Below are positions 1-64,000 of a DNA stretch of 64,000 bases, one piece after another. This DNA comes from Gemmatimonadota bacterium (lineage in GTDB: Bacteria > Gemmatimonadota > Gemmatimonadetes > Palauibacterales > KS3-K002): contig JBDHJS010000001.1 of assembly GCA_039586795.1 (NCBI GenBank), positions 48,507-112,506 of the forward strand, read 5' to 3'. The notes under the pieces were generated by a model. That model saw nothing but the letters and a program-made list of their open reading frames with translations. It was not told the DNA's origin and ran no database searches. The translations under genes were made by a program, and so were the position numbers. How positions within the stretch are numbered: the stretch's first letter is position 1; every line of letters begins with the position of its first letter.

Positions 1-170
1 AGGGCCACGGTCCGTCGCTTGCGACGGCTCCACCAGTTGGCGAGGCGTTCCCGCGCACTCAGCCTGGACTCGCCTACCTCGGCTGCCGGGCCCGGCGCCT
101 GCCCAGTCGCACCGGTGTCCGCGACCGTCGTTGCTCGCCTCGGCTCCGTCACCGAACCCATGTCAGAGAA

Positions 171-434
171 TCAGGATCGGGGGTATGTGAGTATCGCCTT
201 GATCTCTTTCACGCTCGGCACCCGACCTGCAACCCTGACCCGTCCATCGACCAACAGTGCAGGCGTAAGTGTGACACCTCGTTTGGCGATCTCGGCCACT
301 TCATGCACGTACTCGACCTCGGCGTCGAGGTCCAACTCAGCTACCGCATCAAACGTGTTGCGTTTTAGAGTCTGACACCTCGAGCAGCCGGGGCCGATCA
401 CCTCAATCCTCATTTCGAGAACCTCCGACATCAT
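171..434 (-). CDS. small thioredoxin-family redox protein (MTH895/redox-active disulfide protein 2-like) at end of ars operon
   Basis: 87-aa ORF with GPGCSRC CxxC motif preceded by a beta-strand (IEVIG), typical of small thioredoxin-fold proteins found with arsC; last gene of the minus-strand ars cluster. Confidence 0.6.
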   Translation of the reverse strand: MMSEVLEMRIEVIGPGCSRCQTLKRNTFDAVAELDLDAEVEYVHEVAEIAKRGVTLTPALLVDGRVRVAGRVPSVKEIKAILTYPRS

Positions 435-443
435 TCGAATTCT

Positions 444-1157
444 CTAGGGTTCAAACAGCGCCGTGAGCCGGCGCCTGAGCTCATCGCGCACTCCGCGGAA
501 CGAGTCGAGGATCTCCTCATCGCTCCCTTCTGCGGCGGCCGGATCGGAGAGCGGCCAGTGGACACGCTGCGCTTCGCCCAGCCACACCGGACAGACCTCC
601 TCAGCGCACAGCGTGATAACAGCGTCCACGTCGGGTCCCTCGAGCTGACGGATATCGTCGATCGCTTTGGAATGCTGGAACGCAGCATCTATACCCGTTT
701 CTTCCAGCGCACGAATGGCGAAAGGGTTGACCCGGGACGGTGCCGACCCGGCGGATGAGATGACGACGGTATCCGGCGCCAGGTTCCGGGCGATTCCTTC
801 CGCCATCTGACTGCGCGCCGAGTTTGCAACGCAGAGGAAGAGCAGATGTCGTGGTTGCAGTGCGCGAAGTATGCGAGCTTCGATCAACCACTGGGGAGGT
901 ACGCCATCCCCGTCATCGTAACGGCGGCAGGCGAAGGCCGGCGGACCGACGTCGGGCCCGGCCACATCTTCGCCGTTGACCCGCACCGTGGGAGATCCGG
1001 GAAAAGCGAGTTGCTCAGCTTCCGTGACGTCTCGGATTTCCTTGTGAATGACCTCGGCATCGGGCGTCAAGAGAGCCGTCGTCTCCTGCACGAGCCGCCG
1101 TGCCGGCTCGGCATTGGGACAGTCGGGTGTGGTGAGGACTTCCAGGCGCAGGGTCAT
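444..1157 (-). CDS. arsC: arsenate reductase, LMW-PTP/thioredoxin-coupled type, with N-terminal fused thioredoxin-like domain
   Basis: C-terminal half has CX5R P-loop (LCVANSARS), the second Cys pair (LCAEEVCP) and overall similarity to B. subtilis-type ArsC; N-terminal ~95 aa form a separate thioredoxin/glutaredoxin-like domain with a single Cys (TPDCPN). Confidence 0.75.
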   Translation of the reverse strand: MTLRLEVLTTPDCPNAEPARRLVQETTALLTPDAEVIHKEIRDVTEAEQLAFPGSPTVRVNGEDVAGPDVGPPAFACRRYDDGDGVPPQWLIEARILRALQPRHLLFLCVANSARSQMAEGIARNLAPDTVVISSAGSAPSRVNPFAIRALEETGIDAAFQHSKAIDDIRQLEGPDVDAVITLCAEEVCPVWLGEAQRVHWPLSDPAAAEGSDEEILDSFRGVRDELRRRLTALFEP

Positions 1158-1160
1158 TCT

Positions 1161-2252
1161 CTACTCATCTCCTCCAGCCATTGCCGCGGCCGGGGCCGCT
1201 TCGCCAAAGAAACGACGTTTCAACCACAGCGACACTTGCACGAGGCCGATCATCACCGGCACCTCGACTAGCGGGCCGATGACCGTCGCGAAGGCCGGCT
1301 GTGACGCGATCCCGAACACGGCGATCGCCACGGCGATGGCGAGCTCGAAATCGTTGCTGGCCGCTGTGAGCGCAACCGTCGTGGTCTCCGGATACTCACC
1401 CCGCAGGAAGCGCGCGGCGAAGAAGGTGATCACGAACATCGCCACGAAATAGATGGCCAATGGAATCGCGATCCGAACCACATCATACGGAAGCTGCACG
1501 ATCAGCTCGCCCTTTAGGGAGAACATCACGACAACGGTAAACAGCAAAGCCGCCAAAGTGATTGGGCTGATGCGCGGGATGAATACCCGCTCGTACCATT
1601 CCCTTCCTTTGAGCTTCAGCAGTGAAAACCGCGTGATGAGACCCGCTAAGAACGGGATGCCCAGGTAGATGAACACGGTACGGGCGATCTCTCCCACGCT
1701 CACATGCATCTCCGCACCCTGAAACCCGAAGAGCGGCGGCAGCAGCGTGATGAAGAACCAGGCGTAGAACCCGTAGAACAGCACCTGGAAAACGGCATTA
1801 GCCGCCACCAGACCTGCCGCCAAGTCGTGGTCACCCTCTGCCAAGTCGTTCCACACCAGCACCATGGCGATACACCGCGCGAGTCCCACCAAGATCAAGC
1901 CGACGGCATAGCCCGGCATGTCGCGCAGCAACAGGACGGCTAGGAAGAACATCACCAGCGGCCCGATGACCCAGTTCTGCAACAGCGACAGCGCCAGTAT
2001 CCGCTTGTGCCGCAGGACCACCCAGAATTTCTCGTAGCGAACTTTGGCGAGCGGCGGGTACATCATCAGGATGAGGCCGATCGCAATAGGAATGGAAGTC
2101 GTCCCGATCTGGGTCGCACGATTGAGCGCCTCGACCGGCTCGGGCCACAGATAGCCGATCGCGACTCCCAAGGCCATGGCGGCGAAAATCCAGACCGTCA
2201 GATAGCGGTCGAGAAACGAAAGTCGCCGCGCTACGGAACTGTCAGCAGCCAC
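1161..2252 (-). CDS. acr3: arsenite efflux transporter, ACR3 family
   Basis: 363-aa polytopic membrane protein with strong resemblance to Acr3/ArsB(ACR3) family; 4-nt gap to arsC and a shared base with the arsR stop. Confidence 0.85.
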
Positions 2253-2638
2253 TATGAACTCACTTTCGATCTAGAAGGCGCCACCTCCCGCGGGGCCGCG
2301 GCCGGATGACAGCGCTTGGCTCTCATCTCGTCCAGTTCACCCGCGACCTCCGGAACCGGGACATCAGCCAGCACCCGCCGGAGCATCTCGAGCAGGGTCC
2401 GCTGTTCTTCGCGCGTCGGCTCCGCGGGATGGTAGTAGACCCACAGACCATCCCGACGGTCCTGCAACAACCCGGCGTTGAGCAGGTAACGAAGGTGCCG
2501 GGACGCCTTGGACTGCGAAATCTCGAGAAACCGCTCAACCTCGCAGACGCAAAGTTCCCCGTGGCGGAAGATGAGAGCGAGGATCTGAAGGCGAACGTCT
2601 TCGGAGAGCGCCTTGAACTGCTGCGTCAGCTGGAGCAT
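2252..2638 (-). CDS. arsR: ArsR/SmtB family transcriptional repressor
   Basis: wHTH with metal-binding ELCVCE motif ([32 protein letters not shown]); the track ORF extends to 2752, but the likely start is the internal Met (MLQLTQQ) at 2638, verified as CAT at 2636-2638. Confidence 0.75.
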
Positions 2639-2640
2639 GA

Positions 2641-2666
2641 TTATACCCGTGTATGCGGTTATACAT
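2641..2666 (-). promoter_or_regulatory. candidate ArsR operator, imperfect inverted repeat TTATACCCG-N7-CGGTTATAC
   Basis: Imperfect dyad (7/9 matching positions) located 3-30 nt upstream of the arsR start codon, AT-richer than surroundings. Confidence 0.3.
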
Positions 2667-2748
2667 GACAAACATACCCCAGCCTGGCCCTCGCCACAAG
2701 AACGTGGGCCGCACGCGCGGGCAATTGCAGGCACGCGCGCTCCTGGCT

Positions 2749-4479
2749 TCATTGGCTGCCGAGGCGCACTTCCATTCGCGTCATGCCGCCCTTTTCAGAA
2801 CGCACCGTAATCGAGAGACGCGGGTCACTTCCCGCCGAGCGTACCACGTACTCGAAGGTCCGGCGCGCGGCGGCTGTCCCAGTCCGGCCCTGGGTGTCCC
2901 GCGTGCCGAGAAGGTGGCCGAGGTCGGCCCGCGCCTGACCTGAGACCAGCTCTGCATCGGATAGGTCTAGAGTCACGCGGACCGGCACCGCGACATTCGC
3001 GTCCAGCGCCCGCCGTGTGATGTTCGTCGGCAGATAGCCTTCGTTCTCGACGACGCCGGTGATCTTGAACAGGCCGGAGCCCAACGACTCGGTCTCCACG
3101 TCCTTGAGAACCACCCGAGGGCTGATCTCAGCCAGCCACAGCATCCACGGCACGTACAACTCGAGCTCGCCCTTCAAGAACTGCGACGGTGGGTTCTGGC
3201 GCGTGAACTTGCTGCGCCAGCCGCCGATCTCGACCCGGCCAAGCTGGGGATGGTCGTAGGCCGTCCAATCGGCGAAGCCTTCACCGTCCAGCTCTTCCTC
3301 GTTCCATCGGTGCCGCTCGGCTTCCGAGACGTTGCCGTCATCATCGTAGTCGCGACCGAAGCCGCCCCAGAACTCGGGGACGAAGGCGACAACACCGAAG
3401 TCCCAGTACGACCACGAAATCAAAGTGCCGTAACGGTGGATGCGCGGGTTGCTGTAGCTGGGAATTGCTCGTTGCCCGGTGGTCGATTCGTACTTACGCG
3501 ACATCTCCAAGATCAAGGACTGGTCAGACAGAACGTAGTCGTCCCACGATGTAGTGGACGGGAGTCGGAACAGGAAGCCACCGGACGTGTGCCCATGGAA
3601 CACTCCGGTGATGTTGCGGTGCGAATTGAGGAACTCGATCGTCGCCCGGGTCTCGGGCTCAGACAATGGATAGGGTCCTGCACCGGTCTGCTCGAACTCC
3701 ATCCCCCAGTTGCGCGGGAAGTTACGATTCATGTCGATGCCGCCTGGCCCATCTTCGTTGAACAGGCCGTCGTCATCGTCATCGATTCCCTCTGAGTAAA
3801 CCGCGAAGAACTCGCCCTCGAAGTCCTCATCGCCGCGGCGCTCCATGATGCGCGAGTCGGACCGGTTCACCTTCCAGCGACCGTTGGCATTGGGCACACG
3901 CATCTGCGTGATGGCGCCGTCGCCGTCCAGGTCGTTCCCCGGATCCTCATCCAGTAATCCATCGCCGTCCTGGTCGTACGGGCGTGGGGTGCTCCGCAGG
4001 TTCTGCTCAGTATTCAGCGCGATGTCCGCGCCATCCGGATTGAACTTCGGCCGGACGTACAGCGTCCTCGTATCGACGAGGCGAGTGACCCGGTCATCAC
4101 TGCCGTAGTTGGAGAGGAGATACCAGGCGAAGTGAAGCGCCACCTCGGCACCGGTCAGCTCGCCGGCGTGGATATTCCCATCGTAATAGTAGCCGGGTTT
4201 CTCGCCCGCTGCGCCCGTACCCTTGTTCGTGATCTCCAGGACGAGGAGCGGCGTACCCTCCAGCGTCTCACCGATGGAGTACAGCCGGGTTAGCTGCGGA
4301 TACGCTTGCGCCCAATCCTCGAGCAACGCGTATGCCCGCTCGGTGGAGTGGTAGGTGTTCCAGCTGGGATCGCGGGGGTTCTCATCCTGGGCGAACAGCG
4401 GTACCGCCGAAGAAGGAGCGAGCACCAGGCTCCAGCAGGCGAACACAATCAGATAACGCCTAATGGCATCAGCAGGCAT
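2749..4479 (-). CDS. secreted zinc carboxypeptidase, peptidase M14 family, with Asp-rich Ca-binding-like insertions
   Basis: Signal peptide; HxxE zinc motif region (NIHAGELTGAE) and M14-like fold signature; two DxDxDG-like acidic loops (DQDGDGLLDEDPGNDLDGDG and GIDDDDDGLFNEDG). Confidence 0.7.
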   Translation of the reverse strand: MPADAIRRYLIVFACWSLVLAPSSAVPLFAQDENPRDPSWNTYHSTERAYALLEDWAQAYPQLTRLYSIGETLEGTPLLVLEITNKGTGAAGEKPGYYYDGNIHAGELTGAEVALHFAWYLLSNYGSDDRVTRLVDTRTLYVRPKFNPDGADIALNTEQNLRSTPRPYDQDGDGLLDEDPGNDLDGDGAITQMRVPNANGRWKVNRSDSRIMERRGDEDFEGEFFAVYSEGIDDDDDGLFNEDGPGGIDMNRNFPRNWGMEFEQTGAGPYPLSEPETRATIEFLNSHRNITGVFHGHTSGGFLFRLPSTTSWDDYVLSDQSLILEMSRKYESTTGQRAIPSYSNPRIHRYGTLISWSYWDFGVVAFVPEFWGGFGRDYDDDGNVSEAERHRWNEEELDGEGFADWTAYDHPQLGRVEIGGWRSKFTRQNPPSQFLKGELELYVPWMLWLAEISPRVVLKDVETESLGSGLFKITGVVENEGYLPTNITRRALDANVAVPVRVTLDLSDAELVSGQARADLGHLLGTRDTQGRTGTAAARRTFEYVVRSAGSDPRLSITVRSEKGGMTRMEVRLGSQ

Positions 4480-4558
4480 ACGTGGGCTCCTGTGAGAAAT
4501 GGGGGCTAGTCTGGGATGGCTAAAGATGCAGGCTGACCGGCCGCGCCGCGAGTGCGCG

Positions 4559-7459
4559 CTAGCGATGCTCCCGGCTGGCGAGCAGCGTCAGGCGCTCCGC
4601 CGCGTAGTCGACCAGCGGGCGAAGTTCGGGGTCGCAGTCGCGCCACAGCGCGATGAAGGTTTCGTAGTGATGGGCAGCCAGGGCATCGTCGCCCAGGCGC
4701 TCGTAGATCTCGGCGCGCTTGAGATGGGAAGGGGCCAGGTAGATCAACTCGCGCGACGAGCTGGCGGTGAACGAACTATACCAGTTGAGAGCTTCCTCTT
4801 CGCGACCGGCGGCGGCGAGCAACTCGGCCCGGGTATAGCGCTCGAAGGCCTGCGCGTAGAAGAGTGAGGCGGCCATGTTCTGGTACCAGCTTTGTACCGT
4901 CGCCTGCTCCAACTCGTGGATGGCATCCTCAGGTTCTCCCTCGGCGATAGCGACCTGAGCGCGGATCGACTGGGCGAGGTCGCCCGCCAGCTCGGTCACC
5001 TCGTCGGGTCCGTCGAGCTGCCCCAACTCCTGTGCGTACTGCAGCGCCGCGCCGCCGTCATCGAGTCGCGCGCTCAGAAGTCCCAGCAGGTAGAGCCTCA
5101 GGTGCGCGTGCGCTTCATCGTGAACGCTGGACCACGTCATGCGCGCCGCGCTCTGGCGCCACTCGTCTGACGTCCAACCCCGAAGCTCGGATCGAATGGC
5201 TTCCAGCTCCGCGTCAGTTGTACCCAGAAACGGAGTGGCGGAAAGCAGCGCCCTGTACTCGAGCGCCGAAACGGCATCAAGGGAGGACGCGATATTCAAT
5301 TCTACCCTGGCGTCCCGCCATTTCCCCTGAGCCAGGAGCAGCGATGCGCGGATCGTGTGTCCCAGCGCGCGTACATCGGAGGGGTAGGCGGGGTCGGTGA
5401 GCATGCCGACGACTCCCACGGCGCCATCCAGGTTGAGCGTGAAGACCGGGACGCTCCAACTCATGACCATCAACTGGTCGAGCTCGGCGAATCGCATCTC
5501 GGACATGACTTGCTGCTGACCCTGCTCGTCACCGATCACGAACTCCCGCAGCGCGCGAACCTCGAGCGCCCTGTCGTCGTCGGGATGAAGCGCCAGGTAA
5601 CGTTCGACCAGCTCTACCAGCTCATCCGCATCCCCTTCCAGGGCGGAAATCCGGATCAAGTGCGTTAGGGCGTGGACTTCGTTGGGCTCGAAGAACAGGA
5701 CGCGCTCGAAGGGCGCTCGGGCCTCACCGATGGAGCGACCGTAGTACGGAGCGAAGTGGAAGAGAAGCTCACCCAGCTGGATCCACGCCTCAACGTCATC
5801 CGGGTGCGTGCTGAGGATCGCGCGGTAGAGACGCTCCGACTCCCTGGGATCGCCCAGCCGGTAGGCGTGAAACGCCTCGAACAGGTCACGGTCGTGATCG
5901 GAGAGCCGACTGCTCAGGCGGTAAGCCTGTTGGGCGCTGAGTTCGACGAGATCGGAGCGCACCATCCAGTCGGCGGCGACGCCGAGGCGATACCAGGCGA
6001 GGGCGAAGGTGGTGTCGAGCTCGGTAGCGAGCTGGAACGCTTCGGCCGCCGGCGCGAAGTACCCCGCGCGAAACGCCCGCTCCCCCTCCAGGTAAGCCTT
6101 GAGCGCCGGTAGCGAGCTGGTCGTCACTTCGGCGATGCGAGTCGCGCCGCTCCCAAGGCTTTGGCCGACGAGAAGCTGCGCGGCTACCTCGTCGACGAGA
6201 TCGAAGAGACTCTCAGCACCGCCCTCGGCAGATGCGTGGGCGACGGCGTCGAGCCCCGCATTCGGATCGAACAGCGACGCGTCGAGCTTCAAGTTTCCGC
6301 GCACCTCGACGATACTGCCGAGCACGTAGAGGCCAGCGCCCAGACCGCTTGCAATACCCTGCGCCTCCTCAGGATCCGGCACGCCCAGGCCTTCTTGCTC
6401 CACCAGGCTCAGCACGGCGCGCGGGTCGGCGCTGCGCAATTCTCCCGCGCCGTCCAGCGCGGTGCTCAGCAAGTCGACCATCCCCATGCTGAGATAATCG
6501 AAGCTGCTGCTGCCACCCACCGAGAACGGCAGCACGGCGATCCGCATCTGCGAGACCGGCGGCGATCGTGGCATCCACAGGTCACGCAACCCCCAGGCGC
6601 CGCCGACGACGATCACCAGCGCGAGCGTCGCGGCCAGCGCTTTCGACAGCAGCGTGGCATGGCGTGCGGCCGATCCTTCCTGCGCTCGGTTGAGCGCAGC
6701 GCGAAAGGCGCCCGCGTCGGCCCAGCGGTCGGCCGGCTTCATGGCGAGGGCGCGCTTAAGGACTCGAGCCAGATTCTGGGGTACGCCCGTCCAGTCCGCC
6801 TCCTTGACCGGCGTGAGCATCGACCAGCGGCGGCCGGTGAGGGAGTCGTAGAGTACCATTCCGACGGCATAGAGGTCGGTTTGCGTCGTGACTTCATCAC
6901 CCGTGACCTGCTCCGGCGCCATGTGGCCCGGCGTCCCCACCCGCTGGCCCGGCTCGGTGATGGTGGAATCTCTATCGTGGTGCTTGGCGATCCCGAAGTC
7001 GCCGAGCAACGCATGGTCGTCAACGAGGAAGATGTTGCTCGGCTTGATGTCGCGATGGACGATGCCGCTCCCGTGCACCGTTTCCAGCGCCGAGAGCATG
7101 TCGTTCCCCAACTTCACCGCCTCTTCACGGGGCAGCGGGCCGCGATCCAGCCGCTCCTTCAGCGTCTCCCCTTCCACATAGTCCATGATGTAGTAGAAGG
7201 ACTCGCCGATCTCGCCGGCGTGGTAGATGGAAACGACGTTGGGATGCCGGATGCGAGCCAGGATTCGGGCTTCTTCGAGGAGACGTTTCGATGCCCGGGG
7301 GTCATCGAGATCGTGACGGTGGACCTTCACGGCGACGGTCCGGTCCAGCACCGTGTCGTGGGCCAGGAAGACCGTCCCCATCCCACCGCTCGCCAGCTCC
7401 CGCTCCACCTCGTACTGAGGCGGAAGAGCTTCGCGCAGCCGCTCGAGCAGAGAGCTCAT
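4559..7459 (-). CDS. membrane Ser/Thr protein kinase with large C-terminal TPR-like extracytoplasmic domain
   Basis: N-terminal Hanks kinase domain (GxGGMGTV, VAVK, HRDIKPSNI, DFG, APE), one TM segment (LALVIVVGGAWGL), then ~650 aa helical repeat region. Confidence 0.85.
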   Translation of the reverse strand: MSSLLERLREALPPQYEVERELASGGMGTVFLAHDTVLDRTVAVKVHRHDLDDPRASKRLLEEARILARIRHPNVVSIYHAGEIGESFYYIMDYVEGETLKERLDRGPLPREEAVKLGNDMLSALETVHGSGIVHRDIKPSNIFLVDDHALLGDFGIAKHHDRDSTITEPGQRVGTPGHMAPEQVTGDEVTTQTDLYAVGMVLYDSLTGRRWSMLTPVKEADWTGVPQNLARVLKRALAMKPADRWADAGAFRAALNRAQEGSAARHATLLSKALAATLALVIVVGGAWGLRDLWMPRSPPVSQMRIAVLPFSVGGSSSFDYLSMGMVDLLSTALDGAGELRSADPRAVLSLVEQEGLGVPDPEEAQGIASGLGAGLYVLGSIVEVRGNLKLDASLFDPNAGLDAVAHASAEGGAESLFDLVDEVAAQLLVGQSLGSGATRIAEVTTSSLPALKAYLEGERAFRAGYFAPAAEAFQLATELDTTFALAWYRLGVAADWMVRSDLVELSAQQAYRLSSRLSDHDRDLFEAFHAYRLGDPRESERLYRAILSTHPDDVEAWIQLGELLFHFAPYYGRSIGEARAPFERVLFFEPNEVHALTHLIRISALEGDADELVELVERYLALHPDDDRALEVRALREFVIGDEQGQQQVMSEMRFAELDQLMVMSWSVPVFTLNLDGAVGVVGMLTDPAYPSDVRALGHTIRASLLLAQGKWRDARVELNIASSLDAVSALEYRALLSATPFLGTTDAELEAIRSELRGWTSDEWRQSAARMTWSSVHDEAHAHLRLYLLGLLSARLDDGGAALQYAQELGQLDGPDEVTELAGDLAQSIRAQVAIAEGEPEDAIHELEQATVQSWYQNMAASLFYAQAFERYTRAELLAAAGREEEALNWYSSFTASSSRELIYLAPSHLKRAEIYERLGDDALAAHHYETFIALWRDCDPELRPLVDYAAERLTLLASREHR

Positions 7460-7615
7460 GCGCGCTCTAACCTATGGAATGGGAGAGCACGAACCCAGGT
7501 ATGGGGCCCAGGAAGGCGCAAAAGGACCGATCGCAGCGAGGACCTCCGGTGTCGGGGCGTCGTTCGGGAACTGCTGGCCGCCAAGAAGATGGGGCTTTGG
7601 GGGATTTAAGGCCAG

Positions 7616-8539
7616 TTATCCCGCACAATTCCGCCAGGCGATGCCCAGCGCGACGATCACAAGGGCGGCGACTGCTGGAAGAACCCAGGCGGGCATTCTC
7701 GAGCGCGAGCCTTCCCCTGAATTCCGGATCGACGCGGCGAACTCGCCAACGCTACCCTGCCGTTCCGCCGGGCGTTTGCTCAGCGCTTTCATCAGCGCCC
7801 CCCGCATGCCCCCGGGAACGGAGCCGGGAAGCGGCTCGGGCCTCTCGTAGATGTGCTGTTTCAGAATGTCCGAGATGTTCGCTCCCACGAACGGTGGTTG
7901 CCCGGTCAGCAACTCGTAGACCACGCAGGCCAGGCTGTAGAGATCGGTTCGCGCGTCAATCGTCTCCAACCCCGCCAACTGCTCAGGGCTGACGTAGAGC
8001 GGCGTCCCGACGATGGAGCCGGTGGCGGTAAGCGTGGCCTGATCGGCACCGCACATCGCGCGCGCCAATCCGAAGTCGGCGACGATCGCTTCGCCGTTGG
8101 AGACGAGAATGTTCTCCGGCTTTATGTCCCGATGCACGATACCCTGTTGGTGCGCGTGCTCGAGTGCCTCGGCCACATCAATAGTGAGCTTGATCGCCTC
8201 CTCCACCGGCAGCTTCCCGCGGCGTCGAATCAGGTCACGCAGCGATTCACCATCGACGAACGGCGTAACGTAGTAGGCCAAATCCCCCGCCGTCCCCGAG
8301 TCGAGGAGCGGGAGGATGTGGGGGTGCTGCAGCTTCGCGGTCACTCGAATCTCACGCTCGAATCGAGTCAGCTCGGCGCCCGAGGCAAGCTCCGGGTGGA
8401 TCACCTTGATCGCGACGGAACGTTCGTGCTTGCGATCGCGAGCGCGGAAGACCGTCCCCATGCCGCCGGCGCCGATCTCGTCCTCCAGCTCGTAGGTATC
8501 GGACAGCGCTTCGTGGATTATCTCGTGGGGATCGCCCAT
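7616..8539 (-). CDS. membrane-anchored Ser/Thr protein kinase
   Basis: Hanks kinase motifs (GAGGMGTV, AIKV, HRDIKPENI, DFG, SPE) plus a C-terminal TM anchor (VLPAVAALVIVALGIAW). Confidence 0.85.
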   Translation of the reverse strand: MGDPHEIIHEALSDTYELEDEIGAGGMGTVFRARDRKHERSVAIKVIHPELASGAELTRFEREIRVTAKLQHPHILPLLDSGTAGDLAYYVTPFVDGESLRDLIRRRGKLPVEEAIKLTIDVAEALEHAHQQGIVHRDIKPENILVSNGEAIVADFGLARAMCGADQATLTATGSIVGTPLYVSPEQLAGLETIDARTDLYSLACVVYELLTGQPPFVGANISDILKQHIYERPEPLPGSVPGGMRGALMKALSKRPAERQGSVGEFAASIRNSGEGSRSRMPAWVLPAVAALVIVALGIAWRNCAG

Positions 8540-8640
8540 GCTAGCCCGGGAGCGTGTAGTCTTTGAGGTTCAGCCGTCGCGATTGAACACCGAATGATGA
8601 CTGCAGATATCGACTCGACGCAACCGGTGCCGCTGACGCC

Positions 8641-9909
8641 TCAGGCCGCGTCGGTGCCTTCGTGATCGATGGAAGGTGGCTTGCCGTACTCCCTACTTCG
8701 TAGCGTGAGAACCGTGACCTCGGGAGGCGTGCCGATGCGAAACGGGATTCCCCAGTAGTTGGTGCCCGGGTTGATGTAGAGCAGCGATTCCCCCTGACGA
8801 TGGACTCCCATCGACAAAGCCAGGAATGGTGAGGCGGCGTTCCAGTTGCGGCTGGGAATTGCCAGCTGGCCGTAGTGGGTGTGACCGCTGAGCGTCAGGT
8901 CGACTCCGCGAGCGGCGAGTTCCGGCCACAAGGCGGGGTTGTGCGCCAGGGCGAGAACCGGCTCGCCCTTCGGAATACGAGCGAGCGTGCGATCGATATC
9001 GGGCGCCGCATTCCGACCTTCGTGATTCCACGCTCGTCCGGCGGGGTCGCCGGCACCGGCGACCCAGAGCCGGTCGCCGCCGCGCTCAACCGCAACGGCC
9101 TCGTTCACCAGCACGGTGAAGCCGCCATCCAACAGCCCCTGCCGCACCGGACCCCAACCCGCGTAAACATCGTGGTTGCCCGCGATGGCGAAAACGCCGA
9201 GCGGAGCATCCAGGTCGCTGAAGGCTTCGTTGAAGTACTCGACATCGCGTGGGAAATCGTCGACCTGGTCGCCGGTGAAGACGATGATGTCGGGATGCGC
9301 GTTCCGCGCCGCATCCGCGACACGCGTCAGGTAGCGCCGCGACGTGTGCGGACCGACATGTAGGTCGGAAATCTGGACGATACGCAGCCCATCGAAGTCG
9401 TCGGGCAAGTTTGGCAACAAAACATCGAGGTGCCGCACGACCAGTCGTCGTGATCCTAGATAACCGGCCAGCGAAACGATACCCAGCAACGCACCGACCG
9501 TCGCCAAACCCCAGCGGCCCGCCACGCCTCCTGCTCCGAACCACACACCCACGGCGGCCACCGTCACACCCGCCACGGCAAGCAGCGGCATGACCAGCAT
9601 GGCGTACCAAAACGGCCGGAGCACGAACAATCGAGTGAGCGCGGAGGGATAGGTGGCGCCGCCCAGGCCACGCACCAAGACGAACACCGGTAGGCCGCCC
9701 AGCATTGCTACGCCGGCGACCGTCACCCACCCGCCGGGCAGGACGGGTTGGAGCAACGAACCCACCACCAGCCAGGACCCGCCGAGCCATACCGCGATGA
9801 ACGTGAGCACCCGGCGAAGTGGAAACGTCCGCCTTCGCTTCACTTCAGCGCTCTGAGCGCGCTCCGATTCCGGCCGCTGGATCGTGTCCAGCGCTCTGTC
9901 TCCCGTCAC
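8641..9909 (-). CDS. membrane-bound metallophosphoesterase (calcineurin-like phosphoesterase) with N-terminal multi-TM domain
   Basis: N-terminal 4-5 hydrophobic helices, then MPE motifs: DLH, GDQVDD, GNHD, GHTH; start overlaps the copA stop by 4 nt (9906-9909). Confidence 0.75.
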
Positions 9910-12440
9910 CGGGTCGCCCCGCTGATATCGACCTTTCTGAGGCGCGCGCTGTTGCTGACGACGTTGATGGAGCTGAAAGCCATGGCGGCTTCGGCGATGG
10001 CCGGGTGGAGGAAGCCCAGAATCGCGACGGGTATCGCGATCACGTTGTAGAAGTAAGCCCAGAACAGGTTCTGTCGGATCTTGCGGAACGTGGCCCGAGA
10101 TAGACGGATCGCTTTCACAACCGCCGACAGATTGCCCTGCACGAGGGTCACGTCTGCGGCCTCGATGGCGATATCGGTGCCGGTGCCGATGGCGATACCC
10201 ACGTTCGCTTGCTTGAGCGCCGGCGCGTCGTTGATGCCATCGCCGACCATAGCGACGTCGCGGCCTTCGCTCTGCAACCGACGCACCTCGTCCACCTTCT
10301 GATCGGGCAGTACCTCGGCGATCACACGATCGATGCCGACTTCTCGGGCAATGGCGTTCGCGGTGCGTTGATTGTCGCCGGTAAGCATGACGGTCTCGAG
10401 GCCGAAGCGCTTGAGCTCCGCGATGGCTTCCTTCGAGTCGTCTTTCAGCGTATCGGCCACGGCGATCACCCCCGCAAGTCGATCGCCGACCCCAACAAAC
10501 ATTGCGGTCTTGGCCTCATCCTCCAGGCGATCCAGTTCCGTGGCCAGCTGATCGAGCGTGATATCGTGTTCCTCCATCAACCGGGCGTTCCCGACGACCA
10601 CGAGCTGCCCCTCGATCGTCGCGACGACGCCGCGACCGACGGCCGCTTCGAACCGTGATGCGCTACTGGCAGTCACACCGCGCTTCAGCGCTTCAGCCAC
10701 GATGGCGCTACCCAAAGGATGTTCGGATCCCAGCTCGGCGCCGGCAGCGTACCTGAGCACTTCGTTCGCATCTCGGCCCGCCGCCGGCACGATATCGGTC
10801 ACACCCGGTTCGCCCCTGGTGATAGTGCCTGTCTTGTCGAGGACGATCGTGTCGACCTCTTTGAGAGTTTGGATCGCCGCTCCGCTCCGGAACAACACAC
10901 CGTTCTCGGCGCCCATGCCGGTACCGACCATCAGCGCCGTAGGCGTGGCGAGGCCGAGGGCGCACGGACAGGCGATGACCAACACGGCCACTGCGGCGAA
11001 TATCGCCAGCGAAACGCGACTCAAGCTCGGGTCGACCCACGGCAGAAAGCCCGAAGCCCATTCGGCGATCGAAGCGAAGGCGCCGGGGAAGATGAGCCAG
11101 GCGAGGAACGTGGCGGTGGCAACCGCCAGAACCGTCGGAACGAAGACGGCGGTCACACGATCGGCGAACTGCTGTATCGGGACCTTCGTGCCCTGGGCCT
11201 CTTCCACCATGCGGATGACGTTGGCCAGGAAAGTGTCCTCGCCGACGCCGGTGGCCCGGACCCGAAGCAGTCCTTCTTTGTTGATCGTGGCACCGATGAC
11301 CCGGTCGCCCTCAGCCTTCTCCACCGGCATCGATTCGCCCGTAGCCAGTGACTCATCGACTGAAGAGTGGCCGCCAATCACTTCGCCGTCGGTGGGAATC
11401 TTCTCGCCGGGCCGCACGATCATCACGTCGCCGACTTCAACCTCTTCGATGGGCACCTCGACCTCGGCACCGTCCCGCTCGACGCGAGCGGTCTTCGCCT
11501 CCAACGACAGCAGCTTCTGAATCGCGGCGGACGTACGACCGCGGGCCCTGGTCTCCACGTAACGGCCGGTGAGGTGGATGGCCATGATCATTCCACCGAC
11601 GCCCGCATAGTTGAGCAGCTTGGGCGCAAAGCCCAGATCGTAAGCGACGGTGACGAAACCAGTGGCGAAGGCGACGGTGGAGCCGATGGCGATGAGGGTG
11701 TCCATCGTCGGCGTGCCGTTCACCAGACTCCGGAAGCCAGCGCGAACTGTGTCCCAGCCCCAAACGAACAGGACCGGTGCGGCGAGGACGATCATCCCGA
11801 TGTCATAGGCGAGCGCGGAGGGCCACATGACACCGAAGAACATGTGGGGGATCATCCAGGCGATGATCGGCGCGGTCAGCACCCAGGCGAAGACCATCCG
11901 GCGTTGCGCATCATCGACCTTACGCTGGTCTTCCTCGAGACGCTCCCGCTCCCGTGCCAGACGGCGCTCGGCGCCCGCGCGCTCAACAGAAGCCACGCCG
12001 TAGCCCGCGGCCTCCACCGCGGCACGCATGTCATCGACGCGAACCTGACCGGGGATGTGCGACACGGTCGCCTTGTGAGTCGCGATGTTCACAGCCGCCG
12101 AGTCCACGCCATCCAGTTCGGCCAGAGCCTTCTCTACCGCTGCCGAGCACGAGGCACAGTGCATCCCCTCAACATCGAGAACGACCGTCTGCGGCTTCGC
12201 CTTGACCTCAAAGCCCGCCTTCTCCACGGCACGGCGAAAGTCATCGAGCCCGACCTGGCCGCCGTAGTATTCAACCGTCGCCTTTTCGGTTGCCAGGTTC
12301 ACACTCGCCTGCTCCACACCGTCCAGTCCGGCCAGCGCTTTCTCCACCGCCGCGGAACACGACGCGCAGTGCATGCCGCCGATCTCGAGCGTCTCTTTCT
12401 TCAATGTTCGTTGAGCCATCATCAGATTCCGCCAAAACAA
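9906..12440 (-). CDS. copA: copper-translocating P1B-type ATPase with two N-terminal HMA domains
   Basis: Two [18 protein letters not shown] domains, [10 protein letters not shown] transmembrane metal site, DKTGTIT phosphorylation motif, [10 protein letters not shown] hinge. Confidence 0.9.
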
Positions 12441-12505
12441 CGGGCGCCGGCCCCGGAATGTTCTCCGGAGCCCACGCCCGAGTCTATTCAGTTCAGACCG
12501 CTTAC

Positions 12506-12552
12506 TGCTTAGCGCTTACCACCCACTACCTACCACCTACCACTCACCACCT
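12506..12552 (-). repeat. G-rich GGTAGG-repeat element in RNA sense immediately 3' of stop codon (CTACC repeats on plus strand)
   Basis: ccacccactacctaccacctaccactcaccacctaccg directly abuts the stop codon of the upstream minus-strand gene; related copies at 13770-13812, 21737-21776 and 21846-21881. Confidence 0.5.
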
Positions 12553-13216
12553 ACCGACCGCCACCGCCCTCTTCGTGGTGCACCCGATGCCGCATCCGCA
12601 TACCCTGCCCATCGCCCTCACCTTCCATATGCATACGCATCTGCCGCATACCCTGACGGCGAAATACCTCGGCGCCTTCCTTCCAAGTCTCGAACTTCTG
12701 GCGCTGCGCATCGTTCAGCACGCCCAACGTCTGGCGCTCCACGTCGATGAAGCTCTTGGCCTGGGCGGTGCGGAGTCGAGCCAGCTCGTCGATGGCGCTC
12801 TCCATCGCGTCGTAGTCGTCGGCTCTGCGGGCTTCGGCGAGCGCTTCGGCCTGCTTCTGCATCTGCTCGCGCATGCCGGTCATCAGCGCCTGGTGGCTGG
12901 TGTGTACGCCCTCGAGCTGAGTGACCTGCTCCTCGGAGAGCTCGAGATCGTCCTTGAGGCCGATCAGGAAATGCGGGCCGAGGTGCGCCGCTCCCATGCG
13001 GGCGCTGGTCCTCATGTGCCGCATGCCCTGCCGCATACCCCGCATGCTCATCCGGCCCTGTCGGCCCATCTGGCGCATCATGCCGCGGTGAGCGCGCCGC
13101 ATCTGCGCCGTGGTATCCTGCTCTGCTTCTTGAGCAGCGCCAACCGCAGGTAGCGCCAGGAGCGCCGCCAACGCGAGTGCTGCTGCTGCTGGGAATCGCA
13201 TATTCATCTTGCCCAA
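12551..13216 (-). CDS. periplasmic Spy/CpxP/ZraP-family protein (LTXXQ motifs) with Met- and His-rich metal-binding-like termini
   Basis: Signal peptide; LSEEQVTQL and LNDAQRQKF LTXXQ-type motifs; Met-rich N-region (MRQMGRQGRMSMRGMRQGMRHM) and MRMHMEGEG...HRVHHEE C-tail; lies between csoR and copA. Confidence 0.55.
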   Translation of the reverse strand: MGKMNMRFPAAAALALAALLALPAVGAAQEAEQDTTAQMRRAHRGMMRQMGRQGRMSMRGMRQGMRHMRTSARMGAAHLGPHFLIGLKDDLELSEEQVTQLEGVHTSHQALMTGMREQMQKQAEALAEARRADDYDAMESAIDELARLRTAQAKSFIDVERQTLGVLNDAQRQKFETWKEGAEVFRRQGMRQMRMHMEGEGDGQGMRMRHRVHHEEGGGGR

Positions 13217-13298
13217 ACCTCCATCAAAGCTGTCGGTGCCGCGTCTACAATACTGACAGCTAACGATCCGAAAACGCTAGCTGACGGTCGGCGCCCGA

Positions 13299-13601
13299 TC
13301 AGCGAACGTAGCGGCCCAACAGGTCGACGATCTCCTGCCTCACCTGCTCCGCCGCCGGACCGCCCTCCATGATGGCGTGGGCGGCGCAGCGATCCAGGTG
13401 GTTCCCCAGCAGTTCGCGCTCCACGGCCCGGAGCGCCGAATGGACGGCGGTGCACTGCTGGAGGATGTCGGGGCAGTATCGCTCTTCGTCCACCATGCGC
13501 TGAATTCCTTCCACCTGCCCGCGGACTCGGGCAAGACGCTTGAGCAGGTCGCGCTTGGTGTTGTCGGCGATACCCATTGCATGTGAGGGATTCTCTGTCA
13601 T
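13299..13601 (-). CDS. csoR: copper-sensing transcriptional repressor, CsoR/RcnR family
   Basis: DUF156-type four-helix bundle with the conserved Cys (YCPDILQQ), His (HSAL) and C-terminal Cys (DRCAAHA) ligands; start taken at internal Met (MTENPSH), verified as CAT at 13599-13601. Confidence 0.8.
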   Translation of the reverse strand: MTENPSHAMGIADNTKRDLLKRLARVRGQVEGIQRMVDEERYCPDILQQCTAVHSALRAVERELLGNHLDRCAAHAIMEGGPAAEQVRQEIVDLLGRYVR

Positions 13602-13628
13602 CCGGCAGGGCCTCCTCTGTAGAGAGTA

Positions 13629-13652
13629 TATGCTATACTGGGGTATAGTATA
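13629..13652 (-). promoter_or_regulatory. candidate CsoR operator: inverted repeat TATGCTATAC-TGGG-GTATAGTATA
   Basis: Near-perfect 10-bp arms around a G-tract, 28-50 nt upstream of the csoR start; resembles the GC-tract-centred palindromes bound by CsoR proteins. Confidence 0.45.
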
Positions 13653-13769
13653 AGAAACCCGTCCCGTCTGCAACCCCCTCCCTCCTGCTAGTGCTCACGC
13701 TCGTGACCCTGTTCAACTCTATCACGAGCAGGAGATGAAAAGAGATACGGCCGGCCCCGTGACACGAAG

Positions 13770-13812
13770 CCGACCGTCTACTGTCTACCCTCTACTGTCT
13801 ACCGTCTACCGC
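13770..13812 (-). repeat. GTAGAC/GGTAGA-repeat element (RNA sense) immediately 3' of the diheme cytochrome c gene
   Basis: gaccgtctactgtctaccctctactgtctaccgtctaccg overlaps the stop codon at 13806; same family as 12506-12552 and the 21.7-kb inverted repeats. Confidence 0.5.
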
Positions 13813-14552
13813 GCCGATCGCTCCCGTAGGTAGTTCGCGATGGCATCCGCCTCACGGTCTGTGAGCGGCGCGATATCCATGGCGTTCATCAAGCCACGCA
13901 TCCGGGCAACGATGGCGTCCCACCCGGCGGCGGTGTGTGCGCGCGGCGACGGCGGCGCGTGACAGATGGCGCACCTCTGCATGAAGAGGTCGAGGCCGGG
14001 TCCGTCCGTCAGTTCGCCGGGTTCGGCTTCCGGCAACGCGTTCCTCTGCAGGTAAGAGAGGATCGAGTCGGTCTGCTCCGGCGTCGGGTACTCGGCCGTC
14101 TCGAGTCCAGCCATCACCACGTCGCCGATCAGGCCGGTTGTGAGCGGGCCGCCTAGTCGGTACTCCAGGGTCTGAGCCCGGTAAAGCATGTTGCGCAGCA
14201 AATACGGCCATTCGGTCGCAGTATGCATCTTGGGTGACGGCAGCCAGTGGCACTGGATGCAGTAAACTTGGAGAAGGCCGGCGCCGCGCGAGCCGGGTTC
14301 GGGCAGCTGCTCCGGTGTGTAGTTGATGGGCGGCAGACCGGAACCGACGGACGCGATCAAGCGCCAGCGCGTACCGCGTTCCATGGCGGCGGTGGCGGTT
14401 CCACCGAGCTCGGCGAGCACGCTGTCGACGACGGCGATGTCGACCTCCTGGTTCGCCTGCTCCTGGACGCAGCCGGCCGCCACTACCGTGAAAGCAAGCG
14501 CGGCGAGGACACCACCCAGTCGCGACCACTTCTCCCGGCTCTGTCTGTGCAT
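13806..14552 (-). CDS. diheme c-type cytochrome lipoprotein
   Basis: Lipoprotein signal (VVAAGC); two CxxCH motifs (CIQCH, CAICH), each followed by similar ATEWP/AAGWD segments, suggesting an internal duplication. Confidence 0.7.
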   Translation of the reverse strand: MHRQSREKWSRLGGVLAALAFTVVAAGCVQEQANQEVDIAVVDSVLAELGGTATAAMERGTRWRLIASVGSGLPPINYTPEQLPEPGSRGAGLLQVYCIQCHWLPSPKMHTATEWPYLLRNMLYRAQTLEYRLGGPLTTGLIGDVVMAGLETAEYPTPEQTDSILSYLQRNALPEAEPGELTDGPGLDLFMQRCAICHAPPSPRAHTAAGWDAIVARMRGLMNAMDIAPLTDREADAIANYLRERSAR

Positions 14553-14562
14553 TCTGACTCCC

Positions 14563-15114
14563 TCACGCCTCGTTTCGTCGTTCTCTCAAGCTGGCGATGC
14601 CAGCAACCGTATAGTCTATGATCGCGATGACGGACGCCACGGCGACGACCACCACGAACAGTCCGACCTGATCCGGCGCAAAAAGCAGCACGCCCAGCGT
14701 CACGATCTGCAATACCGTGACCAGCTTGCCGCCGGGTCGGGACCGCGCCACGACATCGACGCCGATCACCTCCGCAACCAGGAATCCCAGCCCCACATAG
14801 AGGTCGCGGGAGATCAGGATCGCGAATTCCCGCCACCCTAAATAGGGTCCCGGGAGGAATGCCGCCAGAGCGATCAGCACGAACAGCTTGTCGAACAGCG
14901 GGTCGAGCAGCGCGCCGGTTCGGCTCTCCACGCCCAGCTTCCGGGCGAGCCAGCCGTCGAGAAGATCGGTGACGGCGCTCAGGAACAGCAAGATGCCGCG
15001 CCAGAGAACCGTGTTGGTCGCGAGGAAGATGAGCGCCAGGGGGAGCCGCAGAGCTGAAATCAGGCTGGGCAACGCAGCCAGCGATGAGCGACGGGCGCCT
15101 GCAGCTGCGTTCAC
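14563..15114 (-). CDS. CDP-alcohol phosphatidyltransferase family protein (PgsA-like)
   Basis: DLLDGWLARKLGVESRTGALLDPLFDK matches the D-G-x2-A-R...G-x3-D-x3-D motif; 4-5 TM helices. Confidence 0.75.
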   Translation of the reverse strand: MNAAAGARRSSLAALPSLISALRLPLALIFLATNTVLWRGILLFLSAVTDLLDGWLARKLGVESRTGALLDPLFDKLFVLIALAAFLPGPYLGWREFAILISRDLYVGLGFLVAEVIGVDVVARSRPGGKLVTVLQIVTLGVLLFAPDQVGLFVVVVAVASVIAIIDYTVAGIASLRERRNEA

Positions 15115-15268
15115 TGCTCTTCGCCTCCGCCGGACCCGCGGTCAGGTTCCCCTGCCCCGATCATACTCCCTCCTCCGCTCCTCCCTCATTCGCGATCGCT
15201 GTAGTCCAGTGCCAGAACAATACGCCCCCGTCCGCGCCGCCGCGAGACCCGGCGGTCGTATTTCGCGG

Positions 15269-16186
15269 TTACGCCTGGCGAACCCGTTGAATGACGGACC
15301 TGAAGGCCGCCGGCTCGTACCCAAAGACCTCGTGAATCGCATTGCCGGCGCCGGGCACGATGCTCTCGTGCATGAGCATCTCCAGCTGGTCCGAGGTCAG
15401 CGGAGTCGGCAGCCGCCAGCTCGAGGCGAGATCGACGAAGGGGCGGACCAGCGATACCGGAACGTGTAGGAACTTCCTGCGCACGCCATACTCCTCGCAT
15501 ACGATCTCGAGCAAGCGGTTGTAGGTCAGCTTGTGAGGCCCGCCGATGTCATAGCGCGTCCCGGCGAGGTCCGAGCGTTCGGCGGCCTGTACGAAGATGT
15601 TCGCCACATCCTCCACATCGACGGGCTGCAGCCTGTAAGTGCCGTCACCGATCACCGGAAGAACGGGCGCGTGGCGCACCAGCCGCACCAGGAGCTGAGT
15701 GAATTCGCCTTCCGGCCCAACGATGACCGACGGGCGGAAGATCACTGACGGGATCGCGGAGCGCTGTACGGACTCCTCAGCCTCGTGCTTCGTTCGCATG
15801 TATTCCGTGCCCTCTGAATCGGAGCCCAGGGCGCTCATGTGAACGAACTTTGAGACGCCTGCTCGCTCGGCTGCTTCGAGGATGCGCGCCGTACCTCTCG
15901 TGTGCACGGCCTCGAAGGTCACGTTGGGCGGTTTCTCCCTTATGATGCCCACCAGGTGAATGACCACGTCGCACCCGTCGATCGCGTCCGCGGACAACGC
16001 GCCAACGAGATCGCCCGTGACAAGCTCGACACCGAGCTCGCGAAGCTCTTCGCTGCCTGCCGGCGAGCGGACCAGCATGCGAACGCCATGGCCACGCTCC
16101 GCGAGACGCCGGACCACGTAACGGCCGACGAAGCCGGTCCCGCCGGTGAGGAATACCGTTAGCCGTCGATCCGCCGTGCCGTTCAT
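15269..16186 (-). CDS. NAD(P)-dependent epimerase/dehydratase (SDR, NmrA/CIA30-like)
   Basis: VFLTGGTGFVGRYVVRRL Rossmann motif; start taken at internal Met (MNGTADRR), verified as CAT at 16184-16186. Confidence 0.7.
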   Translation of the reverse strand: MNGTADRRLTVFLTGGTGFVGRYVVRRLAERGHGVRMLVRSPAGSEELRELGVELVTGDLVGALSADAIDGCDVVIHLVGIIREKPPNVTFEAVHTRGTARILEAAERAGVSKFVHMSALGSDSEGTEYMRTKHEAEESVQRSAIPSVIFRPSVIVGPEGEFTQLLVRLVRHAPVLPVIGDGTYRLQPVDVEDVANIFVQAAERSDLAGTRYDIGGPHKLTYNRLLEIVCEEYGVRRKFLHVPVSLVRPFVDLASSWRLPTPLTSDQLEMLMHESIVPGAGNAIHEVFGYEPAAFRSVIQRVRQA

Positions 16187-16193
16187 ATTCGGG

Positions 16194-16688
16194 TTATTTC
16201 CCCTTGGGCCGGGAAGGCGTTCGAAGCACCGTTGGTCGCCGAGGCCTCCGCAACCCGGATCGCCCCATCGCCCGACCGAGCACCTGACGCGCATTCTCGT
16301 AGGTCACTCGAGCCACCGCCTCCATCGGGTCCAGCCAGGCACACTCCCGGATCCCCTCGGCTAACTGCGGGCGCGCTTCTTCGTCCGGGTCGCCGATCAA
16401 CAAGAAGTAGTCGCAGAACTTATGCACCAACGCTTTGCTCGACCGAAAGTACCAGTCCGTAGTAGCAAGCTGATCGGCGATTTCCAGGCGTTCCAACCCG
16501 GTTTCCTCGCGACACTCGCGAAGCGCGGCGTCTCGATTCGTCTCACCGGCTTCGACGTGTCCCTTTGGAAAACCCCAGTTGCCGTAGCTGTCCTTTATCA
16601 ACAGAAATTCGATGTCCCCAGCCGCCGTCTGCCGTTGAATGACACCACCAGCACTGAACTCGATCCGCACGGGCCGCAGACCCACCAT
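16194..16688 (-). CDS. NUDIX hydrolase
   Basis: Nudix box GHVEAGETNRDAALRECREETGL. Confidence 0.8.
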   Translation of the reverse strand: MVGLRPVRIEFSAGGVIQRQTAAGDIEFLLIKDSYGNWGFPKGHVEAGETNRDAALRECREETGLERLEIADQLATTDWYFRSSKALVHKFCDYFLLIGDPDEEARPQLAEGIRECAWLDPMEAVARVTYENARQVLGRAMGRSGLRRPRRPTVLRTPSRPKGK

Positions 16689-17507
16689 TCAGACCTCCAC
16701 GAAACTGGGCGCGGGAGCCCGCTGGAGGGCGCCGAGCTCGGCGGCGCGCTTGAAGAACTCCTGGAGCCCGGCGGCGAGCTCCGCGTTCCAACCGTATTCA
16801 AGGCTTCGCCAGTAATCGAGCAGTCCCTCTGTCGTCCAACCGAACCCGGCGGCCAGACGGCCGGCGAGCTCCGGCAAGCGCTCCATCGACCAGTCGCGCG
16901 ACGCGTGCAGCGCACCGGTCAGTCGGGTCAGCTCCTCGTCGCGTTCGCGGCCCGTGGCGGTCTGCCAGAGCGCGAAGACGAAGGGGAGGCCCGTCCAATC
17001 CTGCCAGACGCTTCCCAGGTCGTGAGCGCTCAAGCCGTCTCTCGTTGACTGGCGATGCGCGATGTCGCCGATGAACAGCGCGCCGTCGGCGCCGGAGGCC
17101 AGAGGGTCTTCCGATTCCTGGTCGAACCAGGAGTACTCCGGACGGATGCCGACACGCTGCGTCAGTATTATCTTGAGCAACACCACCGAAGTGGCGGAGG
17201 ATGTGGGTATCGCGATCCGCGAGTCATCGGTCAGTTGTTCGATCGGCACTCGGGTCAGGAACTGGATCGTCCGGACCGGCCCATTCGCCGAGATCGATAG
17301 ACCCGGCAACGCGCGGTAGCGGTCGGCGTGTCTGCCGTACTCTATGCTGGATGCCGGCGCGACATCGATCGCGCCGCGCTCCAGCAGGGCGTTCAATTGG
17401 CCGGGCACACCGTGGACCAGCTGGACGGACGGCGGCGGTCCGACCTCCAACAGCTGGCCGTGCACGGGATAGCAATTGCTGTAGTTTATGTGTCCTAGCC
17501 TGAGCAT
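16689..17507 (-). CDS. menaquinone biosynthesis (futalosine pathway) MqnA/MqnD-family protein (PF02621-like)
   Basis: MLRLGHINYSNCYPV N-terminus typical of MqnA/MqnD; ~272 aa from the internal Met; the upstream 55 codons of the track ORF are probably not translated. Confidence 0.55.
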   Translation of the reverse strand: MLRLGHINYSNCYPVHGQLLEVGPPPSVQLVHGVPGQLNALLERGAIDVAPASSIEYGRHADRYRALPGLSISANGPVRTIQFLTRVPIEQLTDDSRIAIPTSSATSVVLLKIILTQRVGIRPEYSWFDQESEDPLASGADGALFIGDIAHRQSTRDGLSAHDLGSVWQDWTGLPFVFALWQTATGRERDEELTRLTGALHASRDWSMERLPELAGRLAAGFGWTTEGLLDYWRSLEYGWNAELAAGLQEFFKRAAELGALQRAPAPSFVEV

Positions 17508-17602
17508 AGTTGAGCAAGCTAAGTTGAGTCCGTGTTGGCGGGCAACGCCGATGGTGTGACGAGCCGGACAGCAGCCCGCACCGGAGAGAGGAGCCGATAC
17601 CG

Positions 17603-18544
17603 TTGTCGATGGCACACATACGTTGGTCGCAGCTCCGCATCGGGCTGTTTGTAACGGTGATCTCGATCGCATCGGCCATCGTCGTGTTCTTCATCGACCG
17701 CTTCAGCGATATGCTCTCCGAGCCCTACACGCTGTATTTTCACACCCTCACCAACCAACCGCTAGCACGGCGGGCGCCCGTATGGCTGGCCGGGCAGCCG
17801 GTTGGACACGTTCAGAGCTTGAGGCTCTTCACGCCCGAGATAGGTCAACAAGACGTGTTGAGCGTCGAGATGGCCATCGACCAGAGCGCCATGCCTTTCA
17901 TCACAGAAGGCGCCGGCGTACGGGTCACCAGCGCCGGCCTGCTGGGAGAGGCCATCGTGAACATCACGCCGGCCACGGAGCCGGGACCGCCGGTGCCGGA
18001 AGGATCGGTGCTTCCCGCCGCGTACTTCATCGACCCGCAAGAGGCAACCCACAAGTTCAGGGCGATCTCCGACTCGCTGAAGCCGGTTATCGATCGGTGG
18101 GGCGAGGTGCTTCAACTGGCGCGGCACGGAGACGGTACCCTGAGCAGGTTGATGCGCCAACCGAGTGACCTACTGGACCTACACGCCAATCTGCAGGCCG
18201 CGGCCGTGACGCTCGACACGGTGGGCCGGGTGGCGGGTGGACTGGCGGGACTATTCAGCGAACCCGACGTGCGCGGCGCGCTCGACCAACTCGGTCCCCG
18301 TCTCGAGACGCTGATGAACCGTTGGAACGACCCGACCGGAAGCGTCGGTCAATTCAGCAGCGACACGACGCTCGCCACACACCTGGAGAGCATTCAGCGC
18401 ACCGTGGCGCAGGTGAACGAGCGCCTGGAAACGGGAGACGGGACGCTGGGCCGATTCAAGTCCGATCGGGCCCTAGCCGAGGAGTTAGAGCGGACACGGG
18501 AACTACTTCAAGCCCTGCGGCGGGACCTCTCCGGGGGAGGCTAA
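17603..18544 (+). CDS. MlaD/MCE-family protein
   Basis: N-terminal TM helix followed by an MCE domain (PVWLAGQPVGHVQSLRL...VRVTSAGLLGEAIVNI) and a C-terminal helical region. Confidence 0.7.
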   Translation: MSMAHIRWSQLRIGLFVTVISIASAIVVFFIDRFSDMLSEPYTLYFHTLTNQPLARRAPVWLAGQPVGHVQSLRLFTPEIGQQDVLSVEMAIDQSAMPFITEGAGVRVTSAGLLGEAIVNITPATEPGPPVPEGSVLPAAYFIDPQEATHKFRAISDSLKPVIDRWGEVLQLARHGDGTLSRLMRQPSDLLDLHANLQAAAVTLDTVGRVAGGLAGLFSEPDVRGALDQLGPRLETLMNRWNDPTGSVGQFSSDTTLATHLESIQRTVAQVNERLETGDGTLGRFKSDRALAEELERTRELLQALRRDLSGGG

Positions 18545-18545
18545 C

Positions 18546-18592
18546 AATCCCCGAACCTCGTAATCCCCGAACCCCCGAATCCCATCACCTCC
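18546..18592. repeat. copy of dispersed CGAATCCCC/AATCCCCGAAC repeat element
   Basis: AATCCCCGAACCTCGTAATCCCCGAACCCCCGAATCCC; 24/27 identity to 46360-46402; located between convergent genes mlaD and 18585..18971. Confidence 0.5.
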
Positions 18593-18971
18593 CCCGCCGA
18601 CGCCCCCTCCTCGCCTTACCCAGATCCCCTCTCTTCGGCAGCGACCCATCAATGATGAACGTGATGTCGCCTTTGCCGTCTGAGGAGCGGGAGGTGACCA
18701 CGATCTGATCGACCTGGCTCTTCGCATCGTCCACCGTCACCTCGAAGTTGACCTTCCCGTCGGCCGATGTGATTCGCGTCCGTACTTTGTCGCCGGGATC
18801 GCGCTCGGCACAGGTCGCCGGATTCCGAAACAGCGTCTTGGTGGACTGACGGTTACCCGCCGACAGCGTGCGGGAGATCTTGATCTGCCGCAGCCAGTCG
18901 GGCTGGTAGCTGATTTTGTACTTGGCACCGTGCTGATCGATGCCTTCTCCATCGCGATTATGCCGGGCCAT
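18585..18971 (-). CDS. hypothetical protein (128 aa)
   Basis: GC3-rich codon usage consistent with coding; no recognisable motif; basic C-terminal tail. Confidence 0.4.
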   Translation of the reverse strand: MARHNRDGEGIDQHGAKYKISYQPDWLRQIKISRTLSAGNRQSTKTLFRNPATCAERDPGDKVRTRITSADGKVNFEVTVDDAKSQVDQIVVTSRSSDGKGDITFIIDGSLPKRGDLGKARRGRRRGR

Positions 18972-19087
18972 GCGGTAAGGCTCCCCCCAGGATGCGGCGC
19001 GGCGGTGTCGCCAAGAATAAAGAAAGGGCCTTCAATTTTTGCGGAGAGTCGTCGCGCGTCAAGTCACCGCGGTCTGTTTCTTCAGCC

Positions 19088-20260
19088 TCATATGCGGAAC
19101 GGAACCGGAACGAAGCAGAGCAAGAACACGATCGCCGTCGCCAGACCGACATAAGCTCTCTCTCGGTTCAGCCCCTCCCGCGCATCGAACAGCGGCGGAT
19201 GCTGGATCTTGCCGCGACCGACCGCGAAGACCAGCGCCGCCCAGACCCACCATCCGGCCCAGAGGAAGCCCAGCGGAATCAGCGCCAGGAAGAAGGTCCA
19301 GGCCAGCGCCCGCTGTCGTTGGCCCACGACCGCGTAGAGGATGTGCCCACCGTCCAGTTGCGATATGGGGAGCAAGTTCAACGCCGTGACGAACAGCCCC
19401 AGCCAGCCGGCGAAGGCGACGGGATGAAGCTCCAATACCTGGCCGGGCCCAGGGAAACCGAGCAGCGCACGGGTCATCGCGAGGAGAATCGGCGAGCCTC
19501 CCAGCCAGAAGACCTCCGTTCCCGCGAACCGTACCATCAAGAGACCGGGCAGCTCCGCCGTCACGTTGAGCACCCTACTGTGCGCCAGCCCCCACCAGAG
19601 TACGGGTATCGACACGAGGAAGCTCATCAGTGGGCCGGCGACGCCGACATCGAGCAGTTGCCGACGGCTGAGGACCGGCGATCGCAATCGAATGAACGCG
19701 CCCAGGGTTCCGATCACAGAGATGTAGGGCGGAAACGGAATGAAGAACGGAGGGGTCACGCTGATCCGGTAGTGCCGCGCAGCGAAGTAGTGACCGGCTT
19801 CGTGTAAGGCGAGGATACCTACCAGCGTGAGTCCGAACGGGAGGCCGGCCGGCAGCTGACCCAAATCGATGCCCACCGGAACCGGTATCCACCAACCGCC
19901 GAACAGCGTCAGCGCGATGAACTCAACCGGTTGATGGCCCGACAACAGACTCCCGGCTATGACCGTACTGAACAACGTAGCGAGAAAGAGCAGGCTGTGC
20001 AGCCACCAGCGCTCGCGCCGCGGCGCCGCCTGGAAGAGCAGCATTTCGTACCCGAAGGCACCTTTCCGAAAGGCGTGCGAGCCTTGCCAATCGGCAAGCA
20101 CTTCCCGAACCTCTGGCGAACGGGGGTCCAGGCCCGGCAAGAGAGTGCCAGAAACGATTCGACCCTTACGCACGGGCTCGACGCTATAGAAGGCGAGGAT
20201 CCGGGCAAGCTCGGGTAGCACTTGACCCGCTGGTGTAGGGCTGTTAGTATGCGAAGTCAC
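19088..20260 (-). CDS. site-2 protease family zinc metalloprotease (peptidase M50)
   Basis: Polytopic membrane protein with HEAGH (LHEAGHYFAA) zinc motif inside a TM helix. Confidence 0.75.
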   Translation of the reverse strand: MTSHTNSPTPAGQVLPELARILAFYSVEPVRKGRIVSGTLLPGLDPRSPEVREVLADWQGSHAFRKGAFGYEMLLFQAAPRRERWWLHSLLFLATLFSTVIAGSLLSGHQPVEFIALTLFGGWWIPVPVGIDLGQLPAGLPFGLTLVGILALHEAGHYFAARHYRISVTPPFFIPFPPYISVIGTLGAFIRLRSPVLSRRQLLDVGVAGPLMSFLVSIPVLWWGLAHSRVLNVTAELPGLLMVRFAGTEVFWLGGSPILLAMTRALLGFPGPGQVLELHPVAFAGWLGLFVTALNLLPISQLDGGHILYAVVGQRQRALAWTFFLALIPLGFLWAGWWVWAALVFAVGRGKIQHPPLFDAREGLNRERAYVGLATAIVFLLCFVPVPFRI

Positions 20261-20470
20261 CGACCAGCACCCCGCGTCACTGCGCCGCGACCAATTACTC
20301 CAGAAAACAACAGAAAGCAGCTTTCGAGTAGAGCACGTAAATCCGAGGAGTTCAATAAGTTAACCCTCTCCGCCTTTCACGTCTGGCGGTAGGTGATTCC
20401 AAGCCAGGGCCCCTATCAAAAAACGAACTCCCCAGCCTAGAAACTGAACGACCACCACACGAGAAGCATC

Positions 20471-21733
20471 ATGAGTAACTCCCTAGACATAGCCGAGCTT
20501 AAGGCCAAATCGGTACAAGACCTCCATGAGATGGCCGAGGAGCTCAACATCCAGAACTACTCCGGCCTGCGCAAGCAGGACCTGATCTTCCGCATCGAAC
20601 AGAACTTGCTCGACTCCGACGTGATCCTCCGCGCCGAAGGCGTGCTGGAGATTCTGCCGGAGGGCTACGGTTTCCTGCGCAGCCAGGACTGGAACTATCT
20701 GTACGGTCCGGATGACATCTACGTGTCTCCATCACAGATCAAGCGATTCGATCTGCGGACCGGCGATACCGTATTGGGCCAAGTGCGGCCTCCCAAAGAG
20801 GGCGAGCGATACCTGGCGCTGCTCAAGGTGGAGGTCGTCAACGGTGAGGATCCGGAGAAGTCGAAGCATCGGATCAGCTTCGACAATCTGCGGCCCCGTT
20901 ATCCGGAGGAGCGCATCACCCTGGAGCGCAAGAACGGCGACATCGCCAACCGGATCATCGATCTGGTCGCGCCCACCGGGAAGGGTCAGCGCGGCCTCAT
21001 AACCTCGCCGCCGAAGGCCGGTAAGACAATCCTCCTGCAAAAGGTCGCCAATGCGATCACCGAAAACCACCCCGACGTTCACCTCATCGTTCTGCTCATC
21101 GACGAGCGTCCGGAAGAGGTGACGGACATGGAGGAGCACGTCGATGCTGAAGTGATCGCGTCGACGTTCGATGAGCCAGCCGATCGTCACACTCAGGTCG
21201 CCGAGATGGTGATCGAGAAGGCCAAGCGTCTCGTAGAGCACAAGCACGACGTTGTGATTCTGCTCGACTCGATCACTCGATTGGCTCGCGCCTACAACGT
21301 CGTTGTGCCCCACTCGGGTAAGATCCTGTCCGGTGGTGTGGACGCCAACGCGCTTCACAAGCCGAAACGGTTCTTTGGCTCGGCGCGTAACCTGGAAGAG
21401 GGCGGCAGTCTGACGATCATCGCGACGGCGCTCATCGAGACCGGTTCCCGAATGGACGAGGTGATCTTCGAGGAATTCAAAGGCACCGGCAACATGGAGA
21501 TTGTCCTCGATCGACATATCGCCGACAAGCGCATCTTCCCCGCAATCGACATTAACCGATCCGGAACGCGCCGCGAAGAATTGCTGCTCGACGAGAAGAC
21601 TCTCAACCGGATGTACCTGCTCAGAAACTTCCTCGCCGATATGCCGCCGGCGGAGTCGATCGAGTTCTTGATTCAGAGGATGAAGCGGGCGGAGAATAAT
21701 GACGAGTTCTTGGATTCGATGCAGGAAGGGTGA
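20471..21733 (+). CDS. rho: transcription termination factor Rho
   Basis: Full-length (420 aa) match to the Rho architecture: N-terminal RNA-binding OB domain, P-loop [16 protein letters not shown] and R loops. Confidence 0.95.
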
Positions 21734-21736
21734 TTG

Positions 21737-21776
21737 GGCGTAGGGGGTTGAGGGTAGAGAGTAGAGGGTAGGAGGC
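21737..21776 (+). repeat. left arm of ~40-bp inverted repeat (GGGCGTAGGGGGTTGAGGGTAGAGAGTAGAGGGTAGG), a GTAG-repeat element 3' of rho
   Basis: Starts 4 nt after the rho stop; reverse complement matches 21846-21881 with few mismatches. Confidence 0.55.
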
Positions 21777-21803
21777 GGACGCGCAGCTGACAGTCAAAGA
21801 ACA

Positions 21804-21852
21804 GAAACGGCCGGACGTGCTTGCCGCGCGCCGGCCGTCTTCTTTCCCCCTA
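21804..21852. terminator. bidirectional rho-independent terminator candidate between convergent rho and PRT genes
   Basis: GC-rich hairpin (AAACGGCCGG...CCGGCCGT) followed by TCTTCTTTCCCCC on the plus strand and preceded by GAAACAGAAAC (T-run on the minus strand). Confidence 0.5.
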
Positions 21853-21881
21853 CTCCCTACCCTTCACCCCCTACGCCCTAC
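21846..21881 (-). repeat. right arm of inverted repeat; GTAG-repeat element 3' of the phosphoribosyltransferase gene
   Basis: CCCCCTACTCCCTACCCTTCACCCCCTACGCCC is the reverse complement of the 21737-21776 arm; abuts the stop codon at 21878. Confidence 0.55.
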
Positions 21882-22426
21882 GCGTCACCACTCTCCCCAA
21901 GCAAATCTTCATACTCCGGATTAACCACCAGCCGTCCCGACTCACTCTCAACCACCTCCCTATCCCAGGGGAAGACAACAATGCCGTCCGTGGCAAGGGC
22001 GAAGTAATCGGGCTGGTAGCCGCCTTCGCGGACCAGAGACGTGGCGGTGCGCACCTCCGTGGGCCCGACGTCGCGTACGGCGGCGAGGGCGAGGCGCATC
22101 GTGTCGCCGCTGTCACAGATTTCATCGACGAGTAGCACATTGCGGCCCGCCAGTTGCGGCGGTGCGACGGACAACACCTCCGGGCGCTGAAGCGAGCCAT
22201 CGTCGTCCTCGCGGCGGGTGATCTTTATGGCGTAGAACGGCTTCTGAAGCATGGCGGCAACGACAGCGCCGGGGATCACGCCGGCGGCGGCGATCCCGAC
22301 AACGACATCGGGCTCGAAATCGCGAGCCACGGTAATCCCGAGAACGCGGCAGAGCTCGCCGAACAACTCCCAAGAAAGCTCCAGAACGCCATCGCCGTGC
22401 AGGTCGGTGAAATCGAGTTCGGCCAC
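21878..22426 (-). CDS. phosphoribosyltransferase-family protein (PRPP-binding, HGPRT/XPRT-like)
   Basis: PRPP-binding loop VLLVDEICDSGDTM. Confidence 0.65.
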   Translation of the reverse strand: MAELDFTDLHGDGVLELSWELFGELCRVLGITVARDFEPDVVVGIAAAGVIPGAVVAAMLQKPFYAIKITRREDDDGSLQRPEVLSVAPPQLAGRNVLLVDEICDSGDTMRLALAAVRDVGPTEVRTATSLVREGGYQPDYFALATDGIVVFPWDREVVESESGRLVVNPEYEDLLGESGDA

Positions 22427-22594
22427 GCTCGCTCCTATTGTTAGAATGAAGTCGAAGATTGCCGGTTTGTAAGAGGCCAGTCAACAGATACGAAATACCC
22501 TCCCCCTGTTGGAGCGCTCGAGCATCCACTATTTTGCAGGTGTCTTCGGTGTCTCTTCGCGACACGATCTTGTAGGGGACGGGAGAGTGGTGTT

Positions 22595-25057
22595 GTGACC
22601 AAGATCGCCAGCGCTCGACGCGAGCGCATCCTGAATCGATTCCTTGAAGAAGAGCTGCGCGAGTCGTTCATCGACTATTCGATGAGCGTGATCGTGCAAC
22701 GGGCGTTGCCAGACGCGCGCGATGGGCTTAAGCCGGTTCAACGGCGCATCCTCTACGCGATGCACGAGCTGGGGCTTGCGCCCGAGAAGGGCCACAAGAA
22801 GTGCGCGACCGTCGTTGGTGACGTGCTGGGCAAGTACCACCCGCACGGCGATGCGGCGGTATACGAGACGTTAGTGCGGATGGCGCAGCCGTTCTCGATG
22901 CGCTACATGCCGGTCGACGGCCAGGGGAACTTTGGCTCGATCGACGGCGATCCGGCGGCCGCTTATCGCTATACCGAGGCGCGGTTGGCGCCGATCGCCA
23001 CCGACCTGCTCCGCGATCTCGAAAAAGACACCGTCTCCTTCAAGCCGAATTACGACGGGCGCCTCAAAGAGCCCGAAGTGTTGCCGGCGGGCTTTCCGCA
23101 GCTCCTGGTTTGCGGAACCGACGGGATCGCGGTTGGCATGGCGACAAAGATACCGCCGCACAACCTGGGCGAGATCGCCGAAGCGGCGGCGCAGATCCTG
23201 GGGCGACCCAACACATCGATGAACAAGCTGCTCGAGATCGTGAAGGGTCCTGACTTCCCGACCGGCGCCTATATCTGGGGCCGCGAAGGGATCGAGGGTG
23301 CGTATCGGACGGGCCGCGGCCGAATCATCATGCGGGCCCGCGCTCACGTCGAGCAGGGCGCCTACGGCAAACCATCACTGGTGATCACGGAGCTGCCGTA
23401 TCAGGTGAGCAAGCAGCGCGTGATCGAGAACATCGCTGACCTGGTCCGTAAAGGCACGCTGCAAGGCGTTACCGATCTGCGCGACGAAAGCGATCGGGAC
23501 GGCGTGCGAGTGGTGTTGGAGCTGAAGCGCGACGCACAACCGAGGAAGCTGTTGGAGAAGCTCTTCACCAAGACACAACTCCAGTACACCTACGGCGTGA
23601 TCGCCCTCGCCCTGGTGAACGGTGTACCGACCCAGCTCAACTTGAAAGAAGCGCTAGAAGTCTGGATCGATCATCGTCTCGACGTAATCGTGCGCCGTTC
23701 CCGCTACAACCTGGCGAAAGCCGAGGAGCGCGCCCACATAGTCGCCGGTTTGTTGATCGCTCTCGATGACATCGACGAGGTCGTGCAGATCATCAAGTCG
23801 AGCCGCACGCCGGAGACGGCAGCGAAGAACCTGCGTTCGGCACTCAAAATCACAGCGCGTCAGGCGGCGGCCATTCTGGCGATGCGATTGAGCCAACTGA
23901 CAAATCTGGAAAGCCGCAAGCTCAAGGAAGAGCTGGCGCAACTGGAGAAGCGGATCAAAACCCTGAAAGCGCTGCTGGCCGATGAGAAGAAACGTCGCGA
24001 CCTGGTGCGCAGGGAGCTGTTGACGATCGCCGAGCGCTACGGCGACGCGCGGCGAACGGAGATACTGGAGGACGGCGGTCGTTTTCCACTGCCCAGCGGC
24101 GGCGCGGAGCAGGAAATGCACGTCTTCCTCACCCATCACGGGTACATCAAAGCGCTTCCGGCGCGGAGCGCCGACAACGACGGCGGCAGAGCCGCCGCGG
24201 AGAGCCTGGAAGCGGGTCGCAAGGATTTCGTGACCCGGCTGTGGCTCTGCAAATCGGATGAGCAACTTCTGGCGTTCACGCGCGATGGTAACGTGTACGC
24301 GTCGAAGATCGGCGATTTGCCGCAAGGTACGCGATCGTCTCGGGGCCAGAAGCTAGTGGACGTGCTGGATCTCGATGAGGAGATCGCCGCCGTCCACACG
24401 GTTCGTGATTTCGCCGCCGATCGTTACGCGGTGTTCGCGACGCGAAAGGGTCGGGTGAAACGGACGGCGCTTTCCGAGTACAAGAACATCCGGAGCGGCG
24501 GGATCATCGCCACCGGTCTAGAGAAGAAGGACGAAGTCTACGACGTCTGCATCGCCGGCGGCGGCGATCAGATCGTGATGGCCACCGTCAAAGGACAGAT
24601 GATCCGCTTCGAGGAATCAGCGATCCGGCCGATGGGTCGCTCAGCTTCTGGTGTGAAGGGGATCGAGCTGGCGAAAGGCGACAGCGTGGCGGCGATCGTC
24701 GTCCCGCGACCCGGCTCCGCCACCATAGGCGCGACCGCCGGAGGCTACGCTCGCATACTCGGACACGACGAACCCCGCGTCCAGGCCCGGGGAGGCAAGG
24801 GCGTGTTGTTCCTGCCCTCCCGCATCAAATCCGGCCCAGTCATCGGCATGCTCGACCTCTTGCCCGACGACATCGTGGTTGCCATCACCGTCTCCGGCGA
24901 CGTGATCGCCATCGACCATCACGGTGGTAATGGCGGCCAGCCCGGGAAGCCGGTGCTGCTGCCGCTGCGCGGTCGCAAACTGACCGGAATAGCCCGGGCG
25001 CCCATCTGGCGGTCGGCGCCGACTTCTGGCATCGTGCAGATGAGCCTGCAGATTTAG
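22595..25057 (+). CDS. gyrA: DNA gyrase subunit A
   Basis: GTG start with GGGAGAG RBS; catalytic Tyr motif AAAYRYTE; C-terminal beta-pinwheel with GyrA box QARGGKG; 820 aa. Confidence 0.95.
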
Positions 25058-25097
25058 ATCGGGCAACAAGCACGCGAACAGATCGGAGATCCAGCTG

Positions 25098-25886
25098 ATG
25101 AGGAGAGCTCCGCAGCTCCTGCTGACCTTTTGCGCCCTGGCCATGATAGGATGCGCCACACCGGAGCCCGAGGGGACCGCACTGGCCTGGCATGATTCGG
25201 TGATGGTAGCGATGGGTGGCAAGAAGGCGTGGGAGCGAACCCGCTTCCTACAGTTCCGCTGGAACGTGATCAGAGATGGTCGAGTCGTTTCCCAACGCAT
25301 GCACTACTGGGACTTGTGGGACGGCCGCTATCGCCTGGAGACCACCTTCCAGACGGGCACGGGGCCGCAGCACGGCGGCGGCCAATCGCTAGTCGTCTAT
25401 TTCGATGTGAACACCCGAGAGGGTCAGGCCTTCATAGGCGGAATGCAGTTCGGCGGAGCCATGGGCGACACGCTGGTGAAGCGGGCCCACGCCTGGTTCG
25501 TCAACGACAGCTTCTGGCTACTGATGCCCTACAAATGGAGGGACCCGGGTGTGCTTCCGGAGTACTTGGGTAACGAAACCAACGAGCACGGCGACTGGGA
25601 AGTCGTACACCTTTCGTTCGATGAGGTCGGGCTGACACCGGGTGATCAGTACTGGGTCTACATCGACGCCGAATCGCCGCACCTGGTTCGCATGTGGCGG
25701 TACCATCTACAAGGACGCGATGACAAAGGCCCGTTCATTCGTTGGCAGAACTGGCAACAGTTCGGCGACATCCTGCTAGCGACACGGCGCGAGTCGGTGG
25801 ACGGCGGTCTCGTGATCGAGTTTTCGGACATCAAGGCGGAACGCAGCGTGGATCCAAGCGTGTTCACGCCGCCGACAACCAACTGA
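25098..25886 (+). CDS. hypothetical lipoprotein
   Basis: Lipobox LAMIGC; Trp-rich beta-type sequence; no recognisable catalytic motif. Confidence 0.5.
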   Translation: MRRAPQLLLTFCALAMIGCATPEPEGTALAWHDSVMVAMGGKKAWERTRFLQFRWNVIRDGRVVSQRMHYWDLWDGRYRLETTFQTGTGPQHGGGQSLVVYFDVNTREGQAFIGGMQFGGAMGDTLVKRAHAWFVNDSFWLLMPYKWRDPGVLPEYLGNETNEHGDWEVVHLSFDEVGLTPGDQYWVYIDAESPHLVRMWRYHLQGRDDKGPFIRWQNWQQFGDILLATRRESVDGGLVIEFSDIKAERSVDPSVFTPPTTN

Positions 25887-25893
25887 GGTACCG

Positions 25894-26847
25894 ATGCAGT
25901 ATCGACCATTGGGCAGGTCAGGAATCAAGGTCAGCACGATATCGTTGGGTAGCTGGCTCACGTTCGGGCACAAGACGGACGAGTCGGCGACGGTGAAGTG
26001 CGTGCAGCGTGCGTTCGACCTGGGGATCAACCTGTTCGACACCGCCAACGTGTACGCCGCGGGCCGCGCCGAGGAAGTGCTGGGTGCGGCGCTGGCTCCG
26101 CTTCCCCGCCACGAGTACGTGCTCGCCACCAAGGCCTACTTCCCCGTCGGGCCCGGTCCGAACGATCGGGGGTTATCGCGCAAGCACATCTTCGAGCAGG
26201 TGCACATGAGCCTGAGGCGGCTCGGCACCGATTACGTCGACCTGTTCCAGTGCCACCGCTACGACGACGAGACGCCGCTGGACGAGACGCTCCGAGCCAT
26301 CGACGACCTGATCACGCAAGGCGAGGTACTGTACGGTGGGGTGAGCATGTGGTCAGCGGAGAACATCGGCGCAGCCGTCAAACTGGGCAACGACCTCGGG
26401 CTCCGCCGCCTGATCTCGGACCAGCCCCAATACCACATGTTTCAGCCCGAAATCGAAACAAACGGCGTACTGGACGTGTGCGCCCGTGAAGGACTGGGCC
26501 TGATCGTTTACTCGCCACTGGCCAGAGGGTTACTGACCGGGAAGTACTCGTCGATCGCGGATGTACCTGACGACTCCCGCGCTGCTGACGAGATCGGGAA
26601 GACGTTCATGGGCCCCTGGTTCAGCGACGATGGGCTCCGGAAAGTCGAACGACTCAAGAGTATTGCCGACGGAGCGGGCATCACGTTGACCGAGATGGCC
26701 CTGGCCTGGTGCCTGCGACTGCCGGAGATCACATCGGCGATCATCGGCGCATCGAAGATCTCGCACGTTGAAGAGAACGCGGCCGCGTCAGGGATAGTGT
26801 TGTCCGAGGACGTGCTGGCAGCGATCGACGACGTGCTGACCGGGTGA
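25894..26847 (+). CDS. aldo/keto reductase (Kv-beta-like)
   Basis: MQYRPLGRSGIKVSTISLGSW...INLFDTANVYAAGRAEEVLG AKR signature; 317 aa. Confidence 0.85.
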   Translation: MQYRPLGRSGIKVSTISLGSWLTFGHKTDESATVKCVQRAFDLGINLFDTANVYAAGRAEEVLGAALAPLPRHEYVLATKAYFPVGPGPNDRGLSRKHIFEQVHMSLRRLGTDYVDLFQCHRYDDETPLDETLRAIDDLITQGEVLYGGVSMWSAENIGAAVKLGNDLGLRRLISDQPQYHMFQPEIETNGVLDVCAREGLGLIVYSPLARGLLTGKYSSIADVPDDSRAADEIGKTFMGPWFSDDGLRKVERLKSIADGAGITLTEMALAWCLRLPEITSAIIGASKISHVEENAAASGIVLSEDVLAAIDDVLTG

Positions 26848-26851
26848 CGGC

Positions 26852-27346
26852 TTACTCAGCTCCCCCAATCGAGGTTCCCTTACTCCTCTCAATCGACTGT
26901 AGGGCAAGGTACCCGTCCCCGTACTTCTGAATGTTCTCCACTTCGTTCGTGAACTGGTCGTGGTGGCGCTCCTCGTCGGCGACCATGTCCTCGAATAGGC
27001 GCTTGGTTGCGGAGTCCGCGTTGGCGCCGCACTCGTTGGCCCACTCGTTGTATTCTCTGGCGCTCTGCGACTCCATCGCGGCGGCCTTCTCGAGCATCTT
27101 CTTCACATCGTGAGTTTTCTCTACTTCCTCGGAGGCCTTCATCTCCACTTCGCCACCCAGGAACAGGATGCGCTCCGCCGCCCTCTCGATGTGGATCATC
27201 TCCTCGATCGCCGTCCGCCTGAACAGGCCGGCGATGAGATCGTATCCCTGATCGTCACAGTGGAAATGGAAGTACATATAGTAATGTACGGCTGACAGCT
27301 CCTCGGCGACCGTCTTGTTAAGTAGCGCGATGCTCCCCTCATGCAT
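26852..27346 (-). CDS. bfr: bacterioferritin
   Basis: Ferritin-like four-helix bundle; EExxH di-iron motifs (EEMIHIERAAERILFLGGEV, EERHHDQF); length 164 aa. Confidence 0.8.
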   Translation of the reverse strand: MHEGSIALLNKTVAEELSAVHYYMYFHFHCDDQGYDLIAGLFRRTAIEEMIHIERAAERILFLGGEVEMKASEEVEKTHDVKKMLEKAAAMESQSAREYNEWANECGANADSATKRLFEDMVADEERHHDQFTNEVENIQKYGDGYLALQSIERSKGTSIGGAE

Positions 27347-27377
27347 CTCGGGACTCCCTCCAATGAACCGGGGCTAT

Positions 27378-27698
27378 CTATCGGGGCACGAGTTCCACGA
27401 ACACTTCCATGACCCCACCGCACACGGCGGGGCTAAATGACAGGTAGTCGTCTGTGAGATCTACGCGAACCAATTTGGGCGCGCCAGTGGCGATCACTTC
27501 CTGCGCCGCGGCCAAAACCTCCGCTTCGCCGCAGCCGCCGCCGATCGTTCCGATCAGAGTGCCGTCCCCTCCGATGAGCATCTTGCTGCCGGTATCCCGC
27601 GGTGTCGAACCTTTCACGCGGACGACTGTCGCCAGAGCGACGTTTCGGTCGGTTTCGGTCCCGGCTATGAGCGCTTCATAGATCTCGCGATCATCCAT
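27378..27698 (-). CDS. XdhC/CoxI-family N-terminal domain protein (stand-alone)
   Basis: Matches the XdhC_CoxI N-domain (ATVVRVKGSTPRDTGSKMLIGGDGTLIGTIGGGCGE) but lacks the Rossmann C-domain. Confidence 0.65.
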   Translation of the reverse strand: MDDREIYEALIAGTETDRNVALATVVRVKGSTPRDTGSKMLIGGDGTLIGTIGGGCGEAEVLAAAQEVIATGAPKLVRVDLTDDYLSFSPAVCGGVMEVFVELVPR

Positions 27699-27713
27699 GT
27701 ATCAATAGACCCC

Positions 27714-28526
27714 TCAGAGCTTGCGTTTCACCTTCTCGATCACTCGTTCTTCCCGGCTAAGTTGTCCGCCGGAACCGCCGCGCCTTACGGCCACTAGTTC
27801 AGCAGCGATGGCCAGCGCGATCTCTTCCGGCGTCTCAGCCGCGATGTCGAGACCGATCGGCGCGTGCACGCTCTCGAGGCGCGCCGGATCCACACCGTCG
27901 CCGACCAGGGCCTCGAACGCCGCGCGGACCCGTCGGCGGCTGCCGATCATGCCCAGGTACGCGGGCTCCGCTTTCATCCGTAGCAGTTCGAGTATGCAAT
28001 CGTAGTCGTACTTGTGCCCGCGAGTCACCAGAACAACGTAGCTATTTTCGCTGACGCTCAGGTCGACGAACGGCTCGCCGAAATCGATGAGCACGACTTT
28101 GGTCGCCTCGGGAAAGTGCTGTCGATCGGCATACTCAGGGCGATCATCGGCTACCGTCACCCGAAAACCGAGCAAAGCGCCGAGGCGACAGAGCGGCCGC
28201 GCGATGTGACCGGCGCCGATAATCAGTAGATCGGGGACGGCCAGCTGCGGCTCGACGTAGAGCTGCCAGGCGCCGCCTTCCATCTCGAGTTCGTGGAGTC
28301 CGCGCTCTCCGTTTGCCAGTGCATCACGGGCGAGGGCTGTCGCTCGCTCATCAGGCTCGGGCGCGCCAAGTCCGCCGTCAACGGACTGTGCGGTGACAAG
28401 GATTCGTCGGCCCACGGCGCCGGCAACTGGAGCGCTCACAACCGTGACCACGACCATCGGCTCACCCCCTTCCTGAGCCGCAAGCGCCCGGCGGGCCGCG
28501 TCTACGGCACTGACGTGTTCGCTCAC
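27714..28526 (-). CDS. xdhC: XdhC-family molybdenum cofactor insertion/maturation factor
   Basis: N-domain plus Rossmann-like C-domain (LLIIGAGHIARPLCRLGALLGFRVTVADDRPE). Confidence 0.75.
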   Translation of the reverse strand: MSEHVSAVDAARRALAAQEGGEPMVVVTVVSAPVAGAVGRRILVTAQSVDGGLGAPEPDERATALARDALANGERGLHELEMEGGAWQLYVEPQLAVPDLLIIGAGHIARPLCRLGALLGFRVTVADDRPEYADRQHFPEATKVVLIDFGEPFVDLSVSENSYVVLVTRGHKYDYDCILELLRMKAEPAYLGMIGSRRRVRAAFEALVGDGVDPARLESVHAPIGLDIAAETPEEIALAIAAELVAVRRGGSGGQLSREERVIEKVKRKL

Positions 28527-29110
28527 TAGCGATCCCTCACATAGCGGTCGTAGTCGTCGGGTGTGTCCACGTCGGCAAGTACACCTGGATCGTCGATCTC
28601 GACGCCCACCGATCGGTCCGCATGGCGGCGAACCACGGTCCGAGCGCCTTCCGGAAGATCCTCGTCGAGCAGCTCGCTGAACAGCGAGGCGTCGAAAATG
28701 ACCGGGTGGCCGTGGCGTCCCTGATGGACGGGCCTGACGATGGGCGCGCCGCCTGTCTCAAATGCCTGGATCAACGCCGTCACGGTTGCGGGCCGGACAA
28801 GCGGGTGATCGACCGGGAGGACGACGGCAGCCGCGGCGGTCTCATCCACCGCTCTCAGCCCGGCACGCAAAGAGTCGATCTGCTGGGTGCCGGAGCCTCC
28901 GCCCCAGGTGGTATGTGCGGAGCCCTCAGGAACCAGTCCGGCAATCGCCGGCTCGTCCGGGTTGAGCACGACGACCACCTGCGCGCACCCTCCTTCGACC
29001 AGCGTGCGCACAGCGCGCTGCAAGAAAGTCTCGTTGTCTACAGGCAGCGATGCCTTCGGCCGGCCCATACGCTCCGAGCGGCCGCCGGTCAGGATGATAC
29101 CGACGATCAT
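28526..29110 (-). CDS. molybdenum cofactor nucleotidyltransferase (MocA/MobA-like)
   Basis: ILTGGRSERMGRPKA nucleotide-binding motif; start overlaps the xdhC stop. Confidence 0.7.
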   Translation of the reverse strand: MIVGIILTGGRSERMGRPKASLPVDNETFLQRAVRTLVEGGCAQVVVVLNPDEPAIAGLVPEGSAHTTWGGGSGTQQIDSLRAGLRAVDETAAAAVVLPVDHPLVRPATVTALIQAFETGGAPIVRPVHQGRHGHPVIFDASLFSELLDEDLPEGARTVVRRHADRSVGVEIDDPGVLADVDTPDDYDRYVRDR

Positions 29111-29158
29111 ACGTTGAAGATGAGACGCTGGGGGTGCAGCGTCAAAAGCCGAGACCCG

Positions 29159-29989
29159 TCACTCGAGAGGTAGTTCGAAAGATGGCGCTCCCTCGGTGGG
29201 ATCGGCGCTCAGAGGACCCGGGTCGCACATGCGTACGAGGGGCACGACGCGGTCGGGATCGGTTCCACCTGACAAACCGAAGAGTAGGATCGTCCGTGGA
29301 ACCCATTTGTCGCTCCCGTGGATGCCCAGTCGGATTTCTCCCGCGTCGTCCTGGGCTTCCTTCTTGGTGAACGGGCGATCGACGGGTACCTCGTAGATAT
29401 TCGCCGTGTTGATCTCCAGGTCAGCTTGAGGCGTGTCACTGATCGTTTGATGAACGGCGGGACCATCTGGCGTGACGACGCGTAGCCAGATCGGGTCGTC
29501 CGTCCCCGCATAAGGCGCAGCATACGTGACGACGACGAGCAGTAGCTTTTCGATGGGCGTATTAGCGTCGCCCTTGGAAACGTATCGGATATGACCCGAG
29601 CTAACCCCTTCTCGCGGGTCGAGACTCAACGTGAAAGTCGGGCTCATGTCCAGCGCTAGCGGGATGGTCTTCTTCTCCCGCGACCAACCCCAGACCATGA
29701 TCAAGTCGGGCCGCCAAAGGTCCGTCGACGTGGTCACCAGCCTGACGTAGAGTTCACCGGGGTCGACCTGATCGTCGGCCAGCTCCGTCTTCGGCATATC
29801 TCTGAGCGAGTGCATCGTGTAGATCGATTGCCCCCGCTTCAGCTCGCCTACGGTCGTAGGCGCGAAGAGCGGGCAGTTGACCCGGTCGGCGCCCCGCTGA
29901 TTGACGACGAGCCAGGGTCGGGCACCGGTTCCGCTGAAACGCTCATTGGCGGTGCGGATAGCGACGGATAGAGAGGCGAACGCGCCCAT
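29159..29989 (-). CDS. hypothetical protein (276 aa), first gene of the mocA-xdhC-bfr run
   Basis: Coding-like composition, beta-rich, no signal peptide, no motif I recognise. Confidence 0.5.
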   Translation of the reverse strand: MGAFASLSVAIRTANERFSGTGARPWLVVNQRGADRVNCPLFAPTTVGELKRGQSIYTMHSLRDMPKTELADDQVDPGELYVRLVTTSTDLWRPDLIMVWGWSREKKTIPLALDMSPTFTLSLDPREGVSSGHIRYVSKGDANTPIEKLLLVVVTYAAPYAGTDDPIWLRVVTPDGPAVHQTISDTPQADLEINTANIYEVPVDRPFTKKEAQDDAGEIRLGIHGSDKWVPRTILLFGLSGGTDPDRVVPLVRMCDPGPLSADPTEGAPSFELPLE

Positions 29990-30225
29990 TCTGGTCCCCT
30001 TTCAGAGATACAAGCCGACGCGACAGAGCAAGTCGCTGTACGGCACTGAGCCGTCAGGATCAGGGGACGACATTGCGGGCAAGAGACGGCGTCGATCGGC
30101 CCGCCAGGGATGGGCCCCAATAGTGGGATGTTGCCTTGGCCGAGGCCTCACGAGAGCGACGCAACGTCGGTCCGGCCTCAACCTGTCTGCCCGCGATGTA
30201 GCAAATATAGAGCGCCAGCGTCTGT

Positions 30226-30248
30226 GGCGACACAACTGGTGTGTCGCC
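30226..30248 (-). terminator. stem-loop 20 nt downstream of the fprA stop (GGCGACACA-actgg-TGTGTCGCC)
   Basis: Perfect 9-bp stem, 5-nt loop; no strong U-tract (common in high-GC genomes). Confidence 0.4.
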
Positions 30249-30267
30249 GGAATCTTGACCAAACCGG

Positions 30268-31665
30268 TCAGCGGCCGAGCGCCGTCAGCATCTCCTCGAC
30301 CGAGGCGATCTTGACCCGCGGGCGGCCCTGCTGGGCGCCGTTCGCGTCTTCCAGGTCCTTTATCCGCTGCCAATCCTGCCAGGTCACGAGATCGGGCTGC
30401 GCCTGACGGACGAAGCTCTCCGTGGCCGCCGGATCTGCGTTCGCCGGCTCGAGGACCCTACCCTTCGCCACGTCCTCCAGCATGCACTCGACGGTCTCTA
30501 CGGCGCATGCCTTGTTCGTGCCGATCACGCCGGACGGCCCGCGCTTGATCCAGCCGGCGACATAGAGGCCCGGCACGGGTTCGCCGGTCTCGGTGTCGGT
30601 GACACGGCCGTTCTGGTTGGGGATCACACCCCAACTATCATGGAAGGGCACATCGGGCACGGCGACACCGCGGTAGCCGACCGAACGAAAGACGATATCG
30701 ACATCGATCTCCTCGGTTTCGTCGGTCGCCCTTGGCCTCAGCGAACCGTCGTCGCTCTTGTACAACTCGTTCTTGACGATCTTCATGTTGCCGACGCCGC
30801 CCGCTCCGTCGTCGTGGAGCTCGACGGGCGAGACGAGGAAGCGCATGTGGAGCTTCTTGGGCTTTCCGGCGGCCTCGGCGCCGACGAAAGCGTTGAGGAT
30901 GTCGATCTTCTTCAGATCTTCCTTGGACGCGGACTCGAACTGCTCGGCGCTTAACGCATCGAGCTCGATCTCGTCCGCCACGACTTCGAGGTCGGCTCCG
31001 GCGAGCTCGCCCAGCTCCTTGAGCTCGGGATTGGTGAACTTGGCCTGGAGCGGTCCCCGGCGACCGAGGATATAGACTTCTTTTATGTTCGAGTTGGCGA
31101 GCGCCTCTAGGGCATGGTCGGCGATGTCCGTGGTCACCAGCTCGTCCCGGGTCCGACACAGAATGCGGGCAACATCGGCGGCGACGTTGCCGACGCCAAC
31201 GACGGCAGCCTTCTCAACCGACAGATCGAATTCGTAATCCTTGTAGTCAGGGTGGCCGTTGTACCAGGCGACGAACTCGGTCGCGGGGTGACTACGATGG
31301 AGATCCTCGCCCGGGATCCCCATCAAGCGATCGGTTTGGGCGCCGGTGGTGAAGCAGACCTCGTGGTAGTGGCTCTGGAGATCGGCGACCGTGATGTCTT
31401 TGCCGACGTCGACGTTTCCGAAGAACCGGAACCCCGGGTTCGCGGCGATCTTCTCGTAGACCCGCGTGACGTTCTTAATCTTCTCGTGGTCGGGGGCCAC
31501 GCCGAACCGGACCAGCCCGAATGGGACCGGTAGACGGTCATACATGTCGACCTGAACCGAGACATCCTGTTGCTTGAAGAGCTTCTCGGCGGCGTAGAAG
31601 CCGGCGGGTCCGGAGCCGACGATCGCCACACGTATAGGTTGAGACTCGCTGCCCAGCTGGGTCAT
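30268..31665 (-). CDS. fprA: NADPH:adrenodoxin/ferredoxin oxidoreductase, FprA family
   Basis: End-to-end similarity to mycobacterial FprA (IAIVGSGPAGFYAA, GNVDVG, VGYRGVAVPD, GWIKRGPSGVIGTNK); start at internal Met with AGGAGG RBS, verified as CAT at 31663-31665. Confidence 0.85.
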   Translation of the reverse strand: MTQLGSESQPIRVAIVGSGPAGFYAAEKLFKQQDVSVQVDMYDRLPVPFGLVRFGVAPDHEKIKNVTRVYEKIAANPGFRFFGNVDVGKDITVADLQSHYHEVCFTTGAQTDRLMGIPGEDLHRSHPATEFVAWYNGHPDYKDYEFDLSVEKAAVVGVGNVAADVARILCRTRDELVTTDIADHALEALANSNIKEVYILGRRGPLQAKFTNPELKELGELAGADLEVVADEIELDALSAEQFESASKEDLKKIDILNAFVGAEAAGKPKKLHMRFLVSPVELHDDGAGGVGNMKIVKNELYKSDDGSLRPRATDETEEIDVDIVFRSVGYRGVAVPDVPFHDSWGVIPNQNGRVTDTETGEPVPGLYVAGWIKRGPSGVIGTNKACAVETVECMLEDVAKGRVLEPANADPAATESFVRQAQPDLVTWQDWQRIKDLEDANGAQQGRPRVKIASVEEMLTALGR

Positions 31666-31830
31666 CCGATGCGCCTCCTGAGGGCTGAAAAGGGACTTGT
31701 CGCCGCGAGGATCGGCGCCGAAATGATAAGCTACGAGGGGCCAGCGGGCGACCCCGTTGCCGCCAGCCCGGCCCTTCCCTAGCATTCCTTCGCCCTACCA
31801 CCATCACCCAGCGAACCGGAGGCCCGCACC

Positions 31831-33210
31831 ATGATCCGCACGAAACGGCTGCTTCTTCCTATCGCCATCGGTGTAATGCTCGTACTCGGCACCACGCCAG
31901 CTGCGCTGTCGGGACAGGAACGCCCCCTGGGCACGCTCCGCGACCAGGCGCGGATCGAGCAAAGTTGGCTCGAGCTGCGACTCGAGCGCGTGCTGCCCCG
32001 CTTGATGCGCGAGTACGACGTCGACATGTGGATCATCCCGATGCGGGAGTACAACGAGGATCCGGTCTTCGTCGGCCTCGTGTCGCCCACTACGTTCGCG
32101 GCGCGGCGCCGCACGATCTACGCGTTCTGCGATCGAGGAGTTGAAGAAGGCATCGATCGCATCGCCGTCGGCGGTAGCTCCCAAGGCGGCCTGTACCGCG
32201 TGGTTCGCGATCCAAATGCAGCGACCGGCGCCGCCGCGGGCCAGAATCGCCAGGCCGAGCCCTGGGGCCCGGATCAGTGGAACCTGCTTCCGCCGATCAT
32301 CGAGGCCTGCGACCCGGACAGGATCGCCGTGAATATCTCGCACACGTTCGCCTTCTCGGATGGTCTGTCGGCGGGCGAATGGGAGCAGATGTCGGCCGCG
32401 ATACCCGAGATGTACAAGGATCGAGTCGTACGAAGCGAGCAGCTCGCCCTCGACTACATCTCGGAGCGACTACCCGAGATGCTGCCGATCTACATCGAGA
32501 TGATGGAGATCGCCCACGAGATCATCGCGACGGCGTTCTCGAATGAGGTGATTACACCCGGCGTCACTCGAACCCAGGATGTGGTCTGGTGGATGCGTCA
32601 GCGTCTGAACGACTTGGGGCTGGGCACATGGTTCCAGCCATCGGTCGATGTGCAACGCCGCGGTGGATTGGGCGACGACGCAGGGAACCCAGTCATCATC
32701 CACGGCGACGTCCTGCATTGTGATTTTGGCGTCACGGCGCTGGGACTCAACACCGACACGCAGCACATGGGCTACGTGTTGCGGCCGGGTGAATCAGATG
32801 CACCCGCCGGTTTATATGCCGCGCTGGCCAACAGCAATCGAATGCAGGACATCACGATGGACGAGCTGGAGCCGGGGCGAACGGGGAACGAGGTATTGGA
32901 GCGGTCGCTACGGCGGATGAGAGACGAAGGCATTGATGGAACGCTCTACAGCCATCCGGTGGGCGATCACGGGCATGGTGCCGGTCCGCTGGTCGGGTTG
33001 TGGGACCGGCAGGACGGCGTGCCGGGTCGCGGCGATGTGCCGGTGAAGGTGAACACGTGGTATTCCATCGAGCTGCAGTCGGGGACGCCGGTGCCGGAGT
33101 GGGATGATCAGGTGGTGCGGATGGCTTTGGAGGAGGACGCGTATATCGATGGTGAGGGGAAGCGGCATTGGGTTTTGTCGCGGCAGGAGAGGTTTCATCT
33201 GGTGAAGTAG
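31831..33210 (+). CDS. secreted M24-family metallopeptidase (Xaa-Pro aminopeptidase/creatinase-like)
   Basis: Signal peptide; pita-bread fold metal-ligand context HGDVLHCDFG, HPVGDHGHG. Confidence 0.7.
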   Translation: MIRTKRLLLPIAIGVMLVLGTTPAALSGQERPLGTLRDQARIEQSWLELRLERVLPRLMREYDVDMWIIPMREYNEDPVFVGLVSPTTFAARRRTIYAFCDRGVEEGIDRIAVGGSSQGGLYRVVRDPNAATGAAAGQNRQAEPWGPDQWNLLPPIIEACDPDRIAVNISHTFAFSDGLSAGEWEQMSAAIPEMYKDRVVRSEQLALDYISERLPEMLPIYIEMMEIAHEIIATAFSNEVITPGVTRTQDVVWWMRQRLNDLGLGTWFQPSVDVQRRGGLGDDAGNPVIIHGDVLHCDFGVTALGLNTDTQHMGYVLRPGESDAPAGLYAALANSNRMQDITMDELEPGRTGNEVLERSLRRMRDEGIDGTLYSHPVGDHGHGAGPLVGLWDRQDGVPGRGDVPVKVNTWYSIELQSGTPVPEWDDQVVRMALEEDAYIDGEGKRHWVLSRQERFHLVK

Positions 33211-33285
33211 AGTGGGAATTGTCGAAGAGGATTCAACGATTCACTCATTCTGGATTGGAGTTTGGAGTGGCATGAGGGGTGAGCT

Positions 33286-34410
33286 GTGAGGCGCAGAGCG
33301 GTCTGGGCGGGCGTCGGTACTGCTGCGTTGGTGCTGGTTTATTTCCTGGCGTGGCCGGTGCCGATCGATCCGGTGGAGTGGGAGGCGCCGGTGAACCCGG
33401 GGTATACAGGCGCGTTTGAGGTTAACGAGAGGTTGGCGCAGGTCGAGACGTTCTCGATTGGGGATAATGTTGGGCCGGAGGCGGTGGCGGTCGATGGTGA
33501 AGGACGTGTTTACGTCTCGACGAAAGACGGGTGGATCGTGCGGTTGCAGTCGGATGGGTCAGCGGCGGAGAACTGGGCGAATACCGACGGCCGACCGCTG
33601 GGGATGGAGTTTGACGCCGCCGGCAACCTGATCGTCGCCGACGCCCATCACGGTTTGCTTTCGGTCGCGCCAGACGGAAGCGTCAGCTTGCTGGTGATGG
33701 AGGCCGACGGGATACCGATCCGTTTCGCCAACGATCTGGACGTCGCGCCCGACGGCCGGATCTACTTCACGGACTCGTCCACCAAGTTTGCGCCCATCGA
33801 TTGGGAAGGAACCACAGCGGCGGCGTTACTCGAGCTGATGGAACATGGCGGCAATGGACGCCTGCTGGTCTACGACCCCGAGATCGGGAGCGCCACGGCG
33901 GTGATCGACGGCCTCAGTTACGCCAATGGAGTCGCGGTCGCTCACGATGGATCGTTCGTGCTGGTGAACGACATGGGGAGTTACAGAGTGCTTCGCGTCT
34001 GGCTCAGAGGACCCTACACGGGATCCAGCGAACCACTCATCGAGGAGCTGCCCGGTTTCCCGGACAACCTGTCCCGTGGCCTGGACGGCCGGTACTGGGT
34101 GGCGTTCATCTCGCCGCGCAATTCGCTTGTCGACGCGCTCTCTGACAATCCATTCCTTCGCAAAGTGGTGCAGCGACTCCCCGCGTTCCTTCGACCCGCC
34201 GCGACCCACTACGGTCATATCATCGCCGTGGATCATAGCGGTCGAGTGATAGAAGACCTGCAAGACCCGAGGGGAGCGCTACCGATGATCAGCGGCGTGC
34301 GCGAGACCGAAGACTTCCTTTGGTTGGGGAATGTGGAGTCACCGGTGGTGGGACGGATCAATAAGACGCAGGTTCAATGCTGCAAAGCAGCTCTCACGGA
34401 CCACGAGTAG
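33286..34410 (+). CDS. strictosidine synthase-like / SMP-30-gluconolactonase-LRE family beta-propeller protein
   Basis: N-terminal TM/signal, repeated GPE/A.DG motifs (GPEAVAVDGEGRVY, PLGMEFDAAGNLIVADA, NDLDVAPDGRIYFTDS). Confidence 0.6.
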   Translation: MRRRAVWAGVGTAALVLVYFLAWPVPIDPVEWEAPVNPGYTGAFEVNERLAQVETFSIGDNVGPEAVAVDGEGRVYVSTKDGWIVRLQSDGSAAENWANTDGRPLGMEFDAAGNLIVADAHHGLLSVAPDGSVSLLVMEADGIPIRFANDLDVAPDGRIYFTDSSTKFAPIDWEGTTAAALLELMEHGGNGRLLVYDPEIGSATAVIDGLSYANGVAVAHDGSFVLVNDMGSYRVLRVWLRGPYTGSSEPLIEELPGFPDNLSRGLDGRYWVAFISPRNSLVDALSDNPFLRKVVQRLPAFLRPAATHYGHIIAVDHSGRVIEDLQDPRGALPMISGVRETEDFLWLGNVESPVVGRINKTQVQCCKAALTDHE

Positions 34411-34442
34411 CCTACGAAAACAAACCGCTAGGAGAACGACCG

Positions 34443-35537
34443 ATGCCCGGAATCACACGACGCTCCTTTTTCAGGAATAGCATCCTAGCTGGCGCCGGCG
34501 CCGCCGTCTGGCAGAGACTCACCCCATCCGCCCAGGCGAGCGCGCCCGCCCCGACGTTTGGCCGAAAGTCAGCCACCACGCCGATGGTCGTCACAAGCCA
34601 TCCGAACGACACCGGGCGCCGGGCGCTGGAGATCGCCTGGGAGATCCTTGCGGATGGTGGTACTGCGCTGGATGCGGTCGAGAAGGCGACGAACCACATC
34701 GAGTTGGACCCGAACGACTGGAGCGTAGGGTATGGTGGCCTTCCCAACGAGCGCGGTGTGGTACAACTCGACGCTTCGATCATGGACGGCAAAACATACA
34801 GCGCCGGATCGGTCGCATCTCTGGAGAACATCGTGCATCCATCATCGGTGGCGCGACTGGTTATGGAGCGCACCGACCACGTGATGTTGGTGGGCCCCGG
34901 CGCTCTCGAGTTCGCCACGTCCTGGGGCTTCGAGGAGCAAGAGCTGCTCACAGAACGGGCGCGGGAGCGTTGGCTGCAGTGGCGTGAAGAACACAGCGAG
35001 CGGGACGACTACGGTCCGCCCGACCATGTCAAGACGGGCAGCGACGAGCGCGGAGCTTCCCTCCCCGGTAGCGATCCCGAGACGTATGGGACGGTTAACG
35101 TGCTGGCGGTCGACAACAACGGTGATGTCGCCGGGATCACGAGCACCAGCGGTTTGTCGTGGAAGATCCACGGCCGTATCGGCGATTCGCCAATCATCGG
35201 CGCCGGTCTCTATGTGGACAACGATGTCGGCGCCGCCGGCGCCACCGGTCGCGGCGAAGACGTGATCAAGGCCTGCTCGTCGTACTACATCGTCATGCGG
35301 ATGCGTGAGGGTCGGTCACCGCAGGAGGCGTGCGAAGACGCGCTCCACTACATCGCCGACCGCTACCGGTCGGTGGGGCTGGACTACCTCCCGGGCGAGA
35401 AGTTCGTGGCAATGAACCGGGACGGCGAGGTAGGCTGCGCCCAGACGTTCGGGCGGAATGCCCCGAGGATGACGGTGGCAGGCGGATCCGGGATCGAGGT
35501 TTATTCCGGGGAGACGGTCTTCAGCCGGGAAGACTGA
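34443..35537 (+). CDS. Tat-exported asparaginase-2 family Ntn hydrolase (isoaspartyl peptidase/glycosylasparaginase-like)
   Basis: Twin-arginine signal (TRRSFFRNSILAGAGAAVW) from the ATG at 34443 with AGGAGAA RBS; Ntn-hydrolase motifs GTVNVLAVDNNGDVAGITSTSG and GAGLYVDNDVGAAGATGRGE. Confidence 0.75.
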   Translation: MPGITRRSFFRNSILAGAGAAVWQRLTPSAQASAPAPTFGRKSATTPMVVTSHPNDTGRRALEIAWEILADGGTALDAVEKATNHIELDPNDWSVGYGGLPNERGVVQLDASIMDGKTYSAGSVASLENIVHPSSVARLVMERTDHVMLVGPGALEFATSWGFEEQELLTERARERWLQWREEHSERDDYGPPDHVKTGSDERGASLPGSDPETYGTVNVLAVDNNGDVAGITSTSGLSWKIHGRIGDSPIIGAGLYVDNDVGAAGATGRGEDVIKACSSYYIVMRMREGRSPQEACEDALHYIADRYRSVGLDYLPGEKFVAMNRDGEVGCAQTFGRNAPRMTVAGGSGIEVYSGETVFSRED

Positions 35538-35539
35538 TG

Positions 35540-35610
35540 ATTCGGGGATTCGCTCAGCCAATCGCCGAAGCCGCGAATCTGGTGACCCCCGAATCGCTCC
35601 AATCCCTCCG
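35540..35610. repeat. CGAATCCCC/GGGGATTCG motif cluster (ATTCGGGGATTCGC ... CCCCCGAATCGC)
   Basis: Same motif family as 18546-18592, 46262-46402 and 60420-60460. Confidence 0.4.
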
Positions 35611-35660
35611 AGTAGACGTGGCGGGCCGTATATAGTTATATTTAGATATAGGCATTATAA

Positions 35661-35900
35661 ATGACAGTAACCCATAGAGAGATAAACACTTTGCCTACAT
35701 ACGATTACGTTTGCCTTGAGTGTGGCCGGCAGTTCGACGTGAGGGCCTCGATTTCCGCCTACTCGGCCGGTCTTTCGCCCCACTGCCCGGACTGTGGATC
35801 GGACAACGCGGATCGGAGGTTCTCCTCAGTGAACGTGCTCACGGGGTCGCAGGAGTCGGCAGGCTCGCCGCCGAATTGCGGTCCATCGGGCTTCAGTTGA
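35661..35900 (+). CDS. FmdB-family zinc-ribbon putative regulatory protein
   Basis: LPTYDYVCLECG...CPDCGS: the FmdB N-terminus (M-P-T-Y-x-Y-x-C-x-x-CG); the real start is probably the TTG at 35691 (GAGAG RBS), the ATG at 35661 being an upstream alternative. Confidence 0.65.
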   Translation: MTVTHREINTLPTYDYVCLECGRQFDVRASISAYSAGLSPHCPDCGSDNADRRFSSVNVLTGSQESAGSPPNCGPSGFS

Positions 35901-36179
35901 GTGAACTGAAGCCGCCCAGGTTGGGCGGAGATCGAGCATGTCACGGGTCAGCCCTGTGGCTGGCCCGTCGTGCATCTGCGATGCGGCGCCGGGGTAGTTG
36001 GATCTCAGCCTCGTGTGAGGTATCCTATTAGCATCATCAGTCGCGCTGACCGAGCTGTTCCGTAGCCCATCACCGAGGTGGGCGGCTTGGGAAAGAGCAG
36101 CCGCCGCTCCAGACTCCGAACTCAAAGGCGAGCAGACCAAGGTGCGGGCAAGCGCACGAGTGGCCGTCGGAGGTTCAGA

Positions 36180-36551
36180 ATGCCGATAGAGACGCGGATC
36201 GACTCAGCCGCGGGCTTGAGGACGCACATAGTCAGCGGAGAGATGGACTTTGACGCTCTCTCTTCCACGCTCGAGGGCGTCTATTCGGACCCGGACTTTC
36301 TTCCCGACCTCAACGTGTTGTGGGATCTTCGAGACGCGATCCTGACGGTGTTTTCTTCCGGGGACGTCAGCCGAGTTGTTGACGTGGTGAAGGGGAACTG
36401 GACGGGGGCCCGGGCGGCGCTTGTGGTTGGGCGCGACGCCGACTTTGGAATGGCACGAATGTACGAGCTGCAGCACGATACATCGTCATCGGGCGAAGTG
36501 CGTGTGTTCCGAGATTTCGAAGAGGCGACGGCATGGGTAATGGAGAAGTAG
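36180..36551 (+). CDS. small protein of unknown function, paralog A (possible divergent STAS/anti-sigma-antagonist-like fold)
   Basis: Start at internal Met with GGAGG RBS (MPIETRID); homologous to 36992..37414 along its whole length; C-terminal GMARMYEL...VRVFRDFEEATAWV. Confidence 0.55.
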   Translation: MPIETRIDSAAGLRTHIVSGEMDFDALSSTLEGVYSDPDFLPDLNVLWDLRDAILTVFSSGDVSRVVDVVKGNWTGARAALVVGRDADFGMARMYELQHDTSSSGEVRVFRDFEEATAWVMEK

Positions 36552-36991
36552 CTCGGATGCGCAGTTTCCGTCTTCTTGCACTCGTTCCAGTATCGCTATT
36601 CCTGTTCGGCGTGCCAGCGATCTTCTCCAAACAACAGCTCAACCGCTCACGCACCACTCAGATGCAAGGATCGACGATTGGCGTACGATGAGAAGCTAGC
36701 TCAACGGATCCGGGACGTTCTCGGTGACCGGAGGCCTGATCTACAGAGTACGGCCAGTCAAACGTCGAGCGAGCGACGAACGTCACCCACGAGATGGCAA
36801 ACGCGAGGCCGAGGTAAAGCCAAACCTGTTTGGAGATACGGTCTTCCTCTTTGATCATCGCTCGTACGTGAAAACGGACGACTGGCGTTCCCGCCGCTCG
36901 AATCTCCCTGCTGCTTGACGCTAAGCTCAAGCTCGGCTTACGATTATGGGTTAATATGACCTGCCGGCGCCATCCATAGGACGCCGATCGG

Positions 36992-37414
36992 TTGACTCGA
37001 AAGCCCCAGGATACGAGCGGAAGCACTGTGCCGTTCAGTTACGAGATTGACAGGGGCCGCGACTTCGTCTCGATAGTCGCAAGCGGCAAGATCACGACCG
37101 AAGAAGCGTTGGCGACTTTCGACGCGATCGTCGGTGAACCCGGCTTTCATCCCGGAATGAAGATCCTGAGCGATCACCGGGACCTGGAGACGGTAGTACC
37201 GATAGCGTTCATAAAGGCGTGGATCAGCCGTATCGAGGAGGCCGGCAAGCTGTTTCGGGGGACGCGGGCGGCGCTGGTCGAGTCGGGGACCGTGAGATAC
37301 GGAATGGCGCGCATGGCATCGATTCTCACAGAGCCGACGGCGATCGAGATGCGCGTGTTTCGCGACGTCGAGGAAGCCCGGAACTGGCTCGAGTCACCGG
37401 CGGTCTTGTTATAA
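36992..37414 (+). CDS. small protein of unknown function, paralog B
   Basis: Shares a clear collinear motif pattern with paralog A (..IVASG.., GMARMASI...MRVFRDVEEARNWL); stop overlaps the RBS of the molybdoenzyme small subunit. Confidence 0.55.
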   Translation: MTRKPQDTSGSTVPFSYEIDRGRDFVSIVASGKITTEEALATFDAIVGEPGFHPGMKILSDHRDLETVVPIAFIKAWISRIEEAGKLFRGTRAALVESGTVRYGMARMASILTEPTAIEMRVFRDVEEARNWLESPAVLL

Positions 37415-37425
37415 GAGGCATCGAT

Positions 37426-37920
37426 TTGATCGAGGCTATAGAACTTACGGTAAACGGAGATACCCGCGAGCTTGGCGTCCCGAGTCATTACACGCTCCTC
37501 GAGACGCTGCGCTATGTGCTGGGGTACACCGGATCCAAACAAGGCTGTGACAAGGGCGACTGCGGAGCCTGCACGGTACTGCTGGACGGAGTACCCACCC
37601 TCTCCTGCATACTCCCAGTCCAGGAAGCGATCGGAAGAGAGATCACAACGATCGAGGGACTAGCAGAAGCCGACGGGCTTCACCCGCTTCAGGATTTCTT
37701 TGATGTCACAGGCGGTGCGCAGTGCGGGTTCTGTACGTCTGGAATCATCATGTCGGCGGCGGCCTTGTTGTCGGAGAACGACGATCCAACGCGAGATGAG
37801 ATTCGGGCGGCGCTGTCCGGGAATCTGTGTCGCTGCACGGGTTACACGAAGATCTTCGAGGCCATCGAGCTAGCCGCGCGCTCGCTACGTGAGAGCGCGG
37901 CGGAGAGTGTGGAATCGTGA
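37426..37920 (+). CDS. (2Fe-2S)-binding small subunit of xanthine dehydrogenase-family molybdoenzyme (CoxS/HcrC-like)
   Basis: CDKGDCGACTV plant-type and CGFCTSG...CRCTGY second 2Fe-2S motifs; TTG start at 37426 with AAGAGG RBS (the in-frame upstream part of the track ORF is unlikely to be translated). Confidence 0.85.
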   Translation: MIEAIELTVNGDTRELGVPSHYTLLETLRYVLGYTGSKQGCDKGDCGACTVLLDGVPTLSCILPVQEAIGREITTIEGLAEADGLHPLQDFFDVTGGAQCGFCTSGIIMSAAALLSENDDPTRDEIRAALSGNLCRCTGYTKIFEAIELAARSLRESAAESVES

Positions 37921-40349
37921 AGCTTGAGGACTTCCGTGAGAGGCAAGCGGCGGCCGCGCTGAGCGAGGAAGAAATCCGCGCAGCCGTCGAGCGCGAGTTC
38001 CAGGTGATCGGGCGTCGACTGCGCCGAACCGATGGCATCGCCAAGTCCACGGGACGAGCAGTCTACACTGACGACATCACACTCCCTGGGATGCTGCACG
38101 GCAAGATCCTGCGCAGCCCTCACGCACACGCCCGTATCATGTCCATCGACGTATCGAGAGCCCTGCAGCTCGAGGGCGTGCACGCGGTGATCACCGGCAG
38201 CGACATGCCAGAACTTTACGGGATCATTCCGTGGTCACGGGACGAATACGCGCTGTGCGTAGACGTGGTGCGTTACATCGGCGACGGGGTGGCGGCGGTA
38301 GCGGCCATCGACGAAGAGACGGCGAACGCGGCGCTCGACCTAATCGAAGTGGAGTACGAGGTCCTTCCCCACTTTCTGGATCCGAAAGAAGCGCTAACGA
38401 ACGCGGATACGCCGATCCACGAGCCGAAGAAGCCGGGCGAGAACGGGAACATCTCGAAGCGTGTGCAGCTGGAGTTCGGCAGCGTCGATGCGAAGATGGC
38501 GGCGTCGGATGTAGTGGTCAAAGACGATTACTTCTTCGAAGGAACGACGCACACGGCGATCGAACCGCACTGCGCCATCGGCTATTGCGACGCAGGCGGC
38601 AAACTGACGGTTTGGTCGGCCACTCAGGTACCGCACTACCTGCACCGCGAGCTGGCGCGAGTGCTCGATCTGGATGTCGCCAAGGTCAGGGTCGTGCAGC
38701 CACCCATCGGTGGGGCGTTCGGCGGCAAATCGGAGCCGTTCGACCTGGAGTTCTGCGTAGCGAAGCTGGCGATGATCACCGGCCGCCCGGTGAAGATCCT
38801 TTATACTCGCGAGGAGGTATTCTACGCTCACCGCGGTCGGCACCCGATGTTCATGCGTTACGAGACCGGGGCCGACGCCAACGGACGAATCAAGGCCGTG
38901 CACGCGCGGACGATTCTGGACGGTGGCGCCTACTCCTCGTTCGGCCTGGTCACGACGTACTACTCGGGACAGTTGATCACGGCGCCGTACGCGATGGAGT
39001 CGTACCGATTCGACTCGATCCGAGTTTACACGAACAAGCCGTGCTGCGGGCCGAAGCGAGGGCACGGGTCGGTGCAGCCGCGGTTCGCGATCGAGGTCCA
39101 GCTGGACAAGATCGCCGAACAGCTCGAGATGGATCCGATCGAACTTCGTCGTCGCAACATCATCGGCTCGGGCTCGCGGACCGTGAACGAGTTTCGCATC
39201 ACGTCCAACGGCTTCGCGGAGTGTCTGGCCGAAGTCGAGAAAGCATCGGACTGGAAGAACAAGCACCGACGTTTGCCTTACGGCCGCGGCGTAGGCGTCG
39301 CCGGCTCGTGCTACATCTCCGGAACCAACTATCCGATCTACCCCAACGAAATGCCGCAGTCTGCAGTCCAGCTGCAGGTCGACCGGTCGGGGAGGGTCGC
39401 TGTGTTCAGTGGCGCATCCGAGATCGGCCAGGGCTCCGACTCGATGCTCGCCTACATCGTGTCAGAGGAACTGGGTGTTCCCCTCGACTACGTTCGAATA
39501 CTGTCGGCGGACACCGATCTGACGCCCGTGGATCTGGGCGCCTACTCGTCGCGGGTCACGTTCATGAACGGCAACGCTTGCATCGACGCGGCCCGCAAGA
39601 TCAAGACGCAAGTACAGCAAGCGGTTGCCGATCAATGGCTCTGCAAGCCCAAGCATGTGATGCTGGTGGGCGGCTGGGCGTTCTACGGCCTGGACACCGA
39701 GACAAAGATGCCGATCTCGGAGGCGTTCAACCTGGCCGAGGCGAAATACGGCGCCCTGGGCGCTACCGGGTCCTATAACACGCCGAAGGATATCCACGGC
39801 GAGTATCGGGGCGGGACGATCGGCTCGTCGCCGGCGTACTCCTTCACGGCCCACGTGGCCGAAGTGGAGGTCGATCCGGAGACCGGATTCGTCGAGGTGC
39901 AGAAGATCTGGATCGCCCACGATTGCGGCCGGGCGCTGAACCCGGTGCTGGTGGAAGGCCAGATGGAAGGCTCGGCCTACATGGGCTTTGCCGAGGCGAT
40001 CATGGAGGCGCATGTCTTCAAGGAGACGGGTCTGCACAACGCGCCTTCGCTGCTCGACTACAAGATCCCGACCAGCCTGGACACACCCGAGATGCGCTCG
40101 CTCATCGTCGAGTCGATCGATCCAGAGGGCCCCTACGGGGCAAAGGAAGCAGGGGAAGGCCCGCTGCATCCGTCCATACCGGCTATCGCGAACGCGATCT
40201 ACGATGCGGTGGGCGTGCGCATGGACCGCATGCCGTTCGCACCGCCAGCCGTCTGGAAGGCGATACGAGCACGCGCCGAACGGGAGCGCTCAGGTGGTTT
40301 GACGCCGTGGAAGAGAGACGACGCGTCTCTCGCAGCGGCGGGAGATTAG
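37917..40349 (+). CDS. molybdopterin-binding large subunit of xanthine dehydrogenase-family enzyme (CoxL/HcrA-like)
   Basis: GTG start overlapping the upstream stop (GTGA); GGAFGGK motif (PPIGGAFGGKSEPFD) and XDH-family domain order; 810 aa. Confidence 0.9.
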   Translation: MKLEDFRERQAAAALSEEEIRAAVEREFQVIGRRLRRTDGIAKSTGRAVYTDDITLPGMLHGKILRSPHAHARIMSIDVSRALQLEGVHAVITGSDMPELYGIIPWSRDEYALCVDVVRYIGDGVAAVAAIDEETANAALDLIEVEYEVLPHFLDPKEALTNADTPIHEPKKPGENGNISKRVQLEFGSVDAKMAASDVVVKDDYFFEGTTHTAIEPHCAIGYCDAGGKLTVWSATQVPHYLHRELARVLDLDVAKVRVVQPPIGGAFGGKSEPFDLEFCVAKLAMITGRPVKILYTREEVFYAHRGRHPMFMRYETGADANGRIKAVHARTILDGGAYSSFGLVTTYYSGQLITAPYAMESYRFDSIRVYTNKPCCGPKRGHGSVQPRFAIEVQLDKIAEQLEMDPIELRRRNIIGSGSRTVNEFRITSNGFAECLAEVEKASDWKNKHRRLPYGRGVGVAGSCYISGTNYPIYPNEMPQSAVQLQVDRSGRVAVFSGASEIGQGSDSMLAYIVSEELGVPLDYVRILSADTDLTPVDLGAYSSRVTFMNGNACIDAARKIKTQVQQAVADQWLCKPKHVMLVGGWAFYGLDTETKMPISEAFNLAEAKYGALGATGSYNTPKDIHGEYRGGTIGSSPAYSFTAHVAEVEVDPETGFVEVQKIWIAHDCGRALNPVLVEGQMEGSAYMGFAEAIMEAHVFKETGLHNAPSLLDYKIPTSLDTPEMRSLIVESIDPEGPYGAKEAGEGPLHPSIPAIANAIYDAVGVRMDRMPFAPPAVWKAIRARAERERSGGLTPWKRDDASLAAAGD

Positions 40350-40353
40350 CATC

Positions 40354-41358
40354 GTGCTCAGGCTCCACCCTTATCACTACCATCGCCCGGCCACCCTGAA
40401 GGAGGCCCTGGGTCTGCTGAAGCAGCACACCGGCGATGTGATGGCGATCGCGGGTGGCACGGACCTGGTCCCCAACATGAAGCACAGGCTCTTCACGCCC
40501 AGCCACCTTGTCGCGTTGAAAGACCTCGCGGAGCTTCAGGGGATCGAAGAGCGGGACGGTGAACTGGTCATTGGCGCCGCGGAGAGCCTGACCAGCGTGG
40601 CGACGCATCCGCTGGTGAAGAAGCACCTCCCCGCGCTGGCGGATGCCGCCGCCGCCATAGCCCATCCGATGATTCGCAATCAGGGCACGATCGGCGGCAA
40701 CATCTGCCTGGACACGCGGTGCACGTACTACAACCAGACGCATTTCTGGCGAAAGGCGCTGGGATACTGCCTGAAGAAGGACGGCGACGTCTGCCACGTG
40801 GTGAAGGGTGGCACCAAGTGCGTCGCCGCGCACTCGGCGGACACACCGCCGATCCTCATGGCGTTGGGCGCATCGATCGACATCGCCTCGGCGGATCGGG
40901 AGCGGAAGTTGCCGCTGGAAAGTTTCTTTGTCGCTGATGGTATTTGGAACAAAATGATGGCGCAGTACGAGCTAGTGACTCGCGTTCGCGTACCTCTCCC
41001 GCCGCCAGGGCAGCGTGCGGTCTATGTGAAGGTTCGGGAGCGCAATGCAGTGGACTTCCCGCTACTCAGCATCGGGTTGGCGGTCGAACTGGACGAGACC
41101 GACTCGTTGGCGCAGAGAATCTCGCTGGTAGTCGCCGCGCTTGGCGCCAAGCCTCGGGTCATCGGCGGCCTCGACAAGATCACGGACGGAAAGAAGCTCA
41201 CGTCTGATGTGATCGAGGAGATCGCACAACAGGCGTTCCGTCAGTGCAATCCCCTCGAGAATATCATCGTCGAGCTGGAGTGGCGGCGCGCTATGGTTCC
41301 GGTCTATGTGCGCCGCGCTTTCAAGCAGCTGCTCGCTCAGCCGCGGGCCGTCGCGTAG
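40354..41358 (+). CDS. FAD-binding medium subunit of XDH-family molybdoenzyme with Cys-rich insertion (HcrB-like putative [4Fe-4S] loop)
   Basis: AGGTDL FAD motif; insertion CLDTRCTYYNQTHFWRKALGYCLKKDGDVCHVVKGGTKC containing C-x16-C-x8-C-x9-C; GTG start with GGAGA RBS. Confidence 0.85.
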   Translation: MLRLHPYHYHRPATLKEALGLLKQHTGDVMAIAGGTDLVPNMKHRLFTPSHLVALKDLAELQGIEERDGELVIGAAESLTSVATHPLVKKHLPALADAAAAIAHPMIRNQGTIGGNICLDTRCTYYNQTHFWRKALGYCLKKDGDVCHVVKGGTKCVAAHSADTPPILMALGASIDIASADRERKLPLESFFVADGIWNKMMAQYELVTRVRVPLPPPGQRAVYVKVRERNAVDFPLLSIGLAVELDETDSLAQRISLVVAALGAKPRVIGGLDKITDGKKLTSDVIEEIAQQAFRQCNPLENIIVELEWRRAMVPVYVRRAFKQLLAQPRAVA

Positions 41359-42348
41359 CTAGCCCCCGACGACGGACTCCGCGAAGATCTCGACCGGCTC
41401 GACTATCGCATCCATCGGACTGAACTTCCATACTAGCACTTCGTCATCGCGTTCGTGCGCGTTCGACGTGATGATCCGACCCGGCATCCTCAGCCGGAAA
41501 TGGATCTCCGTGCTGCCCGCAACGTTCAGACCGTCCAGCTTGTCATCGATGAAGTCGCCAAGCCTGTCCGCCTCGTCATCGTAGATCTCGGCGAGCATGG
41601 CCCTGAGGAATTCTTCATCAGCGTCCGGGTAGCTGCGGCGCACGATGCGGGTCGCCTGCCTGGCTGTCCGGTCGACAACCTGCTCGAGCATCCGATCCTC
41701 CTCCTCGCCGCTGAGCTCGAATAGGCCCTGGTCGATAGCGGCCCACGCCTGCCCTCTAGCAGTACCTATGATCTCAGCGACGGCCTCATCCGAGAGATCC
41801 GGGTATTCCGTCACGACTCGCGCTTCGACGAGGCTCATCATGTATTCGACGAGAGCATCGAGGGCGTTCTCCCATTCGAAGCTCTCTCGATAGGTGAATG
41901 ACGTCGCGTCGCCGACACGGCCTGTCTCGACCTTTACCGTGTTCCAGAAGTGAACTTCGCCCAGCCTGACGTACCCGACTTTCGTGTCTACGTTGGCCCT
42001 GGTGGCGCCGGCAAAGTGCATGCTACGAGTGACATCTTCCCAGCCGGACAGGTTCCTGACACGAGTCTGGCGTGTGAACACCTCGGTGGTGTCCGTGCCG
42101 TCCACTTCGATCTCGTGGGCCCAACCGCGCTGGCCCGTGACGACACCCGTGACTTCTTGAAACTCGCCGATCGAGATTTCGAATCCCGGGCTGTCGGCAT
42201 CTGAAACAACCATCTTCTCGCTGCGAACACCACTGCCATCGGCATTCAGGGTGGTCTCTACCGTGTACTCGATGCAGCCGCCCAAGCCGAAGGCCGCAAA
42301 CGCCAACCCGGCAAGACCGACACGTTTTCCGCTCTTTATCCACTTCAT
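41359..42348 (-). CDS. hypothetical lipoprotein downstream of the ECF sigma/anti-sigma pair
   Basis: Start at internal Met (MKWIKSGKRV) with GAGGTGA RBS, verified as CAT at 42346-42348; lipobox GLGGC. Confidence 0.55.
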   Translation of the reverse strand: MKWIKSGKRVGLAGLAFAAFGLGGCIEYTVETTLNADGSGVRSEKMVVSDADSPGFEISIGEFQEVTGVVTGQRGWAHEIEVDGTDTTEVFTRQTRVRNLSGWEDVTRSMHFAGATRANVDTKVGYVRLGEVHFWNTVKVETGRVGDATSFTYRESFEWENALDALVEYMMSLVEARVVTEYPDLSDEAVAEIIGTARGQAWAAIDQGLFELSGEEEDRMLEQVVDRTARQATRIVRRSYPDADEEFLRAMLAEIYDDEADRLGDFIDDKLDGLNVAGSTEIHFRLRMPGRIITSNAHERDDEVLVWKFSPMDAIVEPVEIFAESVVGG

Positions 42349-42386
42349 GGTCCTCACCTCTCTATGACCAGTACACTCTCGACGTC

Positions 42387-43169
42387 TCACGACCGGACGC
42401 TTGCATCAGATAGCGCAAGCAGTCGAGCCACGGGAATCTGCAACTCTGGATCGAGCGCCAGGGCGTCCAGCAGACGAACCAACTCTGCCACCTGCACACC
42501 ATCCGCACCGCGCAGCTCATCCAGTGCTGTACTCCGGCCGGCAAGCGCCCAGAAAGGGGCACCTGCGAGCAGGCTTTCCAGCCTGGCAGCATCGACGATG
42601 GTCGTGCTGGGAGGCAACCGCTCCAGCATGCTAATCAGTTCAGCGACGCTCACGCTTTCGCGCCGGGAAAGCGTACGCTCCCACGCTCTTCGCCCCACCA
42701 ACCCGGTCGCCACGGACGATGTTGTGACCTCCAGGCTGGCGAGCCGCTGCTCGTGCTCGGCAATTCGTTGCACGAGGAGCTCTTCGCGTCCACGCAGCTC
42801 GCCCAGCTCACCGAGCAAGAAGCCAGTGGCGACAAGGAGCAGCACGGAAGCGGCGGCGAGGGACGGTGCCAACCAGCGCGATGATCCCCAGCCTCGCGGG
42901 CGCGTGATATGTCGTGCCTCCTGAATCGCGATCTCGGCCTGAACCGAATCCCACATCGACGCTACATAGACATCGGGCACCTCCACCTCGAGATCCTCTA
43001 GAGACGGCAAGGCGAGGTGTTCGTGCATGCGCAGAATCGCGTCGCACTCGACGCAGGCCTCGGCGTGAAGCTGAAGCTGGGCCATGCCGTCCTCGCCAAG
43101 TCTTCCCTGTTTGAGCGAGTCCAGCTGGTCCTGGAAAACCTCACAGTCGATGTTCTTCTTCACGTTCAA
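42387..43169 (-). CDS. membrane anti-sigma factor (zinc-finger HxxxCxxC type)
   Basis: HAEACVECDAIL zinc motif, central TM (AAASVLLLVATGFLL); start overlaps the stop of the sigma gene by 4 nt. Confidence 0.65.
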   Translation of the reverse strand: MNVKKNIDCEVFQDQLDSLKQGRLGEDGMAQLQLHAEACVECDAILRMHEHLALPSLEDLEVEVPDVYVASMWDSVQAEIAIQEARHITRPRGWGSSRWLAPSLAAASVLLLVATGFLLGELGELRGREELLVQRIAEHEQRLASLEVTTSSVATGLVGRRAWERTLSRRESVSVAELISMLERLPPSTTIVDAARLESLLAGAPFWALAGRSTALDELRGADGVQVAELVRLLDALALDPELQIPVARLLALSDASVRS

Positions 43170-43792
43170 TTCTCCGTGCTGCTGAGCGCCGCGGCCAGCC
43201 GCTTGCGCGCGAAATGTAGCGTTGCCCTGAGCGTGCCATTCTTGATTCCGAGCTCGCGCGCCACGTCCTTCTGCTCTCTCTGCTCCATATCAACCCTCAC
43301 GAAAACCTGGCGCTGGCTCTCGCTCAACTCGTCGAGCGCGACCAACAGGCGCTGGTGGAACTCGCGACGCTCGAGCTCCTCTTCTGGCCCAATATCTACG
43401 GAGGCGATCTCAAGTATGCCCATTTGCTCGTCATCGTTGGGGGTCATTTCGCGTTTGACCCAAGCTTTGCGCAGGTGACTGAGACAGCCGTTCCGGTGGA
43501 CGGTGAGGAGCCAGCCGCGGAAGGAGCGATCCGGGTCGTAGCTGTCGATCCGGCTGTGGACCCTGACCCACGTTTCCTGTGTCAGGTCGCGTGCCCACTC
43601 CCAATCCGCGGTGTAGCGGTAGGCGACGGCGATCAGCGTCCGGGTCAGCGACTCGACCAGGGTCCGAAATGCCCGCTGATCTCCGCCCTTCACGGCTACC
43701 GCGAGTGCTCTCAGCTGCTTCTCGTCCAAGCGCGATTTCCTCCGTCGTATTCGCGCCAATGCGCTTCCTCTTGGTATACGCAACAACCACAA
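43166..43792 (-). CDS. RNA polymerase sigma-70 factor, ECF subfamily
   Basis: Region 2 (DLTQETWVRVH) and region 4 HTH (QRQVFVRVDMEQREQKDVARELGIKNGTLRATLHFARKRL). Confidence 0.85.
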   Translation of the reverse strand: MWLLRIPRGSALARIRRRKSRLDEKQLRALAVAVKGGDQRAFRTLVESLTRTLIAVAYRYTADWEWARDLTQETWVRVHSRIDSYDPDRSFRGWLLTVHRNGCLSHLRKAWVKREMTPNDDEQMGILEIASVDIGPEEELERREFHQRLLVALDELSESQRQVFVRVDMEQREQKDVARELGIKNGTLRATLHFARKRLAAALSSTEN

Positions 43793-43885
43793 GATGTGCT
43801 TATGGGAAAGAATCGGAAATCGTGATTGGAAATAGGAACTGTTATCGGGATTCGCGAGACCGGGATCCTGAACTGGGGAATAAAA

Positions 43886-43919
43886 GACGCCGCCGGCCTT
43901 CCCTCAGCCCGGCGGCGTC
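43886..43919 (-). terminator. rho-independent terminator of the sigma/anti-sigma/PDZ operon
   Basis: 11-bp perfect stem GACGCCGCCGG/CCGGCGGCGTC, 12-nt loop, followed on the minus strand by TTTTATTCC; 20 nt after the PDZ gene stop. Confidence 0.55.
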
Positions 43920-43938
43920 TCTTCTTGTTGATTCCCGA

Positions 43939-44892
43939 CTAAGGTTCGCGGGTGCGTATTCCGAAGGCGCCGCCGAAGAAGTTCTCAGGGACCTTTCCGG
44001 TCACGGTTCGCGACCGTTTCTGCCGGTAGATCTGGAACGTGACCTCTTCATCTTCCTCGTAGGAACGGAGGATGCGCATCGCGTGACTAGGGCTCTGTAC
44101 CGCGCGGCCGTCGATCGCCTGAATCACGTCGCCGGCAATGAGGCCCAACTCACTGTCTTCGGGAGCGCTGAGGACCAGCAGGCCTTCGTCTGTGCCAAAG
44201 TACTCGCCGAGATCCGGATTGAGCTCGACAAGCTCTAATCCCGGGACGCGCTCGCCGATGGCGATGGCGAAATTGCGGGGCGCCTGGATCTGAACCTCGG
44301 GAAGTTCGCGCAGGCGGTATGACAGCGTGCGGAACCGATCGCTCATCGAGTCGTTGAATTCGCTGGTCCAGCCGATGGCGTAACCCTCAAAATCACCAAC
44401 GACCAACTCCGCGGTGTGCTCGTCCCCGTCACGCCGGTACTTGACGGTAACCGTGTCGCCCATCTCCAGCTCCCGGGCAAGCGCCGATAGCCGCTGTCCC
44501 GGACCGGAGAGCTCCTGACCCGGAGCGCCTTCCAGGTCGTAGTCCTCGAATCCCTCGAGCACGCTGTTGCCGTCGAGCTCGATGATGATATCGCCGGCGC
44601 GAATGCCTGCCTTGTCGGCGGGGCCATCCTCGCTCACGTCATCGATCAACGCGCCGTAACGGTCGGTCTCCGGGTTGGCTTCGGTGTGGATGTAGACGCC
44701 CAGCCGAGCCCGCTGCCCGAAGTAGAAGACGTTGCGCCCGGCATCGCCCAGGCGGGGAGCGACATAAACGCCGCCCACGTTGACGCGGGGGCAAACGCAG
44801 TCCTGATCTCTGTCTTCATCCTGCGCTTGCGCCGGCACCGACGTCGCCGTGGCTATCAGCGCTCCCACGAGTAGAAACTGTACCCACCTCAT
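43939..44892 (-). CDS. secreted PDZ-domain protein (two PDZ domains)
   Basis: Signal peptide from the internal Met (MRWVQFLL) with AGGAGG RBS, verified as CAT at 44890-44892; PDZ signatures GIRAGDIIIELDGNSV and GLIAGDVIQAIDGRAV. Confidence 0.7.
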   Translation of the reverse strand: MRWVQFLLVGALIATATSVPAQAQDEDRDQDCVCPRVNVGGVYVAPRLGDAGRNVFYFGQRARLGVYIHTEANPETDRYGALIDDVSEDGPADKAGIRAGDIIIELDGNSVLEGFEDYDLEGAPGQELSGPGQRLSALARELEMGDTVTVKYRRDGDEHTAELVVGDFEGYAIGWTSEFNDSMSDRFRTLSYRLRELPEVQIQAPRNFAIAIGERVPGLELVELNPDLGEYFGTDEGLLVLSAPEDSELGLIAGDVIQAIDGRAVQSPSHAMRILRSYEEDEEVTFQIYRQKRSRTVTGKVPENFFGGAFGIRTREP

Positions 44893-44951
44893 CTCGTTCT
44901 GCCTCCTGTCATGTATGCGCTTCATACTTGACCCTGTGTTCGTCTCTCGGC

Positions 44952-45635
44952 CTATCGCCAGACCGAAGTGGATGTTTGAACCGGTGTGTCCACCGGTCGC
45001 GCTTCACCTAACTGGATGCCGACAAGGGTCTCAAGCGTCGCAGTGCGCTCGTTCCACAGATTGACAAGGACGCGGCGGTCAACGCCGAGCTGGCGGCTTT
45101 CATGGATCATGCCGTCGAGAATCAGGATCCGATCCTCGAGCGCGGAAACGGCGATCGCCGTCGGCGCGTCGTAGACGCGGTACTGCGTCGGGTACGTTTG
45201 GAGAAGTGTTTCAAGCTCACGCGAGCGGTTGATGTACAGCTCGAGGTCGGGAGTCGCTTCGGCCACCCGGCCCTCCTCAACCGGGGCAACGGTTCCGTCC
45301 ACGACGGGACCCGGTGTAATCGGTTCGCCGCCACGCAGCAAGATGAAGCCGGTCAACGCGGCTGCTGCAGCGAGCCCAACCGTTCCGGCGCCCCACCAGC
45401 GACGCTTTCGCCGCTGGCTCACATCGGCGGCAACGTTCGTCCACAAGTCTCGCGGCGGCGTGAACGCGGGTAGCGCCTTCAGTTCCGCCCTGACTCTGAA
45501 GAGGCGCTCCAGTTCGCGCCGGCAATCCTCGCACGACTCCAGATGCGTCTGAGCATGCGCCGACCCCTCACCATCTCTCTCGGCCAGCAGTTCGTGCATC
45601 TCCAGATGTCGCAAGTTTACCATCAGTCCAACCAC
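44952..45635 (-). CDS. membrane anti-sigma factor (zinc-finger HxxxCxxC type)
   Basis: HLESCEDCRREL motif, TM (TVGLAAAAALTGFILL); immediately downstream of and overlapping the ECF sigma gene. Confidence 0.6.
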   Translation of the reverse strand: MVGLMVNLRHLEMHELLAERDGEGSAHAQTHLESCEDCRRELERLFRVRAELKALPAFTPPRDLWTNVAADVSQRRKRRWWGAGTVGLAAAAALTGFILLRGGEPITPGPVVDGTVAPVEEGRVAEATPDLELYINRSRELETLLQTYPTQYRVYDAPTAIAVSALEDRILILDGMIHESRQLGVDRRVLVNLWNERTATLETLVGIQLGEARPVDTPVQTSTSVWR

Positions 45636-46159
45636 TCCCGCAGACGTTTGTGCGCTCTCGATAGCTGTGACTTCGAGAAGCTGGCTGTCTTGCCCATCAT
45701 CTCGCCAATCTCTTCGTGCGTGTAGCCTTCCACGTCATGCAGCCAGAGCACCGAACGGGTCACCGGAGTCAAACGCCCCAGGGCGGCCTCCAGATCGATC
45801 GGTCCCGTCGGCTCCGGTGGATTCGTGCCGATCAATTCCAAGCTAATCACCTCGCCAGAGACCGTGCGTCGCGAACGGTTCCGTTCGCGACGCAGCAGCA
45901 TGAGCGCCTTGCTGACCGCCACCTGGCGGATCCAGCCCCAGAGGGAGCCGTCACCGCGATAGCGCCTGATGGACCGACACACCTCGACAAACGTGTCCTG
46001 CAGCACATCTTCCGCATCCTCTTCGTTGCCACAGATTCGGCGCCCCAGGTTGTAGACCTGGGTTCGATAGGCGCGGTAGACGCTCTCCAGGGCCTCGAGG
46101 TCCCCAGCCCGGGCGCGCGCCACCAGGGCATCGGCCAGCACTAAAGCATCGCTGCTCAT
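45623..46159 (-). CDS. RNA polymerase sigma-70 factor, ECF subfamily
   Basis: Region 2 (DVLQDTFVEV) and region 4 (VLWLHDVEGYTHEEIGEMMGKTASFSKSQLSRAHKRL). Confidence 0.85.
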   Translation of the reverse strand: MSSDALVLADALVARARAGDLEALESVYRAYRTQVYNLGRRICGNEEDAEDVLQDTFVEVCRSIRRYRGDGSLWGWIRQVAVSKALMLLRRERNRSRRTVSGEVISLELIGTNPPEPTGPIDLEAALGRLTPVTRSVLWLHDVEGYTHEEIGEMMGKTASFSKSQLSRAHKRLREWLD

Positions 46160-46261
46160 TCCACCCTGTATAGATGCGTGAAGGGCCCAAACCGTCGCCC
46201 CTATATAGGTGAAGTTTCGCCCTATGTCCCGAGCACCTAGTTTTTAGGGGTCCCAAGCCCT

Positions 46262-46402
46262 GACCGGGGGGATTCCGGGTTTCGTGGGTTACAAGGCTCG
46301 GGGATTCGGGGGGAATCGGGGATTGCTTCGCAGGCGGTCCAGGTTTCCCCGGATAATCCCAGAATCTCGTAAGCCCCTAATCCCAGAATCCCCGAATCTT
46401 CA
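46262..46402. repeat. cluster of CGAATCCCC/GGGGATTCG repeat units in both orientations in a 290-bp divergent intergenic region
   Basis: GGGGGGATTCCGGG, CGGGGATTCGGGGGGAATCGGGGATTG, AATCTCGTAAGCCCCTAATCCCAGAATCCCCGAATC. Confidence 0.45.
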
Positions 46403-46451
46403 GGGCGTGTGACCTTCGCGACCGTTCATCCCCCGACGGGAGGGCCGTCAA

Positions 46452-48368
46452 ATGGGTCTCGACGCCAAAGCCGAGCGCGAGCCGGAAGCCATCCGGGAAT
46501 TCACCCGCAGCATGCTGAAGGATCTTCGCGCGCTGGAGCGGATCATCGACGAGGGGATGATCGAGTCCGGCGTGCGACGAATCGGCATGGAGCAGGAGAT
46601 GTTCCTCGTGGACAGCGGATACCGGCCGGCCCCGGTCGCATTGGAGGTCTTGGCCAGGTTGGGCGAGGGCGGAGCGTATACGACCGAGCTGGCGCGGTTC
46701 AACCTGGAGGTGAACCTGGCGCCGCTGGACCTGCAGGCCGACTGTTTCTCACAAATGGAGAACGAGCTCTCGCGGCACGTGGAGGAAGTGCGTGAGGCGG
46801 CGCGCAAGGAGGGCGCCGAGATCTTATTGACGGGAATTCTTCCCAGTCTGGCCAAGTCCGATCTCAGCCTCGAGAACATCACGCCCAAGGATCGCTACTA
46901 CGCCCTGAACGAGTCGATGACGCGCCTGCGGGGCGGGCCGATGCAGCTACAGATCCTGGGGATTGATGAGGTGAACATCGAACACGACTCGGTGATGTTG
47001 GAGGCATGTAACACCAGTTGTCAGGTCCATTTGCAGGTCGCGGCGGACGAGTTCGCCCGTTTTCACAATGCCGCCCAGGCGGTACTCGGCCCGGTGTTGG
47101 CAGCCTGCACCAACTCTCCGCTGTTGTTCGGTCGTCGGCTGTGGTACGAGACGCGCATCGCGCTTTTTCAGCAGTCGGTGGATACGCGGAGCGCGCTGTC
47201 GCACCTTCGCGACCAGACTCCCCGGGTCCGATTCGGCGATGCCTGGGTGAAGGATTCGGTATTGGAGCTCTTTCAGGAGGATATCGTCCGCTTCCGAGCA
47301 TTGATGCCGATGGTTCCGGACAAAGACCCGTTGGCCGAATTGGACGAGGGCCGAATCCCCGAACTGTCGGCACTACAGTTGCATAACAGCACGGTGTACC
47401 GCTGGAACCGTCCCTGCTACGGGCTGTCGAACGGGACGCCGCATCTGCGCATCGAGTGTCGGGCGATTCCGGCCGGCCCAACAATCGCTGATGAGGTGGC
47501 GAATGCCGCGCTCTGGATCGGAGCGGTTATCGGTATCGTCAACGAGTTCGGCGATGTGACCGAATACCTGGAGTTCGATGACGCTAAGGCGAATTTCCTA
47601 GCCGCCGCGCGTCGCGGCCTGAACGCCGTCCTCACCTGGACGAACGATGATTCCGTGGATGCGACGGAACTGGTCATCGAGCGGCTGATTCCCATCGCCC
47701 GGGCCGGCCTGGAAGAAGTCGGCGTGAGCGGTGGAGACATAGAAAAGTATCTGGGAGTAGTACGTGACCGAGTCGATTCGGGCGGCACCGGAGCGCAGTG
47801 GATGCTACGATCGCTGCAGAACATGAAGGACGTGGGGACGCGCCCGGAGCGGCTGGCGGCGCTGGCCGGCGCCATAGCCGAACGACAATACAGCGGGAAG
47901 CTAGGGCACGAATGGAAGCCAGCCGAGCTGGCCGAAGCCGGAGGCTGGCGTAGAAATTACCTGCGGGTCGATCAGTACATGACAACCGAACTGTTTACGG
48001 TTCACGAGGATGAGTTGATCGACCTGGTTGCGTTCGTGATGGACAAGAAGAACATACGCCACGTTCTCGTGGAGGATGACGATCACCAGATCGTTGGTCT
48101 GGTATCGTATCGATCGTTGATCAGGCTACTGACGCGGGGACAGATCGGCGAACCGGGGATCACCGTTCCCGTGAAGGACGTCATGGTCAAGGATCCGATC
48201 ACGATATCGCCAGAGACGCCGACCACGGAGGCGATCGAGCTGATGCACAAGCATCGCTGCTCGGTTCTGCCGGTCGTGAAGGGTGGCAAGTTGGTTGGCA
48301 CCGTCGGCGAGCGCGATTTCATGCCTATAGCCCGCCATTTCCTGGAAGAGAAATTGAGGGAAGAGTGA
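46452..48368 (+). CDS. glutamate-cysteine ligase family 2 (GCS2, carboxylate-amine ligase) fused to C-terminal tandem CBS domains
   Basis: GCS2-type core (~500 aa; MEQEMFLVD, ECRAIPAGP) followed by a CBS pair (residues ~505-630); GGGAGGG RBS. Confidence 0.7.
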   Translation: MGLDAKAEREPEAIREFTRSMLKDLRALERIIDEGMIESGVRRIGMEQEMFLVDSGYRPAPVALEVLARLGEGGAYTTELARFNLEVNLAPLDLQADCFSQMENELSRHVEEVREAARKEGAEILLTGILPSLAKSDLSLENITPKDRYYALNESMTRLRGGPMQLQILGIDEVNIEHDSVMLEACNTSCQVHLQVAADEFARFHNAAQAVLGPVLAACTNSPLLFGRRLWYETRIALFQQSVDTRSALSHLRDQTPRVRFGDAWVKDSVLELFQEDIVRFRALMPMVPDKDPLAELDEGRIPELSALQLHNSTVYRWNRPCYGLSNGTPHLRIECRAIPAGPTIADEVANAALWIGAVIGIVNEFGDVTEYLEFDDAKANFLAAARRGLNAVLTWTNDDSVDATELVIERLIPIARAGLEEVGVSGGDIEKYLGVVRDRVDSGGTGAQWMLRSLQNMKDVGTRPERLAALAGAIAERQYSGKLGHEWKPAELAEAGGWRRNYLRVDQYMTTELFTVHEDELIDLVAFVMDKKNIRHVLVEDDDHQIVGLVSYRSLIRLLTRGQIGEPGITVPVKDVMVKDPITISPETPTTEAIELMHKHRCSVLPVVKGGKLVGTVGERDFMPIARHFLEEKLREE

Positions 48369-49537
48369 CGTTAGAGCCGGCTCAATCGGGCGGTGCGGCG
48401 TTGGAGGAAAGCGAGGAGCAGAAGCGCGTATTAGGTGTCGTGGTCGGTGACCAGCCCGGTCCGACCCTTGTTTGCATAGGCGGTGTCCACGGAAACGAAC
48501 CGGAGGGTATCGCCGCATTGGAGCGCGTCTTCGAATCGTTGTCAGAGCATCCTCAGCAGCTGCACGGTGAATTCGTAGGATTGGCAGGCAACCTTCCGGC
48601 GCTGTCTAAAGGACTTCGCTACATCGATGTGGACCTGAACCGCCGCTTCCTTTATGGGAAGGCGAATACAGATGCGGCGGACCCAACGAGCGAAGATCGA
48701 CAGCGCAACGAGCTGGCCCGCGAGTTGGAGTCCATCTTCTGCAGGGCAACAGATGGCGTGTTCGTCATAGACCTGCACACAACATCTGGTAACAGCGTGC
48801 CGTTCGTCGTGATGGGAGACACGCTGGCCAATCGTTCATTCGCCTGGAACTTCCCTATCCCTTTCACACTAGGACTCGAAGAGCATCTGGACGGCACACT
48901 GAGCGAATATCTAACCATCCTGGGGCACACGTCGTTGACGATCGAGGCCGGCCAACAGAACTCTTCCGCCGCGGTGGACAACGCCGAGGCGGCGATCTGG
49001 CTCGGCCTGGCCGCGGCAGGTCTGATTCAAGAGCATAACGCCCCGCGTGTGCGTCGTTCGCGCGAGATACTGGCGCGCACGGCAAGCTCTCTACCACGGG
49101 TGATGGAGGTATACTACCGGCAGCCTATCCTCCCGGATGACGATTTCAGAATGGAGCCGGGCTTCGACAACTTCGATAGGATCGCGCCGGGGCGACTCCT
49201 GGCCCGCAATCGAAGCGGTGAGATCCGCTCGCGCTGGTACGGACGCTTACTGATGCCGCTGTATCAGCAACAGGGTAGCGATGGCTTCTTCGTCGTCCGC
49301 GAGCTTCGCACCGAGTGGCTGGCGCTCTCAGCCGTGCTCCGGCGTCTCCACATTGATGCGATCGTTCACTGGCTACCCGGTGTGACGCGCCACCCGACAA
49401 GACCTGAAACTCTGGTCGTGGACCGTCGGGTTGCCCGCTGGTATTCGGTGGAGGTGTTGCACCTACTCGGCTTCCGTCGCAGGCGCTCGATTGGAGGTGT
49501 TCTGATGGTCAGCCGCCGGAGGCGGGGAGGAAACTGA
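48365..49537 (+). CDS. succinylglutamate desuccinylase/aspartoacylase (AstE/AspA) family zinc deacylase
   Basis: GGVHGNEPEG zinc-binding motif, HTTSG; GTG start overlapping the upstream stop (GTGA). Confidence 0.75.
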   Translation: MTLEPAQSGGAALEESEEQKRVLGVVVGDQPGPTLVCIGGVHGNEPEGIAALERVFESLSEHPQQLHGEFVGLAGNLPALSKGLRYIDVDLNRRFLYGKANTDAADPTSEDRQRNELARELESIFCRATDGVFVIDLHTTSGNSVPFVVMGDTLANRSFAWNFPIPFTLGLEEHLDGTLSEYLTILGHTSLTIEAGQQNSSAAVDNAEAAIWLGLAAAGLIQEHNAPRVRRSREILARTASSLPRVMEVYYRQPILPDDDFRMEPGFDNFDRIAPGRLLARNRSGEIRSRWYGRLLMPLYQQQGSDGFFVVRELRTEWLALSAVLRRLHIDAIVHWLPGVTRHPTRPETLVVDRRVARWYSVEVLHLLGFRRRRSIGGVLMVSRRRRGGN

Positions 49538-49559
49538 ACCCGGAGGCCGCCTGATTATT

Positions 49560-49587
49560 CCTGATGTAGCGGCAGGCTGTCATCAGG
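49560..49587. terminator. weak hairpin between convergent genes (CCTGATG-N14-CATCAGG)
   Basis: 7-bp stem; no clear U-tract. Confidence 0.3.
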
Positions 49588-49610
49588 CAGACGACGCTCC
49601 GGGTCGCAGA

Positions 49611-52600
49611 TTAGAAGCCGGGCGAGAAGCCGAACTGCCAGAACCAACCTTTGCTGGGCCGGCTGAGCGGGCGCACGAAGTCGACCTCCAACAGCAAGAC
49701 GCCGAACAGGTTGATTCGGGAGGCGATGCCGACGGAAGCGATAGGGCTCCAGGGGTCGATGTTCCCGCCGATCCTCGCTGCCGCGGACTGGCTCCACCAC
49801 GCCGCACCGACGTCGAAGAAGAAAGCCATGGTGAACGGCGGCAGACTGCCCGGAGCACGCCAACCGAAAACTTGCGGGATCGGCATGCGCAGCTCGAAGT
49901 TCGCCATCAGCATCCTGCTGCCGAACAACTGATCGTATACCGGGCAACCGGCATTGTTATTCGGGTCAAAGAAGCTGTCGTTCCCCTGGAGCTGATCGGC
50001 GCACTCGCGACTGGAGAAGCTACCAGGGTCGTAACCCCGGAGTAGCTGCTGGTAGCCGATGAACAATGGGGTGAGCCTGAAGTCCTCCCCGTCTTTGCCG
50101 AAGCGGCCGAACTGGAGCAAACGCCCGGCGAAAGTGATGTTGCGGAACGGCATGAAGTAGCGGCGGTAGTCAAACAGGGTACCGATGTAATTCAACGACC
50201 CACCGGTGGGCGCTACCTCGACGCGGTAGCGCTGTCCAAGCACGGGCCCCGTGAAGCCGAAGATGGTATTGTCGTAGACCATCGCCGCCGTACCCGACGC
50301 CAGGTTCAGGGCCGGCTGGTTGCAGAACGGATCAGTTGGATCATCGCTACAAGACGGAAAATCCTGTCTCTCATCACCGATCTGCTGGCCGCTGGCCGTG
50401 AACGTGCGAGTTCTGATCTCCGTCTCGAACGAGATGTTGCGAGCCCTGGCGGTGAACTCGATCCGCTGCGCGCGGCTGAGTGGATACGTAACCAGAGCTT
50501 GTATTTCGCGGCTGGTCTGCCGGAAACGCAGCTCCTGTTCTACGAGGTTACCGTTGTCGTCGATGCCGACGGCGAAATTCTGCGTCACGATCGGAAATTG
50601 AGATACGGCGGCCCCCCAATTCCAACGGGACTTGCGGTTCTCGTAGCTAACCAGCGCCGCGATGTCCTTGATGCTGCCGTTGACCTGGAGCATGGTGGCC
50701 AGGTTGTGCTCACCGAGAATGTCGCTCCAGAACAGGGAGGTACCGCCGCCAACGAACGTGCCGTAGCGATCGCTCCCGACAGCTACGTTGGGTGGCGCGA
50801 TGTAGTCCAGCGAAAGACCAGCCTTGTAAGGTGCCGACTCGAAATCGTACGCCGTCCTCGGCAACCCGAGGTCAGGGTTGTTGACCAGGGCCATCACATC
50901 ACCCACAGCCCGATCGGCGGGCGGAAGAACCGCCGGGCTGATGGCGCTGATCGGACGAGCTATCGGCTCCCCTGCGAGGACCTCCTCAGACTCGATGGAA
51001 TAGAGGGAGTACTGATTGCCCTCGAAGGCGCTGAATACCATGCGCTGCCCGTTCGCGGATAGCGTGATGGCTGGACTCAGGTCGGTTATACCGCTGACAC
51101 CCGTCGTGAGGTGGGTGATCTGGCGAATCTCGCCGCTGTCAAGCCAGACTCTGTATACGTTGCTGATACCGTTCTGGTCCGACAGAAAGAAAACGCTCTC
51201 ACCGTCAGCCGCCCACTGGGGATTGATGTTCTTCGCACCATCGAAGCCCGGGACGTGGGTGACGGTACCGGTCTCAATATCGAGCAGGCCGAGTTCGTAG
51301 GCCCCCCACTCCAGTCGTTCCATGTTCGTGGAAAAACGGTCCGTGACGAAGACGACGTAACGTCCGTCAGGGGACCAGACGGGCTGGAGGTCAGCGTAGG
51401 GATCTTCTGTGAGCCGCGTGACCTCACGGGTCTCAACGTCGATGTAGAAGAGGTCCATCAGGCCACCGACGCTGGCCGAGAAGACGATCTTACTGCCATC
51501 GGCAGAAAACGTGGGGTTGAAGATCTCACCTACTTCGTCCACGCGATGCTCGACAATGGTCTTGCCGCGTTCGGTGTCTATCACGGTCAGGCTTGGAACG
51601 CCTCTTACGACACCGGCAAAGACGAATTCCCTGCTATTCGGATGGAAACTGCCCGCCGAGTTGATGAATTGAAGACTCTCGTAGTGCGGGTCTGACGCGG
51701 TCTTGACGAGCTTCTTTCCAATCTCGCCGGTCTCGGCATCGGCCGAGAACATCTCGATATGGAAGTAGTCCTTCTCCGTGAGAAAGACGAGATTGGAACC
51801 ATCGGGACTGATCGCCGGCGCTACGTTGTAGAAACCGCTTCCCTGCTGCTTCGAGATGAGCATGCGCCCATAGTCGAGCGGACCGCCGGTCTCGGACAGA
51901 ACATCTTGATAAGCTTCGTCGATCGCCGCCTGCCAGTCGGCGATCAGCTGATCCGGCGCAATCTCGAGCACCGTAGCAAGGGCGTGCCCCGGATCGCCGG
52001 TCATCGATGCCGCCTTGAGGATTTCTCCGACCGCAGGGTCACCCCAGCGACCGCCGACGTAGGCCCAGAAGGCGTGTCCGTACCGATAGGGATTGTAAAC
52101 CGGGTTATAGAGCTGGGCGTAGGACGGCAGCTTAGCGCGGCGAGCCGCGTCGTGCATCCACATGGCGGTCAGCGTGTACTCTGGACCGAGGGACAGGTAC
52201 TCGGCCATCCCCTCGATGAACCAGAGGGGCATAGCGAGGGCGATCGGAAAACCACCGCCGACCGCGGAGCGCGAGGCCGTCGTGATGTCGAACTGGAAGG
52301 CGTGAACGAGCTCGTGGCCGAGCACGTGGTCGGTCTCTTTGAGCGAGCCGGCCATCGGCAAGACGACACGTCGTTTGAACGCCTCGGTCACACCCCCGGT
52401 GCCTTCATCGATAGCTCCCATGAGAGCCGTCGTCTGCTCGAAATCGGGGTGGTCCGCATACAGAATGATTATCTGGCGGCCGCTGAGCTCGTGATTGAAG
52501 ATCCGACTGAGGCGGGCATACCAGCGCTCCGCCATGCGTCCCGCTTCCTCAACGGCTTCACGCGCCTCAGGGTAGTAGTGGATATCGAAATGTTCGGTCT

Positions 52601-52745
52601 TCAGTACCTGGAAATCGAAGTTCTCGTACTGGACCTTGTTGCGACCGAAGTACTGAGCTTCGGCCGGCTGCGGCAGTAGTGTTGACCCGAGCGTCGCTGA
52701 TACCAGAATTCCACCCGCTACCACTCGGGCACGATCAAGTCGCAT
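49611..52745 (-). CDS. large outer-membrane-associated protein: N-terminal HExxH metallopeptidase-like domain, TolB-like PD40 beta-propeller repeats, C-terminal Omp85-like beta-barrel
   Basis: Signal peptide; HELVHAF zinc-like motif; at least five xSPDG repeats (ISPDGSNLVF, FSADGSKIVF, WSPDGRYVVF, WAADGESVFF); C-terminus alternates hydrophobic residues and ends in Phe (FGFSPGF); GGAGGT RBS. Confidence 0.6.
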   Translation of the reverse strand: MRLDRARVVAGGILVSATLGSTLLPQPAEAQYFGRNKVQYENFDFQVLKTEHFDIHYYPEAREAVEEAGRMAERWYARLSRIFNHELSGRQIIILYADHPDFEQTTALMGAIDEGTGGVTEAFKRRVVLPMAGSLKETDHVLGHELVHAFQFDITTASRSAVGGGFPIALAMPLWFIEGMAEYLSLGPEYTLTAMWMHDAARRAKLPSYAQLYNPVYNPYRYGHAFWAYVGGRWGDPAVGEILKAASMTGDPGHALATVLEIAPDQLIADWQAAIDEAYQDVLSETGGPLDYGRMLISKQQGSGFYNVAPAISPDGSNLVFLTEKDYFHIEMFSADAETGEIGKKLVKTASDPHYESLQFINSAGSFHPNSREFVFAGVVRGVPSLTVIDTERGKTIVEHRVDEVGEIFNPTFSADGSKIVFSASVGGLMDLFYIDVETREVTRLTEDPYADLQPVWSPDGRYVVFVTDRFSTNMERLEWGAYELGLLDIETGTVTHVPGFDGAKNINPQWAADGESVFFLSDQNGISNVYRVWLDSGEIRQITHLTTGVSGITDLSPAITLSANGQRMVFSAFEGNQYSLYSIESEEVLAGEPIARPISAISPAVLPPADRAVGDVMALVNNPDLGLPRTAYDFESAPYKAGLSLDYIAPPNVAVGSDRYGTFVGGGTSLFWSDILGEHNLATMLQVNGSIKDIAALVSYENRKSRWNWGAAVSQFPIVTQNFAVGIDDNGNLVEQELRFRQTSREIQALVTYPLSRAQRIEFTARARNISFETEIRTRTFTASGQQIGDERQDFPSCSDDPTDPFCNQPALNLASGTAAMVYDNTIFGFTGPVLGQRYRVEVAPTGGSLNYIGTLFDYRRYFMPFRNITFAGRLLQFGRFGKDGEDFRLTPLFIGYQQLLRGYDPGSFSSRECADQLQGNDSFFDPNNNAGCPVYDQLFGSRMLMANFELRMPIPQVFGWRAPGSLPPFTMAFFFDVGAAWWSQSAAARIGGNIDPWSPIASVGIASRINLFGVLLLEVDFVRPLSRPSKGWFWQFGFSPGF

Positions 52746-53112
52746 CTGTACCTCCGTAGTGCCTGATCACACCAAAACCGACGCCAGGCACCGTTTTTAG
52801 GCGGTTCACTCCGGTGAGGCACGATTGCCGCTGGCGGCCCGATTGCAGGTGCTTGAACAAGCGCTAGGGACTGAAGATACGCTTGGTAGGCGACCTGCGC
52901 GACCCGTGAGAGAGCGGAAATCGGCATCGCCGAATGGCCCAGCGGAGTGCGTAATCGTCGGTATATGTTAGAACGCCTCAGCGACCCCATAGTTCCGTTT
53001 TGGAGGGCGATTGCCGCCCCGGCGGCCCCCAGCTAGAATCCTCTCTTACCGGGACGATCCAATTCCGTAAATGCGAGCTGATTTCACATATAGGACAGCA
53101 GGTTGATGCGAT

Positions 53113-54324
53113 TTGTTAAGACGCGGCTCGCTGAGAGTGTGGACACGACATCCGAGCGCCGGGGACGACAGCCGCAAGAGGCGTCAGGTCGCCATGCCTA
53201 AGGTCAGGCGACATATGTCCGGGCGACTCATCGCTGGCGAGCCCATGACACCGTTGGCCGAGCCGGTACTGACATCGCACCCGATGACGCTGGCCGAGGC
53301 GCTAAGACCGTTCTTTTTCCGGTTCTGTTTGGCGATCGCCTATTTCCTCGTCGTGTTCCTGATCGGCATGACCGGCTACATGATCATCGAGCGGTGGGCA
53401 TGGCATGACGCGCTGTATATGGCGGTGACCACCGTAACGTCGGTCGGCTACATGGAGGTGTACGCGCTATCCGAAGTAGGCCGGACCTTCACGATGGGGC
53501 TCATATTCCTGGGCGTCTCTGGGCTCGGGGTCTGGTGGGCCTTAACAACCGCGCTGATCGTGGAACTCGACCTCGGTGGCGTTCTGCGGAGACGTCGAAT
53601 CATGAAGAACATCGAACAGCTATCCGAGCACTTCATCGTCTGCGGCGCCGGTCGCATGGGGCGTGTGGTGATCGGTGAAATGGTGGCCGCCGGCCGTTCA
53701 TTCGTGGTCATAGAAAACCAGCCGGCCCGCATCGCGCAGGTGCAAGAGAGCTATCCGAACTTGCTGGTCATCGAAGCCGATGCGACCCGCGAGCAGACAT
53801 TGCTCAGCGCCGGCGTCGAACGCGCCAGCGGACTGGCGACTTGTCTGGCGGATGATGCCGACAACCTGCTGGTGTGTCTCACAGCGCGAGAATTGAACGA
53901 CGTGATCCCAACGGTCGCGCGCGCCTACAACGAGGAATCGGTGGAGAAGCTCCGCCGAGCCGGCGCCGACCATGTCATCTCGCCCAACCAGACAGGAGGC
54001 GTCCGCATGGCCTTCACGCTGCTGAGGCCAGCGGTGATCAGCTTCCTGGATGCGGCGATAACCGATGCAGGAATCGAAATGCGGCTCGAACAGGCGTCGA
54101 TCCCAGCGAGCTCGCACCTGGTCGGTCAGACACTGGCCGAGGCTCAGATTCCACAGCAGACAGGACTGATCGTCCTCGCTCTGCGCCGAGGCATCGCCGG
54201 ACCGCCGCTGTACAACCCAGGTCCCGAGACGCACCTCGAGGCGGGTGATGTGATGATACTCATCGGCGCATCGGATCAGGTTGAGCGACTCCGGAACTAT
54301 GCGGAAGTCGAGGTGACTCTGTAG
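53113..54324 (+). CDS. potassium-channel-like protein with TrkA-N/TrkA-C (RCK) cytoplasmic domain; non-canonical selectivity filter
   Basis: Two TM helices plus pore helix; filter TSVGYME in place of TVGYGD; FIVCGAGRMGRVV Rossmann motif of the RCK domain; start codon uncertain (several in-frame Met). Confidence 0.65.
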   Translation: MLRRGSLRVWTRHPSAGDDSRKRRQVAMPKVRRHMSGRLIAGEPMTPLAEPVLTSHPMTLAEALRPFFFRFCLAIAYFLVVFLIGMTGYMIIERWAWHDALYMAVTTVTSVGYMEVYALSEVGRTFTMGLIFLGVSGLGVWWALTTALIVELDLGGVLRRRRIMKNIEQLSEHFIVCGAGRMGRVVIGEMVAAGRSFVVIENQPARIAQVQESYPNLLVIEADATREQTLLSAGVERASGLATCLADDADNLLVCLTARELNDVIPTVARAYNEESVEKLRRAGADHVISPNQTGGVRMAFTLLRPAVISFLDAAITDAGIEMRLEQASIPASSHLVGQTLAEAQIPQQTGLIVLALRRGIAGPPLYNPGPETHLEAGDVMILIGASDQVERLRNYAEVEVTL

Positions 54325-54390
54325 TGAAGAAAGAAGCTCGGCGATTCCCACCGCCGAGCTTCCAATCAGCCCATCCGATAGACGTCGTGC

Positions 54391-56808
<2,418 letters not shown>

Positions 56809-56812
<4 letters not shown>

Positions 56813-57939
56813 GCTCGTGATACCCGTCCGGCCGCAACCCGGTATTCGGTCAAGCCGTCGCCCATGAGAGCGAACTCGTTGGGCTTCGGCGACGTCACCA
56901 AGACCTGACCCCATTCTTCCGCCGCGAGTAGATCCACCACCCGCTCCGATCGCAGTGGGTCGAGCTCGGCGAAAACATCATCGAGCATGACGATCGGTTT
57001 TCTCCCGCGAGTCGCACGCAGGGTATCGGCTTCCACCATCCGCAACGCGACCGCGGCCGTGCGTTGTTGCCCCGCAGAGCCGAAACTGCGGAGTTGTACT
57101 GGCTCGGCGCTGCCGTCAACCCAAAAACTTAGATCGTCTCTGTGCGGTCCGGCGAGCGTCAAACCGCGTCTTCGCTCTCGGTCGACCAGGCGCTCTAGCT
57201 CGAGACGGAACGAATCCGCCCACCGATCTCGAGATGGTGGACTACCATCATCGTCAGGTCTCGGAAGGGACGGTGCATACTCCAGCTTCGCTGCCTGGCC
57301 ACCGGATACCGCTTCGTAGTAGCGGGCGAAGCCCGCCTGTTGGGCCGCGACCCATCGCGCACGGGCCTCGACGATCGCGCTCCCCTCTTCGACCAACCCC
57401 CTGTTCCAGGCCGCCAGCTCCTCTGCGTTCGCTCCGTCGCGCAGGAGCCCATTGCGCTGCGAGAGGATATGCCGGTAGCGCTGCAAGGCCGCTAGGTAGC
57501 CCGGCTCAACCAGCGAAAGCGTGATGTTAAGGAAACGCCGTCGCGCACCGGGGCCACCAGCCACGATCTCCACATCGCTGGCAGTGAAGACGATTGCGCC
57601 GACCTTCCCGATGGCTTCGCCCACGCGAGCCGGCTCCCGAGCGTCCAGCGTGACCTTCTTACGGCGACCTTCACGTGTGTATGCGGCCGCCACCTCCACC
57701 TCGCCACCACCCCCCATGAGATGCCCTACCACACGAAAGTGCTCGCCGCCGAAAGTGACCAACTGGTCGTCGCGAGCGCCTCGGAATGAGCGGAATATCT
57801 CGAGGTAGTAGACAGCCTCCAGCAGGTTTGTCTTGCCCTGACCGTTGTCACCGATCAGCGCCGCGCCGCGCTCCGGAAACTCCACGGTCTCGTCATCGAA
57901 ATTCCGGAAATGCCGGAGCCTGATCCGCTGGAGAAACAC
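56809..57939 (-). CDS. recF: DNA replication and repair protein RecF
   Basis: Walker A GDNGQGKTNLLEA, SMC-like signature, Walker B; 376 aa. Confidence 0.9.
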
Positions 57940-58047
57940 GCCTAAAAATAACCCGAAAGGGGGCGATTCTCAAGGCCGAACGGCGACTGTAAGATATTGT
58001 CGTACAATGAGTTACGTTGCACGGGGCTCAGGGTCGCGGCGAATCGC

Positions 58048-58506
58048 TCACTGGCATCTGAACGGCTCGATGTCGCAGTCCACGACGGTGACCGGCACGA
58101 TCTCGGCCTCCGTTCTTTGGCCGATCAGGTTCTCGGCGAAACCGCGGATCTGAACGGACGAGCCGCTGATCAGGGTGGGCAGCTGGACGACGAATTGTTC
58201 CTGCACGAACTCTTCCGGCGGCTCGTAGACCCTTCGTCCTGTCGCTACGGTATCGACGACGGGGTTCACGCTGATCATGATGAACTCCACCGCCTGAATC
58301 AGACCGAGGGCTTCGATCTCGATGACGGCGGAGGAATCGGAGAACAGGACGGCGTTGGACAGAGGGGAGCGCACGCTAACCTCGGTGGGCGGCACCGGAA
58401 TATCGAGACCGGTGGGTCGCTCCCGTGAGTCGTCACAACCCGCTCCCAGGCTGAAGCTGGCGGCGATGACAGTGCAGGCGACCATCTGCTTCACGGTAAA
58501 CTCCAT
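58048..58506 (-). CDS. hypothetical lipoprotein
   Basis: Lipobox SLGAGC. Confidence 0.5.
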   Translation of the reverse strand: MEFTVKQMVACTVIAASFSLGAGCDDSRERPTGLDIPVPPTEVSVRSPLSNAVLFSDSSAVIEIEALGLIQAVEFIMISVNPVVDTVATGRRVYEPPEEFVQEQFVVQLPTLISGSSVQIRGFAENLIGQRTEAEIVPVTVVDCDIEPFRCQ

Positions 58507-58514
58507 AGGTGCAA

Positions 58515-59315
58515 CTAGAACAGATCCCGCCAGGAAGGGCGAGGAGCCTCGAGCGTTTCACCGTGCTCGAGTCGGTCGAGCAGGCCATCCAGGATCAGTC
58601 TCATCTTCTCCATCGAGCGGGAGTAACCTGCCCGGGCCAGCACAACCGAAGCCGCGAGCACAGCGGGCGCCGCAACCGCGGCGACGATTGGCAGCCCTGC
58701 TGCAAGGACCAGCGTCGTGCCGACTCCTCCAGCGGTGCTGACGCCAGCGGCGAATCCAAGACCCCAGAACCACCCCGACCTTTCGCTTCCGAGGTCGGCG
58801 ACCAGGGTCACCCGACACTCCTCTTCGCCCAGCGGTACGACCCGGACCTCGACGGCGCTGGAGTTCTTCGCCAGTTGGTACCCCCGCCCCTTGATGTCCA
58901 TGGAGCGAACCAACGACGCAAGGACGCCGGATTCCGGCTCCCAAAGCGAGCCAGTCTTGAGTCGTCGGACCAACCGCAGGCTCTCGTTGGCTCTGAAATG
59001 GTCTTCGAGCAATGTGAGCGTGTCGTCAGCAGATCTCGGCACGAGTCGACTGGAGCTAACCAGGGCCGGCCCACAGAGGCGCGAAGCCCAACCACGCTCC
59101 CTGAGCAACGCCTCCGTGTTGGCGTCCGCAAGGTGCTCGGCTAGAGCCTGTCGTACGTTACTCTCCGATAAGCCGACCTCACCGCCAATGCGGACGACAT
59201 CGTCCTCGGTGAGATCGAGCGCATCGCTTCCGTAGGCGGCTTCGAGCTCAGCCGCCCTACGTATGACAACCTCTAGGTCCTGTCGGTTCAGCCGTGAAGG
59301 AGTGAGCTCGTTCAT
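58515..59315 (-). CDS. hypothetical membrane protein co-transcribed with the stomatin-like gene
   Basis: Soluble N-domain followed by two C-terminal TM helices; 11-nt gap to the SPFH gene. Confidence 0.45.
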   Translation of the reverse strand: MNELTPSRLNRQDLEVVIRRAAELEAAYGSDALDLTEDDVVRIGGEVGLSESNVRQALAEHLADANTEALLRERGWASRLCGPALVSSSRLVPRSADDTLTLLEDHFRANESLRLVRRLKTGSLWEPESGVLASLVRSMDIKGRGYQLAKNSSAVEVRVVPLGEEECRVTLVADLGSERSGWFWGLGFAAGVSTAGGVGTTLVLAAGLPIVAAVAAPAVLAASVVLARAGYSRSMEKMRLILDGLLDRLEHGETLEAPRPSWRDLF

Positions 59316-59326
59316 GTGCGAAACCG

Positions 59327-60217
59327 CTACTCCTCCTTCTTCTTCTTCTTTTCGGCCTCGACTGTCTCACCCGCCGCTAGCATCCCCGGCAGATCGTTTG
59401 CCGATGGCAGCTCGGGCACTTCCTCCTCTTCCCCGACCTCTTCATCATCCAGTGCGGACTCGGCTGCTTTGTCCACAGCGCGCATGAGCGGCCGGAAGAG
59501 CTCCATGGGGATCGGGAACAGGGTGGTCGAGTTGTTCTCGGCGGCTATTTCCGATACGGTCTGGAGGAAGCGAAGCTGCAGAGAAGCCGGATCACCACTC
59601 ATGATCTTTGCCGCCTGCACGAGTTTCCTCGACGCCTGGAACTCGCCCATCGCGTTGACGACCTTGGCGCGTCGCTCGCGCTCGGCCTCAGCCTGCCTGG
59701 CCATGGCACGCTTCATCTCCTGCGGTAGATCGATGTCCTTGACTTCGACGGCCGTGACCTCGATGCCCCACATATCGGTTTGCTCATCGATGATCGTGCG
59801 CAGCATATCGTTGTACTTCTCCCGCTCGGCGAGCAGGTCATCGAGCTCGGCCTGGCCGATAACGGACCTCAGCGTTGTCTGGGCCAGCTGCGACGTGGCG
59901 AACAGAAAGTCTTCGACCTCGACAATCGCCTTAACCGGGACGTTGACCCGGAAGTAGAGCACCGCATTCACCTTCACTGACACGTTGTCACGGGTGATGA
60001 CATCCTGGGGAGGGATGTCCATGGCAACGATTCGCAGGCTGACCCGCTGCATCCGCTCGATACCAAACGGAACGAGAAAGATCAGGCCCGGCCCACGAGC
60101 GCTGCGAAGTCGGCCGAGACGAAAGACGACGCCTCGTTCGTATTCCCAGAGTATTCTCAAACTGGTGGCGAGCGCTGTCGCACCCGCAACCGCCAGTCCC
60201 GCCAGTAGAACCTCCAC
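59327..60217 (-). CDS. SPFH/band-7 (stomatin-like) protein
   Basis: N-terminal TM, SPFH domain ([34 protein letters not shown]), coiled coil, Lys/Glu tail. Confidence 0.8.
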
Positions 60218-60426
60218 GGTGTTACCCCTCGGTTCAGATTCCCGAATGCCATGGCTGGCCTGGCCCGACGCCGGCCGGCCAGAGGCGTCAAACCGATGCC
60301 CAACCGGCCGGAACCGGGCGTCGGTGAACGCCTCAAACAGGTGCTATTTGCAGGCTAAAGTTAGCGGCTACGGAGAAGGTGCGCGAGCAGCGGCGGGGGG
60401 CTCGACAGGGTTGAGCAATAATGCGA

Positions 60427-60459
60427 ATCCCCCGGTTCTCGACCGAGAGTCCGGGGGAT
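60427..60459 (-). terminator. terminator hairpin downstream of the cytochrome c gene (ATCCCCCGG-N15-CCGGGGGAT)
   Basis: 9-bp GC-rich stem with inner CTCG/CGAG pairing, about 25 nt after the stop codon; also carries the CGAATCCCC motif. Confidence 0.5.
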
Positions 60460-60483
60460 CTACACCTAGCAGGAAGCTACTTC

Positions 60484-60930
60484 TTAGCCCTTCAGCGTCA
60501 GAACGTAGGCCGCTACCGCCCTAGCCTGGTCGTCTGTGATGCCGCTGCCGCCCTTGGGAGGCATCGGTGTCCCGGTGGAGGACGCGCTGGTATCTACACC
60601 GTTCATCACCGTCTGGACGATGCCCTCGAAGGAGCCGTCGCTGTGGAGCCACTCTTCGTCAGCGAGGTTGGCGCCGAGGTTCGCCACGCCCTCGCCCATG
60701 GCGCCGTGGCACGTGTAGCAGAGACCGGCGCCGGCGTAGATGTCCTTGCCCTGGTTCACCATTTCCATCGTGACGCCCTCAGGCAGGTCCACCTGCTGCT
60801 GCGCTTCGCTCGGGCTCGCTGCCGCGGGCGTCTCCGTCTCACCGGAGGCCGCCTGCTGGCTCTCGCCGCCACCGCAGCCAACCATGGCCACCAGCCCCAG
60901 GGCCGCGCCCAATGCCATCAACCTGCTCAT
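60484..60930 (-). CDS. class I c-type cytochrome lipoprotein
   Basis: Lipobox VAMVGC; CYTCH heme motif; distal Met (MPPKGG); start taken at the internal Met with GGAGGG RBS. Confidence 0.75.
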   Translation of the reverse strand: MSRLMALGAALGLVAMVGCGGGESQQAASGETETPAAASPSEAQQQVDLPEGVTMEMVNQGKDIYAGAGLCYTCHGAMGEGVANLGANLADEEWLHSDGSFEGIVQTVMNGVDTSASSTGTPMPPKGGSGITDDQARAVAAYVLTLKG

Positions 60931-61087
60931 GTTGCCCTCCATTTGGGTTGTAACTGCCGCTCGCTCTTGCCGATAGGTGGTCGGTTCTCTCCATAGCCCT
61001 CACGGGGCCCACGACCGCAGCGAGCCTGCATCTGAACTCGTTTGGTTGAGATTACGGGGCCGATAATACCCGAGGCATGGGGGCGCG

Positions 61088-61789
61088 TCAAGGCGAACCG
61101 ACGCTACGATCCTCACGCTGCCGTCCACATTCCGGGCAGAAGACCCAGGTCGGATCGAGCATGGCGCCGCAGCCCACGCACGTGCCGGGAACGACTCGGG
61201 CACCACAATACGGACAGTAGGATGAGCCGCCGGGAACCACGGCCGAACAGACAGGGCAGTTCACTGGCTCAGCCGTTTCATCCGGCAGGTGCTCGACCTC
61301 TTCGGGATCGGTCTCGTCCGGCTCGAGCTCGCCGATGCTAGATCCGCTGTCCGCGCCGGCACTCGCGTCCAGCGAGCCCTCGGCCGCTTCGGTCGTCGCC
61401 TCCACTAGCTCGACACGTTCTCTCACCTCGGGTGGCGCGTATCGTATGTGACCGGGCGGCGGAATAAGCGCCGGGTTGAGCGACACGCGCGCATCGGAGA
61501 ACGCACGGTAGCGTCGAATTTCAGGCAGCTTTGCTTCCAGCCCGACGCGCAGCTCCTCTTGCATAGCGCCGTCACCGTCCAGATACCCGCGCTCTCCAGA
61601 GAGCAGACGTGTGAGGGCGGCTTCATAGTCATCGTTGGAGCGGAGTCCAGCCGCGTCGCGGACCCGGCGGTACGGGATGAGCTGATCGCACAGTTCTGCT
61701 ACGCTGAGTGGATCGGTAAGCGCGGTCTGTCGGTCACTCCGCATGATCTCTACGAATTCAACATACAGGCGATCAAGGTCATCCATCAC
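61088..61789 (-). CDS. hypothetical protein with C-terminal double zinc ribbon
   Basis: Four CxxC pairs in the last 60 aa (CPVC, CPYCG, CVGCG, CPECG); acidic linker. Confidence 0.5.
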   Translation of the reverse strand: MMDDLDRLYVEFVEIMRSDRQTALTDPLSVAELCDQLIPYRRVRDAAGLRSNDDYEAALTRLLSGERGYLDGDGAMQEELRVGLEAKLPEIRRYRAFSDARVSLNPALIPPPGHIRYAPPEVRERVELVEATTEAAEGSLDASAGADSGSSIGELEPDETDPEEVEHLPDETAEPVNCPVCSAVVPGGSSYCPYCGARVVPGTCVGCGAMLDPTWVFCPECGRQREDRSVGSP

Positions 61790-61847
61790 GCCACCTCAGA
61801 GTAGGCGGTCGTAGCGTAGCGGCTTCCACAGACCACTCGTCACTGCC

Positions 61848-62939
61848 TCAAGGTCGCTCGAACACGTAGGCACTGTCCTCGTGTCGATTGCCGCTTGCGT
61901 CGCAGACGGCGAAGTTTCTTCCGGACCAGATGGCGGCCGCGCCGTAGTCGCCGTTCTTATTGACCGCATAGAAGTTGACGTTGAAGTTAGGTTTCCCGTC
62001 ATCGTTCAGAAGCCGCTTTTCAGTCGTGTAATGCACTATGCGCTCCAGAGCTTCCAAGCAGGCGTCTTTGGGATGCTTACCGCGTCTCATCTCCTCCACG
62101 ACCAACATCGATCCGCACGACTTTATCACAGCCTCGCCCCGGCCTGTCGAGCCTACGGCGCCGACATCGTTATCGACGTAGAGACCTGCCCCGATTATCG
62201 GGCTATCCCCAACGCGACCCGGTACCTTGAAAGCAAGCCCGGAGGTTGTCGTCACTCCTGAGATGTCTCCGTTAGCATCCACGGCGCAGCAATTGATCGT
62301 ACCGTAGTGCCTGCTCCCTTCCCAAGCATCAATGAGCCCGAACTCGGTCCACCCCTCCTCCGACTGGTCGGCTGTAAGATAGTCATCGTCGAGATTGAGG
62401 CTGGCGCGCCAGCTCAGCCACTCGCGTCGAGCGCGGTCGGTAAGCAGGTCTTCCTCTGTGAAACCGTACTCTCGGGCAAATCGCGCGGCGCCTGCGCCAA
62501 CAAGAAGCACGTGATCCGTGTACTTCATCACCGCCATGGCAATCTGAGCTGGATGCATGAAGCCCTCCAGCGAAGCCACCGCGCCGGCGCCCCGTGTGGG
62601 TCCGTGCATGACCGAAGAATCGAGCTGTACCACGCCTAACGCGTTGGGCAGGCCTCCATAGCCGACGGTCGTGTCTTCCGGATCCGCCTCGACCAATGCG
62701 ACACCCGAGACCACGGCGTCGAGCGTATCGCCTCCGTCGCGCAGAATCTCCATCGCGCGCTCGGTGGCCGGGAGTCCATTGCGGCTGGAGATAACCACGG
62801 GTCTCCCCTGGCCAGCCGTCGGCGTGGGTCGTGGCGCGTCCGCCTTGGCGGGCCTGGCACCGATGAGGTCCGCACCGAGGGCGCCCAGTCCGGCGAGCGC
62901 TCCGGCCTTCACGAAATCACGACGCGTACGTTCAGCCAT
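61848..62939 (-). CDS. Tat-exported asparaginase-2 family Ntn hydrolase (paralog of 34443..35537)
   Basis: Tat motif (RRDFVKAGALAGLGALGA); GTINCCAVDANGDISGVTTTSG and GAGLYVDNDVGAVGSTGRGE. Confidence 0.75.
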   Translation of the reverse strand: MAERTRRDFVKAGALAGLGALGADLIGARPAKADAPRPTPTAGQGRPVVISSRNGLPATERAMEILRDGGDTLDAVVSGVALVEADPEDTTVGYGGLPNALGVVQLDSSVMHGPTRGAGAVASLEGFMHPAQIAMAVMKYTDHVLLVGAGAARFAREYGFTEEDLLTDRARREWLSWRASLNLDDDYLTADQSEEGWTEFGLIDAWEGSRHYGTINCCAVDANGDISGVTTTSGLAFKVPGRVGDSPIIGAGLYVDNDVGAVGSTGRGEAVIKSCGSMLVVEEMRRGKHPKDACLEALERIVHYTTEKRLLNDDGKPNFNVNFYAVNKNGDYGAAAIWSGRNFAVCDASGNRHEDSAYVFERP

Positions 62940-63011
62940 GTCTCCAATGCCTCCGAATACCGCAGTGGTTGTGTACGAGCTCGGGCGGACGGATCACCCG
63001 TGGGAGGTGGG

Positions 63012-64000
63012 TCAGGTTGGCCCGGGACCGTCCGCCGTTCTCACCAGGCGAACCGACCTGACGCGACGCTCATCAACGCGATCGACGACGAGCCTGGCGC
63101 CTGGCACCTGTACGGCATCGCCGTGCTTGGGGACGTGTCCCAGCTCGCCGAGAATGAAGCCGCCGAGTGTGTCATATTCCTCTTCCGGCAGCTCGAGACC
63201 GAATTGTTCGTTCACCTCGTCCAGCGGAACGCCGCCGTCGATCAACGGCTCACCGCGTGGTGTGGTGCTGAACATGGGCCGCGCGACATCATGTTCGTCA
63301 TAGATCTCGCCGACGATCTCTTCGATCAGATCTTCAAGTGTCACGAGGCCATCTGTGCCGCCGAACTCGTCGACGACGATAGCCATGTGAATCTTGAGCC
63401 GTAGGAACTCAGCGAGCAGATCGTCAACCGGCTTCGAATCGGGTACGAAGTAGGGTTCCCGCATGATCCGTGTAGCGTCGAAATCGGCCACATCACCGGA
63501 CGCAGCAAGCTGCAACAGATCTTTCACCAGCGCGACTCCGACGACGCTATCCAGACTTTCTTCGTAGACCGGCAGACGTGAGAAGCCGGATCGGTTCATG
63601 GTGGCGATCAACTCGTCGAACCCAACATCAGACGGAACCGCCACGATGTCGGGGCGCGGAGTCATCACTTCTCGCGCGATCGTCCGGGTCAAATCGAACA
63701 CGCCGGAGATCATCTCTTTTTCCTCGACATCGACGACACCGTGCTCCTCGCTGCGGCGGACGAGCATGACGATCTCTTCCGGCTTGTGCACCATCTCGGC
63801 CTCGGAAGGGAGCCGAACGCCGAGGAATTTCAGCAAGCCGTTGGCGGATTCGTTGATCCACCAGATGAGCGGACTCAGCAGTCGGGTGAACCAGATCAGC
63901 GGGCTAGCCAGCCATCGCGCGACTTGTTCGGGGTGGAAGATGGCGAGGGCCTTGGGCGCCACTTCTCCGAGCACGACGTGCAGGTAGGTGATGATCGTGA
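63012..64000 (-). CDS. HlyC/CorC (CNNM) family transporter, 5' end truncated at the window edge
   Basis: DUF21 C-terminal part, CBS pair, CorC_HlyC domain; the reading frame continues past 64000 (ITYLHVVLGEVAPK). Confidence 0.8.
   Translation of the reverse strand, partial: TIITYLHVVLGEVAPKALAIFHPEQVARWLASPLIWFTRLLSPLIWWINESANGLLKFLGVRLPSEAEMVHKPEEIVMLVRRSEEHGVVDVEEKEMISGVFDLTRTIAREVMTPRPDIVAVPSDVGFDELIATMNRSGFSRLPVYEESLDSVVGVALVKDLLQLAASGDVADFDATRIMREPYFVPDSKPVDDLLAEFLRLKIHMAIVVDEFGGTDGLVTLEDLIEEIVGEIYDEHDVARPMFSTTPRGEPLIDGGVPLDEVNEQFGLELPEEEYDTLGGFILGELGHVPKHGDAVQVPGARLVVDRVDERRVRSVRLVRTADGPGPT

Follow-up and report, generated by a model that had tools for sequence, protein, structure and literature searches.

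A 4-hydroxybenzoyl-CoA reductase-like operon with a four-cysteine loop in the FAD subunit in a Gemmatimonadota bacterium

[quoted passage not shown] The urolithin C dehydroxylase of Enterocloster (Ucdh/UcdCFO) is a second XO-family reductive phenol dehydroxylase, with 4-HBCR as its closest characterised relative (PMC12771579), and its FAD subunit does not have the loop (PMC11760930). The substrate of Ucdh is not a CoA ester, its proposed donor is NAD(P)H, and it has only ~33% identity to 4-HBCR. The first-pass annotation had called a [4Fe-4S] cluster in the FAD subunit unique to 4-HBCR, which is outdated, as Escherichia coli PaoABC (5G5G) has one as well (PMC13404670). [quoted passage not shown] Because this oxidative enzyme carries such a cluster, the cluster is no guide to the direction of the reaction. 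The CO dehydrogenases CoxMSL/CutMSL share the three-subunit Mo/FAD/[2Fe-2S] architecture.

Three co-directional XDH-family ORFs were located in the window (the whole 64-kb stretch of DNA analysed), where the first-pass annotation had placed them (Table 1). The hcrC-like ORF starts with a TTG codon at 37426, a ribosome-binding site (AAGAGG) lies at 37412-37417, and the hcrC-like and hcrA-like ORFs overlap by 4 bp. The gene order small-large-medium is, as had been proposed, that of hcrC-hcrA-hcrB in Thauera aromatica and not the M-S-L order of CO dehydrogenases. Many relatives have the beta gene set apart from the gamma and alpha genes, either by one gene or by >10 kb.

Table 1. Positions of the hcrCAB-like genes, the cysteine loop and neighbouring features in the window
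Feature	Coordinates	Strand	Remarks
Small (gamma) subunit, hcrC-like, 164 aa	37426..37920	+	two predicted [2Fe-2S] clusters
Large (alpha) subunit, hcrA-like, 810 aa	37917..40349	+	GTG start; molybdopterin-cytosine-dinucleotide Mo site
Medium (beta) subunit, hcrB-like, 334 aa	40354..41358	+	GTG start; FAD and predicted [4Fe-4S]
Beta insertion loop, residues 118-160	40705..40833	+	Cys118, 123, 139, 147, 156; predicted [4Fe-4S] site
XdhC-type Mo-cofactor insertion chaperone, two ORFs	27378-27698 (N-terminal domain), 27714-28526 (Rossmann domain)	-	PF02625, PF13478
MocA/MobA-like nucleotidyltransferase	28526..29110	-	PF12804 NTP_transf_3, E 2e-37
FprA-type NADPH:ferredoxin reductase	30268..31785	-	386 bits vs M. 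tuberculosis FprA (1LQT)
Zn_ribbon_8 ORF (FmdB zinc ribbon of the first-pass annotation)	35661-35900		
Small paralogue of the SpoIIAA-like protein	36078-36551		no Pfam match
SpoIIAA-like small protein	36992..37414	+	PF11964; ends 11 nt before hcrC

The best PDB match for all three subunits was T. aromatica 4-HBCR (1RM6), and their top NCBIfam matches were TIGR03193, TIGR03194 and TIGR03195, with wide margins for alpha and beta. Gamma scored 163 bits against 1RM6_C and 181 bits against TIGR03193 (cut-off 258); its Cys 41/46/49/61 and 100/103/135/137 form two canonical [2Fe-2S] motifs, and no Tat signal region or extension was found at its N-terminus. Alpha, which is 40% identical to Thauera HcrA, scored 597 bits against 1RM6_A, with CoxL (8UEM_A) as the runner-up at 303, and 865 against TIGR03194 (cut-off 995), with the second family at 574; its Q237 and E747 align with the catalytic Gln and Glu of HcrA (Q214 and E726). 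Beta, with 34-35% identity to Thauera HcrB, matched 1RM6_B in a single stretch (187 bits) and CutM, of the CO dehydrogenases that are its second-best structural match, in two (111 bits), and reached 273 against TIGR03195 (cut-off 405). The equivalog cut-offs were missed by gamma, alpha and beta alike. The AlphaFold model of beta (pLDDT 97, pTM 0.94) superimposed on 1RM6_B in Foldseek with TM scores of 0.93/0.96 and an rmsd of 1.5 Å. The locus thus has the subunits, gene order, domains, cofactor motifs and catalytic Gln/Glu of the Thauera enzyme.

That these matches reflect no more than a resemblance to 4-HBCR, and that the enzyme is an ordinary oxidative one of the XO family (a PaoABC-type aldehyde oxidoreductase, a xanthine dehydrogenase or an aerobic CO dehydrogenase), is a very improbable reading. 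This reading has generic family similarity on its side, such families appearing lower in the match lists, and PaoB and the medium subunit of a Methylobacillus aldehyde oxidase (5Y6Q_B) do align over the loop region; however, alpha scored far below the cut-offs of PaoC (262/1180), CoxL (314/991) and XdhA (574/780), and these family scores effectively refute membership of an ordinary oxidative branch. Alpha is only 28% identical to PaoC (28-30% for the window's proteins against PaoABC), and PaoB, whose middle cysteines are placed otherwise, is not part of the HcrB-type radiation. The missing Tat extension of gamma and the gene order, which is not M-S-L, also speak against it, as does the active-site loop: at the position of the CO dehydrogenase loop, alpha reads PCCGPKRGHG, which resembles PPCGAMRGHG of HcrA and is not a CoxL motif. 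When the grouping of the large subunit was tested, alpha was not placed with XDH, CO dehydrogenases or aldehyde oxidoreductases.

The insertion of beta comprises ~40 residues (GGNICLDTRCTYYNQTHFWRKALGYCLKKDGDVCHVVKGGTKC). CutM has no such insertion and its match to beta breaks at residues 118/163, indicating that the insertion is real. HMMER aligned the whole loop with residues 117-159 of HcrB (1RM6_B) without a gap, the beta numbering being that of HcrB plus 1, and C123/C139/C147/C156 fell on HcrB C122/C138/C146/C155. Unciuleac et al. 2004 reportedly identified these four HcrB residues as the cluster ligands. The coincidence of all four Cys had been put forward beforehand; of the pattern given for them, C-x16-C-x8-C-x9-C, the numbers hold as position differences (16, 8 and 9, equal to HcrB) but not as spacers, which are x15, x7 and x8. 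The four Cys were invariant in 128 diverse homologues (31-77% identity) and were the only invariant residues of the loop, whereas C118 was variable. Of the 150 nearest clusters at 50% identity, 140 had four Cys in an HcrB-like arrangement (C-x13-18-C-x6-9-C-x7-10-C), and the exact HcrB spacing was by far the commonest. Given a deep alignment, the loop was modelled as folded rather than disordered (pLDDT 97-98), within the 1.5 Å fit to 1RM6_B. Scores, gene order and alignment support the original description of an hcrCAB-like enzyme whose FAD subunit bears an HcrB-type Cys loop.

The enzyme is not peculiar to this genome: its clade occurs across many Gemmatimonadota species, and a JGI label already reads '4-hydroxybenzoyl-CoA reductase subunit beta'. 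As annotation pipelines have already given the large sister clade a 4-HBCR-type label, the find is sound but fairly ordinary. The HcrB-type family is very large, with 887 clusters at E<1e-30, of which >150 outscore Thauera HcrB in similarity to the window's beta. In both the beta and alpha trees the enzyme lies apart from the Thauera enzyme, and it belongs to a second HcrCAB clade, distinct from the Thauera/Magnetospirillum clade; it and the characterised 4-HBCR are not close orthologues. The nearest relatives outside Gemmatimonadota, L092 (a contig labelled Myxococcota, JABWCM01) and L093 (GCA_009712145.1), have 67% alpha identity and form one clade with Gemmatimonadota in the alpha neighbour-joining tree (100/100 bootstraps).

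These two relatives carry the same Cys loop and lie within benzoyl-CoA-pathway clusters, whereas the window's operon is surrounded by housekeeping genes. In L093, a dch-like ECH gene, a TetR gene and bcrC, bcrB, bcrA and bcrD directly precede hcrCAB; BcrC and BcrB scored above the TIGR cut-offs and BcrA and BcrD just below. A position beside bcr genes is the canonical 4-HBCR setting. In L092, had and oah (both above cut-off), ECH and TetR genes and two HGD-D genes of BcrB/BcrC type lie next to hcrCAB. The uncharacterised L092/L093 enzymes fall short of the NCBIfam cut-offs to the same extent as those of the window, and the missed cut-offs are therefore no argument against 4-HBCR function. Among Gemmatimonadota, the operon in L007 directly follows ECH-3HCDH-ECH genes, and that in L006 is closely preceded by genes for a TetR_C_24 regulator and an ECH protein, with one opposite-strand gene between; these neighbours are genes of CoA-ester metabolism, and the L006 regulator is of the type found in L092/L093.

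The enzyme has three different subunits and falls in the HcrCAB branch of the XO family. We consider it reasonably probable that it is cytoplasmic and, driven by ferredoxin, reductively dehydroxylates a hydroxy-aroyl-CoA, probably 4-hydroxybenzoyl-CoA. Low-potential electrons, most likely borne by ferredoxin, would enter a surface [4Fe-4S] cluster held by the four-Cys insertion of the FAD subunit and would pass through FAD and the small subunit's two [2Fe-2S] clusters to the large subunit, which houses the Mo-molybdopterin-cytosine-dinucleotide centre. At this centre the hydroxyl group of a para-hydroxylated aroyl-CoA would be removed; the substrate is most probably 4-hydroxybenzoyl-CoA and the product benzoyl-CoA. 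A novel specificity had been suggested earlier, for which we found no positive evidence, and the closest informative relatives adjoin benzoyl-CoA-pathway genes, as described above. Counting against 4-HBCR function are the distance to the characterised enzyme, the housekeeping context, the split beta gene, and the fixed differences and patchy benzoyl-CoA genes described below. A MarR regulator adjoins hcrCAB in Thauera and Magnetospirillum and AMP-binding ligase genes lie near it in Magnetospirillum and Rhodoferax, whereas the window's operon has neither. Genes for an aryl-CoA ligase, a benzoyl-CoA reductase and a ferredoxin were sought in the 64-kb window and not found, which also counts against 4-HBCR function.

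The same architecture might instead do another job, the Gemmatimonadota clade having drifted to another substrate or direction, which we regard as possible but rather unlikely. The phenolic substrate might be a different CoA ester or a free compound, or the enzyme might hydroxylate (hetero)aroyl-CoA oxidatively with the [4Fe-4S] as the exit to ferredoxin; in either case it would have a phylum-wide housekeeping or scavenging role apart from anaerobic benzoyl-CoA catabolism. Such drift is in keeping with the many Gemmatimonadota that have the operon: within +/-10 kb of the 80 best-matching Gemmatimonadota loci no benzoyl-CoA reductase homologue or close aryl-CoA ligase was found, with only two distant AMP-binding matches (~25% identity). 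In a survey of >400 Gemmatimonadota genomes, benzoyl-CoA degradation genes were restricted to permafrost and marine-sediment genomes (PMC10581226). Oxidative PaoABC with its FAD-subunit cluster, Ucdh as an XO-family dehydroxylase of a non-CoA phenol (PMC12771579), and the size and varied contexts of the HcrB-type family, a KSB1 homologue adjoining a corrinoid methyltransferase system, point the same way, as do 62 alpha positions fixed differently in the Thauera clade. Some of these lie near the catalytic Glu (G746, P749, H751, S753), and at others an aromatic residue that all sampled sequences of the Thauera clade share has given way to another residue (W454 to P, F468 to R, F732 to S), so that the catalytic pocket may differ. 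However, the L092 and L093 enzymes, beside benzoyl-CoA genes, agree with Gemmatimonadota at 62/62 and 59/62 of these positions and, of 353 alpha columns that are conserved among Gemmatimonadota, match 330 and 329 (93%; Thauera, 206), which argues for one shared specificity. An alpha identity of 67% usually means that function is preserved, and positive evidence for an alternative substrate was not found; nor did the literature search return a link of 2-furoyl-CoA dehydrogenase to the HcrCAB-type family.

Profile and structure matches confirmed the FprA-type reductase and the XdhC and MocA genes reported nearby. The XdhC and MocA genes, 8-10 kb upstream of the operon, are consistent with a sulfurated MCD cofactor, the MocA/MobA-like protein probably making its cytosine dinucleotide form. 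XdhC and/or MocA-type genes adjoin the hcrCAB-like genes in L004, L010, L032, L090, L092, L095 and L097, and in L092 a MocA-like ORF also lies 3' of hcrB, which suggests that these genes are associated with the operon. Only the closest few relatives keep FprA and the small 'regulators' linked to the operon. The FprA neighbourhood recurs only in L003 and L004, and the reductase is a possible, weakly linked electron supply.

Cytochrome c genes are present in the window as reported, but an aerobic organism is not thereby established, and one close relative is named Candidatus Kutchimonas denitrificans. The zinc ribbon ORF was recovered as a Zn_ribbon_8 match. The SpoIIAA-like gene is possibly co-transcribed with hcrC; it lies outside the conserved unit, since, besides the contig of the window itself, L002 alone was found to have it 5' of hcrC. 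The SpoIIAA-like protein and its small neighbour are paralogous, as had been noted (31% identity, E 2e-15).

The three open reading frames of the operon were found exactly where the first-pass annotation had placed them, and their small-large-medium order is, as it had recognized, that of hcrC-hcrA-hcrB in Thauera, shared by Magnetospirillum; the hcr genes of both also have 4-bp overlaps. The start codon of hcrC lies 11 nt past the stop of the preceding gene, and a promoter and terminator scan of 35400-41700 gave no signal beyond chance. In a sequence search covering every solved structure, the alpha, beta and gamma subunits scored highest with chains A, B and C, respectively, of 4-hydroxybenzoyl-CoA reductase of Thauera aromatica (4-HBCR, PDB 1RM6), at 597, 187 and 163 bits, compared to 303, 111 and 146 bits for the respective runners-up. 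The enzyme is built from three separate subunits as 4-HBCR is, with Mo-MCD in the large, FAD in the medium and two [2Fe-2S] clusters in the small one. Pfam domains in the identical genes of the window's own contig were Fer2/Fer2_2 (gamma), Ald_Xan_dh_C/MoCoBD_1/MoCoBD_2 (alpha) and FAD_binding_5/CO_deh_flav_C (beta). Gamma cysteines 41/46/49/61 and 100/103/135/137 form two standard [2Fe-2S] motifs. Alpha retains the two active-site residues typical of the XO family, the Gln that contacts the Mo-oxo group (Q237, on HcrA Q214) and the catalytic Glu (E747, on HcrA E726). Gamma has no N-terminal extension able to hold a Tat signal, and a cytoplasmic location is predicted for the enzyme.

Features of the window and of the compared loci
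Sequence	Position	Strand	Feature	Remark
Window	22595-25057		gyrA	
Window	27378-27698 + 27714-28526	-	XdhC, split in two ORFs	N-terminal XdhC_CoxI domain; C-terminal Rossmann domain
Window	28526-29110	-	MocA-like transferase	Overlaps stop of second xdhC ORF
Window	34377-35537	+	Asparaginase_2 (isoaspartyl peptidase/L-asparaginase)	
Window	35661-35900	+	Zn_ribbon_8 ORF	Just upstream of hcrC
Window	36078-36551	+	Small protein, paralogue 1	31% identity between paralogues, E 2e-15
Window	36992-37414	+	Small protein, paralogue 2	SpoIIAA-like, PF11964; stops 11 nt short of hcrC
Window	37426-37920	+	hcrC-like small subunit	TTG start; AAGAGG motif nine bases before it
Window	37917-40349	+	hcrA-like large subunit	GTG start; 4-bp overlap with small-subunit gene
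Window	40354-41358	+	hcrB-like medium subunit	GTG start
Window	41359-43169		Two proteins without family match	Upstream of first ECF gene
Window	43166-43792	-	ECF sigma gene	
Window	43939-44925	-	PDZ-domain protein	Between ECF genes
Window	44952-45635	-	Anti-sigma-like protein	Between ECF genes
Window	45623-46159	-	ECF sigma gene	
Window	54391-56478		gyrB	
Window	61848-62939	-	Asparaginase_2 (isoaspartyl peptidase/L-asparaginase)	
L006 (Gemmatimonadota)	4056-5606		TetR_C_24 regulator, ECH	Just upstream of operon
L007 (Gemmatimonadota)	1704-9971		ECH, 3-hydroxyacyl-CoA dehydrogenase (3HCDH), ECH, hcrCAB, sodium:solute symporter	hcrCAB directly after second ECH
L034 (Gemmatimonadota)	8995-9996		Separate/interrupted hcrB	
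L084	9436-9996		Separate/interrupted hcrB	
L081 (KSB1)	417-6486		hcrB-like gene, URO-D-type methyltransferase, RACo corrinoid activase, Met_synt_B12, B12-binding	
L091 (Rhodoferax)	5601-8001		hcrA region	Between hcrC and hcrB
L092 (contig labelled Myxococcota)	1-9996		Had, Oah, ECH, TetR, two HGD-D genes, hcrCAB, MocA-like ORF	HGD-D genes adjoin hcrCAB
L093 (GCA_009712145.1)	73-9984		ECH, TetR, BcrC, BcrB, BcrA, BcrD, hcrC, hcrA, hcrB	Co-directional

The medium subunit carries the loop GGNICLDTRCTYYNQTHFWRKALGYCLKKDGDVCHVVKGGTKC, with cysteines at 118, 123, 139, 147 and 156. HMMER aligned beta residues 5-326 to HcrB 5-320 as one stretch, gapless throughout the loop, and the numbering runs one ahead of HcrB, so that C123, C139, C147 and C156 sit on HcrB C122, C138, C146 and C155, which are reported to be the [4Fe-4S] ligands (Unciuleac et al. 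2004). The spacing of 16, 8 and 9 in the first-pass annotation is correct as differences in position; read as spacers, the true values are x15, x7 and x8. The CO-dehydrogenase protein CutM aligned to beta in two stretches with a break at 118/163, and hence some 40 residues are inserted in beta; 4-HBCR has an FAD-subunit insertion of this length, with four cysteines that bind an extra [4Fe-4S] cluster. Among 128 homologues (31-77% identity), the only invariant columns were G35, G115, N116, C123, C139, C147, C156 and D163, while C118 was variable in the same set, which independently supports the four cysteines as ligands. The [4Fe-4S] cluster of 4-HBCR is bound by this beta loop (PMC11760930), and, judged from sequence and structural model together, the loop of the window protein is predicted to be a [4Fe-4S] site.

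In an AlphaFold model of beta built from 49 Gemmatimonadota-only sequences, residues 121-160 stayed under a pLDDT of 50, whereas a model from 128 diverse sequences reached a mean of 97, with 97-98 in the loop. A disordered loop was therefore rejected, the low values being an artefact of the shallow alignment. Foldseek with the 128-sequence model returned 1RM6 chain B at the top (TM 0.93/0.96, rmsd 1.5 Å over 330 columns). With the four cysteines on the HcrB positions and the loop modelled as folded, the proposal of an HcrB-type insertion stands. The accompanying premise that a [4Fe-4S] cluster in the FAD subunit makes 4-HBCR unique is outdated, since PaoABC of E. coli, an oxidative enzyme, has one on the flavin side as well (PMC13404670).

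Other identities within the family were excluded. For a PaoABC-type periplasmic aldehyde oxidoreductase, the scores were 262 against 1180 (NF041671) and 140 against 322 (NF008514); PaoA has 229 aa and the window gamma 164 aa, beginning at the Fe-S domain, and although PaoB too carries an Fe-S loop, the middle cysteines of that loop fail to align with those of the window beta. Aerobic CO dehydrogenase scored 314 against 991 (TIGR02416), its gene order is M-S-L (CoxMSL) rather than S-L-M, and the insertion is present in the window beta. Bacterial xanthine dehydrogenase (XdhA/XdhB/XdhC or PucCDE) likewise fell short of its cut-offs (score/cut-off 574/780 for NF043082, 158/310 for NF043083 and 160/217 for NF043084).

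The best NCBIfam models were those of 4-HBCR, with every score under the equivalog cut-off: alpha 865 against 994.55 (TIGR03194), beta 273 against 404.55 (TIGR03195) and gamma 181 against 257.8 (TIGR03193). Identity to Thauera was 40% for alpha and 34-35% for beta. In neighbour-joining trees of beta and alpha, computed on simple distances, the window proteins fell outside the characterized clade: Thauera, Magnetospirillum and Rhodoferax grouped apart from Gemmatimonadota, and in the beta tree the two were separate monophyletic groups within one HcrB-type radiation, with E. coli PaoB outside. Within the Thauera-type clade, identity to Thauera was no lower than 66% in beta and 74% in alpha among the best 120 matches of each search; NCBI gives the name 4-HBCR to proteins of Thauera, Magnetospirillum, Rhodoferax, Aquabacterium, Sedimenticola and others. 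Sixty-two alpha columns are fixed differently between the two clades, some of them flanking the catalytic Glu. The alpha subunit of the Rhodoferax locus was left out as a reference because hcrA looks frameshifted in that metagenome-assembled genome: the region has no intact ORF, only its last 102 codons are in frame, and it is likely an assembly frameshift or a pseudogene.

The nearest sisters of the Gemmatimonadota clade in the beta tree were the representatives P0121, P0123 and P0124, and the loci of the last two (L092 and L093, respectively) lie near benzoyl-CoA-pathway genes. In L093, the ECH protein had a dienoyl-CoA hydratase (dch-like) as its top match, and the benzoyl-CoA reductase subunits scored 428 (BcrC, cut-off 421), 686 (BcrB, cut-off 487), 554 (BcrA, cut-off 578) and 312.3 (BcrD, cut-off 312.85). 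This hcrCAB is placed exactly where a 4-HBCR would supply benzoyl-CoA reductase. In L092, Had and Oah scored 426 and 506 against cut-offs of 339 and 464. HcrCAB of both loci scored 843, 271 and 189 with NCBIfam, falling as far short of the cut-offs as the window proteins do, and the missed cut-offs were therefore rejected as an argument against 4-HBCR function, given that the L093 homologues fall short equally. Alpha of L092/L093 was 67% identical to that of the window and 39-41% to that of Thauera, and grouped with Gemmatimonadota in 100/100 neighbour-joining bootstraps (Gemmatimonadota alone, 78/100). Conservation across 38 Gemmatimonadota sequences reached 95% or more at 353 alpha columns; of these, L093 had 330 in common, L092 329 and Thauera 206; at the 62 clade-distinguishing columns, the Gemmatimonadota residue was found in 62/62 (L093) and 59/62 (L092). 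By sequence, the Gemmatimonadota and L092/L093 enzymes look like one isofunctional group, and such compact clusters with a non-Thauera-type hcrCAB suggest a second functional clade that escapes the curated 4-HBCR models.

The surroundings in the window are of another kind. Neither an aryl-CoA ligase nor a benzoyl-CoA reductase gene is linked to the operon within the 64 kb, and no CxxCxxCxxxCP ferredoxin motif occurred in any frame; among the neighbours are gyrA, gyrB, rho, recF, peptidases, ECF sigma modules and transporters. In 80 Gemmatimonadota loci, homologues of benzoyl-CoA reductase were absent, as were close homologues of aryl-CoA ligase. For comparison, the Thauera and Magnetospirillum loci read MarR-hcrCAB, with or without xdhC, and an AMP-binding ligase gene lies near hcr in two of the three Thauera-type loci examined (Magnetospirillum and Rhodoferax). 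Across the 80 loci, hcrCAB alone was conserved, plus an occasional XdhC or MocA gene, in a heuristic and crude survey (GC3-based ORF caller with BLAST clustering) that overlooked hcrC in the window. The recurrent neighbours, a bacilliredoxin-like disulphide isomerase, an AmiA-like protein, a nitroreductase, an aminotransferase, a histidine kinase and an M28 peptidase, point to no pathway.

The split xdhC and mocA-like genes lie 8-10 kb upstream of hcrCAB and fit a cofactor in the sulfurated cytosine dinucleotide form; XdhC and/or MocA genes recur next to homologous operons elsewhere. The split looks real rather than a sequencing error because five relatives have the small ORF too (cluster c28). 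The Zn_ribbon_8 ORF and the SpoIIAA-like paralogues are outside the conserved unit, as they occur upstream of hcrC only in this contig and the relative L002. The FprA-type reductase (386 bits to 1LQT) keeps its adjacency in two or three of the closest relatives only, and the ECF sigma block (up to 46159) adjoins hcrB in the closest 4-6. In the seven closest relatives, no other gene intervenes within hcrCAB; in many of the loci L008-L080, one unrelated gene (nitroreductase family or AmiA-like) separates hcrA from hcrB, and loci of the Longimicrobium type have over 10 kb between hcrCA and hcrB, the latter often following genes for a PAS histidine kinase and an M28 peptidase. Further examples of an hcrB parted from hcrA are L011, L023 and L026. 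A free-standing gene for the FAD/[4Fe-4S] subunit is unusual in this enzyme family. The context in L006 and L007 hints at CoA-ester metabolism, and the ECH-dehydrogenase-ECH arrangement of L007 is reminiscent of a ring-CoA lower pathway in its logic.

To our knowledge, no other member of the HcrB-type branch than 4-HBCR has been biochemically characterized, and in the whole XO family reductive action has been demonstrated for just one further enzyme. We consider it probable that the window enzyme is a 4-HBCR-type reductive dehydroxylase of a hydroxy-aroyl-CoA, and are slightly less confident of 4-hydroxybenzoyl-CoA as the specific substrate. From the observed parts list and homology, we infer the direction of electron flow, the donor and the substrate: electrons would enter from ferredoxin at the beta [4Fe-4S] cluster and pass through FAD and the two gamma [2Fe-2S] clusters to Mo-MCD, where a para-hydroxy-aroyl-CoA would be dehydroxylated. 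A literature search for 2-furoyl-CoA dehydrogenase, an oxidative aroyl-CoA hydroxylase, found no paper tying it to 4-HBCR.

The main rival reading, a shifted role of the enzyme in Gemmatimonadota, is less likely, set beside the close ties to L092 and L093; it is favoured by the housekeeping gene context, by the 62 fixed differences from the sole characterized enzyme, some next to the catalytic Glu, by the flavin-side [4Fe-4S] cluster of oxidative PaoABC and by the patchy occurrence reported for benzoyl-CoA degradation genes in the phylum (PMC10581226). Still less probable, in our estimate, is that the clade is no catabolic 4-HBCR at all, being instead a ferredoxin-coupled molybdoenzyme, conserved widely, that acts on a new substrate or in a new direction, in largely aerobic bacteria and apart from any benzoyl-CoA pathway; such a role would account for the housekeeping genes around the operon and for the beta gene that stands alone in Longimicrobiales. 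Should the clade do something other than 4-HBCR, it would offer an accessible entry to a molybdoenzyme activity of a new reductive (or ferredoxin-linked) kind. If the clade reduces 4-hydroxybenzoyl-CoA, the curated models under-call the function, its KEGG-style annotation holds by and large for soil and sediment phyla, and Gemmatimonadota may join in the anoxic turnover of phenolic compounds.

The HcrB-type branch is very large. A search of 1.84 billion cluster representatives yielded 887 clusters (50% identity) at E<1e-30, and the 150th match still scored 196 bits, compared to 187 bits for Thauera HcrB in the structure search; nearly all of the 150 best clusters (140) had the four-Cys motif with HcrB-like spacing, and 107 also had the fifth, upstream cysteine. 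When one genome per species was scanned, the loop motif turned up in at least 579 loci; the top 80 all came from Gemmatimonadota save three records labelled otherwise. Homologues at 55-89% beta identity were essentially all from this phylum (Gemmatimonadales, Longimicrobiales, Palauibacter and Kutchimonas). They are named 4-hydroxybenzoyl-CoA reductase subunit beta by JGI and FAD binding domain-containing protein by NCBI, the generic name owing to the missed NCBIfam cut-offs. The first-pass annotation correctly recognized a known enzyme type, in a clade that is already auto-annotated, and whichever function applies, the window adds one further member and no new principle; the curated equivalog models leave out a whole clade present in many Gemmatimonadota species, which is nonetheless tied by sequence to enzymes beside benzoyl-CoA reductase genes.

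Planctomycetota and KSB1 are among the named members of the family. In the KSB1 locus L081, the hcrB-like gene, 44% identical to that of the window, is followed by genes of a corrinoid methyltransferase or O-demethylase-like system, and some HcrB-type enzymes may be linked to methoxylated aromatic compounds.

Elsewhere in the window, a replication origin near 20.3 kb, at the GC-skew minimum and strand switch, was rejected, as DnaA-box matches showed no enrichment or clustering, and neither dnaA nor dnaN was seen. The cumulative GC skew has its minimum near 20-22 kb, within a region (about 16300-22600) where GC content falls to 0.59, and gene orientation is mostly minus at 1-20 kb and mostly plus at 20-41 kb. 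The 64 kb also hold two Asparaginase_2 paralogues.

Follow-up and report, generated by a model that had tools for sequence, protein, structure and literature searches.

A probable simple sequence repeat of the GGGNATC-like class: an inverted pair of octamer arrays upstream of a Gemmatimonadota GCS2-CBS gene

REP and REPIN sequences, which are mobilised by RAYT transposases, occur as intergenic inverted doublets that form hairpins of about 100 to 150 nt. The STRR heptamers of Cyanobacteria are short-unit tandem repeats, of the same broad class as the arrays reported here. The GGGNATC-type heptamers described by Rehm et al. (2015, PLoS One, PMC4692102) have GGGAATC as their unit in Xanthomonas and GGGGA(C/T)T in Nostoc. 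They are dispersed, about 90% intergenic and built of 2 to 26 units; in X. campestris (Xcc), 70 cases of close convergent repeat sites were found among 186 repeat patterns. These repeats vary at the same site between related species, are mostly transcribed, and form G-quadruplexes (G4) in vitro. They are under-represented between divergent genes (7 to 8%), and they follow a positional rule: immediately 5' of an ORF the G-rich strand is the antisense one, and immediately behind a stop codon it is the sense one (PMC4692102). Long simple sequence repeats (SSRs) with units of 5 to 11 nt were located by Mrazek et al. (2007), as cited in the passages on long SSRs of MacGregor (2015, PMC4679880), mainly in the non-coding parts of large environmental genomes, with slippage as their proposed origin; according to the same passages, the heptamer is the commonest unit in surveys of this kind. 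MacGregor (2015) described TAACTGA heptamer direct repeats in Beggiatoaceae, Cyanobacteria and Bacteroidetes.

We analysed a 64-kb stretch of Gemmatimonadota DNA, designated the window. Within it, an ECF sigma factor gene (45623-46159, minus strand; Pfam Sigma70_r2 and Sigma70_r4_2) and a GCS2-CBS gene (46452-48368, plus strand; GCS2, glutamate-cysteine ligase family 2, and CBS by Pfam) are divergently oriented, and the spacer between them (46160-46451, 292 bp) is as an earlier sequence-only reading had placed it. The homologues of the GCS2-CBS protein carry the names Gemmatimonadota/Longimicrobiales, and the divergent synteny of the two genes is kept across Gemmatimonadota. The spacer contains two arrays of an octamer, whose consensus is GGGGATTC/GGGGAATC on one strand and GAATCCCC on the other. 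The left arm (46268-46325), recognised from the sequence itself and by repeat-family, inverted-repeat and tandem-octamer scans, is G-rich on the plus strand and has about seven units, in the order GGGGATTC CGGGTTTC GTGGGTTA CAAGGCTC GGGGATTC GGGGGGAATC GGGGATTG, one of them being 10 nt long. The right arm (46354-46401), found by TRF and by repeat-family and other scans, is a C-rich array of the form (G/T)AATCCCN on the plus strand, hence G-rich on the minus strand, with the six units TAATCCCA GAATCTCG TAAGCCCC TAATCCCA GAATCCCC GAATCTTC; TRF reported it at 46355-46398 with period 8, 5.5 copies and 72% matches. The two arms are mutually inverted, and form a 39-nt inverted repeat with 77% complementarity. 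The earlier reading had noticed a GGGATTC/GAATCCC core in both orientations, and nine copies were indeed counted in the spacer (three exact, six with one mismatch), the exact 7-mers being GGGATTC at 46269 and 46301, and GAATCCC at 46386. The near-palindrome CGGGGATTCGGGGGGAATCGGGGATTG that it had singled out is present at 46299-46325.

In the explanation that we consider likely, two degenerate tandem arrays of an 8-nt G-rich SSR of the GGGNATC-like class face each other as a convergent inverted pair, which was gained in the GCS2-CBS leader of one sublineage. By its unit and arrangement it would belong to the intergenic long SSRs with units of 5 to 11 nt, and it resembles the GGGNATC type of Xanthomonas and Nostoc. 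As in that type, the unit consists of three to four Gs, two to three A/T positions and a C (GGGGATTC, GGGGAATC and GGGGATTG here); the arrays are head-to-tail, they form a convergent inverted pair capable of a stem-loop, and length and sequence vary at the same intergenic site among related genomes, as seen in 11 spacers. The positional rule of the GGGNATC repeats fits both genes that flank the spacer. The differences are that the unit here is 8 nt rather than 7, that the host belongs to Gemmatimonadota, that the arrays are degenerate with arms devoid of a canonical G4 motif, and that the pair lies between divergent genes, a context that is rare for GGGNATC repeats. The likeness to long SSRs as they are treated in the passages cited above extends to the coexistence of several unit types in one genome, octamers and at least three heptamer types in the present case; Gemmatimonadota are not among the genomes that those passages cite. 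The TAACTGA repeats share with the present arrays an intergenic position, short tandem units, a patchy distribution across phyla, unit-sized indels and mixed units; however, they are A/T-rich, mostly direct, and located a few nt upstream of start codons, whereas the octamers are G/C-rich, inverted, and 50 nt away from the GCS2-CBS ATG, measured from the end of the nearer (right) arm.

If the core had been dispersed as a motif, an excess of copies might be expected, as the earlier reading had proposed to verify by counting. Across the 64-kb window, GGGATTC was found 15 times, against 10.7 +/- 3.3 expected, which is not an enrichment, and GGGGATTCG with at most one mismatch was found 28 times against 27.8 expected. 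In contrast, the phased consensus AATCCCNNAATCCCNNAATC, with at most three mismatches, gave 10 matches in the window against 0.34 expected, all of them at three intergenic loci, and a 32-nt tandem-octamer scan gave 11 matches against none in 20 shuffles. The non-random property is therefore 8-nt phasing together with clustering, a signal that the raw motif count misses. A periodicity scan at 80% self-identity detected the heptamer arrays described below and missed the octamer arrays, because the latter are too degenerate, with a unit identity of about 70% within arrays. At this level of imperfection the arrays are not suited to high-rate slippage, and phase variation was rejected on this ground.

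The three octamer loci of the window differ in length and are about 75 to 80% similar. The second one (18545-18584) is a single array of the spacer's octamer, G-rich on the minus strand, identified from its sequence, by the tandem-octamer scan and by TRF (periods 8 and 16 at 18546-18583). It takes up, to the nucleotide, all the DNA that separates the stop codon of an MlaD-domain gene (plus strand, ending at 18544) from that of a convergent 128-aa ORF (minus strand, 18585-18971), and the GGGNATC positional rule fits the latter ORF also. A composite unit of the spacer had been reported to recur near 18558-18592. The likeness was confirmed (46362-46398 against 18545-18592, 28 of 37 positions in the best register, with the variant unit CTCGTAA common to both tracts), but no register is unique, because both tracts are arrays of one octamer and can be aligned in several ways. 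The third locus (35540-35610, plus strand), 3' of an asparaginase-family gene, is a family member in a weak sense only: it is a degenerate octamer tract, with 22 of 32 matches to the tandem consensus and a match at three mismatches. The segment 60420-60460, also assigned previously to the family, turned out to be a plain stem-loop (stem of 9 + 4 pairs, DNA fold z -4.1) and not a phased array.

Arrays of 7-nt units are present in the same window. One of them (21728-21892, by TRF and sequence) is itself an inverted pair, with an array of the GGGTAGA type before, and one of the CCCTACN type after, a central GC hairpin; it is placed between convergent rho and phosphoribosyltransferase genes (Pfam), its RNA folds have z-scores of -9.6 and -8.6, and its heptamer arrays at 21728-21878 carry canonical G4 motifs on both strands. 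A CTACCAC-type array (12497-12555, plus strand; TRF, sequence and periodicity scan) is intergenic within a copper-resistance cluster, and a CTACCGT/CTACTGT array (13773-13811, plus strand; TRF periods 7 and 14, and sequence) is located at the stop of a cytochrome c gene and shares 6 nt with the end of that ORF. Altogether, all three octamer loci and four heptamer sites are intergenic in the 64 kb.

The sequence-only reading had suggested a dispersed REP/MITE-like family. The part of this proposal that stands is the existence of a dispersed, multi-locus repeat that is not due to chance, its genome-wide dispersal being an extrapolation from three octamer loci in a 64-kb window. The other part, a REP/REPIN- or MITE-like mobile element in which inverted REP-type sequences dispersed in the genome would be moved by a RAYT or another transposase, appears very unlikely. 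An intergenic arrangement of two inverted arms flanking a spacer, capable of forming a hairpin, does resemble REP doublets; related sequence exists at two other loci of the window, and TGACC is found on both flanks (46260-46264 and 46410-46414). However, each arm is a phased tandem octamer array and not a palindrome: folded alone, single arms gave -5, -0.2 and -0.7 kcal/mol (z -1.3, +1.7 and -0.2), thus 0 to -5 kcal/mol with no significant z-score. The copies that were read have neither a common length nor common ends or a shared end motif, and the one at 18545-18584 is a single arm. The direct repeat flanking the pair has no counterpart in L001, a relative that carries the pair and has a 91% identical GCS2-CBS protein, so that no target-site duplication is shared between the two, and L127, a relative devoid of the pair, keeps one GGGATTC and hence does not offer a clean empty site. 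No transposase was found among the 17 ORFs of the window scanned against Pfam.

We then considered the structure that the pair could adopt. Between the two arms are 28 nt in which an inner stem can form; arms and inner stem make up a whole imperfect hairpin of 151 nt (46257-46407). Its minimal free energy as RNA is -82.6 kcal/mol for the plus strand (z -5.0) and -74.7 kcal/mol for the minus strand (z -5.6); within a 197-nt fold the z-score is -3.1, and folding as DNA gives only -1.2. Both strands were folded, and no preference for one of them through G-U pairs was seen. A canonical G4 motif (loops of at most 7 nt) is absent from either arm of the spacer, and one G4 motif with loops of up to 12 nt is found at 46266-46303. 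Neither arm has four G-tracts at loops of 7 nt or less, and therefore a G-quadruplex would need loops of 11 to 13 nt; in the spacer arms, such a structure is possible with long loops only. At the gathering score, no Rfam family was matched in the window, and at a permissive E-value the spacer gave only chance-level matches to miRNA and sRNA models (E 0.5 to 1.5). No terminator-like site (a GC-rich stem followed by a T-run) was detected between 46000 and 46600, and a sigma-70 consensus scan of the spacer returned no promoter sites.

The history of the pair was examined by placing it among 11 orthologous spacers, chosen around GCS2-CBS proteins that are 69 to 100% identical. Two segments outside the arrays are conserved. 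The block that adjoins the start codon of the sigma gene (46160-46200, minus strand, reading TCCACCCTGTATAGATGCGYGAGG...AAACCGTCGCC on the plus strand) is conserved in all 10 orthologous spacers whose contig reaches it, and probably contains the leader or promoter of that gene. The other is a bipartite promoter-like motif, GTTTC-N19-TAGTT, with a -10-like part TAnnTT (46214-46242, plus strand). In the form GTTTC-N19-TAnnT it is found with identical spacing in 10 of the 11 spacers and, as it occurs once in the 64-kb window, it is specific to the locus; this single occurrence rules it out as a general promoter type. We take it to be the putative promoter of GCS2-CBS.

The octamer pair, unlike these two segments, is limited to the three closest relatives (L001 and L002/L003, GCS2-CBS identity of at least 86%), and is absent from the eight others (L127, L005, L128, L133, L129, L136, L134 and L135). 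The proteins of L001, L002 and L127 are 91, 86 and 82% identical to that of the window, respectively. The distance from the motif to the ATG is 206 to 215 nt in the genomes with the pair (the window, L001 and L002), compared to 65 to 99 nt in seven relatives without it. In this sublineage, the leader would therefore have grown by about 140 nt when the pair was gained. The alternative is a loss of the pair in L127, which retains a single GGGATTC at the site. Among the relatives that possess them, the arms differ by substitutions and by unit-sized indels. Other arrays are found between the sigma-side block and the motif, namely heptamer inverted pairs in L129 and L136, G-rich tracts in L133 and L002, and purine-rich repeats in L005, a genome in which further spacers also have heptamer arrays. 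From these comparisons, it appears that this spacer, and the intergenic DNA of the lineage generally, repeatedly acquires short-unit arrays of varying sequence. The octamer pair itself appears to be dispensable, since most orthologues are without it.

The same alignments bear on the proposal that the palindrome is a regulator site. The spacer would then hold a binding-site array for a DNA-binding regulator, for instance a dimer on GATTC-N6-GAATC, and the divergent promoters of ECF sigma and GCS2 would be under its control. Its location between divergent genes of conserved synteny is what such a role would call for, as is the local palindrome at 46299-46325, with GGAATCGGGGGATTCC present in L002. 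In L001, however, a gap and substitutions in the alignment destroy the palindrome, and 8 of the 11 orthologues have no such array at all, with other blocks of the spacer conserved. The 8-bp spacing of the units does not match the helical repeat, and the octamer is present also between the convergent stops at 18545-18584, where a promoter is not expected. We consider this explanation extremely unlikely, and the regulator site suggested earlier is thus not retained.

A function of the hairpin in cis is possible, although we hold it to be unlikely. Under this hypothesis, the pair would be under selection, either as a hairpin or as a switch between hairpin and G-quadruplex, and would serve the GCS2-CBS leader or the divergent promoters: it would stabilise the 5' end, offer a site to RNase III, modulate translation or insulate transcription. 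The hairpin is directly downstream of the conserved promoter-like motif. It is stable in the window (z -4.3 for the leader, to -5.0 for the 151-nt hairpin) and in L001 (z -2.8), and L005 has at the same 5' position a GC hairpin of unrelated sequence (leader z -2.5). These three leaders are the only unusually stable ones, the other seven not being so; the L002 leader, in which the octamer pair is present, has a z-score of about -1, which is not significant. Moreover, 8 of the 11 orthologous leaders do not have the pair, and in seven of these eight the structure is nothing unusual. Among the leaders that were folded, a 5' hairpin is accordingly not conserved. The arrays that L129, L136, L133 and L002 carry upstream of the motif also argue against such a role, as they are outside the leader by their position. 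The absence of a preferred RNA strand, the lack of an Rfam match in window and spacer, and the absence of a canonical G4 motif in the arms point in the same direction.

Sequence evolution in the arms speaks more in favour of a constraint. Between the window and L001, the arms are 61 to 62% identical, which exceeds the 49% found at four-fold degenerate sites, a difference for part of which a repeat alignment artefact may account. Over an alignment of three sequences, 76.7% of the cells are paired, and both partners had changed in nine pairs, compared to 5.1 +/- 1.6 in shuffles (9 of 500 shuffles reached 9), in a test that comprises three sequences with a structure derived from one of them. This gives weak evidence that the complementarity between the arms has been maintained, at least in part, and either selection or templated correction between the arms would explain it. 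Taken with the conservation of the arms, the double-sided changes hint at some constraint, or at a concerted evolution of the arms, rather than at pure neutrality.

The distribution of the octamer beyond this lineage was investigated by a scan with AATCCCNNAATCCCNNAATC on one genome per species, which yielded at least 119 loci; the scan is conditioned on an AATCCC core, and is silent on the frequency of other units. Most of the listed matches are true arrays, of 3 to 25 units. Arrays of AATCCC-type octamers were found in at least 11 phyla, including at least four genomes of Gemmatimonadota. Among the matches listed, sorted by the titles of their records, there were at least about 28 loci in Bacteroidota, 22 in Planctomycetota, 14 in Chloroflexota, 14 in Desulfobacterota, Myxococcota and other "Deltaproteobacteria" taken together, 11 in Cyanobacteria, 9 in Proteobacteria and 7 in Acidobacteriota, at least 4 in Gemmatimonadota, and at least about 10 in others. 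On the listed foreign loci, a gene caller based on the longest ORF was unreliable, as repeats gave rise to spurious ORFs (18562-18583, for instance, was called coding), and its numbers on gene context were not used. The occurrence of one unit type in arrays of such varied length, in many phyla among the matches listed, is a further argument against the REP- or MITE-like element. So is the outcome of a metagenome scan with the 22-nt composite AAYCTCGTAAKCCCCNAAYCCC, which had only three matches, one in another octamer array and two in non-repetitive sequence; the argument that this makes against a fixed dispersed element is weak, because the lineage is sparsely sampled.

Inverted pairs within 250 nt showed a strong bias among the matches listed: 22 were in the G-then-C order, which is that of the pair in the window, and 3 in the C-then-G order, all three of the latter sharing one locus. 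Whichever strand is read, the G-rich array of these pairs is nearly always the 5' one. This bias across phyla is the kind of evidence that would favour a cis-regulatory role. It could also be taken further, to mean that convergent (GGGATTNN)n...(NNAATCCC)n pairs are not neutral products of slippage but a cross-phylum functional element constrained in its orientation, which could for example switch between hairpin and G-quadruplex and thereby insulate or terminate adjacent transcription units. We regard this extension as rather improbable. If it were true, the 8-nt form found in Gemmatimonadota, Planctomycetota, Bacteroidota, Chloroflexota, Cyanobacteria, Acidobacteriota and Desulfobacterota would be an undescribed and widespread variant.

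To return to the SSR explanation, the octamer arrays would arise and turn over by slipped-strand mispairing, and the inverted copy may have been produced by template switching or by quasi-palindrome correction. No part would be played by transposition, or by selection for a sequence to which a protein binds. Its place 3' of the promoter-like motif makes it probable that the pair is transcribed, as an imperfect hairpin of about 150 nt located a few nt from the 5' end of the GCS2-CBS mRNA, if transcription starts where the conserved motif predicts. The effect of this hairpin would most likely be neutral or mildly modulatory, as could be the case for a 5' stem-loop acting on mRNA stability or translation.

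The inverted octamer pair would thus be of a rather common sort, although the bacterial group in which it is seen is new. Recognising this keeps the spacer from being annotated as a mobile element or an operator, a tempting error, and would widen the class of G-rich intergenic repeats, which would then include an 8-nt unit and the Gemmatimonadota; the cross-phylum G-then-C bias agrees with the convergent pairs reported in Xanthomonas. Being apparently gained inside a 5' leader, the pair would also provide, among close relatives, a natural comparison of leaders with and without it, in which effects on expression may be sought.

Among the matches listed from a scan for AATCCC-type octamers (L007-L125, loci from other genomes, one genome per species), inverted pairs from various phyla ran, on both strands, nearly always from G-array to C-array, in 22 cases against 3 in the reverse order. 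Other arrays with 7-8-nt units, or terminator-like hairpins, often adjoined the AATCCC-type arrays among these matches. Several of the perfect arrays listed, those of L067, L076 and L097 among them, coincide with the end of a contig, an indication that perfect octamer arrays of this type break assemblies.

Arrays of shorter units occur elsewhere in the window. Between the convergent genes for rho (20471-21733) and a phosphoribosyltransferase (21878-22426), positions 21728-21892 hold a GGGTAGA-type heptamer array and then a CCCTACN-type array, separated by a GC hairpin at the centre. RNA folding of this segment gave z values of -9.6 and -8.6, and canonical G-quadruplex motifs were found on both of its strands. 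The segment resembles a terminator that works in both directions, with inverted repeat arrays on either side. Two further heptamer arrays occupy spacers of the copper-resistance cluster: a CTACCAC-type array at 12497-12555 and a CTACCGT/CTACTGT array at 13773-13811. A CTAC core is common to all the heptamer units. This cluster comprises a P-type ATPase (9906-12440), an LTXXQ protein (12551-13216), a CsoR-type repressor (13299-13601; Pfam PF02583, E 3e-26) and a cytochrome c (13806-14552). An AT-rich near-palindrome, GTATATGCTATACTGGGGTATAGTATAAG (13620-13655), stands directly upstream of the repressor gene and looks like the operator of the CsoR-family protein. A small gene for a zinc-ribbon protein (35661-35900, Pfam Zn_ribbon_8) is immediately preceded by a sharply AT-rich stretch, TATATAGTTATATTTAGATATAGGCATTATAAATGACAG (35620-35665); the rest of the window is 62% GC.

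In the spacer between the divergent ECF sigma and GCS2-CBS genes, the block TCCACCCTGTATAGATGCGYGAGG...AAACCGTCGCC (46160-46200), which adjoins the ECF sigma start codon, is retained in those orthologous spacers that reach that far, and is probably the leader or promoter of the sigma gene. Between the two divergent promoter regions, two relatives carry long plus-strand G-rich tracts (L133, 2760-2865; L002, 520-625) that are absent from the window; the L133 tract, GGGCGGGCGGGCG...GGGGTGGGGGTGCGGGGGCAGGCGGGGG, contains many potential G-quadruplex motifs. Upstream of GCS2-CBS, a bipartite GTTTC-N19-TAnnT motif (46214-46242 in the window) is conserved without any change in spacing in 10 of the 11 orthologous spacers, namely those of the window, L001, L002, L127, L005, L128, L133, L129, L136 and L135. 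It occurs only once in the whole 64-kb window. The motif may represent a promoter particular to this locus, perhaps recognised by the ECF sigma factor encoded on the other side of the spacer.

Follow-up and report, generated by a model that had tools for sequence, protein, structure and literature searches.

What does a carboxylate-amine ligase make when its gene is joined to that of an amidohydrolase, and do the two enzymes act on the same bond? The question is raised by a two-gene operon, ligase then hydrolase, on the forward strand of a contig from a Gemmatimonadota bacterium (GCA_039586795.1, contig JBDHJS010000001.1). It was analysed within the window, that is, the whole stretch of 64,000 nucleotides, and its features are collected in Table 1. 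Members of the GCL/GCS2 superfamily are usually annotated as 'glutamate-cysteine ligase' whatever their actual activity, and the source databases name the relatives of this ligase 'gamma-glutamylcysteine synthetase'. A literature search on combinations of GCS2, CBS, AstE and amidoligase returned nothing relevant.

Table 1. Features of the ligase-hydrolase operon and its upstream region, in positions of the window.
Feature	Position	Strand	Description
Imperfect palindrome, ~168 nt	46247..46414	.	GGGGATTC/GAATCCCC units; in the 292-nt promoter/leader region
Shine-Dalgarno-like GGAGG	46439..46443	+	8 nt 5' of the ligase ATG; read from the sequence
Ligase gene	46452..48368	+	638 aa; predicted GCL-fold carboxylate-amine ligase with C-terminal CBS pair
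Ligase catalytic core	46452..47936	+	Residues 1 to ~495 (about 490 aa)
CBS pair (Bateman module)	47949..48359	+	Residues ~500-636 of the ligase
GAGG Shine-Dalgarno of the hydrolase gene	48356..48359	+	Inside the 3' end of the ligase ORF, with 5 nt between it and the GTG; read from the sequence
GTGA overlap of ligase stop and hydrolase start	48365..48368	+	Read from the sequence
Hydrolase gene	48365..49537	+	390 aa; predicted AstE/AspA-family zinc amidohydrolase, GTG start
AstE/AspA catalytic domain	48455..48964	+	Residues 31-200; Pfam match
Hydrolase C-terminal extension, ~75 aa	49310..49534	+	Motifs WLPGV and HLLGFRR, basic tail; conserved in alignment A2

The two enzymes and their families

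The first gene encodes a predicted ATP-dependent carboxylate-amine ligase of the GCL/GCS2 superfamily. Its product matches Pfam PF04107 with 50.1 bits (gathering cutoff 21, E 3.3e-13). Searched alone against PDB sequences, the core gave no match, and the other PDB sequence searches were dominated by CBS matches, so the core was compared by fold search instead, in which it adopts a GCL/GS-type fold. In an alignment of 28 family members the residues E47, E49, E79, N84, E86, N88, Q191, H193, R235, R320, R333, E335 and R337 are invariant. The metal/ATP-binding catalytic set (E-x-E, a further Glu, His and R-x-E-x-R), whose roles are assigned from those known in GshA and GS, is complete, and the alignment shows the predicted active site to be intact.

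The curated subtypes are far from this protein. It scores 28.7 against NCBIfam NF010041 (cutoff 332), 26.8 against NF010043 (cutoff 409), 22 against TIGR02050 (YbdK; cutoff 176.4) and 21.3 against TIGR03444 (EgtA; cutoff 370.8), which for the YbdK-type models amounts to 22-29 bits with cutoffs of 176-332, and no plant-type or proteobacterial GshA model in NCBIfam matches it. Identity to the solved YbdK, plant GCL and yeast GCL structures is 14-19%: only 16-19% to the YbdK/GCS2 ligases of E. coli and Salmonella (PDB 1R8G, 1TT4), and 14-19% to plant/alpha-proteobacterial GCL (GSH1, PDB 2GWC), yeast GCL (3IG5) and mycobacterial EgtA. The core is ~130 aa longer than YbdK and holds an extra helical region, and YbdK has neither the CBS pair nor the conserved AstE partner of the ligase. 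Unlike the GCL and EgtA systems, the ligase loci are without a conserved gshB or egtBCDE context. The family comprises 816 clusters at 50% identity (E <= 1e-30), and by these scores the ligase is placed in a distinct, large uncharacterised clade that none of the tested curated models for GshA, EgtA and YbdK covers. The first-pass annotation had set the gene pair apart from the textbook gshA, egtA and ybdK contexts, and HMM subtyping separates the ligase from these enzymes too, as it remains under the cutoffs of all three and no tight clustering with bona fide GshA was seen. The domain calls made at that stage (GCS2-type core, tandem CBS, AstE/AspA hydrolase) likewise agree with the Pfam and fold matches.

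The C-terminal part of the ligase is recognised by Pfam as CBS in two stretches (E 1.8e-24), and PDB CBS pairs match it both by sequence and by fold. The second CBS retains a ribose-binding motif of the G-x-x-x-x-x-D type (GTVGERD), and in the first one Ser replaces the Asp of this motif (GLVSYRS), both read from the sequence. The GTVGERD motif is suggestive, and only that, of adenosyl-ligand binding by the CBS pair.

The second gene encodes a predicted cytoplasmic zinc amidohydrolase of the AstE/AspA (M14-like) family, which matches Pfam PF24827 with 72 bits (cutoff 25) and, in Foldseek, DoeB, AstE, AspA, ACY3 and CphZ (E 4e-14 to 1e-7). In alignment A2, of 22 hydrolase partners, the following residues are invariant: H42, E45 and H138 as zinc ligands, R85, N92 and R93 for carboxylate binding, and E194 as the catalytic residue. 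From their spacing and from what is known of aspartoacylase, we take them to be equivalent to its H21/E24/H116, R63/N70/R71 and E178; this predicted active site, too, is intact. The hydrolase shares the Pfam catalytic domain, zinc ligands, catalytic Glu and Arg/Asn/Arg clamp with AstE, aspartoacylase/ACY3 and DoeB/EutE, along with the fold (Foldseek E of about 1e-14 to 1e-9), but its identity to them is 15-23% and it has its own conserved C-terminal module (Table 1). It stays under the cutoffs of the NCBIfam equivalogs TIGR03242 (AstE; 43.3 vs 305.65), NF003706 (47 vs 170) and NF002601 (aspartoacylase; 58.9 vs 180), and would thus be neither AstE proper nor aspartoacylase proper; no ast or doe operon context is found around it. 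The C-terminal module has no match in a Pfam search and is missing from the ~340-aa partners of Longimicrobiales, and in many loci the hydrolase HMM matches stop at about position 315.

Linkage of the two genes

The GTGA overlap between ligase stop and hydrolase start, already described in the first-pass annotation, was confirmed by reading the sequence, which places a GAGG 5 nt upstream, giving a predicted translational coupling of the hydrolase to the ligase. The arrangement recurs in other genomes. Partners were detected by HMM search of six-frame ORFs, as tblastn with a single AstE query misses divergent ones (for example in L042), and the clustering of neighbourhoods used a GC3 filter against the long antisense ORFs that are typical of high-GC DNA. 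An AstE gene lies directly downstream of the ligase in 28 of 31 genome loci and in 26 of the 65 loci of a more diverse metagenome sample, so that the two genes are kept as neighbours. The ligases with this neighbour are of 36-87% identity and belong to several phyla, with Planctomycetota and unclassified lineages among them, and AstE is paired also with a CBS-less ligase (36% identity) and with a CBS ligase of 38% identity. The 4-nt NTGA overlap of stop and start is available in 21 related loci of several lineages, and most loci without it have a spacer of 0-30 nt between ligase and AstE. The two enzymes are even found as one protein, either as ligase-CBS-AstE fusions (P0132, P0168 with two members, P0254) or as ligase-AstE fusions without CBS (P0230 on two contigs from two samples, P0231, P0241), which fall in at least six protein clusters at 50% identity. 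No gene besides AstE is conserved in the neighbourhoods of the ligase across lineages, and the module would therefore be complete with two genes.

From this recurrent adjacency, the conserved overlap and the independent fusions, the ligase and the hydrolase are judged to be functionally linked. The link is not obligatory, since each gene also occurs alone. No AstE is present within up to 8 kb in 39 of the 65 diverse metagenome ligase loci; in two loci (L049 and L051) the surrounding synteny is kept and AstE is missing; an 86%-identical ligase orthologue (L001) is followed by a PKD-domain gene and not by AstE; three close homologues of the AstE partner have no ligase within 5 kb; and CBS-less actinobacterial ligases stand alone. 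The earlier description of the pair as 'hard-wired' was therefore right in proposing a functional link and too strong in its wording, given that the hydrolase adjoins a minority of the metagenome ligases. These solitary genes, found in many genomes, are what could be said for inherited synteny alone as the cause of the adjacency, with no shared function. This explanation was already disfavoured and is hardly credible, as independent fusions have appeared both with CBS and lacking it, the pairing persists in different phyla across ligases that are only 36-50% identical, and the 4-nt overlap is conserved.

Candidate chemistry of the pair

The model proposed here, with somewhat less than even confidence, is that the pair would be a make-and-break module for a gamma-glutamyl amino acid (an isopeptide), gated by the CBS pair, its chemistry being modelled on that of characterised relatives. 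To our knowledge, every characterised GCL-fold enzyme works by turning the gamma-carboxylate of glutamate into an activated acyl phosphate. The ligase would do likewise and link the activated group to an amino acid through the alpha-amine of the latter, so that its product would be a gamma-glutamyl amino acid. Such a compound is an N-acyl amino acid, near N-succinyl-glutamate, and could therefore be cleaved by the AstE-like partner, which would split it back into its parts. Between them, the two enzymes would set the level of a small gamma-glutamyl compound, with the CBS pair gating its synthesis by adenine-nucleotide or ionic state.

A precedent for a make-and-break pair is provided by CphZ, a member of the AstE/AspA family that cleaves the isodipeptide beta-Asp-Arg and whose gene is clustered with that of its cyanophycin synthetase (PMC9974463). 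CphZ is a fold match to the hydrolase (8eip/8ein) at ~15% identity. Its ligase partner is the cyanophycin synthetase, of ATP-grasp plus Mur-ligase type and not a GCL, and its substrate is a dipeptide derived from a polymer. The ligase-(CBS)-AstE fusions also resemble, in joining opposing activities, the glutathionylspermidine synthetase/amidase (GspSA), in which an ATP-dependent amide synthetase and an amidase of the same bond form one protein, and differential regulation prevents a futile cycle. This is a functional analogy only and does not imply shared ancestry, since the folds of GspSA (an ATP-grasp synthetase and a CHAP amidase) are unrelated to those of the pair. A ligase and a hydrolase working on the same bond would likewise run a futile cycle unless they were reciprocally regulated, and such regulation is assumed here.

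The fusions fit two sequential steps equally well. In a sequential salvage route, the AstE-like enzyme would remove the N-acetyl or N-succinyl group of an amino acid, which the ligase would then conjugate, so that different bonds would be handled. All characterised AstE, AspA, ACY3 and DoeB enzymes, as far as we know, free an amino acid from a small acyl group on its alpha-amine, which fits this route, as does the match of the hydrolase fold to that family; consecutive enzymes are commonly fused, and gene order and coupling are compatible with it. Nevertheless, a ligase that so often occurs without the hydrolase cannot depend on it for its substrate, and neither an acyltransferase nor a transporter is conserved nearby, which makes this route decidedly unlikely.

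It can also be argued that these lineages use the ligase as nothing more than their gamma-glutamylcysteine ligase, a functional analogue of GshA or EgtA that feeds a low-molecular-weight thiol pathway. The AstE-like enzyme would then serve to recycle gamma-Glu-Cys or some conjugate formed further along, or would take off the glutamyl group as EgtC does. The fold and catalytic set of GCL type and the name given to the relatives in the source databases agree with this reading. Among about 125 loci searched by tblastn, one ligase-CBS-HIT fusion (L041) lies 1.2 kb from egtB-/egtD-like genes; as these recur in no other locus, they were treated as incidental and a link to ergothioneine was set aside. 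In three loci, all from one lineage, the gene right after an AstE-less ligase encodes an OPT oligopeptide transporter, and some members of the OPT family transport glutathione. No gshB-like gene was found among the Pfam-scanned genes of the window (a subset of its ORFs) or in the conserved neighbourhoods, and the ligase is far under every curated GshA and EgtA cutoff. A role in thiol synthesis is thus held to be unlikely.

In Longimicrobiales, the pair stands in a same-strand string formed by a dehydrogenase of the Glu/Leu/Phe/Val type, a nitroreductase-family flavoprotein, the pair itself and SRAP, with an aminotransferase on the opposite strand. This string recalls gamma-glutamylation-dependent catabolism or detoxification of amines, as in the Puu and Ipu pathways, where the ligase would tag an amine, other enzymes would oxidise it and the AstE-like enzyme would free the glutamate. 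Such a scheme is improbable, because the string is conserved at the level of that order only and is missing from the window and from other phyla, and was rejected as pathway context; moreover, no intermediate steps could be accommodated where the two enzymes are directly fused or form a two-gene operon, and the known Puu and Ipu pathways employ GlnA-type ligases. Still less probable would be the reversible modification of a peptide or protein, comparable to PafA/Dop or to the tubulin ligase and carboxypeptidase, in which the ligase would attach a residue at a C-terminus or on the side chain of a glutamate and the M14-like enzyme would remove it.

If the make-and-break model is followed, a wider proposal can be made, which is possible though doubtful: a gamma-glutamyl (iso)dipeptide may constitute a not-yet-described regulated pool in Gemmatimonadota, Planctomycetota, Acidobacteriota and others, serving as an osmolyte, thiol or nitrogen buffer. 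Energy charge or ionic strength would then decide whether the compound is built or degraded, through a self-contained homeostat that consists of the CBS pair and the AstE-like isopeptidase, coupled or fused, and would be the GCL-fold counterpart of GspSA. The ligase clade, which fits no curated subtype tested, carries a regulatory domain of its own and recurs with a hydrolase partner, sometimes fused, extends over hundreds of 50%-identity clusters from uncultured bacteria of soil, sediment, sponge and saline habitats. Identification of the ligase product would correct a widespread misannotation. This product could be a new small gamma-glutamyl metabolite of poorly studied phyla, and the pair could add a further case of a homeostat built from a synthetase and a hydrolase. 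Both the two-gene operon and the fusions offer compact and soluble proteins suited to direct in vitro tests.

Flanking genes and upstream region

Other neighbours of the pair are confined to particular lineages. The trkA-trkH genes are placed directly 5' of the pair in one locus (L045), and a K+ channel gene lies 4.7 kb downstream of it in the window; since these neighbours recur in those lineages only, the evidence for a potassium or osmotic link is too thin and is taken as a hint. A YkuD gene neighbours the pair in two unrelated lineages and in none beyond those two, and a link to peptidoglycan was set aside. A role in anti-phage defence was also rejected, as PADLOC matches neither the ligase nor the hydrolase.

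A scan for consensus promoters and terminators returned nothing above chance. The palindrome upstream of the ligase folds as RNA with -104.7 kcal/mol (z = -3.1). A riboswitch or leader in this region was considered and rejected, because the Rfam search of the palindrome and leader gave no match and the palindrome is variable among the orthologous loci, with L023 keeping part of it and L001 having lost it by deletion. Rather than a conserved leader, the palindrome probably represents a REP-like repeat. Units related to it are also found at 18565-18584 of the window.

Layout and products of the gene pair

The ligase gene (ORF A) encodes a carboxylate-amine ligase of the GCL fold with a C-terminal CBS pair, and the hydrolase gene (ORF B) an AstE/AspA-family zinc amidohydrolase. 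These domain calls of the first-pass annotation are borne out by Pfam: in ORF A, residues 45-267 match GCS2 (PF04107, 50.1 bits) and residues ~504-630 hold two CBS motifs, and in ORF B residues 31-200 match the catalytic domain of the AstE/AspA family (PF24827, 72 bits); the GTGA stop/start overlap that it described is also present, behind a GAGG motif. The G+C content of the window is 59-66%, and it is most closely related to metagenome-assembled genomes of Gemmatimonadota/Longimicrobiales. Upstream, a gap of 292 nt separates the ligase gene from a divergent ECF sigma-factor gene; downstream, a convergent gene ends 73 nt beyond the hydrolase gene, so that the pair is a discrete two-gene operon. 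Two public gene calls on identical DNA disagree on the start of the ORF B equivalent, one using the overlapping GTG (390 aa) and the other a TTG 36 nt downstream (378 aa). In 21 related loci of many lineages the sequence allows a 4-nt NTGA overlap in frame with AstE. This comparison speaks for the GTG at 48365 being the true start, and translational coupling is, judged from sequence, a conserved trait of the pair; loci without this overlap mostly have spacers of 0-30 nt.

Features of the window and of related loci (L-numbers)
Feature	Sequence	Position	Strand	Remark
Ligase gene (ORF A)	window	46452-48368	+	ATG start, 638 aa
Hydrolase gene (ORF B)	window	48365-49537	+	GTG start, 390 aa
GTGA overlap	window	48365-48368	+	ligase stop TGA 48366-48368, hydrolase GTG 48365-48367
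GAGG	window	48356-48359	+	5 nt 5' of hydrolase GTG
GGAGG	window	46439-46443	+	precedes ligase ATG
Hydrolase C-terminal module	window	49310-49534		~75 aa
Imperfect palindrome	window	46247-46414		~168 nt, GGGGATTC/GAATCCCC units
Units related to palindrome	window	18565-18584
ECF sigma-factor region	window	41359-46159	-	ECF genes 43166-43792 and 45623-46159
Two-PDZ protein	window	43939-44925
Convergent gene	window	49611-52745	-	1044 aa
K+ channel gene	window	53113-54324		Ion_trans_2 + TrkA_N/C
Asparaginase_2 gene	window	34377-35537	+	PF01112
Asparaginase_2 gene	window	61848-62939	-	PF01112
M14 carboxypeptidase	window	2749-4479
M24 peptidase	window	31831-33210
Housekeeping genes	window	20471-25057, 54391-57939		rho, gyrA, gyrB, recF-like SMC_N gene
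OPT transporter gene	L054	3213-5291
OPT transporter gene	L055	10031-12109
OPT transporter gene	L059	5724-7700
trkA, trkH, ligase-CBS, AstE	L045	1010-6882		one strand, gaps 0-37 nt
P0230 neighbourhood	L038	5326-11846		38% G+C contig
P0121 neighbourhood	L041	2444-8403
clpS-clpA, AstE homologue	L127	2002-6176
clpS-clpA, AstE homologue	L128	2036-6200
Tandem ligases, AstE	L083	3590-8604
Tandem ligases, AstE	L094	5528-10549

The AF2 model of the ligase is of high confidence (pLDDT 90.2), and an alignment of 28 family members leaves E47, E49, E79, N84, E86, N88, Q191, H193, R235, R320, R333, E335 and R337 invariant, which we take, by comparison with GshA and GS, to be the metal- and ATP-binding set. 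By our own reading of the sequence, the second CBS motif retains the canonical ribose-binding Asp (GTVGERD) and the first lacks it (GLVSYRS), so that the CBS pair is compatible with one putative adenosyl-ligand site. The hydrolase model (pLDDT 84.6) matches the folds of DoeB/EutE, AstE, aspartoacylase, aminoacylase-3 and the cyanophycin dipeptidase CphZ, and the residues invariant among 22 partners (H42, E45, H138, E194, R85, N92 and R93) presumably correspond, by their spacing, to the residues that in aspartoacylase bind zinc, serve as catalytic Glu and form the carboxylate clamp. Both enzymes thus look catalytically competent, and no signal peptide is seen at either N-terminus. The C-terminal module of the hydrolase matches no Pfam family; it bears WLPGV and HLLGFRR motifs and a basic RRRR tail, is kept in many partners and is missing from those of Longimicrobiales (~340 aa). 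Third-position G+C is lower in the hydrolase gene than in the ligase gene (0.69 vs 0.77), and the hydrolase diverges faster, its nearest homologue being 62% identical vs 86-91% for the ligase.

A ligase clade outside the curated subfamilies

Both proteins belong to their superfamilies and fall outside the equivalog models of characterised subfamilies. The ligase scores 28.7 bits against the YbdK-like model NF010041 (cutoff 332), 22 bits against the YbdK model TIGR02050 (cutoff 176.4) and 21.3 bits against the EgtA model TIGR03444 (cutoff 370.8); the NCBIfam models for plant-type and proteobacterial GshA give zero matches, and a PDB sequence search with the 499-aa core gives none at E <= 10. 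By the subtyping proposed in the first-pass annotation, this clade is therefore not covered by any of the curated models tested (GshA, EgtA and YbdK). A GshA/EgtA-like gamma-Glu-Cys ligase serving thiol synthesis would share the GCL fold, and it could account for one egtB/egtD neighbourhood (L041) and for the OPT-family oligopeptide transporter genes found directly after three AstE-less ligase-CBS genes of a single lineage (L054, L055 and L059); this role is nevertheless rather unlikely, given the equivalog scores and the absence of a conserved gshB or egt context in the neighbourhoods compared, which also upholds the earlier view that this is not a textbook GCS2 context.

An exhaustive search of 1.84 billion representative proteins yields 816 ligase clusters at E <= 1e-30, a large and distinct clade that is as yet uncharacterised; where its members have names, these go no further than "CBS domain-containing protein" or "glutamate-cysteine ligase family protein". 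Among the top 150 clusters most join CBS to the core (620-650 aa), a good number consist of the core only (~480-500 aa), and a few carry AstE, HIT or a PNPOx-like domain at the C-terminus. In the HIT variant P0121 (800 aa, 3 cluster members), ligase, CBS and HIT are fused in one protein, whose gene lies near egtB-like (DinB_2 + FGE-sulfatase) and egtD-like (Methyltransf_33) genes; P0232, a separate variant, joins the core to the PNPOx-like domain. In L083 and L094, two divergent ligase-CBS paralogues stand in tandem before an overlapping AstE gene; in L094, the one of the two loci that was aligned, both have the full catalytic residue set. They could represent two successive ligations or a hetero-oligomer.

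Recurrence and limits of the ligase-AstE association

The neighbourhood comparison suggested earlier was made, on GC3-filtered ORFs, in two sets of loci. In species-representative genomes (32 loci, 31 with room downstream), 28 of 31 ligase genes are followed directly by an AstE homologue on their own strand, among them those of Planctomycetota and unclassified bacteria whose ligases are only ~50% identical. Among 80 more diverse metagenome loci (ligases of 44-71% identity), 65 have at least 1.3 kb of downstream sequence; AstE adjoins the ligase in 26 of these and is not found within up to 8 kb in the other 39, absence referring to the examined 5-8 kb and not to the whole genome. AstE presence is patchy over the ligase tree rather than clade-specific. 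Distant ligases are paired too: an AstE gene overlaps the end of a CBS-less ligase (495 aa, 36% identity), and one begins a single base after a ligase of 620 aa (38% identity). Single polypeptides also occur in metagenome assemblies, several seen independently, both as ligase-CBS-AstE (P0132, P0168 with two members, and P0254) and without CBS (P0230, P0231 and P0241); P0230 comes from two samples (two contigs), its surroundings being low in GC and proteobacterium-like. From this recurrent adjacency and the independent fusions, ligase and hydrolase very probably form a functional unit, and the fusions make mere synteny highly improbable. No third partner gene is conserved across lineages among the neighbourhoods compared, and AstE-less loci share no alternative partner. 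Only in Longimicrobiales does the pair stand in a dehydrogenase / unknown / nitroreductase / pair / SRAP string, which holds the one hint of a Puu/Ipu-like catabolism by gamma-glutamylation, a quite unlikely role.

The association has its limits. In L001 a PKD-domain gene comes after an orthologue 86% identical; the gene order nitroreductase-ligase-SRAP is retained in L049 and L051, with no AstE; and actinobacterial core-only ligases stand alone. The 5 kb around each of three close homologues of the AstE partner (48-50% identity, C-terminal module present) hold no ligase. Thus, of the "hard-wired" pairing first described, the coupled genes stand, but the AstE-less loci and lone AstE homologues show that it is not obligatory. 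A hydrolase gene next door is evidently not needed for the ligase to function, and possibly none is needed at all. This frequent independence also makes sequential salvage, in which the ligase would use an amino acid that the hydrolase releases from an N-acyl precursor, unlikely. In L127 and L128, partner homologues with the C-terminal extension lie just downstream of clpS-clpA, with no ligase within 5 kb.

Proposed chemistry and neighbouring genes

Since, to our knowledge, every characterised GCL-fold enzyme (GCLs, GS, PafA) uses ATP to activate the gamma-carboxylate of glutamate, the ligase product would probably be a gamma-glutamyl amide; and since all AstE/AspA enzymes that we know of act only where a free carboxylate stands alpha to the nitrogen of the scissile amide, the amine would probably be an amino acid. 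An amino group is all that separates a gamma-glutamyl amino acid from substrates of the N-succinyl-glutamate type. We tentatively propose that the hydrolase would cleave the gamma-glutamyl amino acid made by the ligase, the pair setting the pool of one small compound, and that the CBS pair would gate the ligase. The closest functional analogue is glutathionylspermidine synthetase/amidase. The AstE-family enzyme CphZ cleaves an isodipeptide and clusters with the ATP-dependent enzyme that makes the bond (PMC9974463). Synthesis and breakdown of one compound by the ligase and the hydrolase would fit the sufficiency of two genes, the dispensability of the hydrolase and the position of the sensor between the catalytic domains in fusions. 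Reversible modification of a protein or peptide is very unlikely, as the ligase is far closer to small-molecule GCLs than to PafA/Dop. No paper on the ligase-CBS-AstE combination was found in the full-text literature; the GCL clade described here, uncharacterised so far, combines a Bateman module with an AstE-like partner that recurs and is sometimes fused. It merits biochemical work for the size of the family, its misleading annotation and the compact form of the system.

Some neighbours hint at function. The trkA and trkH genes of L045 and the K+ channel gene of the window may indicate an osmotic link of the pair; the association with K+ genes does not recur elsewhere among the loci. In L038, P0230 lies between amgK/murU-like genes and a YkuD L,D-transpeptidase gene, and YkuD is also a neighbour in L042, in just these two lineages; a link to the cell wall is possible.

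Between the ECF sigma-factor gene and the ligase gene, the palindrome would fold as RNA at -104.7 kcal/mol (z = -3.1) and has no Rfam match; one orthologous locus keeps it in part and another has lost it, so that it resembles a REP/MITE-like repeat rather than a conserved leader. Both ECF genes are each followed by genes without a Pfam match. In the 1044-aa protein, Tricorn-like/PD40 beta-propellers are joined to a C-terminal Omp85 barrel, an unusual architecture conserved in the nearest relatives. Peptidase genes elsewhere in the window include two for isoaspartyl peptidase/asparaginase. The presence of rho, gyrA, gyrB and the recF-like gene suggests a chromosomal location, possibly close to the replication origin, rather than a mobile element.

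Follow-up and report, generated by a model that had tools for sequence, protein, structure and literature searches.

The window analysed here, a stretch of 64,000 nucleotides from a Gemmatimonadota bacterium, carries on its minus strand (49611..52745) a complete open reading frame, from ATG to stop, for a protein of 1044 amino acids. The earlier note had the position and length of this frame exactly but did not give its strand. The codon-position composition of the gene is GC3 0.76 versus GC2 0.45, and the databases hold more than 8000 homologues, the best 120 of which are full length and 48–100% identical. The gene is real and encodes a four-part protein, whose features are collected in Table 1. 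It stands convergent and divergent relative to its neighbours, which in the window are genes for a GCS2-CBS protein, an AstE-like protein and a K+ channel, together with gyrB and recF. This neighbourhood recurs in the closest relative (L001) alone, and a search for conserved partner genes by de novo clustering of the neighbours at 80 loci found no family in more than 6 of them. Its genomic context is that of a stand-alone gene and gives no hint of what the protein does.

Table 1. Features of the gene and its product; coordinates are those of the window.
Feature	Residues	Coordinates	Strand	Basis or remark
Shine-Dalgarno sequence, GGAGG		52751..52755	-	6 nt 5′ of ATG; sequence
Sec (SPase I) signal peptide	1-30	52656..52745	-	cut after AEA; sequence
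Gluzincin-fold (clan MA-like) metallopeptidase domain	31-290	51876..52655	-	
HELVH	H144, E145, H148	52302..52316	-	invariant; on model helix 135-156
E-G-M-A-E inside WFIEGMAEY	E178, E182	52200..52214	-	next helix (174-186) after HELVH
Single six-bladed TolB/PD40-type β-propeller	294-586	50988..51866	-	
Conserved linker (LPPxxR, NPxxGLP, YxxxLxLDY)	587-640	50826..50987	-	alignment
Omp85 (BamA/TamA/Sam50-like) outer-membrane β-barrel	641-1044	49614..50825	-	
Loop-6 (V/I)RG(F/Y) motif	R903-G904-Y905	50031..50039	-	invariant in family alignments
(F/G)xDxG motif locking loop 6	F976-F-D978-V-G980	49806..49820	-	
C-terminal strand GWFWQFGFSPGF		49614..49649	-	β-signal-like, Phe last

The signal peptide, already noticed in the earlier note, lies in a weakly conserved segment (24% identity). 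It reads MRLDRARVVAGGILVSATLGSTLLPQPAEA, with QYF following the cleavage site, and there is no lipobox Cys, which is one support for a periplasm-facing topology in the outer membrane. The mature N-terminus, QYFGRNKVQY, starts directly after the cleavage site and is invariant. Model confidence is low for this stretch and for the Gly-rich DRxGTxxGGG with which the barrel begins. For the rest of the protein, Pfam and fold evidence agree with the proposed division into an HExxH domain, a PD40 propeller and an Omp85 barrel.

The head is the best-conserved part of the protein and, in the structure model, has a thermolysin-like catalytic fold. At about 260 residues it is larger than the 200 or so first allotted to it. 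The HELVH motif occurs once in the protein, at residues 144 to 148 on a long helix, and is present in all 61 aligned homologues and in all 26 sequences of a cross-phylum set covering at least eight phyla; H144 and H148 are the predicted zinc ligands and E145 the predicted catalytic base. On the following helix, E178 is found in 60 of the 61 sequences, with Asp in the remaining one, and E182 in all of them, while both are invariant across phyla. Thermolysin has E166 and D170 in the corresponding roles, and M1 peptidases the motif WLNEGFA; by analogy, E178 is a candidate third zinc ligand and E182 a candidate second-shell acid. The suspicion of a gluzincin site is supported by these two residues, and neither of the findings named in the earlier note as contrary to it (a head lacking a third ligand or a peptidase fold, and a soluble C-terminus) was encountered. 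Y220, a candidate transition-state residue, is likewise invariant in the 61 close and 26 cross-phylum sequences. Since the catalytic set is invariant and the head is the most conserved region, conservation argues, at the level of sequence, for an active peptidase over a decayed fold.

Could the head nevertheless be a binding module devoid of catalysis? Together with the propeller it might bind an envelope component with a peptide part, for example the stem peptides of peptidoglycan or a lipoprotein resembling Pal, and so link outer membrane and cell wall. TolB binds Pal, which speaks for this reading given that the propeller is TolB-like. Heinz and Lithgow also made a TolB-related suggestion (PMC4104836). 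However, E145, the candidate Tyr220 and the metal ligands all show strict conservation in at least eight phyla, as is typical of active enzymes, whereas pseudo-enzymes usually lose the catalytic Glu. We consider a purely binding role highly improbable.

The head rises above threshold in none of the curated MEROPS/Pfam peptidase families, every Pfam match of the query head being under its curated cutoff. A profile search of the head sequence against the PDB gave nothing meaningful, and fold comparison alone yielded relatives, the nearest of which include M30 lugdulysin and the M9 collagenases, which are secreted endopeptidases. Identity to the clan MA(E) gluzincins (M30 hyicolysin and lugdulysin, M9 collagenase, and M1 including tricorn-interacting factor F3) is just 11–15%. 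Compared with M1, the spacing is HExxH-x29-E rather than x18, GGVTE (G117–E121) stands in place of GxMEN, and the N-terminal β-domain and C-terminal ARM domain are both lacking; compared with M9, the activator domain is lacking. Membership in the M1 aminopeptidases was rejected on the absence of GxMEN and HExxH-x18-E and on PF01433, which matches one of 26 members (E = 0.037). When the head profile was aligned by hhalign with the catalytic domain of E. coli PepN in order to locate GAMEN and the catalytic Tyr, HExxH alone was aligned, with a probability of 5.8%.

The xSPDG-type repeats reported behind the head are six blades of the form xS(P/A)(D/N)G, at about residues 313, 368, 414, 458, 512 and 563, and Pfam PD40 matches them with E = 7.9e-21. 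The supposed likeness to tricorn is limited to the propeller, which is matched by the Pfam models Tricorn_N and Tricorn_2nd, and Foldseek against 1k32 gives a TM of 0.2; without two propellers, a PDZ domain and a serine-protease core, the protein is not a tricorn protease. Nor is it a full-length TolB, as the N-terminal TolB domain is absent and TIGR02800 reaches 107 bits, under its equivalog cutoff of 343. Databases name the related clusters either "Tol biopolymer transport system component" or "hypothetical protein"; the former, a JGI name, is an over-annotation, because the TolB match is below cutoff and restricted to the propeller. Unlike the propeller-gated peptidases of family S9 (prolyl oligopeptidase, DPP-IV) and tricorn, the present protein joins its propeller to a metallopeptidase instead of a serine hydrolase, and its catalytic domain sits on the N-terminal side of the propeller.

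Between propeller and barrel, the linker occupies the position that POTRA domains have in other Omp85 proteins. Pfam finds no POTRA in the query, nor in any of 25 cross-phylum members at E ≤ 1, and the structure model contains no β-α-α-β-β unit at residues 587–640. The barrel itself was correctly recognised in the earlier note, although its size is about 400 rather than about 250 residues. PF01103 (Omp85) matches residues 823–1032 with a score of 37.6 bits (cutoff 24), as expected of a C-terminal 16-stranded Omp85-type barrel. The RGY of loop 6 aligns by HMM with the VRGY of N. gonorrhoeae BamA (4k3b), and the F, D and G of the locking motif, whose counterpart in the same BamA is LFADAG, are invariant across phyla. 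The FGFSPGF terminus is present as described; the last residue is Phe in 60 of the 61 aligned homologues and Trp in one, and PGF is nearly invariant. The closest structures are BamA, Sam50 and TamA, rather than the TpsB transporters. Even so, the BamA model TIGR03303 gives 33 bits versus a cutoff of 297, and, where BamA, TamA and Sam50 have POTRA domains, the present protein has a peptidase and a propeller.

An alternative is to see in this barrel a device for quality control or assembly of outer-membrane proteins (OMPs), in which an active barrel would read β-signals, the propeller would be a BamB-like scaffold and the peptidase would destroy stalled OMPs, as if BepA and the BAM complex were one polypeptide. 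The structural neighbours of the barrel, its invariant RGY and FxDxG lid-lock motifs and its terminal Phe are consistent with such a role, and so are the "BamA-BamB fusion" reading of Heinz and Lithgow (PMC4104836) and the zinc peptidases BepA, YcaL and LoiP, which police OMP assembly (PMC13067283). On the other hand, the POTRA domains, the substrate binders of BamA and TamA, are missing, the propeller is of the six-bladed TolB/PD40 type and not the eight-bladed BamB type, and the 80 loci offer no conserved partner genes. On balance, we find this explanation unlikely.

The combination of domains is not new, contrary to what had been implied. The "WD40-like" Omp85 subfamily was defined in 2014 by Heinz and Lithgow (Front Microbiol 5:370; PMC4104836), with PF01103 and one to five copies of PF07676 as its Pfam architectures and with C1A6X2, D0MEQ5 and H1XQ58 among its listed UniProt members. 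Table S3 of that paper gives BamA/TamA, TolB and aminopeptidase/collagenase template matches for about 100 members, the head templates being M1 aminopeptidases or M9 collagenases in a column entitled "best aminopeptidase hit", while the main text covers the propeller alone and does not discuss the peptidase domain. Subfamilies without POTRA were already recognised there, and the phyla listed for this one include Bacteroidetes/Chlorobi, Ignavibacteria, Gemmatimonadetes, delta-proteobacteria and some gamma- and beta-proteobacteria (PMC4104836). The present protein, a new metagenomic sequence, has the same architecture (BamA/TamA-like barrel, TolB-like PD40 repeats, no POTRA, aminopeptidase/collagenase-like head) without any difference, and its homologues come from overlapping phyla; on these two grounds it is assigned to this subfamily. 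Full-length homologues occur in at least 585 species genomes from many diderm phyla, with conservation over the full length in Gemmatimonadota, Acidobacteriota, Bacteroidota, Ignavibacteria, Eisenbacteria and some Proteobacteria, and for the head domain by itself there are at least 601 matching clusters (50% identity, E ≤ 1e-30). What the alignments add to the known architecture is the conservation of the predicted catalytic site and of the lid-lock motifs. In the literature, we found no experiments on this architecture, which beyond the 2014 classification is mentioned in passing at most, and such Omp85 subfamilies have been termed "not well characterized" (PMC11116518).

On which side of the outer membrane would the head lie? 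The earlier note had suggested a surface-exposed machine, and one may imagine that head and propeller move through or alongside the barrel, in a type V-like manner, and digest extracellular protein for nutrition. Many of the host phyla, among them Gemmatimonadota, Acidobacteriota, Bacteroidota, Ignavibacteria and Myxococcota, degrade proteins or polymers, and the structural kin of the head include secreted enzymes. To our knowledge, however, all Omp85 proteins of solved structure have their N-terminal domains in the periplasm. Surface delivery was suggested for other enzyme–Omp85 fusions by Heinz and Lithgow (PMC4104836), but the model case, PlpD, once held to be secreted, has been overturned, since its enzyme domain stays in the periplasm (PMC11116518). 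Moreover, the N-terminal passenger, of about 610 residues and containing a propeller, has no known partner-free route through a 16-stranded Omp85 barrel; PD40/TolB propellers are usually periplasmic; head and propeller are free of cysteines; and a T9SS or other sorting signal is absent. We regard surface exposure as very unlikely.

PlpD, the patatin–Omp85 protein of P. aeruginosa, shares with the present protein an N-terminal hydrolase fused to an Omp85 barrel and provides the best experimental precedent of a barrel-anchored enzyme that faces the periplasm (PMC11116518). It consists, however, of a patatin lipase and one POTRA, in contrast to a gluzincin and a propeller with no POTRA, and membership in type Vd (PlpD) was rejected. 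We propose, with a probability of about 0.6, that the protein is a Sec-exported WD40-like Omp85 whose barrel anchors a competent, periplasm-facing gluzincin metallopeptidase, access to which is controlled by the propeller. The barrel, in the outer membrane, would hold peptidase and propeller at the periplasmic face, with the short conserved linker taking the place of POTRA domains. The propeller may capture or size-filter unfolded polypeptides or oligopeptides of the periplasm, as in enzymes of the prolyl-oligopeptidase, DPP-IV and tricorn types, and the zinc site formed by HExxH...E would then cut the captured chains. For the barrel, we propose chiefly the role of a membrane anchor and positioning device, as shown for PlpD.

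Omp85 proteins are at the core of outer-membrane biogenesis, and the subfamilies with an enzyme in place of POTRA have been flagged as uncharacterised and as "intriguing targets" (PMC11116518). Because of the conserved catalytic set in the head and the functional motifs in the barrel, the hypothesis can be sharpened from a "BamA-BamB-like scaffold" to a "membrane-anchored periplasmic metallopeptidase", with H144, E145, E178, Y220 and R903 as targets for mutation.

A pure anchor might not need the full set of lid-lock motifs that working insertases and translocases have, and their retention leaves room for an active role of the barrel. Its lateral opening might engage β-signals or stalled OMPs and pass them via the propeller to the gluzincin for destruction, which would amount to POTRA-less OMP quality control in a single polypeptide, "BamA+BepA in one chain", widespread in non-model diderm phyla; the invariant N-terminus might even be autoinhibitory or strand-swapping, like the lid of PlpD. 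We regard this scheme as quite unlikely. The basis cited for an opening barrel is the intact lid-lock motifs and a first strand that is Gly-rich and poorly modelled.

The 1044-aa protein is a newly found metagenomic representative of an Omp85 subfamily that is known but has not been touched by experiment. The Omp85/TpsB superfamily was split into ten bacterial subfamilies by Heinz and Lithgow (2014, PMC4104836), one of which, termed “WD40-like”, has no POTRA and combines PF01103 with PF07676. Table S3 of that paper gives template matches for about 100 WD40-like members: BamA or TamA for the barrel (4k3b/4c00), TolB for the WD40 part (2w8b/2ivz) and, as “best aminopeptidase hit”, 1z5h (tricorn F3), 4kxd, 3qnf (ERAP1) and the collagenases 4ar1/4ar9. 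Our own, independent analysis of the target arrived at the same three folds, and the novelty implied by the earlier note is not supported. The main text of the 2014 paper covers the propeller alone, for which a BamA–BamB-like fusion is proposed, and never mentions the peptidase domain. We found no experimental work on this architecture in the literature; later papers mention the group in passing, as having “divergent WD40 and peptidase domains” (PMC11358297) or as “not well characterized... intriguing targets” (PMC11116518). To the 2014 catalogue we add the finding that the catalytic set and the Omp85 lid-lock motifs (loop-6 RGY and FxDxG) are conserved across phyla, the count of six blades, the absence of POTRA elements and of conserved gene neighbours, and a much larger family size.

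The gene is intact from ATG to stop, with a GGAGG ribosome-binding site 6 nt 5′ of the ATG and the codon-position GC of a coding sequence (GC3 0.76, GC2 0.45). An identical protein is recorded on JGI metagenome contig 3300041024 / Ga0451564_001416. Domain parsing bears out the HExxH head, propeller and Omp85 barrel that had been read from the sequence, along with the signal peptide, a single HELVH (residues 144–148), the SPDG-type repeats and the C-terminal ...FGFSPGF. The full-length model has a pLDDT of 83.1 and a pTM of 0.80.

Features of the target protein and of other genes in the window
Feature	Window position	Strand	Residues	Remarks
Target gene	49611–52745	−	1–1044	1044 codons
Sec signal peptide			1–30	cleavage after AEA; no lipobox
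Mature N-terminus QYFGRNKVQY	52626–52655	−	31–40	invariant or nearly so across phyla; starts at signal-peptidase site
Linker			587–640	conserved; no POTRA-like element
Omp85 barrel			641–1044	PF01103 score above gathering threshold
Gly-rich DRxGTxxGGG	~50745–50790	−	~653–667	highly conserved; first barrel strands; pLDDT <50
C799/C808	50319–50351	−	799–808	insertion PSCSDDPTDPFC, unique to query among aligned set
C915/C934	49941–50003	−	915–934	just after loop-6 RGY
M14 zinc carboxypeptidase	2749–4479	−
Ser/Thr kinase with TPR	4559–7459	−		966 aa
M24 peptidase	31831–33210	+
Double-PDZ protein	43939–44925	−
227-aa ORF	in cluster 43939–46159	−		possible anti-sigma factor; no Pfam match
ECF-type sigma factor	45623–46159	−

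In the query, the Pfam matches of the head (DUF6055, BSP and Peptidase_M9) are all sub-threshold. In a set of 26 family members that spans at least eight phyla, BSP is matched in all 26, Peptidase_M9 in 21 and Peptidase_MA_2 in 20, with a best E of 1.8e-11. Residues H144, E145, H148, E182, Y220, R221, G118 and T120 are invariant among 61 aligned homologues, E178 is kept in 60, and the cross-phylum set likewise conserves all nine. Both E178 and E182 lie in WFIEGMAEY, on the helix following the HExxH helix. The motif of M1 enzymes is WLNEGFA and the thermolysin pair is E166/D170, and WFIEGMAEY resembles both. Given these residues and this arrangement, the gluzincin guess of the earlier note is well supported at the level of sequence and fold, with E178 as a candidate third zinc ligand. 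The head, which may be an exo- or an endopeptidase, differs from M1 aminopeptidases, which have GxMEN where the target has GGVTE, and a spacing of x18 rather than x29 between HExxH and Glu. It is also better conserved than any other part, at 66% mean identity to the query as against 54–55% in propeller and barrel. This constraint, together with the strictly conserved metal ligands, catalytic Glu and downstream Tyr, suggests that the head is catalytically competent; that it serves as a non-catalytic tether seems very unlikely.

The barrel carries both motifs that characterise functional Omp85 barrels, RGY (903–905) and FxDxG (976–980). They are invariant across phyla, and in an HMM alignment they match VRGY and FADAG in BamA of N. 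gonorrhoeae. The terminal Phe is present in 60 of 61 aligned homologues, and none of 25 family members has a POTRA Pfam match at E ≤ 1. An OMP quality-control or assembly device, in which the barrel would be active, is a reading that we regard as rather unlikely.

To our knowledge, all solved Omp85 proteins have periplasmic N-terminal domains. The patatin domain of PlpD, long thought to be secreted via its own Omp85 barrel, resides exclusively in the periplasm (PMC11116518). The head of the target would therefore face the periplasm as well. The same precedents speak against the surface exposure put forward in the earlier note, and a surface-exposed scavenging protease appears improbable. The best-supported reading is an outer-membrane-anchored zinc peptidase, in which the barrel would provide the anchor, the head would probably act on the periplasmic side, and the propeller may gate or deliver substrate, as in enzymes of the S9 and tricorn types.

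Two invariant segments, both modelled with low confidence, merit a structural look. The N-terminal QYFGRNKVQY, with pLDDT <50 in both AlphaFold models, may be a functional peptide, e.g., autoinhibitory or strand-swapping, and DRxGTxxGGG, where the barrel begins, could be a flexible seam or gate. Only four cysteines occur in the whole chain, each of them in a barrel loop; C915/C934 are kept in most members and absent in those of Bacteroidota and Ignavibacteria.

More than 8000 homologues came up in the database search. The top 120 are all about 1000–1080 aa long with 97–100% query coverage, and most are from Gemmatimonadota MAGs. Searching with the head alone gave 3185 clusters (50% identity) at E ≤ 1e-3, 1852 at E ≤ 1e-10 and at least 601 at E ≤ 1e-30. 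Among the best 150 clusters, the head almost always begins at about residue 20–50 of a protein some 1000 aa long, and shorter entries look like contig-truncated fragments. A few representatives have an internal head, such as P0194 (1284 aa, residues 289–533) and P0240 (471 aa, residues 200–451), which could be true architectural variants or errors of gene calling.

With one genome taken per species, a motif-seeded scan gave at least 600 hits; tblastn confirmed 585 of these, so that homologues are present in at least 585 species genomes. The best 80 loci are full length and come from Gemmatimonadota, Acidobacteriota (Vicinamibacterales, Aminicenantes, Bryobacterales), Bacteroidota, Ignavibacteria, Eisenbacteria and one Betaproteobacteria MAG. 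Six full-length homologues (loci L007, L035, L038, L043, L059 and L074) carry the outer-membrane barrel although their MAG contigs bear the names of monoderm taxa (Bifidobacteriaceae, Acidimicrobiia or Eubacteriales); mis-binning or mislabelling of these contigs is the likely cause.

Any one neighbour family is shared by at most 6 of the 80 loci, and the neighbours of the target recur only in its closest relative. Since neighbourhoods are not conserved, the protein appears to need no dedicated operon partner. The gene is flanked by a convergent AstE/AspA-like gene 73 bp downstream and a divergent TrkA-type K+ channel gene 367 bp upstream, and is thus monocistronic. The region is ordinary chromosome (gyrB, recF, gyrA, rho). 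The M14, M24 and kinase–TPR genes, which have no link to the target, are consistent with a peptide-oriented lifestyle. About 3.5 kb from the target, on the same strand, the cluster of ECF sigma factor, 227-aa ORF and double-PDZ protein may be an envelope-stress module; the cluster is found elsewhere only in L001, the closest relative.
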